Assembly: GCA_051294375.1 (NCBI GenBank)
Contig: CM119269.1
Location: 15,449,918 to 15,513,917 of the forward strand
DNA: 64,000 nucleotides
Source of the DNA: Paraspadella gotoi
Lineage: Eukaryota; Animalia; Chaetognatha
Direction of reading: 5' to 3'
Shown: in pieces, positions 1-64,000 of the stretch
Layout of the letters: each line of letters starts with the position of its first letter
Numbering within the stretch: position 1 is the stretch's first letter
Notes under the pieces: generated by a model
The model's input: only the letters and a program-made list of their open reading frames with translations
What the model was told of the DNA's origin: nothing
Databases searched by the model: none
Made by a program: the position numbers and the translations under genes

Positions 1-13
1 TTCTTACTGACCA

Positions 14-1675
14 CTACGGGTCGCAAAGTACAAAGACTTCGTCGTCGTCTTCGTCGTTGTATTCGTCGTTATTGTTCAAATCATTTGAGTTCCCAAATAT
101 GTTAAATTAGAATTTATTCATTCCTTCCATCACAGATCGAACAAGGAAATTCCGAGCGACTCACCCTGTGAGGAGGCGTGAGGTGACCTGGAATGGGATT
201 CACTGTATGACATCGTCGGTTGTTGACGACCGTGGGGTTGACTAGATTGAGAGTCGTCACGGTGACTGATGCCGACCGCGCGTTCGTCAATGGACTCGTC
301 GTAAGAACGCCCGCTGAAAGAGGGAGGGAGGGACAGTAAAAATAAATAGGTAAAAGAATGAATAAAAATAAAAGGGATTGCAATAACCAGGAAATATCAC
401 ATATCTTAATTACTAATTATTAATTAGTATATACTTAGTATATACTTAGTATATAATTATTAATTAGTATATACTCACGAATCGTGTAAAACATGTTCCC
501 TTACCTGATATCAGCATAATTTTTTCGGTTGTCGTCAGACTAAAGAGGAGAAAAAGGCTTAGTTTAAATAACGGCGCGTAGAGTAGAGTGGTTTATTTAA
601 ATAAATATTATGAATATCACTAACGGTATTCGTTAGTCCATACCCGTTGGACAGAAGATTGGGTTGGCGCCATAGAAGATTGGGTTGTCGCCATGCAAGT
701 AGGAATCGAACCTGCGTCAAATTTAAACAAAAAATAGTCTTATTCTTAATTTCAAATTTTTACAGTATATATGTTGGCTTGTTCATGTACTCGATCAACT
801 TGTTTTTTTTGCATACGTAAATCATAAGACATACATCCTTCAAATTAAATCCAGTATGGCAAAAGCAGAGTTGCCTGTGACGCCCATTGGGAGAGGGCAT
901 CTCATTGTTGGCTTTAGGGGCTACGGACCATCAATGACGCTTCCTATCACTGGCGCGGGTACCTTAGGACGGTCTCGCTTTGCCAACAGAGAAGGAAGTC
1001 ACATGGACTATGAATGGAACCCAACGCCTGAGATGTTGCGTTCCCCCTCTGAGCCAATGGGATCGGCTGAATGACACTGAAGGTGAGGCGGTGTGAATAT
1101 ACCGCCACACCAGTCATTTTTTCTTTATTGTCGTTTTATTCAATTTTATCCTTTTTTGTAGTATAATTTTTAAAACTTATAAAAATATACAGAAAATCCT
1201 CACCTTGATATTCTCCCGAAATGGAGGGCGTCAACATGTCGTTCTCCTCCTAACATTTCATGAAAACTTTTTTACTTTTCTTACGCAAGATTATCAAAAA
1301 CTTGTATAGTCTACAATTTCCCACCTTGTGTTCATTTTCGCAACGTTCCTCCTTAGCTTCATTCACTGATTGATCATTTTTAATTCGAAAAAATATGGAA
1401 CCGATGTTTTCAAAAACGCCTAATTTTTTTTAAATTAAAAAAGAAGCTTTAGGGCTAGTAATAAGCTATGAAAATCTTCATGTTGTAAATAGCAATTTAC
1501 CTGACATATTATAAAGGAAGGGTCCTGTTAAAATCGGTTGATTCCCCGAAGTTGTAATGATGAATAAATTAATTTATACATTGGTAATTTGAGTCAATAA
1601 ATAGTTGATCTTTTGTTTGGATCATTTTCAGAGTGATTCGCTTTCTTCGTAATTTAGAGGTCATTTCGATCAAAC
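14..1675 (-). CDS. Putative multi-exon gene for an unknown low-complexity, acidic protein (partial model)
   Basis: A chain of small AG/GT-bounded exons (~1675-1580, ~1365-1325, ~1249-1204, ~711-644, ~539-505, ~313-165) splices in frame: ...NEAKEERCENEHKEENDMLTPSISGEYQGSIPTCMATTQSSMAPTQSSVQRSDDNRKNYADISGRSYDESIDER... It contains an in-frame 21-nt repeat. The last acceptor is unclear. Further upstream exons are possible at ~2472-2458 and ~7104-7056. Confidence 0.4.
850..1081 (-). ncRNA. Candidate intronic structured RNA, family unknown
   Basis: GC-richer island in an AT-rich intron. Minus-strand helices include TTCAGTGT/ATACTGGA (closing), CAGAGGGGGAA/TTCCTTCTCTG, TGGCAAAGCGAG/CTCTGCTTTTGCCA, GACCGTC/GATGGTC and GATGCCC/GGGCGTC. 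G-U pairs favour the minus strand. All three minus frames contain stops. Confidence 0.4.
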
Positions 1676-4600
1676 CTGGAAAATCAAAAGATAAATATTT
1701 CAGTGAACAAACTCGACCGTTTGGACGAATAATATCAATTACATAATTCATTAATGTTGGTAAATTTTAATGCAATCATGGAAATTCAGTAAATTTGTTG
1801 AGATATATATACATAACAAATTCTAAACAAAACATGACGAATGAGCAAACGATTTTGGAAAGGAAAAGACGCGGAAAACGAAAAATCATAAAACGATGCG
1901 ACAATTTTGTTAACTCAGGAGACCATCAAATTTTATTTCCAAAAAAGCGTCAGAATAAACGAAGTCAATTGTGAGGAACTTCCGATATTCGACTTGGAAT
2001 CTCATAAGTCAACGGAACCCAACTCTCCCGTACATCATCGTCGAATCCAACTTCGCGTCTCGAATCCTAAAATGACGCATGACGCAGACCAGGTCGCGCG
2101 TCCCGTGACGCAGACAGTGACGAAATATCGCGCGCGGCGTCGTTCTCGTGACTCTCGAGTCAAAAAGAGGGAAAAGTGATGACTCGTCGTTAAGACGGAA
2201 CCGACGGAAAATATTCGTTAGGGGGAGCTGGACGACACGGTTAAGCTGAGAGGGAGCAAATAGAGAGTATGAGAGCGCACTGGGCAGGTCACTTGAGAAA
2301 AAAAATCCGGTCAAGGAAGAGCTAGGACGGAACGTCACTTTAATTTGCCCAAGAATAATTTAAGCGAGAAAAGAAAAAAAAAGTATTACTTAAGTAAGTA
2401 TTAAGTAAATGTGAAATTGTTAAATTACAGTAGACTTCGTCGGTGTCAATGGTTCACCTTTGCAGTTGGTATCTATGACTTATTGCAATTTTTTACAAAA
2501 AGTTATTGATGGTGGTTAAATTTCGCCGAATCTTCTGTCTCTCTCTCTTTCTCCCTCTCCCATTTTGTCCCTTTCTTTCAGTCTCTCTCTCTTTCATTCT
2601 TTCTCTGATTAGGTCTCCCTCTCCCTTTTTCCTTTCCCCTTTGTCATGGCTTTCATCCTCTACGGATTGTCGTAAATTAGAGCCGCCGTCGTTTCATGTT
2701 GGGGAGTTTTCAGGGGAGATAATTCAGGGCTTTTTTAGTAATGCCATAGTAAACATTACTTAAAGTTAATCCGAAAAGAATTACAGAAACCAAAACGTAA
2801 TCGTCAATAGATGTCTTTTCCCGCCATTAAATTATCATCTCGACTTTCTCAAAAAAAAAGGAATAAAAAGAGCGCATTTTCAATTTGGTTAAAATTCGTT
2901 ATGATTTCTCGATGGTTTTATAGTTTGTCGATCGACCGAAAGAAATACGGGACTCCTTTCGGCTCGCGACGTCGGCGGAAGGAAGAGACGAACGTAACTC
3001 GAGTCATCAGCGGAAACGAACTTTGATGACGATAATAAAAAAAAAAAAAAGAAAGAAAGAGAAAGATTTTGCTCGAAATTTGCATGAAAACAAATATGCA
3101 TGATCTCGAGAAAAAAAAATGGGAGGACAGTCATGACAATTTTTTTCCCCCCCGCTTTTTTTTTTTTTTTTTGGCCGCAAAAACCGCAAGAAACTAAAGC
3201 ACGAAGATATATACGCGTCGAAGATTTAACCGGAGGGAAGGAGAGATATTTATTCCTTTTAGATCCTAGATTGGTTATTTTTTTTATTTTCATAAAAGTC
3301 ACGAATGGCCGTGGAAGAAATTCTAGAACGACGCGATATCAAATCCACGACGTAATAACGTCGTATCGAAATGACGTCATCCGATGACGGTGACGTTGGC
3401 AACGTTCGAGGTCGGAACTTGGCGCGTGCTCGACCACGTCTCTCTCTCTCTCTCTCACCACGTGATTTCTTATTTCGAATTAATCGCGCGCCGATGGAGA
3501 GGCGTGGGCGTGAAGCGGTTGCGTCGTTTCTGATTGGCAGTTTTCGAGGGACCCGATTGCGGTTCAAGAATTTTTCATTTTCTTTCTTTTTTTTTCACGT
3601 TAACATTTAATTGATTTTTGTGGCTTTTTTTTTTTTTTACTAAAAGTTACTAAAGTTCATGTATTTTTTTCGATCTTTAATTCAAATTAAAAATGAGAAA
3701 AAAGAACTCGAGGTCGTCGCTTTTAAAAAAGTTCAACGACCATCGATGGCATCCGGCAATACAGGATCCTTAATTCTCGACCCGACCCCCCCCCCAAAAA
3801 AAAAGAGCAATCAAGAGCGGGGAATCGTTTTGTTCAATTCGTACTAGAGGTCGCAGAGTGGGACGATAATTTTCTCTAAAATAGACACAAAGTTGTATTT
3901 AATTGATAAAAAAATTAAAAGGTTTGTTAACTTTTAATTATTATTAATTTTCTACGGACGCAGATGTCAGGAGCTAATTATAAATTTATTTTCCTAACAT
4001 ACTTTTGATTACTTTTATCTTCAAAGCTCCGTCGATCCGGCCGCATCGATCCCACTATCCCCGAGAGAGCGAGAGACAAATAATTTTATTTTCGAAAGAA
4101 AAAAATTGCTGACATCAGCATAAAAAAATAAGCCATATACTTTCCATAATGAATTTAGAAAATCCATATAAAAGGAAATACAAGTTTTTTTAATTTTTTT
4201 TAAACAATTACCAAAAAAAAGAAAGAAAAAAATTACAAAATCAAGAGCTTGGTCCTAAGCTTAAAAAGAAAGTTGAAAGAAGAAATATGGGAAAAAAAAC
4301 AAAGTCAGACTCTCATCTTCCGACACGCTCCCCTCCCCCTCTTATCTCTCTCTCGGCCGCAACAAGCATTTTTTCCTCTCATCCCCGAATTGTTAATCAC
4401 CAGTTTTAATTCGCCGACCCGTCGATGTATCGAAGGTAAAAAAATCCATGTTTCTCGCTTCCGACCGACGCGAAAAAAAAGAAACAAAAAGACATCGACA
4501 GGAATTCGTGGGCGTGGCCCGGGAGATTTGAGGGGTCGACGCGAGGGATCGAAAGGTTCGTCGACCGCCGATGAAGAGTCAAAAGCGTCGCCGACGACTC

Positions 4601-7600
4601 GTTCGTTACGAACTCGACAAAAAAAAAAAGAAAAAAAAAGAGAGATGGACCGACCGGTCCGAGGAACGATTAAATCCGATCTCAAATGCTCTTTGCCCCC
4701 CCCTCTATACCACCGATATATATCCTCCTTACAGCAGAGAGAGATCTCCTCATTCAGCGACGCGGAAGAAAAATGGTTGTCGAACTTTGCGATCCGTTGC
4801 CCAGTGACGCGCGCGTTTGGTTGACGTCAAAGCACGGTTCGCTCCCGCCCCCCGCATCCACCGAATCGATCCCACATTTTTTTTCGTAAAGCGGACGAAA
4901 ATTTCAGAGGCGGACCGCGAAAGGAGTAGGGTCTCGAAAAACTATGGTCGTGTCGTTACATATTAAAGGGGAGAAAAAAAATATGCCCATTTTTGTTTTA
5001 GTTAAATTTAAATCCAAGATTATTAAATATATTTTTCTCTATTTCAATAAGTAATGAAGACGTTAAACTTAAATTTAATTTAAGTGAGAATATCTGTATA
5101 AGTCAACCTTAGAATGTCCTCAAAATATAAAAAATACATTTATAATGATAAAACAATTTCGTTCTTCGAATAGAAAACAGCTAAGATATGTCACTTCAGA
5201 GGTCCAACCGATTTCTCCGAAGTCCCGAAATGGTGTTTTCAAATCGCATTCGATAATCTTACGAATATCAATATTTGTTCTTAGGTATATGATTAAAATC
5301 TATAAATCAGTCGTCGATGAAAAAAAAAAAAGAAAAAAAAAGAAACGACAATAAATTAATGTTAGTTGTTAAAGATTTATTTTTCATTTTCATTTTGCGG
5401 TCGAATGATGTCGATGATCGAAGATCGCAAACGAGCGTCATCTTTTCCAATTAAAAACATGAGCAATTTAAACATCGTGATCGTGGTGAGCATGATCGTT
5501 TGGGGGAAATGAAGGGGATCGATCCCGCGCCGGAAGTAAGTCGGGAGATTTGCGAGCGAAGAACCGAAGCCGACGAAATTTTATAAAAAAAGTCGGGAAG
5601 GGAAAAATGCTCTCTGCTTCGAAATGTACAGTAAGATTCGTTCGAAACGAGAAAAAAAAATATTCGAGCGAAACTCAAGTTTGCAACGAATGTACGATAT
5701 TGTCGATATCAATACTTAAGTTTAAGATCAATATAAAGAGAGGCCATCCGCCCCCTTAAAAAATATATAGAATTAAAAGTAAAAAAAAAGAAAAAAAAGG
5801 TTCGAATATATGCAAATATTGTTAAAGGCGGTTCAAACGAAAAGGGGAAAAAAATGTTTATAGGTCGTAAAGCATCCTCGCTCCCAGTGCAAAGCAAGAG
5901 CAGCGAGACATTACGATGGGGCAACGTCCTTTTCAGAGGGAAGAAGAAAAAGTTCCGATCCCGGTCATTGCCATCGCGCAATACTAGAGTCGCGTGGAAA
6001 ATCTCCCGCCTCTATCTTGATGTCCTCCTTCCCCCTTTCACCAAATGCCCCATCTCCGCCCCCCCCCCGAAATCGAATTCCTCCGTCGCAATTTTTAAGC
6101 GTCAGCCACCGAATGGCACCTCGACATTCAGGAATAAAAAAAAAACAACTCGAAGGGGAGAAAAAGAAAGGTGAGGGTGAGTGTCGATGGGTCGGAGATT
6201 AAAACCAGACGGGGGGATAAAAAAAGGTACCCGCGGACAGTAAAACGAAGGACACCCATCATAACTAGTATGAATCGAGAGATTAATTCCTTAAACTGCG
6301 TCGACGGTCCTTCGTAACGCGGTCGCGCGCGGTCCCGTGGCCACCGATGCCCGACGAGGCGTCCGACCGAGCGACGCAATTAAATCCAAAGACGTTAAAA
6401 ACGGAATCGAAAATGCGTGGGTGGCTCTCGATTCAAAGGCGGGAGAAAACTGGGAAGGGCACACCCAACGAGTAGTGGGAGGAGAGGCATGCTGACTCGA
6501 TCTTTCTCTCTCTCTCTAACATCTTACCTGATTCTCGTTATTGATCAATAACCCCGCGGAGGGGTATCGAGCCTGGAACCCGCCGAGACTCCGTAGTAGG
6601 CTTGGTATCACGTGGGCGATTATTCCTTCGAAATTCCGTCGAAAATATTTTCAGAAAAACGAAATGAAATCGAAAAGGAGGAATTCACATGACCGTATCT
6701 TCGAAAAACTCGTGTATGTGTGAGTGCTTGTGTGTGTAAACAATATATCGTAAGAAGGACGATGGTGGGAAGTAGCTCTCTTCCTGAATGAATTATGCAG
6801 ATGAGGTTGAGGATTCGACTCATCTTGTTGATAGCAACGTCTTTCGTCCAACGGGAAGAGCCAATGAGGCGGCTTTGAGCGAGAGGAGCGATCGCTATTG
6901 GCCAATCGACGGGCGTTAGCGACAGACTATGAACTTTAAACACGCCAATGCGAAGATAGTGTGGCTCGATTCGCATAAAATTTGTCCTATATGAGAAAAA
7001 ATCGAGGGATAGTTTTTCTCCCTTGCTGGTCTCCACGGACAAAAGGGAAACTTACCTTGGCTTAATTCATAACTAACAGCGCCGCCATACAGCTCAAAGG
7101 TCATTTTTCTATTGATATATTTGACAGATATATGCAAATATAGGATTGGAACGTTTTCAAGGTGAGACAGAAAATAACAAATTTAAAGAGATGAAAAATT
7201 TTAAACTTTTTTAAAATCATAAAGTTGAAGATGTCGTACAAATGGAATTCGTTTTCTATTTCGTGGTCAGCGGCCAGTGGTAACTGCCAAATCAAGGTTT
7301 CTTCTCTTCTCTTTTCCCGCGGCCCCCTTAAAATCAAAACAATCACTACAAACACATCGCACAAAAATTACACCAACGTGAAAGTAAAGGGAACTTACAT
7401 TATCTATTGCAGTACATATATTATTTTTTCTTGTTAAGTTTAAAATAATTTTTCAACTAAAACACAATCAAGAGTATCCTTATTTATTATATTATGATTT
7501 ATATTAAATTTAATCCAATTTAGTGTAATATAGTAAAACAAGTAATCTTGCTATTTTTAATATATATAAATTCCTGCATACTTAATGAAAATTTCATAAA

Positions 7601-7876
7601 AAAATAACAGAGGGGACAAAAGAGTATAAAAAATTGCAAAAAAAAAAAAAAAATCAAATTATACTATAATAAAAACGATGACACGACAGATACTCTTTAG
7701 TTATCCACAGATATGTACTTAACAATACAACACCAACTAAAAGTAAAATCAAATCCATAGTTCATTTATCCCCACGCCGTTTCTGTTCAATTGACCGTCG
7801 TTGCTTTTTTATCAATACATAATTGTGTTGTCTTGAGGAAAATACTAGTAGTACAGCATTGTATGTACTCCGATCA

Positions 7877-9613
7877 TTACGCACTCGGATCTACGGATCC
7901 GTAAGAGGCTAAGGACGCTTTCTCGCTGATAGCAGAGTCTTCAACATACGCATTTTCTAGACTTTCCTTCCGGTATTCGGCGACGAGCTGCGCTAATTGT
8001 CGAGGTTTGGTAAGATTGAGTCCGTGCGGCGCCCCGGGGAGGATATCCACGCGTGCTGAGGACAGCAAAGAAGACGCGTGATTTGCGCCTGAAATGGTGT
8101 GTATACACTATTCTATAGATCAATATGTTCTAGTTAAATTTACAGAATATTAAGTTAAAAAAGATCATTGTGACAAACAGCTCGTTTCCTTTATCGAAAA
8201 TGAGTTTAAATTTAAAAAGAGCAAAAAATTTCGAGGGAAATAATCATTGAACCCAAGGGTGTCAGAAGATAATTTTATTAAATTCACCTGAAACATCAAT
8301 AATCAAATCTTCATCGCCCCAAATTATTTGGATTTTAAAGTCGAGCTCAGAAAGCTTTTTTATAATATCATCACTTCGAGAAGAATCTATGAGAAAAGCG
8401 CCGAAAACGCGACGAAGCCATTCCGTCTTATCCCGTCGAAGATGTAACAGACCTGAAAGATAAGAAATACATTTTTTCTGATTTTTTTAAAAGTTATCTT
8501 ACAAATCGGCAAACCTTTCATAAGGGGTCGTTTTTTTTTTAAACTCGTTTCGCTCTCGCCGGTGACTCTAGAAACCATAGTAGTTACCCCATCGACCGTT
8601 TCGGGAATGAGCCACTCCTCTCCTTGGCCGGCGCGAAACGCTTCCCAAAATGGACTGTACTTTGGGGTTTCCATGCCAGGACAGACCAGCGTAAGCAGTC
8701 TGACACGGTCCTCCGTGCCGTAACGAGCGGAGTAATCGGCGGCAACGGAGCCACCCAAAGAGTGACCGATGACGTGCAAGCCGGAAGGCAGGGCGTCGAG
8801 CCCGGCGGCGACCACAAAGGCGTGCACGTGGTCAGCGAAACCCGAGAGGGACGGGTCTTCGCCAGTCATCGGGCAGAGACCGTGGCCGGGAAAGTCGAGC
8901 GCCAAGGCGTGAACCGAGGAGGGAAGGAAACGAACGAAATCCGCCCACGTGTCGAGGGATTCCGCGAAACCGTGGAGGATGAGCAAGGTAGGGCTGATAA
9001 AGTTATGAGGGGAAAACTAAGAAAACTGAGCTGAGGTAATTAAAGGTCACGACTTACAATAATTTTCTTTTAAATTAAAAGGTATTTTGTTTAAAAAATA
9101 CATGGTTGTCTTTTGTTTACAAATATACGTACTAACTACGGGCATCGCGAATTTCTTTTTAAAAAAATTATTAACAAACAAACATGAGGCGGATTAAATA
9201 CTTATACTATAAATTATACTTTGCAAAATATTTCAGATTTTTTTTGCCAATTTGCGCTCTAATCTTTAATAAAAATTTTTACTATACGTACTATTTTTTA
9301 GTATATTAAATCTCTTAGTCTCTAGTCTTACTTGGCATTATCATTTGAAACATTTCCTTTTTCGGCGTAGGAAAACTTGGAGATGGTTTTTCGTTTAAAT
9401 TTGGCAATACGGAGCTGAGCACTAAAATCATTAAGAAATAAAAACAAACATTTTCATTTACGTATTACAGGGAGTAGAAAAAAAAACTTACCCTATTAAG
9501 AATGTAATAAATTTGTCAGGTGCGACAAAATATAAAATCAAAAAAGATAACAACGCTAATGTGAGGAAAAGTACAACGATTCCGACGCAAACGCCGATCA
9601 CTATGAGGCTCAT
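7877..9613 (-). CDS. ABHD6: Alpha/beta hydrolase, ABHD6-like monoacylglycerol lipase (5 exons)
   Basis: N-terminal TM helix (MSLIVIGVCVGIVVLFLTLALL), LILHGF oxyanion motif, ALDFPGHG, nucleophile GHSLG, IWGDED acid and APHG His. Exons join in frame across GT-AG introns. Confidence 0.75.
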
Positions 9614-10744
9614 CTTGGATTTGAGGTCGAAACTGTCAAAATAGGAATTTCTCTTGGTACGAGTCGAAAAACGGGTTTCTTGCGACTCGTGTCGCGTCAG
9701 ACTCGATACGAGGGTTGAATTAAAAAGCAATAAAGTCGGATAGAATGAGGGTAGCTTAAAACAGTTCTAATTCAAAACAAAATAACAAAATATTGTATAC
9801 CATGTTAGTTTTGGAAGTAATAACAAAAACTTATGTAACCAATATACTAAGAAATAAGAATTAAGAAAAGAACATCGCTCGAGGAAAGCAAAAGCCTGAA
9901 AACACGATCAAGATTCTTGACAAGAATTGGCGCCCCGATATTCAAACTAGTCTATATGAACGTGTCAAATTTTATAAATTCAAAATGTGATAGTAGGTAG
10001 ACTTCAGTGATTAAGTGGAAAATTGAAATAACCTCAAGAGTGTAACTTTGAAATAACAAACAAGATATGTTAAGCAATAAAGGGCAGTGAAAAAAGAAAA
10101 ACAAATTCGAAGGACGGTGCGATGTCATGACAGTGGCTTGAGACTAAGTCGACGAAGAAACCGACAAAATGTTAAATAAATTTCAAATTGTAATTTACAT
10201 AAATTAAAACCAGTTTTCGAAAAATTAAACGAAGAAACAAATGAATTTAAAAAAAAACGACTATGTTGAAGATTTTACGAAATAAATGTTTCGACTATTA
10301 CACTACTAATGTACTACTAATGTACTTCACTGAATTAGCTTTACGACCGTTAATTCTATTACTTTTCATATTTATTTACTATTGTGGCCAGAACTCTATA
10401 TAAAATATTTCTTATAAATGTATTACCCAATCGTGTAAATTCAGCAGTCTTTCCCCTCCATTTTATTTAGTAAATAGTACAATTTACCGTTATTAATTCC
10501 ACACAGAATTGTCATATCTTTGGGTAAACCAAAATAATCATTCTTGAAAAAAATTGGTCCAACTATTACGGCGGAAACAAAAGATGACGCCTAAGCTGAT
10601 AAGCCTATTCTACTTATCTCCTACAACTGACGAGTGACTGCCAATAACGAGCATAAATAAATAAACAAAACCAGATTATTACAAACAATTCTAGTTAAAA
10701 ATAAAAATCGCAACAACAAGACGTACTAATTATAAGAGAATCAA

Positions 10745-12744
10745 CTATTTCTTGACGATTTGTACGACGTCTTCGTCCTCGCAAGCGTGTGCGAGACCCA
10801 CCCGCTGGGGGGAATATTTAGCAGACGTTCCCCAAACGAGGGCGTACTTGAATTGATCCACGAGCGTCCGATGAATCGAGTGACACACGTGCTCGATTGT
10901 CGATCCGTTTCTCATGATTAGGCCGTCCTTATAAAGGAAACGGGAAAAGTCATCATCCTTATAACGCGAAAATCACAAAGGCAAAAAAAAAAAAAAAAAA
11001 AAAATCCTCAAATGGGAACGTCTCACTTCAAAATCTGGGCGACATCCTCGTTTCTTGGTGTAGACCCGGACCAAAGCGAGAGAATCCCATATTCTTTCCA
11101 ACAAATAATCCAGATTTAATTTCATGTTCATCGACACGACGACGCTGCTCGGTTGGTGCGCTATTCTATCCACCTAAAATTTTTAAATTACATGTACTAA
11201 CATCTCATTTAAATATCATAATCGAAAATACCTCTTCGATTGAAATTTGGTCGATTTTGTTATAAACATAGAGACAAGGCACGTAGACGCAGTTTCCCAC
11301 AACAACGTCGATAAAGTCTTGAGCGGAGGCGTCCTCTCGAAACAGGACCTCTGCGTTGAAAATTTTGTATTCGTGGAGAATCAACTGGATCATTCTTTCG
11401 TTCACCTAAAGGATAATTTGTATGGTGCATTTATTATCGCGATGTTTACCGCTGACTGTTACCTTTTTTTTTCAAATAAAATATGCATAATTTATAAGAA
11501 TTAAGCAGAGGCAGCAGATAGAATTGAGATGTTAATAGAAACAGAATTATACAAACATTTTTGACCTTTCATTAAAATAAATCCAAAAAGGAATTATATG
11601 TAATTGGTTTACCTTTCATGTCATTAAAAGCAGTTTTTTGACATTTGACTTCTATCTTACCACAAGAAACAAACCTTATCACAAATTATAATTAAAATAA
11701 TTAATTGATATCTCCTTTGTCATCACAGTGTCATCATCTCCGTCTTTGCTTAATAAACGATAATTTGTCTTCACTTATTAATTGCTCTCGTTAATTGATT
11801 AAACGCCAACGATAGAAACTCATCTAACATAACATAAGTAAACAAATACCAGGAAATACCTGCGTCAACTGACACATGGAGGTAAAACCGACGCCTCCGG
11901 TTTTTTTCTGCTTGAAGTAGATATTGGGTTTCTTTTTATTAAGTCTGATTCCGACGCTTTCGAGTTCGTTTTCAATGATGGTCCGGTGAATGTGGGGCTT
12001 CGTCGCGTCCAGCATGATTATCACCAAGTCCGCTGTCCGAGCCACGGCGATGACTTGTCGACCTCGACCTTTTCCCTAATCAATTTTAATAGGACCCGTG
12101 AATATTACATATTTACAATCTAACAAAGATTTACAGTTTATAAGCTACTTCAGAATAATTTTACATGGATTTCAAATGTGAGTGTGTTACGGTTAAATGA
12201 AAAGATTTGTTATTGTCTTTTCATTTCACTCCGTTTTGAAATCCGTGGAGGTTTACATTTTTAAGCTTTTACCTGAGCAGCACCTTCGATGATTCCTGGC
12301 AAATCAAGAAGTTGAATGTTGGCGCCTTTGTACTCGATAACACCCGGGATGCATGTGAGGGTGGTGAATTCGTACGAAGCTTGTTCGCTCTCCGTCTTGG
12401 TAATTGTGCTAAGCATCGTGGACTTGCCGACCGATGGAAATCCGATCAAAGCAACCCTGATGCCGTGAAAGAGGGAAGAGGGAATTAAAAAAAATATGAC
12501 TCAGCAAAGGTCGGGAGTAGCTTTCTTCTCCGATCTTTAATTTCCGATCTCACCTGGCGTCTCCAGACTTCATGACGTCGAACCCTTCGCCCTTCTCGCC
12601 TTTCTTTCCAGAGGGTTCCATCATTTGCGCTCTGTATTTGGCCAGTTTGGCCTTCAACACTCCCAAGTGATACTCGGTGGCTTTGTTTTTTTGAGTCCGG
12701 GCGATCTCCGCCTGGATCTCGCTTATTTTCTCGAGTATTCCCAT
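10745..12744 (-). CDS. DRG2: Developmentally regulated GTP-binding protein 2 (multi-exon)
   Basis: [73 protein letters not shown] and a TGS C-terminus ending DVVQIVKK*. Confidence 0.95.
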
Positions 12745-13066
12745 TGTGGAGGCGGAAAAGTTACAGGGAGGGACGGAAGGAGTTCGGAGGCGGAGGCGGG
12801 GGAGACGCCGTTTCGCACTCCTACAAAGTACCGTCCGATAGGGAATGTAGTTTTAACTGTTCTGTAAAAAAGACCCGTGTATAATTAAAAACTGTGTGAG
12901 CAGTAAACAGTAGTAAAATTAAACAAATCATCGATTAGCACGAGGGGTAACGAAATTAACCACAGTATGACTTTAAACCCAGATTGCGACATAGAAAAGC
13001 ACATGCAACGCTCTACAAAAGGCTTAAGAGTTAATTCGAAACAAATCGCCAAAAAAGTCACTGCAA

Positions 13067-14174
13067 TCAGGTCATGGCGAAATCGTGAGCGGCGGCATAT
13101 CTGCCGGTCACGTGATGGAATATTTGTCGTTCAACGTCCGTCAAAAGCCCAGAGGCGCCGATTCTGAACAAGTTGGGCTTTGTCCACTCCGTCCCCAACT
13201 CTTCCTTCATTAAGAAAAGCCAAACCAGGGCGTCCTTAGCGGAGCGGATGCCGCCGGCGGGTTTGAATCCGATCTTTACACCCGTTCGCTCGCGAAACTC
13301 GCGAATGGCGCGACACATGACTACTCCAACTGGAAACACGGCGTTGACTCCCTCTTTTCCCGTGGAAGTTTTGATGAAGTCCGCGCCGGCCATCATGCAA
13401 ACGATCGATGCTCTGATCGAAAACCCCGTTTTATATATAGAGCGGTTCATTGCTTCTGACGTTAAAATACAAGGCAAAATTTCGCCAACCTGTAAACGTT
13501 GGTCAAGCTACCCAGTTCACCGGTAGCCAAGATGGTTTTCATGTGTGCTTCCCCACAAACTTCTCTCATTTGTTTGACCTCCTCGTAAACCGTCTCCCAG
13601 TCGCCCTTGAGAGCCGCCTCGCGGTTAATGACGATATCTATCTCCGTGGCGCCAGATTTGACGGCGTCGCGAATCTCGTTGAGGCGCGTGGAGAGGGAAT
13701 ACTGGCCGGAGGGAAATCCGGTGGCGACAGCGGCGACGGGAATGTGCGCGGCGCCGATTCGCGCAAGGACGCGCACGGCGTCAGGGACTCGAGCGGGATA
13801 CACGCAAACGGCACCGGTCGTTAATCCGATTTCGTCCATCTCCAAGTCCTCAAGCAAATCCACGCGGACGGGAGATTTGGCTGCACGGATCGAAGGATCC
13901 ACTTAAAACATCTTTCTTACGACAATTAATCCTATCAACGACCTTTAAAGCAGAGCCGTTCCACGTTCGTCCCAGTATCGTCTCCGGAGAGAGTCGTCAA
14001 ATCGATGCAAGAAACCGCGCGCAGCAACCAGGCAGCTTGCCACTGCTTCTTGACCGTACGCCTTTTGCCCAACGTTTCGGCGCGACGCTTCACCGCAGGA
14101 AGGTTGACTGAGACGCTGTTGACCCAGGCAAGGTCCAGCGCGAATCCCGGGTTTCGATCCATGTGCGAGGACAT
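13067..14174 (-). CDS. DERA: Deoxyribose-phosphate aldolase (3 exons)
   Basis: CIDLTTLSGDDT, AVCVYP, ATGFPSGQ, GATEIDIVINR, KTILATGEL, ADFIKTSTGK and GFKPAGGI. The ATG at 14174 (MSSHMDRNPG) is preceded by ACAG-AA. Confidence 0.95.
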
Positions 14175-14305
14175 TTCTGTTCTTGCAACAACGAGGTCAA
14201 CAAACGTAAAGTATAAACCGTACGAGAGTAAGGAGATAAAACACAAAGTTTAAAAACGGTCGAATAAAAACTTAGTCTTAACAAAAAAAAAAAAGAAAAA
14301 AGGAA

Positions 14306-14563
14306 TCAGCTGGTCGAGGCTTTTTTGTCATTTTCCTCTTTCTTCTTTTTCAATTTTTCAAGTTGTTCCTCCTGCATCTTGCGAAAAAATTTGGCTTCCT
14401 CCGCCGCTTGTTTCTTGGCGAAAGAGTCTCCGGCTGATTTGACTGTGCCGTCGGCGTCGCCAGCGCCAACGCCGCGAGGACCGTCGCTCATGAGGAGGGC
14501 GGAGACACGCATCGCTGGTGACATCAATCTTAGCCGGGAAACCTTCGTCGCGGCCACTGACAT
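14306..14563 (-). CDS. ATP5IF1: Mitochondrial ATP synthase inhibitory factor 1
   Basis: Single-exon 85 aa ORF with a basic presequence, then GAGDADGTVKSAGDSFAKKQAAEEAKFFRKMQEEQLEKLK, the IF1 pattern (AGG/D-F-K-E-A-E-YF) and coiled coil. Confidence 0.85.
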   Translation of the reverse strand: MSVAATKVSRLRLMSPAMRVSALLMSDGPRGVGAGDADGTVKSAGDSFAKKQAAEEAKFFRKMQEEQLEKLKKKKEENDKKASTS

Positions 14564-14786
14564 TTTATTTCTTCAACAATTAACTGCAAAAGGTAAACGC
14601 CGCGAGCGGAAAAAAAATCAATAAACGAGGGAAAATAGAACAGAACAGACATCGCCAGGTTTCAAAGCGATCGGATCGGTTGGATTTCTCGCGTGCGATA
14701 TGAGAAAAATGAAAGCGAAAGATCGTTGTAAAAATCCGACGGTGAAATTTGGCCACAATAAATCGAATTAAACAAAACCACTTTCG

Positions 14787-15419
14787 TCAGTTGAGTTCTA
14801 TGACGCCGCCAACGGCCTCGATGGCAGTTTTCAACGCCTCCGCCTCTTCCTTGTTCGCGCCCTCCTTCAAAATCTGCGGCGCGGCCTCCACGAACTTTTT
14901 CGCCTGCACCAGATTCATCCCCTCTAACAAGTTTTTAACTTCCTTGATCAGCGCCACTTTTTTTCCAACGTCGAAGCTGACGAGTTTTACGGCAAAGATC
15001 GTCTTTTCGCGAGGCTTGTCTTCGGCTTCCTCCTCGGCGGCGGGTGCGGGGGCAGCGGCAGCACCTGTAAGGAGAGGAAAGAATGAAAAATAGTACTGTG
15101 CGGAAAAAGACCTTATTTCTTTACAGCAAACGAAAAATAACTAACTTGAAGCCATCATGGGAACGTCCTTTATGTTCAACTTGATCTTCAAAAGTTCATT
15201 TAGATCTGCCACTTCTAAGATCGACATTTTGGCAATGTCATCGACCATTTGAACAATTTTGGGCGAGTAGGACTTAGTGGCGCCTTCGGGCGTGGGCGCA
15301 GGCAAAGGCTGAGTGGAGTAGAAAACTCCGCTGCTTCGAGCGACGGCGGCGGAAGCGTTTAAGGGCAACGATCTAGTGAAGTGGCCGCAGCGACAAAGGA
15401 GCCACGGAAGGCGCGACAT
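14787..15419 (-). CDS. MRPL12: Mitochondrial ribosomal protein bL12m (2 exons)
   Basis: YSPKIVQMVDDIAKMSILEVADLNELLK, an Ala/Pro hinge, then EKTIFAVKLVSFD...KVALIKEVKNLLEGMNLVQAKKFVEAAP...GGVIELN*. Confidence 0.92.
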
Positions 15420-15574
15420 TTTCTACCAGGACAAAATACAATCCCTTTGGTCCTTAATGGACTAGAAAAAATGAGAAAAAATCAAATGCTGGGAGTCAAT
15501 AAATGAACAGTGGACAACAAAAGGAAATATTCAATGGCGAGCAGAATGTAAAAAGCTTTAATCGAGAAACGATT

Positions 15575-16430
15575 TCACATCTCCCCGCATTGGGAGATGA
15601 CGACGGGAATCTTGGGTTTATTGTTTGGTCCCGTAGGAATGTTTTCGATCTTGCGAACGATGAGCAGCCCTTCCGTGACGCGGCCAAACACGACGTGTTT
15701 CCCGTCCAGATAATCACACTTGGAGCAAGTGATGAAAAATTGACATCCGTTAGTGTCTTTGCCGGAATTGGCCATCGACAAGAGGCCGGGACCCGAATGC
15801 TTCAATCGAAAGTTTTCGTCTGAAGTCGATATTAAAATTACAACTTATGTGGGGCGAGGATTCGTTTTTTAAAATTAGGACAGCCTTTTGAAGTTGTTTA
15901 ATAATTAAGTTTACTAAAATGATCGCTCAACAGATACAAACCTGCAAAGTTTGGACCGTATATGCTCATTGTCCCCGTTCCGTCCCCGTTGACAAAGTCC
16001 CCTCCCTGAATCATAAAATCCTTGATAACGCGATGGAACTGGGATCCTTTAAAACCCGTAGGCACGCCGTCACGCCGGAACTCGCCGGTACATAGTTGCC
16101 GAAAGTTTTCCGCGGACCTATGCCCGAGCCAAAAAGCTATGTAAACCATCAATTCGAACAAAAGCGTACGGAGAGTAAGGAGAGGATATCAACTAGCCGA
16201 CTCTAGGAAAAGCTGCGCGAGCAACCTCGATATTTTTCTGACTAAACTTTTTTTAACCTTTCCATAATTTTATATTATGCTGACTATGGTTTCCGCTTTT
16301 TTTCGCGGTGAATTCACCTCGGGACGACGTCAGCAAACAGTTCCATCTTCATCCTGCCAATTTCCGTATTCCCGACAGTGATGTCGAAAAAAACGACTGG
16401 ATTGTTCGGATTCGTAACCTTATCGGCCAT
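15575..16430 (-). CDS. PPIH: Peptidyl-prolyl isomerase H (cyclophilin H, U4/U6 snRNP), 3 exons
   Basis: [73 protein letters not shown] and the PPIH-type C-terminus [20 protein letters not shown]. Confidence 0.93.
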
Positions 16431-16907
16431 GTCTGTTTTTATGAGCGAAAAAGTCGCTCGGGAACTAACGATTGATTTGAAAGGAGACTATTTTGAAAAC
16501 AGCTTTGATAATGTCACGACATGATTACGATGGTCGATCCAAAGTTTTACAATATGTTGCTTATTAATATAAATAAATTAAGTAAAGAAGCTTCTTTCGT
16601 TTGAATTTGGGACATGGAGACAAGTTTCTATTTAAAAGTTTTTCTTTCTCAAAAGGGGTCTTCCGGTAAAAAGTAATAGTAAAGCCGAAAATTGCTCGGC
16701 TTTCGACTAAACATATGAGCAACAAAAACCACAATTTTTTAAAGAATTGTTCAAAAAATTCCTCAGGGAGGAACAAGCTGGTAAGGTTAAATTCATAAAA
16801 ACTAATCACCCTAATCTTGATAAAAATCTACGACGCCCCAAAAGGTGATGAATCGAGTGAGGATTGGACGAAGCAACCCCGAGCATCTCTGTCTTTGGCA
16901 ACCTTTT

Positions 16908-19900
16908 TTACTTCATCTTGGCTCGGAGAGAGGCGGGCATCTCCGGGGGCGGGGGACGGGGCAGGCGGAAAATGACCTTGACAGTGTCGTAAATAAACCA
17001 CTGTAGCGCTGTGAGCGTGCCGATCATAATTATCCTCGGGAAGAGACCAGCCCATAATCCGGCCATTCCCAGCTCCTTGGCCGCGCTAACGGCGGACCCG
17101 CCTGTAGTGAAAAACATATTATACTGAGCTCTCCAAATTTCAGAATAATTATTTCAAAGAGAGAATGGGTGAAGGGTTGTTACCAGGCATATTGTTTAGT
17201 TTCGAGACGACAGTGTCAGCAGGATGAGAGACTACGGCGCAGAAGACACCGGCGATGTATCCAGCGACGAAGGTGACTCCCAGCTGTTCAGCTTTGTTAC
17301 ACTGATCACGAGGCTTCGGTACCACGTATTTGTACAAATTTTCTGACAATTAAGCAATAAGAAAAATTTAACAATTCGTAGACAAATTTTGAAAAAAATC
17401 AATGTCAACTTACCGACTGTTTTTTCAAAGCAGGCGAACTTCATCATGGTGTAGGGAATCTGCCGCATCCACAGCGGAGTAAGTCCTTTATAGAAGCCCC
17501 ACAGGCCTTCCGTGTTGTACAGCAAGGGCACAGCCGCGCGGAAAGTTTTAGGGAAACCCTCCTTTGTTTGGATGCCTGAATGAGAAGTAAACTTAAGGCA
17601 ATATTAAAAAAAATTTCGAATGATTATTTTTTAGCTCTTCCTTCCGACGGGGCTCGGAAGGACGACTGACCGACTTTGATGGCTTCGAAGGGTGCGAGAC
17701 CGATGTCGGCGAAGAACTCGGCCGAGGCGGAGGCGATCAAATAGAGACCCGTACGGTAGAGATAAGCGGCTTCCTCTCCCAGCAATCCCGCGTAGACAAT
17801 CTTGAAGAGTTCATAGAAGCCGAATTTGCCGAGTCCCTGGACTGAGTAGCCCATCAACGTCGGAGCCCATCCCAGCGTAAGAGCAGAGAGTCCACCCTCG
17901 GCGACCGTCACTCTAAAAGCCAAATAATATGGAAATCCTCAAATAACTAAGGTTATTGCATCAATGTAATTTCTCAGTCATTTTTTTCCCTTCAACTCCA
18001 ACTATTCGATACTCTTTCCCAAATTATATAATAATATATATACTTATAAATACTCTCTGAATTCTATTTTCCTCTTCCTACACAATTGTCTCCTAATTAT
18101 TTATCCTCATCATTCTGTCATTCTATCCTTAATTTTTTAAGACGTTTTAAAGATATAAATATAGATATAAATTGCACTCGAGATTCCTTCATCTTCTCCC
18201 TTCCTGTTATTTTCTCCGCTGTCTCCAACTCTTCTTCCTCCTCCTCCTTCATTTTCGAATCCTAACTGGGTACCAGTGTTTCTAGGCAACCAGAAAAGCC
18301 AAGAACTAGTGGAAACAAACGGTGGTACAAAAATATCTTAAAAAAGCGGAATCAAAATGTCGGGTTTGCCCCGTGAAGTTCTCAGATGGCTTCAAAGCCT
18401 CGATCTTTCGTCTCCTGTAAAAAATCCGAAGTGGGACTTTTCAAACGGATTGCTCATAGCGGAAATATTTTCTTGGTATTTTCCGAGAGAAATCAGTATG
18501 CACAGTTTCCATACAGGATGTAGCCTTCAAACCAAAATGTCCAACTGGTACCTGCTGGATAAGTTCTTTCGCGATGAAAATATGGATATACCAAAAGACC
18601 TTATGCTCGGAACAATTCATAACAAGGGTTAATTTTTCGTTTTTGTATTATCAAAGATGACAAGGTACAAATTAATTAAATCTACTCCCCAATTACGTTC
18701 AGATGGGGCGGCGGCTCTTCTAATTCAGCACATCTTTGAACGATTGACAAGGCGCAATGTCTCCGCGTCTCTACTCCGGGAATCGACTTTCTCGGAACAC
18801 GCGCGGGATTTCACCTGCGCGGATCAAGCCTACCAAATGACGCTGCCGATGCACGCGCGAGCCACTGCATCCACGGCCGTGAAATCAAATTTTCAAATTA
18901 CCGAATCGATGGCACATCCAAATATCATCACCAATGCTCATCAGGCAAATAACTTTTAGTACGTTATACCCTAAAACATCTAATTACTCCTATATATTCT
19001 GTCACATTTCGCAGGCTCAAAAGATTATCAGCAACCATTTGGAGAACAGGCAACGAGAAAGATTAATTGACCCGCAAAGATTCGGAATAAGACCCACGGT
19101 GGGAGAATCCAGCCTCCGTTTAGCGGAAGCATCGATTCCACCGTCGAGAACGCGTTCAAACGCCCCCTCATCACCGCAACGTAGAGTGGAACTTCAAACT
19201 GAAGAACGACCACGTGAAATCCACGTGCGACAACACTTAAGTCTTCATTAATCGTGAAACAACCTTTGAAGATCGTGATGCCCAAATTAATAAATTGCTG
19301 CATATTATGTATTAAAATTACTAATTCGTTTTAAAACGTAAAGAAATACCGCCTAATTAATGTCGTCAAAAACTTTCGAATCCGTAAAGACTGTATATTA
19401 TGTATAATATACAATAAGGCGGAACAGGTTACAAACTAACAGAAGTCCGATATAAATATTGTTAATGTTTATTAAAGATCATTAAAAAAAAGAAGATTTA
19501 TCTTATAGTTGAACAGTTTAACAGATTCTTATCTAAAGCTTGAAAAGTTAGATGAAGCTTATTATTACAACTTTTTGAAATTTTAATGATTTATCTATGA
19601 AAATTAATAAAAACTATAAAATTTAATGAATGATGATGATGATAATAATTTTTTAAGTTTTTTTAGCATATTTATCATTAAAATTTTGAAATTTGTAGTA
19701 CTAACCTTTATCTAACTTTTTAATCTTTATCAGAATCCATTTTTAAAAATTTAAATTTTATGGTGGACTAAAATCCACCAATCAGAAGCTCAGGGACTGC
19801 TTGTATTGAACGGTTCTGTCACTAACACACAATCATTACTGTCAACTTCTAAAAAATATTTTTAAGCATATATTGTTATATATTAAAATGCTTCCATGCA

Positions 19901-20515
19901 TAAGGAAACGAATTTAATAAATCTAACATCATAAGTCAATTTGGTTGTAAAAGGACAAAAGACTTTTATTGCAGACTTTTTTATCTTGTAAAAATGTTAA
20001 ATTCTGGCCCGCCTTAATGTACAATTGTACATTACTGGTAAATAAACGTATCCAGAATTGAAAGCAAAATTTTATTGTAGTAACGTGCAGTGTAGTTAAG
20101 TAATATACTTTTTCATATCTCTTTTATTTCCCAAACCCAAACGTGGAGAATTGACTACTCACTTGAATCCGTTTACGATGCCTTTGTATTTGGCCGGATC
20201 GACCTGGATCCGGCATTTGACGAGATCGAGCGGCACGATGGCAGTGTGCGTGATGCCGCAAGACAAGATCCCTCCGAACCCGCAAAGGAGGTAGTACTTC
20301 ATCGATCCAATTTCACAGGATGGGGTATCATCGGCGGCTGAAAGAAAAACAAATGACAACCCGAAGTGAAAATGGTTGACCAACTAACGGAAATCGCTGT
20401 TTAAAAACTCACCCGCCGAAATCGTTCTCGTTTCGTCGTTGCTTTTGCATTTTGCGACGGTGAATGGAGACCCAAATGGGCTGTTCAACGCAATTTTTGC
20501 TAAATTCTCATACAT
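16908..20515 (-). CDS. SLC25A3: Mitochondrial phosphate carrier (multi-exon; long intron 17913-20162)
   Basis: [83 protein letters not shown] and [13 protein letters not shown]. Confidence 0.96.
18278..18290 (+). promoter_or_regulatory. RFX X-box-like motif upstream of the nested SPATA4-like gene
   Basis: GTTTCTAGGCAAC, 66 nt upstream of the ATG at 18357, resembles the X-box consensus GTNRCC(N0-3)RGYAAC. Confidence 0.6.
18357..19251 (+). CDS. SPATA4: SPATA4-like CH-domain (SPEF1/CH_2 family) protein nested antisense in the SLC25A3 intron (3 exons)
   Basis: [51 protein letters not shown], later [18 protein letters not shown]. Introns are ~18628-18702 (GT-AG) and 18945-19014 (GC-AG). Confidence 0.85.
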
Positions 20516-20947
20516 CTATGGAAAAAAAAATAGTAATATGAATATTATTCTTTCTTAGCTCTCAACAGGCTTCAACTTACCTTATTCTTCGGGGTGGGTT
20601 TTGGATGTTCAGCAGAGATTCTTAAACCTAAGATTTAATTACCTGAAGGGCAAAATAACCAAACAATTAAGTGAAATTTACTTTCGATAAAATCAAATTT
20701 ACAAAAATTCGCTGGTCAAGTGCGTATTTTTAACCAAACAGGACTCAAGAAATTTAGAAAGCCCTTCGAAAAAAATAACATTCCCTTCGCTTTGATTCGA
20801 AACTGGGATTTTTTTCCGATTTGAATTGAATGGGTTTATTTTTTTTCGTTTTGTCTTTCTCTAACTCGAGGGCGCATAGGCTGAAATCGGACAAGGAATC
20901 AAAGAAGAATCTCGTTCGCATTTCCTTGGACGACGCAGGCGAGAACA

Positions 20948-21527
<580 letters not shown>

Positions 21528-21665
21528 GATGATGATTTTTTTCTAAGGTTCGCACTGACCAGCAACTTGAAGTACTGAATCGTTTCTACCCTTACTAAAA
21601 AAAAATAATAAATTAGAAATTTATGGCGTAACAACAGAATAACGAATTAAAAAGAAAAGGAATCG

Positions 21666-24226
21666 TTAAAATTTTGGTAAGCACTCCAGCAATATGTCTC
21701 TCAGTTTTTCTCTCATCGTGTCTTGTCCCTCGCATATGATATGTGTCGATTCTTCCTCGATCGTGATAAGAGTGTCCGAATCGATTTCGACAATGGCTCC
21801 GCCTCCTGGACTCTCCTCCAGCTTGGGATTTTTAAAGCCCTGCTGCCTCAAAAGAGCGACAAAGGCCGTCAGATCGAGAGAGCCGTAAAATTGCTTCGAA
21901 GGTGGCCTCCTCGTTCTAGTCCTCGATTTCGTTTCTTCTTCTTCTTTAGCGCCGGTAGAAGACTTGCGTTTTCGACTAACACCGTCCGTCGACGAAGATG
22001 CGGATGTCGTCCCTCCAACCTCCACGGCCTCTAAATTGCCGACGGACAAATGATCGGCGGAATGTAACGTCGCTCGGTTGTCCTTGACAATCACTTGGCC
22101 AAAGACGGTGGCCGCCAAAACGCCCGCTTTTACTTCGACGGGGGCGAGCGCTCCCGCCAAATCGGGGTTCAGTTCGATCCTATCGAACGTCTTTTCCACG
22201 TCGACTTTGACGACCTGTCCCCGTCGGTAGGGAAGCGGGGCAAAGTCGCTGTTGACGCAGAGGTCGCTGCGGTGAGGGGGAAACTGTGGTGGGCGAGTAT
22301 ATTGGTCGGCGACGACGACGCGTTTTGGGCGAAGGTCGGGCACGAGTTTGTTGGCCTGAGCGAAGGAGAGCGAGGTGTCTATGGGAGTGAAATAGGCCTT
22401 AATAGCCAAGGGTTGGAACGGAGCCAACGCTTCCAGGTGAGGAAAGTCAGGCTCGGTGAAGATGATCGTGTTTCGAGAATCCTTGCCCCACAGGTGAAGG
22501 AAATGAACGGCGTCCCCGAATCGAAGCGATGGGTGTCCCGCGAAGACGACGCACGGGGTCTTCAGCTGACGCGAAAACTCTGGATCGTAGACGTCGGCGA
22601 AATGGCGAAGCCGCTCGAGGCGGACGAGGTCGCCGTGGACGAAAGGGAAGTCAGGAAGGTAGACGCGACTTTGTTTACCGTGAGACAACCATTCGGCAAA
22701 GATGTTTGAAAAACCTAAAGGGGCAGAGACAAGCGGTGAATATAACAAGAAGAAGAGTGAGCTAGAAAATTAAAGTAAAAACGCTTTCTGACCGAGGCTT
22801 TGTTTGGCGACGGGCGAGATGAAGTAAAGCGGAACGTGCGCCAATTGCGAAGATTCTAAATGCGTCGAAAGGCATTCGAACAGATCGTAAGTGACCCCAG
22901 AGGGAAAACAAGGAACCAGAACGTTCCCGCCATTGCGTAAAGTGATGGCCGTATTAACGCAAAATTCGCCTGAGTTAAACAAGCGCGGGTTAAAATTAAT
23001 TTTATAGATATCGAAATATAATTAACATATATCCATCACGTATTTAACTTTTAACCATTATAGTTTAACAAAAAATGTAGTAAAATAAGTAATCTTGCAA
23101 TTATCATTAATCACCAATCATGGCGTCGGGATTTTGCGTAGGCCACTGCGTTAGACCAGACAAGATGAGAGCGTCGCCGTCTCTTAAGGCGTTTTGGTCC
23201 ATAGGACGTGGGTGCGTCGTTAAGGTCGATGATGACGATAGATAAACTATTTTTTCCCGAGAACCAGTTAGAACCCAATTGCATGATCCTGCCATAAAGA
23301 TAAAACTGCATATTACAGGCAAATCACAGATAAACTCCGACTTACCAAGACAAAATCCCGAGGAAGTTGGCATAACCGTAAGAGTTCCAAAGATGTCCCT
23401 CTTTTCCGAGTAACCGATTAGTTTAACTTTGGCGAGGGACGATTCCATCTCGTGGCGCGAATAAAGCAGCGACCAACTGGAAAGATTTCCCCCGACGGCT
23501 TCGCGCAATCCGGCCGGGAGTGATTTGGTGAATTGAGGGTCTTTCCACTGGGTCGTTGTGGATTCGCTGGGACAACGATCGATCCAATGGATCATTTCCT
23601 CCATGAACAACCTCCCCATGGTCAAAGTTGGTTCCGTCATAAAAATTTCGCCTTAAAAAGTAAAGCTCAAGGATTGATGAGACGAACAATGTCAAGTCAA
23701 AAATCCCCGTTACTTTTCAAATTTGAAGCGCCGCACCTTTAAAATTTGTACGTTCGGTAATGAATGGAAGCGCCAGCATATGATGATAATTTGAGATGAG
23801 GATCGCGTCAATTTCTCCCAAGTCGATCATCGCCATTTCCGGTTTCGAAAATTCCGGCGGAGAATCGATAAAGTAACGACCATTCAATTCCTGTTGAAAG
23901 CGTACGTATCATCAACGATAACAACAACAACGATCAACAGCTTACGCGCAACGATTATTATTATAGTAATAATTTATTCGTAATCCATGACGAAAAAGAG
24001 ATGTCCTCACCTTAATGCACTTAGAAGCGTCGTGTGGAAACAATCGCTCGTCCTTGGCTGCGAATGAGGGGAGTTTAACGAACTTTTTGAGTGGAGTCGT
24101 CGAGAGGGGGAGGAAATGGAGGACTGAGTTCATTTCGAGTCCCGCGTCGAGCATCAGCATAGTAGATTTAAAGCGGACCACGAGACACGGGCGGTTCGGG
24201 TGACCAGAGAGGCAATAAACGCGCAT
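21666..24226 (-). CDS. INTS9: Integrator complex subunit 9 (multi-exon)
   Basis: [79 protein letters not shown] and [13 protein letters not shown]. Confidence 0.95.
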
Positions 24227-24489
24227 TGTTAACACTCACTGATGCTCTTTTTCTATTCAAATGAATACCGTTGAAATTACTACCATGTAACCATGTAACA
24301 AAAAGCTAAAATGAGAGCACCATAACATCAGAGGAATAAGTTAAGGCGAAACATTATTTTGGAAATATTGTAATAAATTATAACAAAACAACAAGATTTA
24401 AACAAATGAGAAAAGAGACAGTCAAGACGAATTTGGGTCATTTTTTCTTCTTTTTCGGAGGGTATCCGCTGTAACATCCCATTGAGACT

Positions 24490-26001
24490 TTAAAAGTCTA
24501 ACGATTTCTCCGAAGGGTTTTTTGGTTGACCAGGCTCATTATCACAGGAGCAACTCTTTCCGCTACTGCAACCACCACTAGAGTTTTTTAAGGCGCCTTC
24601 TAACGATTTAGCTGACAGACTGTAGGTCTTTCGAGTTTTGTTGTTGGTGCCCACGGCGAGTTTGGGGAGACCCTTGTTAAGGCCTTCAAGGAGAACGCAA
24701 GCTTTACAAAGTTCTTGGCTGCTAATGTATCCGCAACGCGAGCATGTTCCCTAAAAATTACACAAAAACATTGTTTTTAATTTCTAGTTGAAATTCGGGT
24801 CAGAGAAAAAAAAATTTTCTCCTTAATCATTACGACAAGTTATTGTTGATATTGTTGTGCATGGAGCATTAAAATACTGCTCAACGTCCAAGATAGACAA
24901 AATATTAACACGGACCTGAACCGGCATCTTGGTTCCTTCCCTAACGTCAAGAGTTTCTCCTGCATGTATGATGTCGATGATGACTCGAGGCCGAATCGAC
25001 TCCAAGTCTTTGAGAAAAGCGCGAGCGTGGCCGCGATAGGCGTTTGGACTGTAGATGCACTCCGTCGAAAAGTAGTCCAACTTTTTGAAATAGGCGTACA
25101 TCACGATCTCTTTCTCGTAGGTGTACTTGAACGGTTTACAACGCGGAAGCGCACCTGCCGTCGAATTATTATAATATATTAAAATCCCAACAAAACTCGA
25201 ACGGATTAAAGTTTTTTTCCCTCCCCGTTTAAAAAAAAAGACCTTCGGAACCGGTGACGATGGAGGTGCAACGACGAAGTCTAGCGATGTCCCCGCGAAG
25301 GACGTTCATTAAAACAGTTTCAGCAATGTCGTCTGCATTGTGGCCGGTTACTATTTTGTTAGCTCCAACCTGGGAGTAAGGAGCAGTTTAACATTCGATT
25401 TATTATTATTTATTTATTATTAATTTGTACGTGAAAACTTAAAAGTGAAAGGATCGTACCAACAAGGCTCCTCGATCAAGCGCCTGCCGCCTGAAAACCC
25501 CGCAAAATGTGCAGTTATTCTTCCGGCCGATTTGTTCCACGATAGCGTCCATGCTCCATCCGTACAATTCGTTGTACGATACGATCTTGAGCGGGAGTTG
25601 ATACTGCTGCTGATTCCGTTTCACAGTTTCCAAAGAGTCGTCTCGGTAACCTTGGATGCCCTCGTCCACGGACAATAGGAAGAGCGACAATCCGTAGTCG
25701 TATCGTTCGTTGAGCACTTTCATGACATGGGCGAGGACGGTCGAGTCTTTACCCCCTGAAGCTCCTATGGCCACTCGATCGCCACTATTTAAATTATGGA
25801 GTTTTAACACATAAAACCATACATAATAGAAATACCAAATCACTGAAAAACCTACCGGTTGAATAATTTAGCCGTTACAATGGTATCATTGACTTCCGCT
25901 TCAAAACAGTAGAAGAAACAATCTTTGCACAACGCGTCTCCAGTTTTTGGTCTCTTCAAAATTGCATTTTGTCCGCATTTACGTCCGCAAGGAACCGGCA
26001 T
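24490..26001 (-). CDS. CTU1: Cytoplasmic tRNA 2-thiolation protein 1 (5 exons)
   Basis: N-terminal CxxC/RPKTG/CKDCF, PP-loop [52 protein letters not shown] and C-terminal [16 protein letters not shown]. Confidence 0.96.
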
Positions 26002-26076
26002 TTTCGCGTTTAAAGAAACTAGAGATAAATACAGTAAGAAAATTTAGTAGTAACAAAATCGCTTGACTGCTAATAA

Positions 26077-27531
26077 TCACAATCGCGCTGAAGTTTTCAA
26101 AAGAGTTTCGAAACTGGGAGTGGCGATTATTTTATGGCTCAAGCGTCCGTAAGTATACATGTCCCCTCCTCCGCTGACGTCGTCCAGTTTGACGCCGACG
26201 AATTCTTGCAGAAATCCAGCGGGAGTGCCCAGGCTAAGATCCAACGAGTGTCCGTTGGGAAAAACCAACTCGCATCGTCCACTGGCGCGGATCACGACTT
26301 TCCCGATTTGTCCCTTGGGCAACCTCCCGAGCTTACAGGCGTTGGGGTCGTCGCGGGTCGCGAAATCGATCTCGTCTTCGCCGTCATCAGCTCGAAGCTC
26401 CGAAACCACTTCTTCGTCGGTTTTGACGGCAGCAGCTGGAACCGCCGCAGCGGCGGAAGCATCCGGGCGAATATCAAAAGGCAAAGAGTCCGGGAGCTGA
26501 ATAAAAATAGAGCGGGGATCGGCGTTGACTTCATCAAAGACGCCAGCGCAGGAAAACGGACGTTTTCGATCGTCTGACGCCGTTGAAGCGGCGTGGGCGT
26601 GAGTTCGAGAGTCTAAGAGTGGAAGGGTTACGGGCGGAATAGCCGACTCTAGCTCCGCTTTTATGCCAGTTACAAAGTCATCCTTGAAGAGGCGATCTAA
26701 AAGCGCCTGAGCTTTGGCCGGATCCGTGGTCGTGGCTGTTAAAGATCAGAAATTGATGTTGATGATTAAATTAATTCATTTCTTTCTTTGAGTGGTATTA
26801 ACCTTTGGATGAGAAAACTCTGGCCGAGTCAGCAGCGTCACCACCGCCGCCGCCGCCATAAGAGGGTGCTCGCCCATCGCTTTTCCTTAGGTCACTCGTT
26901 AATCCCTTTGAAAAAACAGACGTTTTTGACTTAACATCTTAAATAGAGGTAAAAACAATTTTTAAAAATCTAATAAAATCACATGGATTAAGATAACATC
27001 CTAAAACTGCATGACTATTTCTTACTTCCAACACAGAACTAGTTTGAATGTGATTCGGGTTGACATATCCGGGACCGCCGCGACCTCGGCCTCTACCACG
27101 GCCCCTTCCACGCCCACGATCCGTTCTTGGCTCGAACCTCTTCTTTGGCTTCGCATCTTCAACCGAGGACGAAGTAGCTTCTTTTCTTAAAAAGGTTAAT
27201 CACATCTTCGTTTTAGAAACGTCGATGATAGTCATGACATTTGAAGTTTAAAAGTTTGAAACTTTTAGAACCGAGTCCGAGGGATTTAATTTTCATTTAC
27301 TGACCTTAACTTGGCCTGTAGATTAGGGGTGAAGACCTTCTTGGCTACTGACGGAGATGGTCCCGGAGATGGGTTCGCGGCGGAACCGTTGGAAGAGATT
27401 ACTGCGCCAGTTTCGCTCAAACTTATTTTGACATCCGGTCCACCGGACAATCGCTTTAATCGCGACACGGGATTTGTTATCCCTTCTTTTGGTTTGAGAA
27501 TCGGAGTTGAAACACGTCGATTATTCGACAT
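26077..27531 (-). CDS. POLR3D: RNA polymerase III subunit RPC4 (4 exons)
   Basis: KKVFTPNL, an RGRGRG stretch, FIQLPDSLP and the RPC4 domain GQIGKVVIRASGRCELVF...LDLSLGTPAGFLQE...GRLSHKIIATPSFETLL*. Confidence 0.85.
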
Positions 27532-27638
27532 TATGAGAAACTACAACTATTCAATAAAATTAAAAGAATTAGTTTTCAATATTAAACCGGCACACAAATA
27601 AAACAGTAAACTGAAACAAAAACCTTCAAGAGCTGTAC

Positions 27639-27664
27639 TGACCTTTAAGTACATTTTAAGGTCA
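27639..27664. promoter_or_regulatory. Everted pair of extended nuclear-receptor half-sites (TNAAGGTCA, ERR/NR5A-type)
   Basis: TGACCTTTA-agtacatt-TTAAGGTCA. Both strands carry a match to TNAAGGTCA, ~110 nt upstream of the POLR3D ATG. Confidence 0.35.
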
Positions 27665-27738
27665 TAGCCAAGACAATTTTACATCATTTTTAACATTCTT
27701 TTGAAAAAAATATTACAGCATCAGCGGCAAGTGATATT

Positions 27739-28032
27739 AAAAAAGTACGTCGAATCACGGGACTTAGTTGACCCGTTCGCACGTTGGTCCTTCCCGGCGT
27801 CTACTGGGTGACTTTGGCCGAAACTTCGCAGATTTTCCGCAACGCGGCAGCATCAGTCATTCCTCGCTTGCCCGCTGCCGAACAAGAGACAGGCCGCCGC
27901 AGCAGCGACGGATTATCGGCGCAGCTGCCGAGTGAACCGCCAATGGCTGACCTGCGGCGGCGGAGCGGCGACTGAAGCAGCGACGTTTCTCCGCTTCAGA
28001 GCGAGAGCACCTGTCTGCACCTGGCGCCTGAC
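27739..28032 (-). ncRNA. Candidate ~290-nt structured RNA at the head of the gene cluster
   Basis: GC-rich island with nested helices AGACAGG/CCTGTCT, GCCGCCGCAG/CTGCGGCGGC, CTGAAGCGG/CTGCTTCAG, CGGCAGC/GCTGCCG and TTGCGGA/TCTGCGA. A 3' terminal hairpin is followed by T6 on the minus strand. There is no credible ORF. Confidence 0.5.
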
Positions 28033-28430
28033 GAAGAAAACAAATATCTTATTCGGGCTCCGAAGAGAAAGCACGTAGGGAGGAAGTCTATATTTCCTCT
28101 CTCTCATGGTCGAAGTCATTGAGTATCGCGAGACTGAAAGCAACAATTATATAAATAAATTGATTCGTATCTTCGTTAAAGATTGCTAATGAACTTTATT
28201 TATACAAGATTAACAACGACAAGAATGTACTCGTACAACAAAAAGTAACTTATAAACATATTACCTATGTATATTATTAATAATTTTCGTTTAGTGCTAG
28301 GATTTAATATATAGAATTAGTTTTGTTAAAAAAAATAATTGTCAAATTTTTAATTTTTCTAGTTCTACTATATTTTAAAATGTCATATTGTGATTATGAA
28401 AAAAATTGAAACTCAAATAATGCAGAAAAT

Positions 28431-30067
28431 ATGAACTACAACTCCTCGGGTTATTTTAATGGGTTTTCCGACGTGGAATACGTCAACAACTACTACGGAG
28501 AATACAACAGTAACGGAAACTATGAGGTGAAATATTTTCGGAAATTATTTTTTGAATAGAAACTTTCAGATTAGTTACGTACCGCTTGATTATACAGACA
28601 AGCATTAAGCAAGACTTAATTTTTTATGCTTCATCAATCGGCCTGCAAAGATTTGTTTTCTTTACACGTACGATGTGACGAGACGAACTTATTTCAGGAG
28701 ATCGATTTGGAAAACGAGGAAACTTCGAATATGGTGATGGAGGTGGAGGAAGGGCTGGACGTCGAGGAGGAGGCCTGTTACAATTCATGGTAAATTCAAT
28801 TACTATAATTGATTTTTACCCCATATTTTTCTAAATAAATGATTAATTGCTAAAAAATTGAAAAAAAAGGTAAAAAATGGAATATTTTAAACCAAAACGT
28901 TATTTGACTGAAGGGCCCACCCGCCGCATCTAAACGAAGGACGAGATGCTGAAAACGCGAACGATTGGCCGAGCGAAGAAGTCAGGGACTACGGATACCG
29001 AGGATTCTCCAACTGGACGGGGGATATCGGTTTTTACGGTTGGTTGTCTACTTCGAGTGGTTTTCATTTCACTTTTCTTTTCTTTATCCTTCTTTCCTGA
29101 ACCTTCATCTTGTAATTCATACTAACTCTTACGGCCTACCCTTTTGCGTTCTTGACAGGTGGTAGAGCTCCCGAAGGCCGCCCATATGCCGACTTCGAAG
29201 AAGGGGCGTCCCCGTCAAGTGTCTTCGGCAACGCCATCCCTAGGGGTGGTCGTGGAAAACGACGCAGAGCTCGAAATGTCAGCGACGAACAACGCCATCC
29301 TTGTCGGGTTTGCGGGAAGATGCTCAGCACTAAGTGGTTAGTAGATTTCGCGAAATTTTAATTTCGGTTTTCTTATTCTCATCAATTCAACACTCGCATT
29401 GATTTTTTATCAATTTAGTTTATATTTGGTTGGAAAGTTATTTAATTATGTATCATACTTGTGAAGTTAAGTGATCACTTTAAAAAGTAATGACATAACT
29501 TAAAATTTAATGAAGCATAATTCGTGAAATATTTATTGAGTTATTTTAATCAATATTTGCCTGACTAGTAAGTTATCTGTGATTGATTGTGGTGCAATAT
29601 GCATATGTTTTATACTTGTATAGTCACATAACCCTGCAGAATTACGATCACTTTGACCACAGAGTAAATAAGGCGTATTTTGTGTGATATTTAGTCGGTA
29701 GTTGAAACTTTGCAGATAAATTATCAACCATTTGTTACACGTATATTTCATACTTAATAATATACATAATTCATAGTTATATTATTGCTTGGAAATATAT
29801 GTAGAAAGAAAGTTACTGCGGCGAAACACATTGGATGGACCATTATTGTTTAAAAAAAAAACTGATCTATTTCTCATTATTTTCATCTCGGTCAGGTACG
29901 CGAGAGAGCATGAACGAAGCGTCCACGGGACTGGCGATAGCTACCAGTGCAACATTTGCGGTGAGCGACTCAAGCTCGCCATCTATGCCGTGAAGCACGT
30001 GCAAAAAGAACATCCTGCCTGCACTGAAAAGCCCTTCGGCCAGTATTACAAAGTAATAATTGATTAG
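28431..30067 (+). CDS. C2H2 zinc-finger protein (two fingers, acidic N-terminus), divergent from the cluster
   Basis: Spliced exons give HPCRVCGKMLSTKWYAREHERSVH and YQCNICGERLKLAIYAVKHVQKEH. Upstream exons at 28431-28526, 28698-28789 and 28914-29038 join in frame. The 5' structure is less certain. Confidence 0.7.
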
Positions 30068-30271
30068 TAAATGACAAATAAATTAGGTGAAAATTATAAA
30101 AATTCCTTCCACTCGTCTTTTGTCATTTATTTCTTTTTCTTTTCTTTCTCTGCCTGTTTCCTTTTTTTCTTTCTTATTTTCCTTATTTCTTTCTTTCTTT
30201 CCTTATTAAATTCTTTCTTTCCTTTCTTTTTTTCTTTATGTCTCTTTTCTTTTTTTTGTATTTGTTCTTGT

Positions 30272-30307
<36 letters not shown>

Positions 30308-30964
30308 TCCTATTTTCCTCTTCTCTACTAAAGTGCAACCGATATCGAAATGTCAGTAAGACTCCTTCAGTTTTCTTGTATGCCATCTTTTTCACTGGTT
30401 TTTGCTTCCTCCATGCATTCTTGTTAATTGTTTATTAATTTCTCTTTCTCAGTTTCTGTCATTCAGGCCTTTCTTACTAACAGAATTATGTAATCATTGA
30501 ATTTGAATTTTACTTAGTTTATGTCTTTTCAACAGCATAAATTATTTTTAACCATTCAGAATTCGCTCATTCTAATTGTCTTATCTTTAGTTGGTTTCCG
30601 ACCCAATTGATAGCGTATTTACATGCAACTACTGTGGGACGGAAACTATGCAAATGTGTGAGATACAAAGGCATCTCAAGGATGTACATCATGTCGAAAA
30701 AAGGTACTTACTATGTAGTATACTGTATATCCATTTTATTCAGGGACATAGACATTAGAAAATGAAAAGAGAAGGAAAGAAAGAACGAGGGAAAGAAAGA
30801 AAGAAAGAAAAAATGAAAGAAAAAAAGAAAGAAAGAAAGAAAGAAAGAAAGAAGAAAGAAAGAAAGCAAAAAATAAGGAAAGAAAGATGAAAAAAGTTCC
30901 AACCAGCGAGCATTTTAATCAGAGGAATCCAAGGAAAGGTAGGCCAAATTGAAAGAGCGCGCGC

Positions 30965-31034
<70 letters not shown>

Positions 31035-31057
31035 CTGCACTAGATTCAGGTTTTCGG

Positions 31058-32617
31058 ATGGAATTCGGTTTCTGGGTGGAAATCTCAAAGTCGCAGATGA
31101 GGTCCGTGACGTCAGTCGGCAATATTTCCTCGATAAAATTAATGCACGACAGCAAACAAAAAATAGAATAAATTATAATGTATATGATTAATTATTTAGT
31201 GTAGTTGACTTGAGTCAACTACATTAGCTAAGATAAGTCTTAAAGCAGAGAAGGAGAGAGGAGGAGAGGAAGAGAATGAGAGGGGGAGGGAGAGAGAGAA
31301 GAAAGAGGAGAGAGAGTGAGGAGAGGATGAGAGGGAGGAGAGAGAGTAGAGAGAGATGAGAGAAGGGGGAGAGAGAGATTACTTACAAATCAATTTTGGA
31401 ATTTCGGAATTAATGACTCAATATGCATAACGAGACAGTGAATGGCACCAAAAGTCAGAAGTCTTAACGAGCGATCGAAATCTCATCGTTCACCCAAATC
31501 GCCGGAACACTAAAAAATTAAAAATATTTTGAAACCCGACTTTTTCAGATTCAACCGTCATTACAATAAGAAAGAAAAAGGAGGAAGTAAGGAATACCGC
31601 GGCTGGAGTGGACGCCGCGTTTCGCGGGGGCGCGGCCGGGGTCGAGGTCGAGGCCGCGGCTCCAAAGGCGCGGGGTTCTACGGTGGGATGGCGCCGGATC
31701 CTTTGGCCGATCTGTTGGCGGAGGCGGAGGCGGCGATGGAGTCGAAGCCGAAGCCTGAGCCGGCTCGACTCGTCTTCACCGATTCGGACGTTTTTGACGC
31801 CGGATTCGACGCCGACGCCAAAGATGGCGTCGGAGGCGCCGCAACGGAAGCGTCCAATCCTTTCCTGGACCACCCTTCGCGTCGTCATCATCCATCCTCG
31901 CTGGACCACTCCGCTCACCCTTTCGGCGTGACGTTCGATAATCGCGGCCTCTGCCCTCCTTCGTCGGGATCTTTCGACGATTCGCCTCTTTCTTCGGCCT
32001 CGTCAAATGCGGCTCCAGCGCCGGAGGTCGTACCGGCAGGGCCGCCGACGCCCTACGGACTTTTCGAAACCATCCACCCTTCCCTCAGCGATCGAATGGC
32101 GCCCGGCGGACCGAACAACGCCACCATCTCGGACGACCGATCGCAGCAGCCTCAGCACGCCGGCCCTAACCTCCGGCCACCGGAGCCGCGCCTGCCACTA
32201 CAGCCTCAACATCAACCAACTCCGCCGCTGAGTTTGGACCAATTGCCGACGGGCTGCAACCCCGAGGCTGCTCGGCTCACCGAGGTCATCCCCACCTTCG
32301 GGACGGATCCGCCCTGCTGCGTGTTTGGCGAAGGTCCCGCCGTTCCGTCGCTCCCACCGTCCCAGTCGATCGATACCGTCGCATTTCCGCCAGCGAACGT
32401 TTCGTCGTCGACCTTGAGTCACGCCTCTTCGTCGTCGTCCTCGGCGTCTTCGTCGGCCTTCAGGATCGACGAAGACGACGACGCCGGCGATGAATTCATA
32501 CACAAACTGAGTCAGTTCGATACCGACTTTCCTTTCAACGGCGGCAGCGGCGGTGCCGGAGCCTCGCAGCAGGAGAACGACCTCAAGTCGTTCCTCGAAG
32601 TCTCTAATCAGTTCTGA
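31058..32617 (+). CDS. Unknown intrinsically disordered protein (RG repeat, Pro/Ser-rich, NPF motif)
   Basis: 1.07 kb GC-rich open exon after a TTTTTCAG acceptor (31548). A candidate first exon ATG 31058 (MEFGFWVEISKSQMR) joins in phase. No recognisable domain; the start is uncertain. Confidence 0.55.
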
Positions 32618-34472
32618 GAGCCTCGTTTTGATTTCGAATGTCTCAGCCGAAATTCTAGTCTCTCATCCTATTTGCCCGTCTTGACCGTTTCTATCTGTTT
32701 TCACGCTGTTCGTTCCCAATCTTCGCTACATTCGGTAATAAAGTATAAGTTACAAACAAATGTAATTTTTACGTATTGAATATTCTCGACTACGAATTTT
32801 ATAACCGCCTATTTAGAGAATCAGATATATATATTTTTTATTAGGGAGTTTAAAGAATTTCTTAACTCTCGAAAATATATGTTATTTAAAAGTAAACATA
32901 CAATTGACTAGTAAGCGTTTGATTCTAGTTTTTTATTTTTGATACATTTGCTAAACTTGGAGAGCTTCACTCTGATTTTTTTTAATGTTTTCAATATATT
33001 GCCTGATAGTAATTAAGAAAACGTTTATGATTGATACAACCAATATAAAAATTATCCATTATAGTATTTAGGTTACCGATTATTTGTTTCATTTGTTCTG
33101 CTGGTCCGTCCGTTATTAAGGGAAAACTTTTTTTTTAATATCTGTTTTTTGGACAGATTCCTTAAGAATTAAGTCCTGAACGTAAGCAGTAAGCAGAAAC
33201 GTAAGCAGTAACCGACTAAGTACGTATGTAGTTTTAAAGTCAGCTGCTTGTCCTATTTTATAATAGTGATTTTTTCCCATGTTTTTTTTTATATTTTGCT
33301 TCGTTGAGTTCAATTTTCATTGTTTTGTCCTAAATTTTACCAATTCAACTCCGAGGGTACATTTTTTTGTTTCTTCGTTTTTTCCCCACCACATTCCATC
33401 CAAATTTCCCAGATAAGAACTAAAAGATACTTAACACTTCGTAAGATTAAATGAAACATTTGAAAAACAAAATATATCTAGCTTATAGTTATACATAGCA
33501 TACTTTGGTTGTTGATAAATTTATTAATCATGACCATACCTCACTGAAATTTTTATTTTCGTTTTATTTTTCTGTTACAATGACTAAGTCTAGGAGATAT
33601 TGATTTACGCTCTTTAGCCATATCAATGAATGCGTTTGCGCACTGCTTTGTATTAATCACAACGGGATTTTCGAAATATATTATTAGAGCTTACTTTTAG
33701 TACTTTTTGGTCACTTTTTATAGCAATAAAGATTTATGAGGAGAATATCATAAATGTATATTTCAATTTTTTTTGAATAGCTTAATTTTAAATCTCAACA
33801 TGAGCATTATTTTTGGCTTTTTGTTGTTCTACTCTCTAGTCCTGTATTTTTTTTTGTAAATCTTTATTGTCGTGCGCAGTCATATTTCGTATTTTTAATT
33901 TTTTTTTTTACTTTGTATATTGCCATCTACGATTTCTGGTTTATAATTTATCTAAAACAAATTTCACCGAAACCCCATATCTTGTTTGTCCATAGGATGA
34001 AACGATTTGCGTGCAGCAAACTATTTACTTCCGCCAAAGTTGCTATTTTTGAAAAAAACAAATCTGTCGAACGTGATAGCATAACAAATAAAACATTTCT
34101 GAGTCATCATGTGCTTATGTCACCGGCCGAGCCCCTTGGGTTTTGTGTTTAAATTTTATTGTTTTTTTGTTTATTGTGCTCTCCCTTGATATTAATTTTA
34201 TTTTTGTTTATCAGTGCAGCACAAACTTTATTACTTCATGGAAGAGATTTTACACACACGATTACGTTTTAGAAAATATTCGTTTCTAAATTTTTTAAAT
34301 ATAATTTGTATTGTTCGGTATCGCAATGTTCGTTTTATTTTGTTTCGTTTATTTGAGAATATCTCGTAGATCATTTAACAATGTAGAACCCCAGTTAGCG
34401 AACTATTTTCGTCAGTCATATAATTATGAAAATCGAATACAAGAATAATGTTTTCTATTTATGACCTTTTGC

Positions 34473-34638
<166 letters not shown>

Positions 34639-34955
34639 TTTATTAGTAGAAAAAAAGGACACATTGAGTGATACGAAACAGCAAGAATAAAAATTTCGAA
34701 ACCCGCATTTTTTATTTTTGAATCTACACTCCCTGGTCAAACCCTTAAGTTTGAAGAAAACTAACGTCATTCATAAGAAATAAGTTTTGATTTTTGAACG
34801 TCGAAGCCAAAGGTAACAACATTAAGTGATTAACAACGAATCATCTGCTATTTTCTCTCTATCTTTCATCTTTCTTTCTTTCTTTCTTTCTTTTTTTTTT
34901 CTTTCTTTCTTTCTATCTATCTATCTTTCTTTATTTCTTTCTTTTTTCCTTTCTT

Positions 34956-34996
<41 letters not shown>

Positions 34997-35054
34997 CTCT
35001 CTCTCTCTTCTTTTTCTCTCTTTTATTCTCTAGCCCTATCAACTCCCTCCAGCC

Positions 35055-35492
35055 ATGACGGAACACCTCTCCGGCAGCGGGTCTTGGGATTTGGTCGTCC
35101 ACGTCGCCGACGTCTCCGCCGACCTACGGCTTCGCGTGCACGGCGACATGCACGTGGGCGGCCTTGTGCGGCTGGCGACCGAGTCGCTCGATCAGAGTCG
35201 CGACTGGTCCGGCCACGCACTCTTCTGGCCCTCGGAACGTCGGTGGTTGACAGCGACGCGTCGCACTATGGATCAGTGCGGGCTCCACGCAGAGGCGCGC
35301 CTCCTGCTCACGTCGATCGTCAAGTCGACTCGGGTGCTGCTGCCCGATCTTCGTCTAGTCGAGTGCCGCGTCGACTTCGCCGTGAGCGTCTTCACAGCGG
35401 TGGAGAATATCTGCGACCGGTTGGGAATACGGCACCCGGAGGAGCTTTCGTTGGCGAGGGCTCGAAGGCTCGAGTCTGGCGATCAAGTACGA

Positions 35493-35585
<93 letters not shown>

Positions 35586-35870
35586 TTAATCTGTCCTCCC
35601 CACCAGGTAAAGGTCGATTTAAAAATCGAGGAGACGCCAGACATCCAGGGAGCCCTGGCTTCCGACCCAGCCATGTCCCGCGCCGTCGCCTATCGCAGGG
35701 CCTTCGTGCCCCGCAACCCGATGCACCTGACAGAGCTCCATTCGGAGTGGCTCGACTCGGCCAAGTCGCTCCTCGAACAGGGCGTCGACGATTCCAACGT
35801 CATCCATTTGCGCTACAAGTTCCTCGTTTTTCACTTCTTGAAACCTTCCACGGGTAATTTTGCTCTGGGA

Positions 35871-35911
<41 letters not shown>

Positions 35912-37764
35912 CGAGTAATTTGTGAGCACGTGAGAGAGTATGATTATCGAGCACAAAATTATTTTACTCATATTGTTTGGTGGACAAAACCATAAAATAC
36001 AATATATTTATAGTATATCCTTTTTAAAAAAAAATTGATTCTAATTCTTCATAAAAAGTTAGTCCTAAAATATAAAACATGTTATAAAAAATTTTGAGAT
36101 CTTCAGCGTCAAAAACGAAAAAAAAAGAAGAAATTCTGCATTTTTTACTCTCTGTAGACTAGTAGTAGCAGAAACTAGTGCAGTAGAAACTATTATATGA
36201 AAAAACGTTTTAGTCATTTTTTGCAGCTTTAAGATTAAAATATAACATTTTATAAAATTTTCTTAGTTTTTTTCCGGCGAATCCGAAACTGTTCTTAAAA
36301 TTAAAACAATATAATTTATAAATTTTATGATATTATAACAATATTACGATAAAGAAATTTCATTTCATTACACACAAAGGCATCTAAAAACATTATTTAA
36401 TCGCTCTATCGTTTCATCGCTCCACCCAATTTAAAAAGTGCTACTCAGTGACCCAAAAGTGTTTTCTTTCTTCATAACATAAATACGTAAATTACTTTTT
36501 ACATCTTCATTCTAGATTCTATTCGCATAAACCAAATCTACCAACAAGCCAAGTGGAGCATTTTGACCGAAGAGACTCCGTGCGGCGACAACGAGGCTTT
36601 CCTCTTTGCGGCGCTGCAGGCCTGGATTGAAAGGAACGACGCAAGCGAAGTCAAAACTGGCGCCGCGGACGCAGCTCCCAACATCGCCGTCAAGCCCGTT
36701 TCCGAAGAAGACGACGATAAAGGGGATGAAAAGGAGGCTCCGTTCGAGCTGGAGTTGAGCAATTTCTTCAACTATCTTCGCCCGCGACGACTCGGCTTCA
36801 ATTCTCTCAAGAAAGGATTCTTCGTCCTCAAGGGACAGAGTCTACTTCTTTACGAGACGAAAGAGGCGTCGACGTCCTTGTCCCCGCCGCTGATAACGAT
36901 CCTCCTCACGGAGGCGCACGTGGTGCCCGTCTTCGTTGTCGCCGAAGACACGTACGCCGTACGCGTGTTCGCCGCTGCGGCGAGCGACGGCGGCGGCGAC
37001 GACGAACCGTTTTCCCTGCGCCTGGAGATCCAAATTCCTTCGTCAGCACAGTTCGCTCAATGGATGGCGGCTTTTCGCGTCGCCACCCGCAAATCCGCCT
37101 CTCACCGCCTCTACCGGCGCGAGATGGAAATCTTTAAAGCGTTTTTACGGATGCAGCAGCCCGTTGCCGACGCCCCCGCCGTAGCCGTCGAACCATGCGA
37201 GACGCTGTCAAGGCGTTTGGAGAAGAAGCTGCGGCGGAGTCGATTAACGGACCGTATCGTCGCTCTCTACCCCAACGTGGCAGGGCTAACGCCTATCAGA
37301 GCCAAGATGCATTACATCCGGTTTTGGGAGCGTCTGCCCGGGTGCGGCTCGGCACCCTTTGCCGCTCGTTTCACGGCGCCGCCGGGAAAAAAGGACGAGC
37401 TGCTTGGCGTCGCGTGGAACCGACTTTTCCGGACGGATTTGACCGGAAGGAAGATCTTGGGTGTCGTCCGCTTGGCGACGCTGACATCGTGGAGCGTCAA
37501 TTGGGAAACGAAGGTGAATTAGTCGACGTAAATTATTGAAATAAAATCAAATGTTAATTAATACTTTCAATTGACGATCGTGATTGACAGGAGTTTCAAC
37601 TCGACAGCGCCAGCGGTCGGATCAAATTCAAGTGTCTTTCCGCGGATCCTAAAATCGTTCACGAATTCATCGGCGGCTACATTTGTCTCTCTATGAGAAC
37701 AAAACAGCATCACGGGAAAATCGATGCTGAGCTTTTTCACAAACTCACCGGGGGACGCTCGTAG
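35055..37764 (+). CDS. FERMT: Divergent kindlin/fermitin family FERM-PH protein (4 exons)
   Basis: F0 ([43 protein letters not shown]), [38 protein letters not shown], a PH insert, WSVNWE and [16 protein letters not shown]...ELFHKLTGG. Confidence 0.9.
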
Positions 37765-38463
37765 TTTTTTTTTTTCGACGAATGCAATGGGTTAATCTTA
37801 CTACAAAAATGACGACGGGGTAAAAATGATTTCTATACCAAAAACGCTTATTGGAGAGAATATTCTTAGACATTTCTACGCTTATCAGTACATCAGTAAT
37901 TGCTGAATTTCTTTATCTGTGACTGGAACTAATTGCCTGCTTCAAGCGAAATGAAATCAAGAGCCCTGACTAACAACGAATTAAGACAAACCTTAATCAG
38001 ACTTTGAAGCCTTTTCTCATTAATTTTGTTTTCTAAGCTACATTTAAGAAAGCGGCAGAATCACAATTTAATCGCAACGAATTTGGATAAAGAAATCACA
38101 TTTAGGAAAAAGAGATCAGTTTTGCAATGAAAACACATTTGCCAGTCTTGACTTTGGGAGTTCATTTGGTTTTTGCTTTGTTTTTTTTTCCTCGTGGGAG
38201 TGAGGAATTGTTTCGAAGTTATCGAACGGGAAACAAGATTGTTGGGTAAAAAAATGGAAATATTTGGTGCTCATTATTCGCCGCCGCTGACGATTCTTTC
38301 CGATTTCGTCGTCGTCGTCGTCATTTTCTTATTGGCGGTAAAAGTAATTATTGCCGCGCAGTCGACATCGCTGGCGTTGTCGTCGTCAATTCATCAGTGA
38401 TCCTAAGAAGTGGGCGTCTATTGCTTGATTTTCGGTCGTCGTCGTCGTCGTCGTCGTCGTCGT

Positions 38464-38765
38464 NNNNNNNNNNNNNNNNNNNNNNNNNNNNNNNNNNNNN
38501 NNNNNNNNNNNNNNNNNNNNNNNNNNNNNNNNNNNNNNNNNNNNNNNNNNNNNNNNNNNNNNNNNNNNNNNNNNNNNNNNNNNNNNNNNNNNNNNNNNNN
38601 NNNNNNNNNNNNNNNNNNNNNNNNNNNNNNNNNNNNNNNNNNNNNNNNNNNNNNNNNNNNNNNNNNNNNNNNNNNNNNNNNNNNNNNNNNNNNNNNNNNN
38701 NNNNNNNNNNNNNNNNNNNNNNNNNNNNNNNNNNNNNNNNNNNNNNNNNNNNNNNNNNNNNNNNN
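38464..38765. other. Assembly gap (other N runs at 39322-39346, 59021-59255, 59793-59935)
   Basis: N runs in the sequence. Confidence 1.
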
Positions 38766-38806
38766 GGGGTTGATCCTTCTCCTCCTCCTTTACTCCCCAA
38801 ATCTCG

Positions 38807-38921
38807 TCACGAGTTGAAAATCTTGAATCCTCGATTGAAAAACTTGAAGTTTCCTCCTTTGGGTTTTTCGCTCTTTTCCACCTGAGTCACTTTGGCGAGG
38901 CCCTTTTGACTCCCGCCACTT
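38807..38921 (-). CDS. Terminal exon of the RASL12-like gene (intact copy)
   Basis: cag|A AGT GGC... reads SGGSQKGLAKVTQVEKSEKPKGGNFKFFNRGFKIFNS*. GFKIF matches the RASL12 C-terminus and the phase matches the donor at 48625. Confidence 0.7.
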
Positions 38922-38983
<62 letters not shown>

Positions 38984-39036
38984 ATTGGATAGGAGACGAA
39001 GTAGAAAACAAAAATTTATATTAATTTATTATATTA

Positions 39037-39097
<61 letters not shown>

Positions 39098-39565
39098 CAT
39101 CGCAGAAGTATCAAGCCACCAAAATCAAATCGGATCAGAGGCTCGGGCGATCTCCGCAGAAATGGAATCGCCGAATCCTGATTGGTCAAAGACGGAACCG
39201 GAATCGACCAAACAGCTTGCAGAATCATTGGATCTGTCAAACTTACCTTTACCACCGATCCTATTCTCTAGTTATAAATAGACTTAATTTGTCTTAGTTT
39301 CAGTAGCATTGAACAAGACTCNNNNNNNNNNNNNNNNNNNNNNNNNTAATTGATTAGTAAATGACAAATAAATTAGGTGAAAATTATAAAAATTCCTTCC
39401 ACTCGTCTTTTGTCATTTATTTCTTTTCTTTTCTTTCTCTGCCTGTTTCCTTTTTTTCTTTCTTATTTTCCTTATTTCTTTCTTTCTTTCCTTATTAAAT
39501 TCTTTCTTTCCTTTCTTTTTTTCTTTATGTCTCTTTTCTTTTTTTTGTATTTGTTCTTTCTTTCT

Positions 39566-39635
<70 letters not shown>

Positions 39636-40277
39636 TATTTTCCTCTTCTCTACTAAAGTGCAACGATATGAAATGTCAGTAAGACTCCTTCAGTTTTCTT
39701 GTATGCCATCTTTTTCACTGGTTTTGCTTCCTCCATGCATTCTTGTTAATTGTTTATTAATTTCTCTTTCTCAGTTTCTGTCATTCAGGCCTTTCTTACT
39801 AACAGAATTATGTAATCATTGAATTGAATTTTACTTAGTTTATGTCTTTCAACAGCATAATTATTTTTAACCATTCAGAATTCGCTCATTCTAATTGTCT
39901 TATCTTTAGTTGGTTTCCGACCCAATTGATAGCGTATTTACATGCAACTACTGGGACGGAAACTATGCAAATGTGTGAGATACAAAGGCATCTCAAGGAT
40001 GTACATCATGTCGAAAAAAGGTACTTACTATGTAGTATACTGTATATCCATTTTATTCAGGGACATAGACATTAGAAAATGAAAAGAGAAGGAAAGAAAG
40101 AACGAGGGAAAGAAAGAAAGAAAGAAAAAATGAAAGAAAAAAAAGAAAGAAAGAAAGAAAGAAAGAAGAAAGAAAGAAAGCAAAAAATAAGGAAAGAAAG
40201 ATGAAAAAGTTCCAACCAGCGAGCATTTTAATCAGAGGAATCCAAGGAAAGGTAGGCCAAATTGAAAGAGCGCGCGC

Positions 40278-40347
<70 letters not shown>

Positions 40348-40557
40348 CTGCACTAGATTCAGGTTTTCGGATGGAATTCGGTTTCTGGGTGGAAATCTCA
40401 AAGTCGCAGATGAGGTCCGTGACGTCAGTCGGCAATATTTCCTCGATAAAATTAATGCACGACAGCAAACAAAAAATAGAATAAATATAATGTATATGAT
40501 TAATTATTTAGTGTAGTTGACTTGAGTCAACTACATTAGCTAAGATAAGTCTTAAGC

Positions 40558-40671
<114 letters not shown>

Positions 40672-40816
40672 CTTACAAATCAATTTTGGATTTCGGAATT
40701 AATGACTCAATATGCATAACGAGACAGTGAATGGCACCAAAAGTCAGAAGTCTTAACGAGCGATCGAAATCTCATCGTTCACCCAAATCGCCGGAACACT
40801 AAAAAATTAAAAATAT

Positions 40817-41887
40817 TTGAAACCCGACTTTTTCAGATTCAACCGTCATTACAATAAGAAGAAAAAGGAGGAAGTAAGAATACGCGGCTGGAGTGGACGC
40901 CGCGTTCGCGGGGCGCGGCCGGGGTCGAGGTCGAGGCCGCGGCTCCAAAGGCGCGGGGTTCTACGGTGGGATGGCGCCGGATCTTTGGCCGATCTGTTGG
41001 CGGAGGCGAGGCGGCGATGGAGTCGAAGCCGAAGCCTGAGCCGGCTCGACTCGTCTTCACCGATTCGGACTTTTTGACGCCGGATTCGACGCCGACGCCA
41101 AGATGGCGTCGGAGGCGCCGCAACGGAAGCGTCCAATCCTTTCCTGGACCACCCTTCGCGTCGTCATCATCATCCTCGCTGGACCACTCCGCTCACCCTT
41201 TCGGCGTGACGTTCGATAATCGCGGCCTCTGCCCTCCTTCGTCGGATCTTTCGACGATTCGCCTCTTTCTTCGGCCTCGTCAAATGCGGCTCCAGCGCCG
41301 GAGGTCGTACCGGCAGGGCCGCCGACGCCCTACGGACTTTCGAAACCATCCACCTTCCTCAGCGATCGAATGGCGCCCGGCGGACCGAACAACGCCACCA
41401 TCTCGGACGACCGATCGCAGCAGCCTCAGCACGCCGGCCCTAACCTCCGGCCACCGGAGCCGCGCCTGCCACTACAGCCTCAACATCAACCAACTCCGCG
41501 CTGAGTTTGGACCAATTGCCGACGGGCTGCAACCCCGAGGCTGCTCGGCTCACCGAGGTCATCCCCACCTTCGGGACGGATCCGCCCTGCTGCGTGTTTG
41601 CGAAGGTCCCGCCGTTCCGTCGCTCCCACCGTCCCAGTCGATCGATACCGTCGCATTTCCGCCAGCGAACGTTTCGTCGTCGACCTTGAGTCACGCCTCT
41701 TCGTCGTCGTCCTCGGCGTCTTCGTCGGCCTTCAGGATCGACGAAGACGACGACGCCGGCGATGAATTCATACACAACTGAGTCAGTTCGATACCGACTT
41801 TCCTTTCAACGGCGGCAGCGGCGTGCCGGAGCCTCGCAGCAGGAGAACGACCTCAAGTCGTTCCTCGAAGTCTCTAATCAGTTCTGA
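40817..41887 (+). pseudogene. Frameshifted copy of the 31.5-32.6 kb ORF (apparent pseudogene or sequencing error)
   Basis: Same sequence as copy 1 with many single-base deletions. Confidence 0.7.
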
Positions 41888-43712
41888 GAGCCTCGTTTGA
41901 TTTCGAATGTCTCAGCCGAAATTCTAGTCTCTCATCCTATTTGCCCGTCTTGACCGTTTCTATCTGTTTTCACGCTGTTCGTTCCAATCTTCGCTACATT
42001 CGGTAATAAAGTATAAGTTACAAACAAATGTAATTTTTACGTATTGAATATTCTCGACTACGAATTTTATAACCGCCTATTTAGAGAATCAGATATATAT
42101 ATTTTTTATTAGGAGTTAAAGAATTTCTTAACTCTCGAAAATATATGTTATTTAAAAGTAAACATACAATTGACTAGTAAGCGTTTGATTCTAGTTTTTT
42201 ATTTTTGATACATTTGCTAAAACTTGGAGAGCTTCACTCTGATTTTTTTAATGTTTTCAATATATTGCCTGATAGTAATTAAGAAACGTTATGATTGATA
42301 CAACCAATATAAAAATTATCCATTATAGTATTTAGGTTACCGATTATTTGTTTCATTTGTTCTGCTGGTCCGTCCGTTATTAAGGGAAAACTTTTTTTTA
42401 TATCTGTTTTTGGACAGATTCCTTAAGAATTAAGGTCCTGAACGTAAGCAGTAAGCAGAAACGTAAGCAGTAACCGACTAAGTACGTATGTAGTTTTAAA
42501 GTCAGCTGCTTGTCCTATTTTATAATAGTGATTTTTCCATGTTTTTTTTATATTTTGCTTCGTTGAGTTCAATTTTCATTGTTTTGTCCTAAATTTTACC
42601 AATTCAACTCCGAGGGTAATTTTTTGTTTCTTCGTTTTTCCCCACCACATTCCATCCAAATTTCCCAGATAAGAACTAAAAGATACTTAACACTTCGTAG
42701 ATTAAATGAAACATTTGAAAAACAAAATTATATCTAGCTTATAGTTATACATAGCATACTGGTGTTGATAAATTTATTAATCATGACCATACCTCACTAA
42801 ATTTTTATTTCGTTTTATTTTTCTGTTTACAATGACTAAGTCTAGGAGATATTGATTACGCTCTTTAGCCATATCAATGAATGCGTTTGCGCACTGTTTG
42901 TATTAATCACAACGGGATTTTCGAAATATATTATTAGAGCTTACTTTTAGTACTTTTTGGTCACTTTTTATAGCAATAAGATTTATGAGGAGAATATCAT
43001 AATGTATTTTCGATTTTTTTGAATAGCTTAATTTTAAATCTCAACATGAGCATTTATTTTTGGCTTTTTGGTTGTTCTACTCTCTAGTCCTGTATTTTTT
43101 TTTGTAAATCTTTATTGTCCGTGCGCAGTCATATTTCGTATTTTTAATTTTTTTTTTTACTTTGTATATTGCCATCTACGATTTCTGGTTATAATTTATC
43201 TAAAACAATTTCACCGAAACCCATATCTTGTTTGTCCATAGGATGAAGCGATTGCGTGCAGCAAACTATTTACTTCCGCCAAAGTTGCTATTTTTGAAAA
43301 AAACAAATCTGTCGAACGTGATAGCATAACAAATAAAACATTTCTGAGTCATCATGTGCTTATGTCACCGGCGAGCCCCTTGGTTTTGTGTTTAAATTTT
43401 ATTGTTTTTTTGTTATTGTGCTCTCCCTTGATATTAATTTTATTTTTGTTTATCAGTGCAGCACAAACTTTATTACTCATGGAAGATGATTTACACACAC
43501 GATTACGTTTTAGAAAATATTCGTTTCTAATTTTTAAATATAATTTGTATTGTTCGGTATCGCATGTTCGTTTTATTTTGTTTCGTTTATTTGAGAATAT
43601 CTCGTAGATCATTTTAACAATGTAGAACCCCAGTTAGCGAACTATTTTCGTCAGTCATATAATTATGAAAAATCGAATACAAGAATAATGTTTTCTATTT
43701 ATGACCTTTTGC

Positions 43713-43799
<87 letters not shown>

Positions 43800-44275
43800 G
43801 AGAAGAGAGAGAGAGAGTTTATTAGTAGAAAAAAAGGACACATGAGTGATACGAAACAGCAAGAATAAAAATTTTCGAAACCCGCATTTTTTTATTTTGA
43901 ATCTCACTCCCTGGTCAACCCTGAAGAAAACTAACGTCATTCATAAGAAATAAGTTTTGATTTTTTGAACGTCGAAGCCAAAGGTAACAACATTAAGTGA
44001 TTAACAACGAATCATCTGCTATTTTCTCTCTATCTTTCATCTTTCTTTCTTTCTTTCTTTCTTCTTTCTTTCTTTCTTCTTTTCTTCTTTCTTTCTTTCT
44101 TTCTTTTTCTTTCTTCTCTATCTTCTATCTTTCTTTATTCTTTCTTTCTATCTATCTATCTTTCTTTATTTCTTTCTTTTTCCTTCTTTATCTTTCTTCT
44201 TTCTTTCTTTCTTTCTTTCTCTCTCTCTCTCTTCTTTTCTCTCTTTTATTCTCTAGCCTATCAACTCCCTCAGCC

Positions 44276-44704
44276 ATGACGGAACACCTCTCCGGCAGCG
44301 GGTCTTGGATTTGGTCGTCCACGTCGCCGACGTCTCCGCCGACCTACGGCTTCGCGTGCACGCGACATGCACGGGGCGGCCTTGTGCGGCTGGCGACCGA
44401 GTCGCTCGATCAGAGTCGCGACTGGTCCGGCCACGCACTCTTCTGGCCCTCGGAACGTCGTGGTTGACAGCGACGCGTCGCACTATGGATCAGTGCGGGC
44501 TCCACGCAGAGGCGCGCCTCCTGCTCACGTCGATCGTCAAGTCGACTCGGGTGCTGCTGCCCGATCTCGTCTAGTCGAGTGCCGCGTCGACTTCGCGTGA
44601 GCGTCTCACAGCGTGGAGAATATCTGCGACCGGTTGGAATACGGCACCGGAGGAGCTTTCGTTGGCGAGGGCTCGAAGGCTCGAGTCTGGCGATCAAGTA
44701 CGAA

Positions 44705-44742
<38 letters not shown>

Positions 44743-45050
44743 TCTTTCTTTCTTTCTTCTTCTTCTTTCTTGTTAATCTGTCCTCCCACCAGGTAAAGGT
44801 CGATTTAAAAATCGAGAGACGCCAGACATCCAGGGAGCCCTGGCTTCCGACCCAGCCATGTCCCGCGCCGTCGCCTATCGCAGGGCCTTCTGCCCCGCAA
44901 CCCGATGCACCTGACAGAGCTCCATTCGGAGTGGCTCGACTCGGCCAGTCGCTCCTCGAACAGGGCGTCGACGATTCCAACGTCATCCATTTGCGCTACA
45001 AGTCTTCGTTTTTTCACTTCTTGAAACCTTCCACGGTAATTTTGCTCTGG

Positions 45051-45097
<47 letters not shown>

Positions 45098-46931
45098 CGA
45101 GTAATTTGTGAGCACGTGAGAGAGTATGATTATCGAGCACAAAATTATTTTACTCATATTGTTTTGGTGACAAAACCATAAAATACAATATATTTATAGT
45201 ATATCCTTTTTAAAAAAAAATTGATTCTAATTCTTCATAAAAAGTTAGTCCTAAAATATAAAACATGTTTATAAAAAATTTTGAGATCTTCAGCGTCCAA
45301 AAACGAAAAAAAAAAAGAAGAAATTCTGCATTTTTACTCTCTGTAGACTAGTAGTAGCAGAAACATGCAGTAGAAACTATTATATGAAAAAACGTTTAGT
45401 CATTTTTTGCAGCTTTAAGATTAAAATATAACATTTTATAAAATTTTCTTAGTTTTTTTCCGGCGATCGAAACTGTTCTAAAATTAAAACAATATAATTT
45501 ATAAATTTTATGATATTATAACAATATTACGATAAAGAAATTTCATTTCATTACACACAAAGGCATCTAAAAACATATTTAATCGCTCTATCGTTTCATC
45601 GCTCCACCAATTTAAAAAGTGCTACTCAGTGACCCAAAAGTGTTTTCTTCTTCATAACATAAATACGTAAATTACTTTTTACATCTTCATTCTAGATTCT
45701 TATTCGCATAAACCAAATCTACCACAAGCCAAGTGGAGCATTTTGACCGAAGAGACTCCGTGCGGCGACAACGAGGCTTTCCTCTTTGCGCGCTGCAGGC
45801 CTGGATTGAAAGGAACGACGCAAGCGAAGTCAAAACTGGCGCCGCGGACGCAGCTCCAACATCGCCGTCAGCCCGTTTCCGAAGAAGACGACGATAAGGG
45901 GATGAAAAGGAGGCTCCGTTCGAGCTGGAGTTGAGCAATTTCTTCAACTATCTTCGCCCGCGACGACTCGGCTTCAATTCTCTCAAGAAAGGATTCTTCG
46001 TCCTTCAAGGGACAGAGTCTACTTCTTTACGAGACGAAAGAGGCGTCGACGTCCTTGTCCCGCCGCTGATAACGATCCTCCTCACGGAGGCGACGTGTGC
46101 CCGTCTTCGTTGTCGCCGGAAGACACGTACGCCGTACGCGTGTTCGCCGCTGCGCCGAGCGACGGCGGCGGCGACGACGAACCGTTTTCCCTGCGCCTGG
46201 AGATCCAATTCCTTCGTCAGCACAGTTCGCTCAATGGATGGCGGCTTTTCGCGTCGCCACCCGCAAATCCGCCTCTCACCGCCTCTACCGGCGCGAGATG
46301 GAAATCTTTAAAGCGTTTTTACGGATGCAGCAGCCCGTTGCCGACGCCCCCGCCGTTAGCCGTCGAACCATGCGAGACGCTGTCAAGGCGTTTGGAGAAG
46401 AAGCTGCGGCGGAGTCGATTAACGGACCGTATCGTCGCTCTCTACCCCAACGTGCAGGCTAACGCCTATTCAGAGCCAAGATGCATTACATCCGTTTTGG
46501 AGCGTCTGCCCGGGTGCGGCTCGGCACCCTTTGCCGCTCGTTTCACGGCGCCGCCGGAAAAAAGGACGAGCTGCTTGGCGTCGCGTGGAACCGACTTTTC
46601 CGGACGGATTTGACCGAAGGAAGATCTTGGTGTCGTCCGCTTGGCGACGCTGACATCGTGGAGCGTCAATTGGGAAACGAAGGTGAATTAGACGACGTAA
46701 ATTATTGAAATAAAATCAAATGTTAATTAATACTTTCAATTGACGATCGTGATTGACAGGAGTTTCAACTCGACAGCGCCAGCGGTCGGATCAAATTCAA
46801 GTGTCTTTCCGCGCGATCCTAAAATCGTTTCACGAATTCATCGGCGCTACATTTGTCTCTCTATGAAACAAAACAGCATCACGGGAAAATCGATGCTGAG
46901 CTTTTCACAAACTCACCGGGGACGCTCGTAG
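44276..46931 (+). pseudogene. Frameshifted kindlin copy (apparent pseudogene or sequencing error)
   Basis: Same exons as 35055-37764, broken by numerous indels. Confidence 0.75.
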
Positions 46932-47595
46932 TTTTTTTTTTTTCGACGAATTGCAATGGGTTAATCTTAACTACAAAAATGACGACGGGGTATAAAATGA
47001 TTTCTATACCAAAACGCTTATTGGAGAGAATATCTTAGACATTTCTACGCTTATCAGTACATCAGTAATTGCTGAATTTCTTTATCTGTGACTGGAACTA
47101 ATTGCCTGCTTCAAGCGAAATGAAATCAAGAGCGCCTGACTAACAACGAATTAGACAAACCTTAATCAGACTTTGAAGCCTTTTCTCATTAATTTTGTTT
47201 TCTAAGCTACATTTAAGAAAGCGGCAGAATCACAATTTAATCGCAACGAATTTGGATAAAGAAATCACATTTAGGAAAAAGAGATCAGTTTTGCAATGAA
47301 ACACATTTGCAGTCTTGACTTTGGGAGTTCATATTGGTTTTTGCTTTGTTTTTTTCCTCGTGGAGTGAGGAATTGTTTCAAGTTATCGAACGGGAACAAG
47401 ATTGTGGGTAAAAAAAATGGAAATATTTGGTGCTCATTATTCGCCGCCGCTGACGATTCTTTCCGATTTCGTCGTCGTCGTCGTCATTTTCTTATTGCGG
47501 TAAAGTAATTATTGCCGCGCAGTCGACATCGCTGGCAGTTGTCGTCGTCAATTCATCAGTGATCCTAAGAAGTGGGCGTCTATTGCTTGATTGGT

Positions 47596-47629
<34 letters not shown>

Positions 47630-47920
47630 AATCGTCATCGCAGTGGTTAATTGAGCACACGTCGGTTATTGAAAACTGCGATTCGGCAGCCAAAGTCCTC
47701 GAATTAATAAACTCGAAGGAATTTAAGTATTTAGAACGGGCGTCTCTCTAATCTTCTCTATTATTCTAGACGCTGGGGAAGGGAGAGGGGAAGAGGGGGG
47801 TTGTGGAGAAAGCGAGTACGAGAAGGAAGGAAGGGAGGGTGGGGGGGGGTAAGGAGTTTTGATGTTGAAGGAGATGTGAGGGGTGATCCTTCTCCTCCTC
47901 CTTTACTCCCCAAATCTCGT

Positions 47921-48072
47921 CCACGAGTTGAAAATCTTGAATCCTCGATTGAAAAACTTGAAGTTTCCTCCTTTGGGTTTTTCGCTCTTTTCCACCTGAG
48001 TCACTTTGGCGAGGCCCTTTTGACTCCCGCCACTTCTGAGGAAGGAAGAGAGGGAGAAAGAGAGAGAGAGAG

Positions 48073-48108
<36 letters not shown>

Positions 48109-48163
48109 GGGATGGATAGGAGACGAAGTAGAAACAAAAATTTAGTATTAATTATTACTATTA

Positions 48164-48227
<64 letters not shown>

Positions 48228-51200
48228 CGAGAAGTATCAAGCACCAAAATCAAATCGGATCAGAGGCTCGGGCGATTCTCCGCAGAATGGAATCGCCGAA
48301 TCCTGATTGGTCAAAGACGGAACCGGAATCGACCAAACAGCTTGCAGATCATTGGATCTGTCAAACTTACCTTTACACCGATCCTATTCTCTAGTTAAAA
48401 TATGACTTAATTTTGTCTTAAGTTTCAGTAGCATTGAACAAGACTCCTGCGTGTGTCTCACCGTCATCATTATCTCAGAATAAAATCTCATCTTGATTTC
48501 GCCCATAGAAATCCATGAGTTTTTTCTTAAATGTGGTGGTAGCGGTGGGATTCGAACCCACTATTATCATTATTACTATTATTATTATTATTATTATTAC
48601 TATTATTATATCTGATCATCGCACCTGTTGGCGGTCCTGGGCAGCGAGGCCGCCTTTTCCAACGGCAGCTTCGTCGTGGACTTTGGGTTTTCGTCTTCAA
48701 GGATGAAGAGCGGCTGCAGCGGCATCTGACTCACCTGAGCGAAGTCATGGAGGTGGGGATGGGTGGGGGAGGGTGGAAAAATAATTGGGGGCGTAAATTG
48801 GTAGGGATAAAAGAGACTTCAGGCCAAAGTTGCCATTTGGCAGCAACAATGGTTTTCTTGCTATTTTTTGATGATTATATTTTCCTATGCTGAAGACTGA
48901 AGTCTCGAAAAAATTTTTGTAATCTTTACAACCAATTTAAAAATTATCCATACATTTAATAAATAAACTATCTTGCCCCGGACTTTTGACGGGCTATTAT
49001 GGTTTATGGCCTCGATCACTCTTACAATATAATGACAAATCAGGTTAATAAAAATAGATAAGTTATTATGATGATTTCCAAAAGTTCTTCACGACCGGTT
49101 ACCAAGCGAATTTATTTCATCGCCACATCAAAAGTTTTCTCTTGACATCTTATTGTACCCTCCTCTTTTCCAAAACTCTTTCAATCTCCCATTCTCTTTC
49201 TCTTCTCTGTCCTCACCCTCTCGCGGATGACGTCTCTGACGGCCGCGTGGACGACTCGTTCCACGACGGCGTAGTCCTCCGCGGCGGAAGTCTCGAAGAA
49301 GGAACACTCGTGCTGCGCGGCCAAGGAACTCCCCTCGCTCTTGCTCACTTGACTGCCGCGTGGGTGAGTGAGAGGAGAAGAGCGTGGGTGGGTGCAGAGG
49401 GGGCAGAGACGTGTGGATAAGAGCGGAAGGATAAATGGGTAAATGAAAAAAAAAAGAAGAATAACATTAGTCAATAAAGACAAACAAGGTTTTTTCTCAT
49501 TAGGACCTGCGCATAAAAAAACAAGGCAAGGATCGAAACGAAGCTTAGGATAAGAAAAGACGCGCGACCTCGATGATCGACAGCCGGCGGATGACGTCAC
49601 AAGAAAGGAAGGAAACCAGGCCGGTATATGCACAAGAACAGAGGAAAATATGACAATAGTATGCAAAAAACGAAAAAAAGTGGGGGATGGTGTTAGTGGT
49701 GGCGGGCGGAGGGAGAACAGGGCGTCGGGGCGATCAGCGAAGGCGGAGTCGAGAAAGATATATTTTTTCTCATGCTGAGCTTCCTTGTCAAGGACTCGCG
49801 CAGGAAACACCCGCTTTCGACAGATAACTTCTCGTCTCTCTCTCTCTCTCTCCGTCTCCGTCTCTCTCTCTTCTCTCTCTCTCTTCTTTAAGAGAAAAGC
49901 CGAGACCCGACGAACGCCCATCAACCCATTCCAGACCGTATGACACGACCGATGGACAGGACTGGACCGGATCTTTCTCCATCCTTTCTCTCCTCCTTTT
50001 CTCTCTCTCTCTCTCCAACTTACTTGACAGACTAAACAGACAATTCAGATTCACTAATTACATTATTAGAACAGACCATACTTTGATCACAATCCTTACG
50101 ATTTTTCTGGAAATCAAACTATTTTCATACGATTTTCCACGACCGTTATTTTCGACATTTTGATGTTTTTGCTGGATTTTTTGTAATGATTTACGCGATT
50201 TCGTACTGATTTATATTTTATATTACATCTTTATTTACTTTACATTCGACTTTCTATTATTATTTTGCTTTGAGAGATCTCCATTATATACACGGTCGGA
50301 GACTTGCTCAGATGCAGTTGCCTCCCTCACGTACGAGCATTCCTAACCTTGCGACTCCGGAGAGCAAGTCTCTCTACAGTAAGACAAATAACCATGCTTT
50401 CAAGGTAAGTTGTTTAATGAATTGACATGAATTATTAAATGCCATTTTTCAAAGCTTCACCCACCTTCGGGATCGAAACGACATCAATCCAACAAGTGAT
50501 CGGATTCAAAGTTATTGATTAGATTATTGATTGTTAAGTGAAATGAAATTAACCGATTGCATAACAGAAATTTCGCCTTGAATGATTTTATTATTTACTT
50601 GTTTTGCTTCTCACTGCCGTCCATTTCGATATTTGAACCCATGATTTCCAGTAACTGTAAATCTTTTATTTGAAATGATTTGAATGACCCAACGATTTTT
50701 ACGACTTGTTTGTATATGATTTAAATTAATTTCTGTTTTGTTAAAACTTCGTTTTGAGAATATCTTGCTTTACCAACGAATTTCCACCTAAATAATCAAC
50801 TTTATTTCGATCTTATTCACCCTACCATTTTTAACTTTAAAATTAGAACTTAATTGAATGATTGCTGGAACAATTTTTCTATTCTTTCTCCTCACTCCAA
50901 CTTTTTTAGTTTTCATACCGACACCATGTCGATCGAGATTTCTCATGCTGAGCGCCGCAAAGACAATGGATGACCCGACTCCAAGCATATCCGATGCCGT
51001 CCACGCGCTCTACGGCCCTCATTGATGCGCTACCAGGAACTCCCACTCCGGAAATCGTCACTTCGCCCAGTGAACTACCTGGATCTCCTCCGAAATTGAG
51101 TGATACAGACCAATGCTGCTCAAAGTTTCCGATCTACCCGACCCGATCTCAATCTCTTCTCGACCAGACTCTCCCAAATATCGAAAATTCTATGCGTCGC

Positions 51201-54200
51201 AATGCGACATGACGAAGGACAACGGAGTAACGCAGAAACTCCGATTCTGAAAACAAAGGTATATGATAACAGATGAAGTGGATTACGACCTCGACATGGA
51301 GAACGTCTGAAACGGCGTGAAGCAAAGTATGAAGCGTACGAATATCTGATTGACACGGAGCCCATGATGACCATGAATGCTGTAAATCAAGAGATATCTG
51401 CTCACCACGACGTTCAAGATTTTTGAAATAATTTGTTAGGAAAAATGACAAAGAACAACATAATTTACCTTATCAGCCGAAAAAAGAAGAAGTAAGAGCC
51501 AGTACAACAGAAATAGATAAATAAGAAAATATGAAGATGGAAAAAGACAATGCAACTCATTAACAATAAAATAGAGAGAATGAAGACAAAAATGACAATT
51601 GAAAAACACCTCGATCCTTATTAATCGCTCTCTATTTTCAAGGAGAATCACGTATTGAGTCCCGTCCATCTCTTCTGCCGAATGAAAGAATGCAAATACT
51701 TATAATGTGCAAAGCTTTCCAAGCTTCAAGACCGCCCTCGAATGCATGAAACACCCTTATGAAACAAAACTTGGAATCAGCTGAAACTAATGACTAAAGC
51801 CCCGATTGCATTGCAACCATGAAGTGGAACTAAAAACAAAAAAGAATCCATCAGCTGAGACTTGGTCCCACCAATTGCTTTCACCAAAAATTGGAAACAT
51901 TGGAAATTCGACGACTGTTGAGTACAACGACCGCTTTTTGAAGCGTCGACTTGTCTTGGCTCTAAAATCCGAGTATACCCCAAGCAAACAACAACCTGCT
52001 GCGGAACACCTATAATGTTTCTATATATAGGCAACTTGGATGAACATTGAACAAAGGTTCCATTGTGAAGAATGTCGAAAGGGAAGGCCAAAAACCATTT
52101 TCCATGGAGAAGACAAGAATGTGTTTTGAACGCTATCGCGACATATCGACTAACCTAAACAGGCTGGAAGTATGACGAGTCAAACTACAAAAGCTCCACC
52201 CATGGTTTACAGATGGTGCCTAGCACGCCACGAATCACCGTAACCTGAACGTCGGCGGATGAGCTACCCAAGGTTCACCCTCTTGAAGTCAACAAGTTTT
52301 CATTCATCCTAGTTCGACAATTGCTAGAAAGTCGAAAGCTTGAACCAGCTGGTATGTTTAAATCGGAATGGTCAATTTTGAAGCTGCAAAGCTTTTAAAA
52401 ACTGTCCATTATGAAAAACAATTGTTATGAAAAGATGGTTTATGTTATAATGTCTGAAAAACCATTTGGACTAAACCAGTGTAACTGCTAAATGCCTTAT
52501 TGTATTCGAGGGCACACCCACTACTTATTGCTGCATCATGATTACGCATTGCCCGCACAGACCTCGTGAACATACGCGAAGTCAGAGTGGGATTCTCCTA
52601 CACTGCAGCTCTTCACAGCCCTCACAACCATGCACATCTGTCATGCTGCACGGCTTACATCCAGGCTCGCATTATATTGTTATGAGACTGAAACCACTAT
52701 GAATGTACTGAATGTACAAATTGTTTTGATACCCCTACTAATTTAAGTCGTGACATAGCATTTTGTTCTCGTTTCCCGACGCCTCACTAATTTACCTATT
52801 TAAGCTATGAAAATATACAGATGGTCATTAAAATAATGATTAAACTGGCTAATAATAAAATTATATATTATCTAAATAAAATGAATAAGAAACATGAAAG
52901 ACGAGAACCCCGATCTAAAAAAGAGCATAAAAAATATTAAAAAATTATAAAACTAGCATATTTACAGAAATTTAATTAACCAAATAAATTAGAATTTAGT
53001 TAACATCTAAATCTTACACAATATAGTTATCCGTATTGTTTAAATATTAAACAATTATAATCATTAAAAACAATACAAAAAATTGTTACATATACATACT
53101 AATCTTTGTCTTCTTTTATTTCTCCATCGTTTGACTAACGAGCAAACTGCGCAACGATCAACATCTGACGGAGCTCTGCGCCGGTAACCCGTCGGAAACT
53201 GACCTAAGGTAATGGAAGCGACAGGCACACCAGCGGAGTACGGCGCGACAACCTCGGCCCCCGACCTCAGAGTACTGGAAAGCAGGTAGGTAACCACAAG
53301 TGTTGTGAGCGGCGAACGCAGGCCACCTGACCTCTAGAGTATGGAAAGCGGCGCAACCACCAAGATTCGGCGCACAGAACGTCGCGACACGAACTTCCGT
53401 ATGTAAAGCCTGCCGCAACCAGCAACTTCTCGCGAAGCGAGAATTATCGAACGAATGTGCAAGAATCCCTTCCGCTCGCAGCCACTGCAGCTGAACAGAT
53501 GAGCCGCGCAAAGTGTGGGCATCAAGGCGCTGGACATTGCCAGCTCAAGGGAGGCACAATCTTCATTAACGAACGAAGCTTTCCATCAAAGTCGACACAC
53601 CCTGATGATGGCGTAGGTGGAAATCAGACTCACAGGAACAATGGACGGTTGCGCAGCGCACAGTAATCATGGAACCATTTGATACGACAACATCAAGAAA
53701 TTACGAAGACGAAACTAATAAAGAAACAATCAATAATCAAAGTTGAAGCGCACGCAGTAGAGCCCGTCCAAGTCTGAAATCCGGGCAAATGTAGGAACGT
53801 AGTGAACGCAGTCACCATCCGCGGCAGGAACCGAGGCAAGTAAACTTAACAGTAAATAATGAACAAAGACAAATACATATGACCAAGAACAAGACCAATC
53901 ACAGACCAGACAAAGAAGAAAAATACAGAATTAGTAAACATTTAGATAGATAATCATGCCTCGTTCCTCAGCCAGAGAGGAAACCCATTTGAAGGATCCC
54001 ATTCTGGAGCAGATGAGTAATGTGTCAAAAAGAAGAAATCGATAAAATGATTCATATTATAAATCTGAATGAAACATTATTTATTTACGTAAGCAGTATG
54101 GTAATTAAAATACTCCAAAGACAAAACTTTGATATCTACAACAAATCAAGAAACCTCTAAAATCAATCAACAAACGAACAAGAAACAAATAGAAACAAAG

Positions 54201-57200
54201 AAAACCGAACAATAAAACCAAGAAAACAACAATAGAATACACTAGAAACCTAAAATAAGATTAAATCCAACTGACAGGAAACCTTACATATTCAAGATTC
54301 GCGACTTGAACAAAGAAACTTTCATTCAAGTTAAACCAGAATAACGAAGAAATGAAACTAACGACATGATATGATGACACGCACGAACAAATGAAGGAAT
54401 GAACGATGAACGAGAATGAATTGAGATTATGAATATTCTCCTCACCTCAACAGTTCTTCAGTAACAAGATTCATCGAACCGAAGAACACGATAATTCATT
54501 GGAAACTCCATCTCGAAACAGAACATGAAGAAGAATAGGGCGATAGTTATATTCGTATGATTACCGTGTCCTGCCAGCCATCTTAGACGTTTTCTTAGCT
54601 TAGGAGCTGAGCGAGGCGGGTGAAGAATAAAGCAGACGCGGAACCAGATCCAACCATTCACGATACATCGATCCGGACAGGACTGACTACTACTCTTCTC
54701 CACTCTTCTCTCCCTCTCTCTTCTCTCTCTTCTCTCTCCAACACTTTAATTGGACGACTCAACAAACCAAATTCAGATCCCACTGATCACATCTTTAGAG
54801 ACGACAAACTTTGATCACGAATTACCTTACCGTTTTTCTGAATAACTATTTTCTTACGACTTTTCACGGACGCCGTTATTTTCTTCGGAGATTTTTTAGT
54901 AATCATTCTTTTGCATGGATTTCTTTGTTTGTTTACGGGTTTCGCTGATTTATATTTTTACATTTATTCTACATTTACGACTTCGACTTTTCTATTATTG
55001 CTTTTGAGAATCTCCAGTCTATATACACTTTCAGGGATCTTTCAGATGCCAGTTGAGCCTCCTACGCGAGCCACTACCTCACACGCGGAGAGCATAGTCT
55101 CTCTAATTCTCTCTCTCTCATATTTCAGGGCGAGAAGAAGACGAATTGAGAGGCTCGGACGTTACATGCCGTAAAAGCATTAAAATTTAAAGGCCACCAA
55201 ATTTCCGAAAAACATTTTTTCGCGTTCGATCGATTTCGAGTTCGTGCCTCCCTACATAGATCACCTCGACGATTTCTCCTTTCCCGCCCCACCTTTCTTT
55301 CGCCCCTGCTCATCTCTCTTCGCTTCAATCTCATTACAATCTCGCATCGCAAGTCCTCTCACCCAAGCGCGAGCTTCTTTCCCTGCTTCTTTCCCCCAAT
55401 CAATTGACATCCCGCGCCTTCTCCACTTCCTTGCTCCACCAAGTTTCTATCTCACTCCACCTCGCTCCTTTGACTTTTTTCTTCGCCCCACTCTGCCTTT
55501 TTCTCCTTTTTTTTTTTAACTCGACCTCTCGTCGTGATGACGGCGCAGCGCGTCTCCTGCTCCGTCGCGCTTCTCGTCTGAAGCTTCATTTCCAAATGTA
55601 AATAACGACGTATAAAAAAAACAGGAATCTCCGACTCCATTTTATAGCAAATAGTTGTATTGATATGATGATATATGTTCATGATGGGATGATATTACTG
55701 TGATGATGTGCGATATGGATGATGACATGTGATGATGATGACTATATATTTAGATGACATGGATGACTAATGATGATGATCCGTATGATGATGATATTAT
55801 GTTGATGAATCGTGACGATGATGCATAACGATGAATGATGAGTATGATTGATGATACGATGGACGACGTCAGGCCGCGACACCATACACAAACGCGAATG
55901 AAACTCTTGCGAAACTCGTGCGCAACTCGTAAAATCAAAAAAAGAGAAAAAAAAAATCAAAAACACACAAAAAACCGAAGATGTTTCTCCTTGCGGCCAA
56001 AATTTAAAACAGTATAATAAGCATAGATCCGTCTTCCGTCATTAATCAGGCGTCAACGATTATTATTATAGTCCATGTCAAGTCAATTCCCCTCAATGAT
56101 CTTCTTCCTTTTCCTTCTAATTATTTCCCCCATGTCTCCGTCATGTCCAGGTCCATGCCCTGCCCTCTTCCCCTTACCGATATCTCTCGAGGTCCATCTT
56201 GTTTCCAACGAGGACGACGGGTTTGTCTTTGCCGGTGATGCGGTGGTAGTTGGCGAGAGTGTCGAGGAACGCCCTCGCCCGGTCGAAGCTCAAGCGACAC
56301 GTGATGCTGTAGACTACGACGAAGGAATCGGCCCACTTCAGGTATCGGTCTGGATGTCGACCCTCCTGCAGGAAATCGTTACCTCCGCGACTTTGATTTC
56401 TAATATTTATGTCAATGTTTTTAATTATTAACATTCTTCGGTTAATTGTCTTAATCCACGAGGACGATTCTAAATAAAATATTTTAGAGCTTACTTATTT
56501 TTTAAAAAAATTTTGGGGTTAAATTAAAAAAAAAAAAAGGCATGAAGCTATATTTTGAATTTTTATTTGAGCTTTTCTAGAGTTTCTCTTCCGGTTCAGG
56601 TCGGGATCGTTTCCCAGAAGTTTTTTTTTTTAGCTTTGACTTAAAATTCTTTCGACCCGATTAGATATCATTTAAGTATTTACTTAATGATTTCCCAAAA
56701 AAAAGAAGTGAATTTCCCCTCAAATCCTTCGAGTCAACTTTCTCTCTCCGTCGATCGATCCTTTTCTCCGATCAAATTCACGTCAGCCTCATTCCTCCGC
56801 CATATGACAAACTCGTTAAGCCGTGATTAATTATTTTTAACGATATCTGCATTGGTTAGTAGCTAACAGGTCCTAGTGGTGTCCACAGTCCAATTAAGGC
56901 GTGAAAAATTCAAGTTTCCCGACAAATATTAAAAGGCTATATCTTTCTAAATTAACTGTATTACTGAACTGGTTTCGGTAATTAATTATTATGTATTGTA
57001 ACATAAATATGCTGCTGACTTCCACACTCCACACTGCTTCTAAGGATTTAGATTTCAGCAAGAAGTAAAACGCAAGCACAACGGAGAACGCCTCGGAATT
57101 TAGTCTCGTTTCTCGTTTAAAAAAAAACCTTGTTTTTTAAATTTATTATTAGGAATTAAACTACTTATTTGTTTTTAAAATTTAATTTAAATCAAACTTT

Positions 57201-57341
57201 GAAAACTGACCTTGTCGTAAGTGTCCATGAGGTGAACGACGACTTCTTGAGAATCGATGTGGTCGAGCTTCTTGTAAGTCCCTTCAAGCGTCGGGTCGTA
57301 TTCGTTGATGAAGCGTCGGGTCAGATATTTCACCGTTAAGG
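47921..57341 (-). CDS. RASL12: RASL12/RERG-family small GTPase (5' exon with the G1 box not located)
   Basis: Exons are 57341-57211 (ALTVKYLTRRFINEYDPTLE..MDTYD), 56365-56178 (RYLKWADSFVVVYSI..LVGNKMDLERYR), 49352-49217 (QVSKSEG..FFETSAAED), 48734-48625 (PLQPLFILED) and 48035-47921 (GFKIF). All phases are compatible. Confidence 0.85.
48534..48561 (-). other. tRNA-Leu-like 3' fragment with encoded CCA
   Basis: The minus strand reads GTGGGTTCGAATCCCACCGCTACCA-CCA (T-arm, acceptor 3' strand, CCA). The 5' half is absent and replaced by an (AAT)n tract. Confidence 0.6.
49900..55105 (+). mobile_element. Degraded retroelement with ~480 bp terminal direct repeats, probably Penelope-like, in a RASL12 intron
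   Basis: Direct repeats at ~49900-50376 and ~54630-55105 share AATTCAGAT, CTTTGATCAC, AACTATTTTC, CCGTTATTTTC and GGAGAGCA(T)AGTCTCTCTA. The element is flanked by (CT)n. Remnants resemble RT (HGLQM at ~52201) and GIY-YIG (~53790-53900). There is no long ORF. Confidence 0.55.
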
Positions 57342-59978
57342 CTGTTAGAAAAATTGACTGATTTATTTTAAGGTGTAACTTCGTATTTTGTCCCAAATCA
57401 ATGAAAGTATAATTTATTTTTTTTATTCTTCGGACCTTTGGTGCTGCTCTCTATTTGCGTTTCGAAATTTCATCTACTAATTGGATAAATTCGTTTCTTT
57501 TAGAAATAACGCCAAAAGTTAGTACATATAACTTTTATATATATATTATAAGTGACCTAGTGCGTTCAAACCTTTCAATTTTTTAACTTCTATATCTACG
57601 GCAACATGACAAGATGTTTTGAAAAACCAATCAAAAAAATTACTTTCTCGAATCCAAAAGAGTTTTTTCTATATTGACCACGCTGCCAGTCTGTCTGTTT
57701 CGATTTTATTTTTGTTTACATTTTTATGTTTTCTCCCTTCATCTCCGTTTATAATTTTTGACGTAATTTTTCCCCCCTCCGGTCTTCTCGAAACGAAATA
57801 CGAAATTTTTAATGAAACCAGACATTTTATGAAATAATAAAAATTGTTTAATCAAGCTGTGAAAATAGCGGAAGCAAAGTTAAAGAACAATAACTTTTTT
57901 AAAAATTTGCCACTAATCAAAATACATATCGAAAATGTTCGTTGAAAAAATCAACTTTTGCCACATGTGCGAATAAATTAACAAAATATGTTTGCATATT
58001 TTTCACAATTGGACCACCACGTGAAAAGAAATGTTTCGTTTTCGTCCCTCGAGTGAAAAAAGGCGATGTGAATATTGTGAAAGCTGAGGTCTTTTACAGG
58101 GGGTTAGAAATAGAGGTGTAGCAATGTGACAATTCATGGTGAAGGAACAAAAAGGTATGGAGGACGAGGCGTGAAGAGAAGAAGCTTCGTTATGACTAGA
58201 AAAATATTGATTGATTCATTGCGTTCTATCTTTAGTGAGTTTAAAATATTTTTAGGTAGGAAAAGCCTAACAATAATTATAGATATTCGATAAGTCATAA
58301 AAGAGGTAGAATGAAAAATAAACATTCCACGCTCGAGAGACGGTTTTAAAACCGTCTGCCAAATTCGTAATAAATGCTAATTTCTTTAGTTTTTCTCTCT
58401 TTTTTTTGGCGTCGGCGGCTAATGTAAAAAAGGAAAAATGGCACATTTTAAACGTCTTTAAATGGTCTCAGCTCATTTTTTTTCACCTTTTTGGATATTT
58501 TTCCTTCTCGATGCTCAAATGTCAAATTAGAAAAAAAAATTGGGAAAACCTTTTTTCTTCACCTCATCTTAACTGTATGTCTTATTACATCTTTCAAGTC
58601 AACAAAAAAACAAACAAAACAAAACAAAAAATCGAGGAAAAGGAAGAACAACAAATACTTTTCGATTCTCCGATCGGCTGTCTCGACGGAATTTGAATTT
58701 TCAACCTCATCTCCGAAATACTTTTTTTTTTAGCCAATCAAGAGAAAAAAAAGCGAAGACATCTGCCAACCATTTTACCCGCTATTAAAAAAAATAGCTT
58801 CTCTCGTATACAGTGAAATTAAAAAGTAACTAATCCATCAGCGATGAGTAAAAATTCAACGTTTTCGCTCTCAACCAGATGAAAATTTGAAAAAATAAAA
58901 AAATCGTAACAGGGTGGGCAAATTGTTCGTTCGGGGATTTTTTATTCGTTTTCAACGATTTCCGATTTTTGAATCGAGCCTTTACCATAAATGGTATACG
59001 GGATTTCTCTCTCTCTCTCTNNNNNNNNNNNNNNNNNNNNNNNNNNNNNNNNNNNNNNNNNNNNNNNNNNNNNNNNNNNNNNNNNNNNNNNNNNNNNNNN
59101 NNNNNNNNNNNNNNNNNNNNNNNNNNNNNNNNNNNNNNNNNNNNNNNNNNNNNNNNNNNNNNNNNNNNNNNNNNNNNNNNNNNNNNNNNNNNNNNNNNNN
59201 NNNNNNNNNNNNNNNNNNNNNNNNNNNNNNNNNNNNNNNNNNNNNNNNNNNNNNNGCCCATGGGGCTGCCCCCATTTCGTCCGGCCGGACGAAGAGGGCC
59301 GTGTTTTGAGAAAGATCAAATGTTGATCTCCATTAATTTTCTTTTTTTTTTCTTCTCGAAATGAGATAGATATTTAGTTCGAGTTGGGAGACGAAAAGAT
59401 GACGGATAAAGTCGCTACCACTATCTCTTCTGGGCAAACGCGCGACTAAATCAAGAACGATAGAGAGAGAGAGAGAGAAAGAAAGAATAGAATAAAAATA
59501 GAACGATTGAAAGAAAGAAAGATTGCCAAAGAAGTTTTTAAAAAGGACAATGGAAAAACTTCAGAAAAATCAAAACAAACTGCACAGGAGATTTTCCATA
59601 CGGTAAACCGGAGAAAAAAAGAGGGAGACGAAAGGGGGTTTTCTTAAAAATGGAGAGTGAGTGAAGAGAGGGAGGAGGGAGGGAGAGAAGGAAGTAAAAA
59701 AAAAAAAAAAAGAAAGGAGCATGGAGGAAAGAGAAAGTTACCCCCGGATCGGCGATCCCAAGAATTATTGCGTCTGTCAAAGAAAGACTATANNNNNNNN
59801 NNNNNNNNNNNNNNNNNNNNNNNNNNNNNNNNNNNNNNNNNNNNNNNNNNNNNNNNNNNNNNNNNNNNNNNNNNNNNNNNNNNNNNNNNNNNNNNNNNNN
59901 NNNNNNNNNNNNNNNNNNNNNNNNNNNNNNNNNNNTTTTTTTTCTCTGAACGTCATCAATTCAGACTCGAATGACGTC

Positions 59979-60056
59979 ACTTGATGTCATACCTGTAATC
60001 GGAGTTGATGTCATACTTGATGTCATACTTGATGTCATACCCGTAATCCGAGTTCG
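59979..60056. repeat. Short tandem repeat (TTGATGTCATAC units)
   Basis: Four TTGATGTCATAC units, two of them followed by C(C/T)GTAATC(C/G)GAGTT. Confidence 0.8.
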
Positions 60057-61989
60057 ATATTCGGTATTAGATATTTGTTTGTTTTACATCTCAGGGAATC
60101 AGGGGTCAAAAGCGAGGGTTTACCGTTCGGAATTTCGAAACTACTTTTCACCGCGAAATACTGATCGCAAACAGTTTTAAAAATGAAGCGCCGACTCGAA
60201 AGGAAGTGAAGATAAAAGCAGCGACAATCGATAAAAGACAACGTTGCAAATATCCAAGAGGCATTGCGCGATATCTTTCAATCGAAGCAAAGAAAAAAAA
60301 GCAAAAAGAAAAAAAATAAAGAGGAAGGTTTATCTCTGGAACGACGACGAGACGCGGCGGCCATGTTTGTCTCCGACGTCTTTCATCCAAAGTCTAAATG
60401 GGTTTCGGAGGAAGAGATTAGCTTTTAGCCTTTTGTTTGCGAGACTAAAGTGAAGAGTAAAGAAGCACGTAGTCGCTTCCGGTTTGGTCTCCTTTTATTC
60501 TTTCCTCTCCATCCTTACCTTCCTTCCTTTGCTGCACTTATCTTAGTACAATATCAACAAAATTTACGCTTAGCCTTACAATACACTTACTTCTTTAATA
60601 AAATTTCAGTTGAATTTACTCCGTTAAAGCGCGGGGCTCGAACTCACGTCCTTCGCATTTCTCCTTCGGCTACTGAATCTAATACTCCCCCTCCCCGTGA
60701 GATTGTCCTTTGAAATTATGTGAAAGTTGAAAGGGGTGACCATGAACGTCGTCGTCGTCGACTTCGTCCTCGACGACGGCCTGGCGGTCAGGGACGTAAT
60801 CGTTGTTTTGACATCGAGTGGCTCGGGAGGATCCGGGTTCGGTTCTCGGCGGAAGAGATTTTTCCGGGACAAAACGACGTCACGAGTGATAATTCACGAC
60901 AAAAGTCGTGCGGGAGGAGGGGAGGTTGATTACTCGGGAGAAAAATGACTGTTTTTCGACAAAAAAGGTTTAGAACTCTTAACGGAAAAGGAGAAGCAAG
61001 TTTATCTTCTTTTTTTTTAGCTTCAAATTTCTATTTCTCTATTTTAACATTTCTCTTGTGAAGGTACTCACGACTTATTCTCTCATCTTCTAAAATTTAC
61101 CCAATTTTACATATCCTCCAGGTCCTTATCATATTCATACTGTATATATTCATTGCTCTTAATTATATTCCTTTTTTATTTATTCTTTATTCAAGGTCAT
61201 CAATCATCTTCTTTCTCCTCATCTTCTTCCCCCCGGATGTAGAGGCGATCATCTTAATCTCGTCTTCTTATCTTTTTTTTTCGCTTTCGTTCGAGGATCA
61301 AATAATCAAACTTATCCCCCCCCCCTTACGCCCCCATTCAGTTTTCGATATCCGGACACCATGGCCCGAAGCAGGCCCGTGCCCTGAGCGGAGGCTACTT
61401 CCCGACGCCCTGGTGTAATGTATACTACGCCGGGGGGGGGGGAGCAATAGACTCCTAGTCAGGGATTGAAAGTCACCAACTCGAAGAGTGATCTCCAAAT
61501 GCTACTCGTTTATGTTTAAAATTGAAACAGCTAAATACTGACCTAATCATTTTTTCATACATACCATAAAAGCCAAATTCATTTTAATTATATATATATT
61601 TCGATAGTAAATTGATACTAAATGCCATTTCGCCCTTCAAGCGGTTCTCGTACGCTCACCGAACGGCAGCCTTTAAAACTCCCCCCGAGACTTTTAATGG
61701 CCCTCTCGAAATTACGAACCCCCACTCGAAAAGCAGCAGACAATGGCTTCTTGACACGATCACCATCACGTGACAAAGGTCACATGAGCAGGATCGAAGT
61801 CCCAAATATCGTAACCCTCCGAGACCTCCTTCACCCCGAGGGTTTCGTAGCTCATGAGGTTCGAAAGAAAAAAAACATTGGTTTATCTTGGAAAGCGAGA
61901 GATCGCGGTTGATAGGCGGGGGGATGAAAACATAAACACGAAGAATATGATATAAGATAACAGGAGGAAAAAGAGAAACGGGGAGAGAG

Positions 61990-62029
<40 letters not shown>

Positions 62030-64000
62030 AAAGAGAGAGAGAGAGAATTAGAGAGGATAAAGACCTTTGATTTTCACCCCTCCACCCAAAATAAAAAAAA
62101 GAATTAGCGACATCATTTTTGCAAACTAATCATCGCCAACGGAACAAACTTTAAAGCGACGCCAAGGGGACGATCAAATAAACGTTGAAACAAAAGTTAG
62201 TGAGCCGGACATATTGAGACGTGACACATTTAGATTGTTAATTCAAAAGGAAACTTTGATCGAGGGCGGGGCGCAAACCCGTCACCTGGACTCGGTTAAA
62301 ACTACTGAGAGACATTAGATTAATCGAAAAAGAGACAGGGGGACCGCGCTCCGAAAGACGAACCGAATTCCTTTGCATCTCAGGAAATTAACTTTTTTTT
62401 TCCGGCGGCCTTTTTAAGTTACTTATTGTACTATTATTACTTAAAATTATCATTTCATTTGTTTTTTTTTATTCTCTGATTGGAATCGTAACGCGACACT
62501 TACTCTGCCGCATCTCGCGACATCTGGAAAGGGAGGTGAACGTCGAATCAAAACGTCCCATGATCAATTAATCATTTAAAAAGAATGAGGAGTATTTTTA
62601 AAGGAATCTAATGTCCCCCCACCCCCCTGGTTTCGCTAGCAAGGAATGAGTGATGATGTGCGGGGCAGAGACATGTCCGGCATGGTTGGCCTACCTTTCA
62701 ATTTGTGACCCTTGAGACCTAATTAATCGTGTTTGGGTCAACGGTAAGAATGGAAGGATTTTTTTCATTCCAATTTTTTTTCATTTCTTTCTTTCACTAT
62801 TTTTTGGGGGGTTTTCGAGCTTTCCTTCTTTTTTTTTTTGGTATTAGTCCCTTACTTCCTTAATATGTGTCTTTCTAGTCTAGTTTTTTACTTTAAATAT
62901 TCCATAAAATATCAAAAAATATATCCCGGTGACTTCTACATATATGTACTCCTTAAAAAAAACGTCAAAAGGTCAAACGATTTAAATTCTGTTATTTCTT
63001 CCTCCTCTTCGGACTCGCGTTATCAAAAGACGGAAAACGAATAAAAAAAAACAAAAAAACAAAAAAAAAACAGAGAAAATTAGAGAAGAGAAATTTCGAG
63101 GCACCTGACGCTGAAAGTTAAAAGTGGCAAAGAAGAAGAAGTTAAAGAGAAAAAGAAAGAAAAAAAAAACAACTAGAAAATAGAAAGTTCATTTTTTTCT
63201 TGCGAGTGCGGACTTGGAAAAGGGGATATATCTGTGTACGACCGTTTTGGGGGATTAAGGAGAATTGGGGAAAATTGACAAATGAGAGGGAACGGAAGGC
63301 GGGGAAGGGGGGAAGTGAAAAAAAGCAGGAAGTCGATAAGATGAAAAAAAAGAAAAAAAGAATTAGAGCATAAAAAATCACGTGGCAAGGCTATTTTCAA
63401 AAATATACCGAAGTGCCTGTTGGTCTTTTATCGTTCTTTAATGGCTTCATAAAAATAAAAATTCTCCAAAAATATTAAAAAAGAAGTGAAAAGTTTTTGT
63501 CAAGGTTTTTTTTTTTTTTTTTTTTGTAAGGAAAATGGGAGACGGTTTAGGGGTTGGGATGCGTGGGGGTCATTAGTTGGGTAATTTCATCGGTCAAGCC
63601 GGTAAATAGGTTTGGGTATAGGTGGAAATAGAGAAGTGGTTCAAAAAATGATTAGTAAGAGAGATAGGGTGAGGTAGAGTAGGCTAGACATTTCGATAAT
63701 TATAGATAGAGGATCTGCGGCAAAATCAAGCGCTGAACAAGAAGGCTGAACGCGCGGTAATAATAAAGAAGGAACGAGGAAACGTTAAGTCGAATGAGAT
63801 ATCAGGTTAACCGGTACGAGAGAAAAAAAATCTCGAGTTCTCGTGTTGTTAACCCTTTTTTTTTCTTCTTCCGTGTCTTTTGTTTTTTATTTCTTTCCAA
63901 TTCGAAAGTCATTTTTAAAATTTATTGTCTCTCTGCTCTTCATTTGTCCCATTAAGTTTCTTTCTCCTTTAGTAATCAAATATAAATATTTTGCTCTCTG

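What the first reader, a model, noticed from the sequence alone, without database searches (positions are those of the whole stretch)
10745..27531. Ten-gene candidate eukaryotic operon resolved by spliced-leader trans-splicing
Seen: POLR3D, CTU1, INTS9, ATP5MC, SLC25A3, PPIH, MRPL12, ATP5IF1, DERA and DRG2 all lie on the minus strand. Stop-to-ATG gaps are 75, 263, 138, 432, 477, 155, 223, 131 and 322 nt. The shortest leave little room for a 3'UTR, terminator and promoter. Known: nematodes, tunicates, flatworms and chaetognaths process such clusters as polycistronic pre-mRNA by SL trans-splicing, usually with only a few genes. Inferred: this is an unusually long operon, possibly 11 genes if ABHD6 (1131 nt further on) is included, in an animal that keeps SPATA4 and RASL12.
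Basis: partly seen in the sequence, partly recalled or inferred. Interest (0 to 1): 0.9.

Follow-up and report, generated by a model that had tools for sequence, protein, structure and literature searches.

The report
Likely ten-gene animal operon, leader unproven
Ten unrelated housekeeping genes of an unidentified animal, possibly an arrow worm, sit head to tail only 75-477 bases apart and assembled RNA runs across two of the gaps, so they are likely read as one or a few long RNAs that leader splicing would cut into separate messages, a known arrangement, although no leader was found.

Summary
In detail: ten intact minus-strand genes with stop-to-ATG gaps of exactly 75-477 nt; ABHD6 follows 1131 nt on. 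An antisense SPATA4-like gene sits inside SLC25A3 intron 2. Contigs of one public run (X1), laid on the lower half only, skip 12 of the 14 predicted introns, yet single intron-free contigs cross the MRPL12-ATP5IF1 and DERA-DRG2 gaps. That fits partly processed polycistronic RNA, but also read-through or overlapping UTRs. No spliced leader was seen. The one non-genomic 5' end (MRPL12) is 28S rRNA, a library chimera. Contigs can drop leader tips, so SL use remains untested. Acceptor-like sites upstream of the ATGs beat other non-coding and antisense windows, but not shuffles of themselves. The host is unidentified; a chaetognath fits best, and chaetognath operons are published (18% of genes, longest nine). 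Verdict: probably an SL-resolved operon arrangement (0.6), a single ten-gene unit about 0.3; a new member of a known kind.

The parts
27700..28100 (.). GC- and CpG-rich block between POLR3D and a divergent + strand gene; candidate head promoter (inferred)
   Evidence: GC 0.45-0.66 against 0.16-0.35 on either side; five ORFs of the block without Pfam hit; no Rfam hit
26077..27531 (-). POLR3D (RPC4), 4 exons, 382 aa; first gene of the run
   Evidence: PF05132
24490..26001 (-). CTU1, 5 exons, 365 aa; 75 nt after POLR3D; pyrimidine-rich AG ends 17 nt before the ATG (26019)
   Evidence: PF01171
21666..24226 (-). INTS9, 6 exons, 691 aa; gap 263 nt
   Evidence: PF21382; named homologues
20948..21527 (-). 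ATP5MC, 3 exons, 148 aa; gap 138 nt; strong acceptor-like AG at 21595
   Evidence: PF00137
16908..20515 (-). SLC25A3-like mitochondrial carrier, 6 coding exons, 344 aa; gap 432 nt; AG directly before the ATG probably pairs with a donor at 20580 (5' UTR intron), further AG at 20643
18357..19251 (+). SPATA4/SPEF1-like gene nested antisense in SLC25A3 intron 2; predicted 3 exons, 248 aa
   Evidence: PF06294 CH_2; model
15575..16430 (-). PPIH, 3 exons, 177 aa; gap 477 nt
   Evidence: both introns skipped in X1
14787..15419 (-). MRPL12, 2 exons, 183 aa; gap 155 nt; pyrimidine-rich AG at 15462
   Evidence: PF00542; intron skipped in X1
14564..14786 (-). MRPL12-ATP5IF1 gap, crossed by one intron-free contig
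   Evidence: X1 record 4, piece 14309-15062
14306..14563 (-). ATP5IF1, 1 exon, 85 aa; gap 223 nt; strong acceptor-like AG at 14584, upstream ATG at -89
   Evidence: PF04568
13067..14174 (-). DERA, 3 exons, 322 aa; gap 131 nt
   Evidence: PF01791; named homologues; both introns skipped
12745..13066 (-). DERA-DRG2 gap, crossed by one intron-free contig
   Evidence: X1 record 3, piece 12629-13412
10745..12744 (-). DRG2, 6 exons, 364 aa; gap 322 nt
   Evidence: all five introns skipped
9614..10744 (-). DRG2-ABHD6 gap, covered end to end by two contigs that meet at a T run (10249-10252); no single record bridges it
   Evidence: X1 records 1 and 2
7877..9613 (-). ABHD6-like hydrolase, 5 exons, 355 aa; possible eleventh member; acceptor-like AG at 9633

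Best explanation
These genes likely form a polycistronic transcription unit, or two to three abutting ones, whose precursor would be cut into single-gene mRNAs by 3'-end formation plus spliced-leader trans-splicing at acceptor sites just upstream of each start codon. Shown: the gene models, spacing and orientation; removal of cis introns; RNA-derived contigs that keep the spacer between MRPL12 and ATP5IF1 and between DERA and DRG2. Inferred: a head promoter in the GC-rich block at 27.7-28.1 kb; that the spacer-containing RNA is a cis-spliced, not yet trans-spliced intermediate; that the T-rich AG sites are trans-splice acceptors; that the host is a chaetognath or another SL-using animal. The nested SPATA4-like gene would be transcribed on its own from the other strand. 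That all ten genes hang on one promoter is about half as likely (0.3) as the general arrangement.
For: Nine gaps of 75-477 nt, ten genes on one strand, while the genes outside the cluster are kilobases apart (by eye). X1 contigs skip 12 of 14 predicted introns at canonical ends, including ones of 338 and 454 nt, so the cover is spliced RNA, yet two single records cross whole gaps; intron-free dicistronic intermediates are described for a Brugia operon (PMC1657053, passage). The contig leading into ABHD6 carries 639 nt with four upstream ATGs before an acceptor-like AG 19 nt from the start, awkward for a mature 5' UTR. Best AG within 130 nt of the 11 ATGs scores 6.65 on a model from 32 cis acceptors, against 5.07 in 17 3'UTR/intergenic windows (p 0.004) and 3.64 antisense (p 0.003). 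AATAAA at a plausible place in 1 of 9 internal gaps against 4 of 5 terminal or isolated genes (p 0.02; post hoc, unequal lengths). Gene classes (RNA metabolism, mitochondrial, translation) match those reported for nematode and chaetognath operons. Host clues fit a chaetognath: no named relative for INTS9 or DERA, unnamed environmental relatives at 78-84%, INTS9 rejects a place beside the two insects sampled (AU p 0.00015), CpG observed/expected 1.12-1.38 in all ten coding regions, in line with the lack of gene-body methylation reported for Paraspadella gotoi.
Against: No spliced leader in the 6 loose-end rows shown for X1 (19 rows over the four runs were not shown), and no extra contig depth in the bins holding the ATP5IF1, DRG2 and ABHD6 acceptors. 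The one candidate leader is rRNA. Counting the AATAAA next to the ATP5IF1 start makes the poly(A) contrast 2 of 9 (p 0.06). A contig across two genes is not a single molecule, and all RNA evidence is one run of one study. INTS9 does not reject a place with arthropods as a whole (AU p 0.25) and DERA leans towards arthropods (SH-aLRT 94, quick tree), so the host is not established.
Confidence: 0.6

Rival explanations
1. A tightly packed block of separately promoted housekeeping genes: each promoter lies in the last exon or 3' UTR of the gene before, and UTR overlap or leaky termination links the RNA cover.
For: No leader seen; acceptor scores do not exceed own-composition shuffles; gaps of 263-477 nt can hold a short UTR and a core promoter; de Bruijn contigs join overlapping transcripts; a nested antisense gene shows that promoters can work inside the block.
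Against: Gaps of 75-155 nt at four junctions; no GC-rich block like the one at the head in any gap (gap GC 0.28-0.43); strict co-orientation of ten, where separately promoted neighbours are often head to head (general knowledge); loose spacing elsewhere in the window.
Confidence: 0.25
2. Stable di- or polycistronic mRNAs without trans-splicing, translated by leaky scanning or re-initiation.
For: Unbroken intron-free contigs across two gaps; polycistronic mRNAs are reported for green algae (PMC7896298, search listing only).
Against: Upstream cistrons are long and gaps hold upstream ATGs; the full-length unnamed DERA relatives lie on contigs of about 1.1-1.5 kb, single-gene size (their gene order and RNA origin are unknown); contigs cannot give molecule lengths.
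Confidence: 0.07
3. Cis-splicing of one shared leader exon from the head region onto alternative acceptors, as in an adenovirus late unit.
For: Strong donor-like sites at 27951 and 27642 upstream of POLR3D (scores 9.6 and 10.1); acceptor-like AGs before the ATGs.
Confidence: 0.04

Closest known systems
Chaetognath operons resolved by SL trans-splicing (Paraspadella gotoi, PMC12460157; Spadella cephaloptera RPS14-PCNA, PMC2481426)
   Same: Co-oriented housekeeping genes at short spacing; operons there hold 18% of genes, are defined by less than 250 bp between genes, and favour metabolism over development. Host clues fit this phylum.
   Different: Longest reported operon has nine genes, of ribosomal, ubiquitin and proteasome type, not these; here ten or eleven with a nested antisense gene. 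No chaetognath-type leader was seen here. The paper's gene table (xlsx) could not be read, so this cluster may already be listed there.
Nematode operons (C. elegans SL2 type; Brugia malayi OP1032), PMC1657053
   Same: Two to eight genes, enriched for mitochondrial ribosomal and RNA-processing genes; intron-free dicistronic intermediates found by RT-PCR.
   Different: About 100 bp from poly(A) signal to acceptor in C. elegans; most gaps here lack AATAAA; host proteins are not nematode-like by their best hits.
Tunicate operons (Ciona intestinalis, Oikopleura dioica), PMC7986045 section 25
   Same: Little or no intercistronic DNA once UTRs are counted; one leader serves operonic and other genes.
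   Different: Mostly dicistronic, up to seven genes in Ciona; no tunicate is among the named best 120 hits of INTS9 or DERA. The Oikopleura maximum was not found in the passages read.

Membership tests
SL-resolved eukaryotic operon | Two or more co-oriented genes at very short spacing | tested here: met
   Ten genes, stop-to-ATG gaps 75-477 nt
SL-resolved eukaryotic operon | One precursor RNA spans successive genes | tested here: inconclusive
SL-resolved eukaryotic operon | A shared non-genomic leader on the downstream mRNAs | tested here: inconclusive
   None in 6 shown X1 rows; the one candidate is LSU rRNA; only simplified contigs were available
SL-resolved eukaryotic operon | Unpaired 3' splice acceptor before each downstream start | tested here: inconclusive
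   Above other non-coding and antisense windows (p 0.004, 0.003), not above own shuffles (86 of 500)
SL-resolved eukaryotic operon | One promoter at the head, none inside | not testable with these tools
   No CAGE or chromatin data; GC/CpG block at 27.7-28.1 kb is only a candidate
SL-resolved eukaryotic operon | An SL RNA gene (leader, donor, Sm site) elsewhere in the genome | not testable with these tools
   No genome held; none in the window by Rfam or by a chaetognath-type pattern
Chaetognath operon (host assignment) | Host is a chaetognath | tested here: inconclusive
   No named relative; unnamed clade of 8 for DERA, one unnamed relative at 79% for INTS9; no chaetognath sequence was available to place in either tree
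Chaetognath operon (host assignment) | No gene-body methylation | tested here: inconclusive
   Proxy only: CpG observed/expected 1.12-1.38 in ten of ten coding regions; shared with other unmethylated lineages

The most novel reading that the evidence does not exclude
POLR3D to ABHD6 is one eleven-gene, 20-kb polycistronic unit from a single head promoter, transcribed straight through an independently expressed antisense SPATA4-like gene, longer than the maxima stated for C. elegans (8), Ciona (7) and the chaetognath P. gotoi (9), and possibly in an animal lineage in which operons have not been described.
Probability: 0.2. Interest if true: 0.65.

Novelty: new member of a known kind. Interest (0 to 1): 0.4.

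Why it matters
If the host is a chaetognath, this is a long example of a published arrangement and a good test locus for how such operons end each message without AATAAA and tolerate a nested antisense gene. If the host belongs to a lineage without known trans-splicing, it would add an independent origin of animal operons. The case also shows a trap: a leader-like contig end at the right place was ribosomal RNA.

Tried and rejected
Candidate leader at MRPL12: 30 loose letters at 15437, absent from the window (0 matches). An 18-letter part gave 113 metagenome loci, 50 of which continue with the same flanks so that 29 of the 30 letters match; 8 of 8 such loci tested are eukaryotic LSU rRNA. A 7-letter match to the genomic flank suggests a template switch. 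Rejected as SL. No RNA holder was listed on record as RNA; this blank is no evidence. Runs X2-X4 hold only short or foreign pieces (two predicted joints at depth 2 in X2) and were not used as support. Parts without cover, not used as evidence: 15438-15473 between the PPIH and MRPL12 contigs (inferred from bin depth; it contains the AG at 15462), the T-rich repeat between ATP5IF1 and DERA, and 17029-17300. The SLC25A3-PPIH junction could not be resolved from the rows shown. Three joints without canonical ends (11261-12040, 12075-12418, 12805-16230) were read as a paralogue's contig or chance. Residual depth of 4401 letter-units in bin 14019-14319, near the DERA start, is unexplained. Xenoturbella as host: GC and intron size fit (PMC11521371, passages) but several unnamed environmental DERA relatives and the CpG-rich coding regions fit less well; not excluded; no paper held all of 'spliced leader', 'operons', 'trans-splicing', 'Xenoturbella'. 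ATP5IF1 found no exact record and no homologue. Rfam found nothing in the window. Earlier notes on this genome or look-alike stretches: none. The six gene names searched were absent from the three readable supplements of PMC12460157; its gene table was unreadable.
Full report
Observation. I read the whole window and built the ten gene models by coordinates. Pfam supports 9 of 10 identities from single exons; DRG2 and PPIH were checked further. One addition matters: the SPATA4-like gene lies on the opposite strand inside SLC25A3 intron 2. Above the cluster the window holds only three distinct genes by eye in 36 kb, so the packing is local. A GC/CpG-rich block at 27.7-28.1 kb, without Pfam or Rfam hit, separates POLR3D from a divergent gene and is the natural candidate for a head promoter (inference).

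RNA. One search listed six runs, none on record as RNA; X1 held 0.66 of the words. Four runs were laid on 8300-17300 only, so POLR3D to most of SLC25A3 has no RNA test. X1 contigs skip 12 of the 14 predicted introns in that stretch at canonical ends (one more joint row was not shown; bin depth implies it is ABHD6 intron 1), so X1 is spliced RNA of the same species, with a few differing letters. Record 4 runs from MRPL12 through the 223-nt gap into ATP5IF1; record 3 runs from 91 nt upstream of DERA through the 322-nt gap into DRG2 exon 1. Records 2 and 1 cover the DRG2-ABHD6 gap end to end but meet at a T run with 4 letters of overlap, which is not a bridge. The other three gaps are unresolved. 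The listed pieces, plus a PPIH contig whose ends I inferred from depth, explain most bins closely, including those holding the ATP5IF1, DRG2 and ABHD6 acceptor-like sites. A contig across two genes shows continuous 31-letter words, not a molecule: precursor, read-through and overlapping UTRs all give it.

The leader that was not one. The MRPL12 contig begins with 30 letters not in the window. They do not resemble the chaetognath leaders of PMC2481426 Table 3 (section read). In metagenome contigs 50 of 113 loci with an 18-letter part continue so that 29 of 30 letters match, and 8 of 8 tested are eukaryotic LSU rRNA. It is a chimera. No other leader-like end appears in the 6 X1 rows shown; 19 rows over all runs were hidden. 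This absence is weak: Logan contigs are simplified graphs of 31-mers (10.1101/2024.07.30.605881, passages), and from my knowledge of such assemblers a short leader branch is clipped where a genomic path competes.

Sequence signals. A model from 32 cis acceptors scores the best AG within 130 nt of the 11 ATGs at 6.65 on average, as high as true acceptors (leave-one-out median 5.6), above 17 3'UTR/intergenic windows (5.07, p 0.004), 9 intron windows (3.93, p 0.0005) and the antisense strand (3.64, p 0.003), but not above shuffles of the same windows (86 of 500). A first model with one wrong ABHD6 boundary and an exonic position gave the same pattern (p 0.001; 114 of 500). So the regions before the starts are T-rich like acceptors, which promoters or UTRs could be too. 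AATAAA lies at a plausible place in 1 of 9 internal gaps and in 4 of 5 terminal or isolated genes (p 0.02, or 0.06 counting a second one beside the ATP5IF1 start); this comparison was post hoc and the windows differ in length.

Host. No genome was held. INTS9 has one unnamed relative (79% over 685 residues) and then named animals at 40-48% over the exon searched; the pair sits on a long unsupported branch (46 of 120 hits used). In a 19-row tree it is rejected as sister to two insects (p 0.00015) but not as part of arthropods (p 0.25). DERA forms a clade of 8 with unnamed ENA, JGI, Logan and 'merc' proteins, 78-84% identical for the six measured, leaning towards arthropods in a quick tree (44 of 120 hits used); that 'merc' is a marine eukaryote catalogue is recalled. 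No tunicate, cnidarian, ctenophore or nematode is among the named best hits. Coding regions show no CpG loss. By elimination a chaetognath fits best (my estimate about 0.55), but no chaetognath sequence could be placed beside it.

Mechanism and comparison. The most likely working is the known one: a long precursor, cis-spliced early, with each message released by 3'-end formation and addition of a capped leader at the next acceptor. Brugia OP1032 gives intron-free dicistronic intermediates like the pattern seen here (PMC1657053, passages). In P. gotoi nearly half of the genes are trans-spliced, 18% lie in operons and the longest has nine genes (PMC12460157, passages and section 5); C. elegans has two to eight, Ciona up to seven. 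I give 0.6 to an SL-resolved operon arrangement, about 0.3 to all ten genes on one promoter, and 0.25 to separately promoted genes. Membership is not established, since no defining RNA feature was met outright. Earlier notes of this scan list several smaller clusters of the same look in other genomes (unchecked), which lowers the surprise.

Verdict. Observation confirmed; interpretation partly supported; new member of a known kind; interest 0.4.

Noticed in passing
window 30057-38463 and 39347-47625: Direct duplication at 96-97% identity beside N gaps; in a 2.9-kb part the second copy has 54 deletions, 10 insertions and 2 mismatches. Looks like an assembly artefact from unpolished long reads, not a real gene duplication.
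   Followed up: partly
window 18357-19251 (+): SPATA4/SPEF1-like gene nested antisense in the 2250-nt intron 2 of SLC25A3, with AATAAA 38 nt after its stop.
   Followed up: partly
window 15437, run X1: mRNA-28S rRNA chimera at a 7-letter microhomology mimics a spliced leader.
   Followed up: yes
window 27772-28122 (+): One reading frame of about 115 codons broken by a single TGA runs through the GC-rich head block; no Pfam hit. Could be a remnant or chance.
   Followed up: partly
window 28420-32617 (+): Divergent multi-exon gene with zinc-finger-like stretches by eye, head to head with POLR3D; last exon without Pfam hit.
   Followed up: no
window 35035-37764 (+): Divergent kindlin/FERMT-like gene by eye (name recalled; first exon had no Pfam hit).
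   Followed up: no
   Followed up: no
coding regions 10745-27531: CpG observed/expected 1.12-1.38 in all ten housekeeping genes and 1.35 over the window: no sign of gene-body methylation.
   Followed up: partly

What the first reader, a model, noticed from the sequence alone, without database searches (positions are those of the whole stretch)
27739..28032. Unidentified, highly structured RNA heading the operon on the same strand
Seen: a ~290-nt GC-rich island in AT-rich DNA. It folds into a multibranch domain (AGACAGG/CCTGTCT enclosing CTGAAGCGG/CTGCTTCAG and a 10-bp GCCGCCGCAG/CTGCGGCGGC arm), further hairpins and a terminal ACGTGCGAACGGG/CCCGTGATTCGACGT stem followed by ACTTTTTT. G-U pairs favour the minus strand. 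I could not find complete diagnostic motifs of SRP, 7SK, RNase P/MRP, U3 or a telomerase template. Inferred: it is either a novel or divergent Pol III ncRNA (hairpin plus T-run, next to a Pol III subunit gene) or a structured outron / first cistron released when POLR3D is trans-spliced.
Basis: partly seen in the sequence, partly recalled or inferred. Interest (0 to 1): 0.75.

Follow-up and report, generated by a model that had tools for sequence, protein, structure and literature searches.

The report
GC-rich island between divergent arrow-worm genes
A 390-base GC-rich, non-coding stretch sits between two back-to-back genes of an arrow worm (chaetognath); it is likely their shared promoter region rather than an RNA gene, though an unknown RNA on the opposite strand to the one proposed is not excluded.

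Summary
The island is real but larger than reported: 27748-28136, 389 nt, 58% GC, non-coding, with flanks of 27% and 21% GC. The host is a chaetognath: POLR3D mRNA carries the 3' end of the published chaetognath SL2 leader at 27546. The island fills the middle of the 815-nt gap between POLR3D (head of a long minus-strand gene run) and a divergent, likely zinc-finger gene.

The named helices exist, but 'highly structured' is not supported. With objective edges the plus strand folds better (z -2.8), but coding controls reach -2.9. T6 runs are common here. There is no Rfam hit; 7SK, RNase P/MRP, U17 and TTAGGG-telomerase hallmarks were not met. No homologue was found, so covariation is untested.

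Best reading (0.45): shared GC-rich bidirectional promoter flanked by two AU-rich outrons. Rivals: unclassified plus-strand ncRNA ending in an ACA-like box (0.27), mobile-element or exon remnant (0.15), minus-strand Pol III RNA (0.13).

The parts
27748..28136 (.). GC-rich non-coding island (389 nt, 58% GC, CpG o/e 1.26); likely core of the shared promoter region, or an unclassified RNA
   Evidence: stops in all six frames and negative codon scores
27893..27961 (.). Central long hairpin arm built on GCC/GGC runs; folds about equally on both strands
   Evidence: z -3.7 plus, -3.6 minus, 1 of 500 shuffles each, chosen post hoc
27739..27786 (-).
   Evidence: hairpin z -2.36, 10 of 500 shuffles; T6 runs common
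27802..28125 (+). Predicted long-range helix 27802-27819 with 28108-28125 (17 bp, 4 G-U, mean P 0.99) closing most of the island on the plus strand
   Evidence: longest run 14 bp reached by 8 of 300 shuffles, but duplex energy no better than null
28137..28159 (+). H-box-like hexamer (28137), ACA+3 nt (28143-28148) and AATAAA (28154): possible 3' end of a plus-strand RNA; such short motifs are frequent in this AT-rich edge
   Evidence: weak ceN81 match E 2.7-5.9, not significant
27548..27747 (-). AT-rich flank (27% GC) ending in the trans-splice acceptor; likely POLR3D outron
26077..27546 (-). POLR3D/RPC4 gene, SL2-type leader joined at 27546, ATG at 27531; first gene of the minus-strand run
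   Evidence: Pfam RNA_pol_Rpc4 E 1.7e-20; joints and loose end; SL table
28137..28362 (+). AT-rich flank (21% GC) ending in a pyrimidine tract and AG; likely outron of the plus-strand gene
   Evidence: spliced contig begins at 28365
28363..30067 (+). Divergent spliced gene, likely C2H2 zinc finger (only its 5' part traced)
   Evidence: three GT..AG joints; zf-H2C2_2 E 0.0011, below Pfam cut-off

Best explanation
The GC-rich non-coding island at 27748-28136 lies between two back-to-back chaetognath genes and is likely their shared, bidirectional Pol II promoter region, with hairpins that likely arise from its GCC/GGC-rich composition rather than from a stable RNA product. Shown: the divergent layout, SL trans-splicing of POLR3D at 27546, and AT-rich flanks of 200 and 226 nt that each end in a splice acceptor. 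Inferred: Pol II starts within or at the edges of the island in both directions; the AU-rich flanks (plus part of the island) are outrons removed when the leader is added; one direction feeds the POLR3D-headed operon and the other the zinc-finger gene.
For: Both transcription units need a promoter inside the 815-nt gap 27548-28362 (layout; inference). In the 8.5-30 kb block 22 islands reach the 55% GC threshold. This one has the smallest open-frame fraction (0.73; the other 21 have 0.87-1.00) and sits at the head-to-head junction. The layout is symmetric: AT-rich flank plus acceptor on each side. GC-rich stretches also occur in the apparently non-coding parts of the window, 51-56% GC, some with CCAAT or CACGT-type words (motif names recalled). 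The island has one CCAAT and two RCGTG words. Folding lies within the range of controls: 2 of 24 strand values from 12 GC-rich segments of equal length reach z -2.5 or lower, minimum -2.87. Rfam gave 0 hits at gathering score in 64 kb and only sub-threshold hits, all far below gathering score, in three focused scans.
Against: No start-site, chromatin or capped-RNA data were available. The island differs from six other GC-rich stretches taken as non-coding: it is longer (389 vs 151-280 nt), lower in CpG o/e than five of them (1.26 vs 1.46-1.79; the sixth 0.88), and better folding (plus z -2.79, 0 of 100; block shuffle 2 of 100; their 12 z values run from -2.16 to +1.65). I chose those comparison stretches by eye. 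Its edges are sharp, as RNA genes in AT-rich DNA often are (general knowledge). The upstream region of the nested CH-domain gene reaches only 41% GC. Trans-splicing of the plus-strand gene is inferred from a contig start 2 nt after an acceptor; no leader was seen there.
Confidence: 0.45

Rival explanations
1. An unclassified structured ncRNA of about 400 nt is transcribed by Pol II from the plus strand (about 27745-28148), divergently from POLR3D. It would be closed by a G-U-rich long-range helix and protected at its 3' end by an H/ACA-type box, like animal telomerase RNA or a large sno/scaRNA.
For: Plus-strand z -2.79 with objectively set edges (0 of 100; block shuffle 2 of 100). A 17-bp helix with 4 G-U at P 0.99; the 14-bp run is reached by 8 of 300 shuffles. 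ACA+3 nt then AATAAA at the GC/AT boundary. Protostome telomerase RNAs are about 400 nt with an H/ACA end (PMC8480181), and fast-evolving classes escape homology search (PMC2770079).
Against: End-to-end duplex energy is ordinary (314, 392 and 319 of 1000 local shuffles as good; real -31.0 vs null mean -32.1). There is no 6-nt permutation of the TTAGGG template, nor the tested TTAGG 6-mers, on either strand in 27550-28362. No canonical two-hairpin H/ACA fold. H-box-like hexamers occur 25 times on plus in 560 nt. Coding controls reach the same z.
Confidence: 0.27
2. The island is a decayed remnant of a mobile element (MITE-like, imperfect terminal inverted repeats) or of a coding exon.
For: The two ends are partly complementary. 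Coding DNA in this window is GC-rich like the island, and one plus frame stays open for 88 codons.
Against: No second copy in the 64-kb window (best blastn E 0.12). The differences between the arms are mostly G-U compatible on plus (by inspection). Codon scores are negative in all six frames. The open frame has no protein relative (0 of 2 candidates). The whole genome was not available.
Confidence: 0.15
3. A minus-strand Pol III RNA (7SK-like layout: 5' end paired near the 3' end, terminal hairpin, U6 tail) starts near 28120-28135 behind a TATA-like word and ends at 27739, as the first reader proposed but longer.
For: Terminal hairpin z -2.36 plus T6. TATA-like word at 28153 on minus. The minus ensemble is the better defined (diversity 64.9 vs 88.7).
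Against: No GATC and no A/B boxes. The end-pairing helix carries A-C mismatches on this strand. T6 runs and TATA-like words are common in these flanks.
Confidence: 0.13

Closest known systems
Head of a chaetognath operon resolved by SL trans-splicing (Spadella cephaloptera, Paraspadella gotoi; PMC2481426, PMC12460157)
   Same: SL2-type leader on the first gene; gaps of 75-312 nt between the four gene pairs measured; housekeeping gene content.
   Different: The passages seen describe no promoter composition or outrons (0 hits for 'promoter' and 'outron' in PMC12460157), so a GC-rich bidirectional core is inferred here.
Protostome telomerase RNA (PMC8480181)
   Same: Size near 400 nt; long stem enclosing further stems; ACA+3 nt at the plus-strand edge.
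   Different: No TTAGGG template, no recognisable template-pseudoknot core, no P7/P8 hairpin with CAB loop before the first ACA.
7SK snRNA (PMC10083321)
   Same: On the minus strand: end-to-end pairing, terminal stem-loop and U-run.
   Different: No GAUC motif at all; no Rfam 7SK hit.
Eukaryotic RNase P / MRP RNA (PMC4919922, PMC1796607)
   Same: One exact match to a recalled CR-I consensus (minus 27838) and one to the published MRP CR-IV 7-mer (minus 27815).
   Different: No P4 partner downstream, only about 95 nt to the T-run, MRP P4 consensus missed by 2-4 letters, no Rfam hit.

Membership tests
Any Rfam 15 family (incl. SRP, U3, RNase P/MRP, 7SK, snRNAs, vertebrate TR) | cmscan score at gathering threshold | tested here: not met
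   0 hits in 64 kb; best focused hits E 0.94-8.3, all far below gathering score
7SK | GAUC motifs in the 5' hairpin (PMC10083321 passage) | tested here: not met
   no GATC in 27700-28260
7SK | 3' stem-loop followed by U-run | tested here: inconclusive
   present on minus, but T6 runs are common
Telomerase RNA | Template of 1.5 or more telomere repeats | tested here: not met
   none for TTAGGG, TTAGG, TTAGGC, TGTGGG, TTTAGGG, TTGGGG; only short TCAGG-type matches at +27638 and +27947. The chaetognath repeat is only weakly known: TTAGGG/TTAGG in ESTs (PMC2678813)
Telomerase RNA | Template-pseudoknot core with P2b/P3 triple helix | tested here: inconclusive
   inspected by eye from the helix list; no convincing arrangement; no pseudoknot predictor run
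Box H/ACA RNA | Two hairpins, H box, ACA 3 nt from the end, pocket 14-16 nt from the box (spacing recalled) | tested here: inconclusive
   ACA+3 at 28143-28148 and H-like hexamers exist, but folds give no canonical pocket
U17/snR30 | m1 and m2 motifs flanking the 3'-hairpin loop (PMC9176245; motif letters recalled) | tested here: not met
   neither core found exactly
RNase P RNA | CR-I paired with CR-V in P4, with an S domain between | tested here: not met
   CR-I-like word at minus 27838 (consensus recalled; 2 exact matches in 64 kb) has no P4 partner in 27826-27560
RNase MRP RNA | 5'P4 and 3'P4 consensus (PMC1796607) | tested here: not met
   best matches have 2-3 and 3-4 mismatches; the CR-IV 7-mer occurs 167 times in the window
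Pol III type 2 gene (tRNA, vault, SINE) | Internal A and B boxes (consensus recalled) | tested here: not met
   none; ARAGORN 0 genes
Protein-coding exon | Open frame with coding bias or a homologue | tested here: not met
Bidirectional promoter with outrons | Divergent genes with trans-splice acceptors facing outward | tested here: inconclusive
   shown for POLR3D; inferred for the plus gene
Bidirectional promoter with outrons | Open chromatin and two start sites inside the island | not testable with these tools
   no raw reads, CAGE or ATAC data available
Functional structured RNA (any) | Covariation across orthologues | not testable with these tools
   no homologue retrieved

The most novel reading that the evidence does not exclude
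The island is a chaetognath-specific or highly diverged 400-nt plus-strand RNA with a G-U-rich closing helix and an H/ACA-type end, possibly the unidentified chaetognath telomerase RNA with a non-TTAGGG template or a new large scaRNA-like class, sharing a promoter with a long housekeeping operon.
Probability: 0.15. Interest if true: 0.65.

Novelty: new member of a known kind. Interest (0 to 1): 0.27.

Why it matters
If it is a promoter, it is ordinary, though it gives a testable model for how chaetognath operon heads are built (GC core, two AU-rich outrons). If it is an RNA, it would be a mid-size structured RNA in a phylum for which my searches listed no such annotation: the top 15 of 316 papers contain no mention of chaetognaths, and one search listed 15 of 17 papers with none on a chaetognath telomerase RNA by title or abstract start. 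It would then be a seed for finding telomerase, 7SK or MRP RNAs in Gnathifera.

Tried and rejected
No whole genome is held, so genome-wide copy number is untested. The run search for 27600-28200 gave 'no RNA holder listed' (1 run added by species label); this is no evidence either way. That run's contigs do not cover 27568-28304; contigs show presence only, so this is not used for or against.

Metagenome scan with the POLR3D exon: 318 pattern matches, 0 confirmed. Metagenome DNA pattern: 6 loci; viral pattern: 1 locus. All 7 match only the anchors (blastn E 0.05 or worse), lie in loci with long open frames and have no Rfam hit. Phage blastn: one 34-nt match, E 0.5. Earlier findings of the scan: nothing in 3 look-ups.

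TCAGG as a gnathiferan telomere repeat (recalled) was not confirmed by the listing. Resemblances to RNase P CR-IV, U3 boxes, U11, SRP and hammerhead cores, recalled from memory, were dropped because order or partner motifs fail. A second ACA at about 28201 behind an AT-rich hairpin (-10.2 kcal/mol) is possible but uninformative. The bacterial promoter/terminator scan does not apply to an animal. A fixed 200-nt grid gave z -0.28 (plus) and -2.12 (minus) at 27800; the grid minimum (-4.97, minus 27400-27599) lies outside the island, at a GC/AT boundary.

Full report
Observation. The fold is not exceptional there: minus z -1.40 (17 of 200 shuffles as good), plus z +0.16. A maximal-GC-segment rule sets the island at 27748-28136, 389 nt, 58% GC.

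Host and context. The INTS9 exon is 73% identical to one unnamed protein and 40-48% to the other 119 listed proteins, so the host is a long-branched animal. Contigs of run X1 show spliced joints in POLR3D, a PP-loop (CTU1-like) gene and INTS9, and a 15-letter loose end at 27546. Its reverse complement equals the 3' end of the chaetognath SL2 leader in Table 3 of PMC2481426 (passages seen). The host is therefore a chaetognath and POLR3D is trans-spliced. Pfam confirms RPC4, a PP-loop protein, IntS9, a mitochondrial carrier, a cyclophilin, L12 and DeoC on the minus strand (11 of 14 queries had a family). One X1 contig spans the CTU1-like gene and INTS9, which does not by itself show one transcript. 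Chaetognaths trans-splice nearly half their genes and keep 18% in operons (PMC12460157, passages). On the other side a spliced plus-strand gene begins: its contig starts at 28365, 2 nt after a pyrimidine tract and AG at 28361-28362, with no leader seen. The layout is POLR3D acceptor, 200 nt at 27% GC, island, 226 nt at 21% GC, acceptor-like site, likely zinc-finger gene.

Not coding, not repeated locally. All six frames have stops and negative codon scores under a small model trained on five exons. That model scored the true frame of three of four held-out exons positive (0.13-0.51) and one negative or near zero, so it is only a rough guide. The longest open frame has no relative. There is no second copy in the window; the genome was not available.

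Structure, both strands. With objective edges, plus gives z -2.79 (0 of 100; block shuffle 2 of 100) and minus -1.60 (6 of 100; 14 of 100). The plus strand has a 17-bp long-range helix with 4 G-U pairs at mean P 0.99, and its 14-bp run is matched by 8 of 300 shuffles. Against this, the duplex energy is no better than null. Twelve GC-rich control segments of the same length, eleven of them in long open frames, give 24 z values from -2.87 to +0.82, two at -2.5 or lower, with 22 shuffles each. The central arm is significant on both strands alike (1 of 500 each) and rests on GCC/GGC runs. The T6 run carries little weight: there are 40 such minus-strand runs in 21 kb, and 7 of 21 GC islands have one at an edge.

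Known families. Rfam gives no hit at gathering score in the window and only chance-level hits in three focused scans. 7SK: no GATC (hallmark per PMC10083321 passages). Telomerase RNA: protostome TRs are about 400 nt with a template-pseudoknot core and an H/ACA end (PMC8480181, parts 1-3 of 7 read). The island has ACA+3 at its plus edge but no template for TTAGGG or five other repeats, only short TCAGG-type matches; ESTs suggest TTAGGG/TTAGG in chaetognaths (PMC2678813 passages). RNase P: a word matching a recalled CR-I consensus at minus 27838 has no P4 partner (CR roles per PMC4919922 and PMC10966300 passages). MRP: the published P4 consensus (PMC1796607 passage) is missed by 2-4 letters. U17: motif cores (letters recalled; roles per PMC9176245 and PMC12095548 passages) are absent. 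7SK, MRP and TR are known to evade homology search in invertebrates (PMC2770079 passages), so these negatives lower but do not remove the RNA reading. No supplements were read; the alignments in the supplements of PMC8480181 and the ATAC tables of PMC12460157 could bear on the result.

Homologues. None were found in metagenome, viral or phage collections, so covariation is untested.

Weighing. The two divergent units need a promoter inside an 815-nt gap. Of 22 GC islands in the compact 8.5-30 kb block this one has the smallest open-frame fraction and lies at that junction; both flanks look like AU-rich outrons ending in acceptors (inference). GC-rich stretches also occur in apparently non-coding parts of the window. 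Divergent promoters far outnumber unannotated 400-nt RNAs in a genome (general reasoning), and the folding signal is within control range. I therefore favour a shared promoter region (0.45). The island is, however, longer, lower in CpG excess and better folding than most of the other non-coding GC stretches, which keeps a plus-strand RNA alive (0.27).

Verdict. A real compositional feature with marginal structure, unresolved strand and no family assignment; interest 0.27. Stranded total RNA-seq and an alignment with other chaetognath genomes would decide it.

Noticed in passing
window 10750-27546, minus strand: A run of about ten closely spaced housekeeping genes: RPC4, CTU1-like, INTS9, mitochondrial carrier, cyclophilin, L12 and DeoC by Pfam; ATP synthase c and a DRG-like GTPase by inspection only. 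A candidate operon as long as or longer than the nine-gene maximum reported for P. gotoi.
   Followed up: partly
window 21594: A second leader-like loose end (38 letters) on the ATP synthase c-like gene; it ends like chaetognath leaders, but the part shown is not in the published Spadella/Flaccisagitta table. It may be one of the other P. gotoi-type leaders, whose sequences I did not see.
   Followed up: partly
window 18278-19200, plus strand: A CH-domain (CH_2) gene nested antisense in an intron of the mitochondrial carrier gene, with an RFX X-box-like word (consensus recalled) about 70 nt upstream.
   Followed up: no
window 30100-38900 and 39400-48100: A tandem duplication of about 9.2 kb (FERM/kindlin-like gene included) whose second copy has broken frames; may be an assembly artefact.
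   Followed up: no
window 27639-27664: A small hairpin in the AT-rich POLR3D outron region; the 200-nt window 27400-27599 has the lowest grid z (-4.97, minus), likely inflated by the GC/AT boundary.
   Followed up: no
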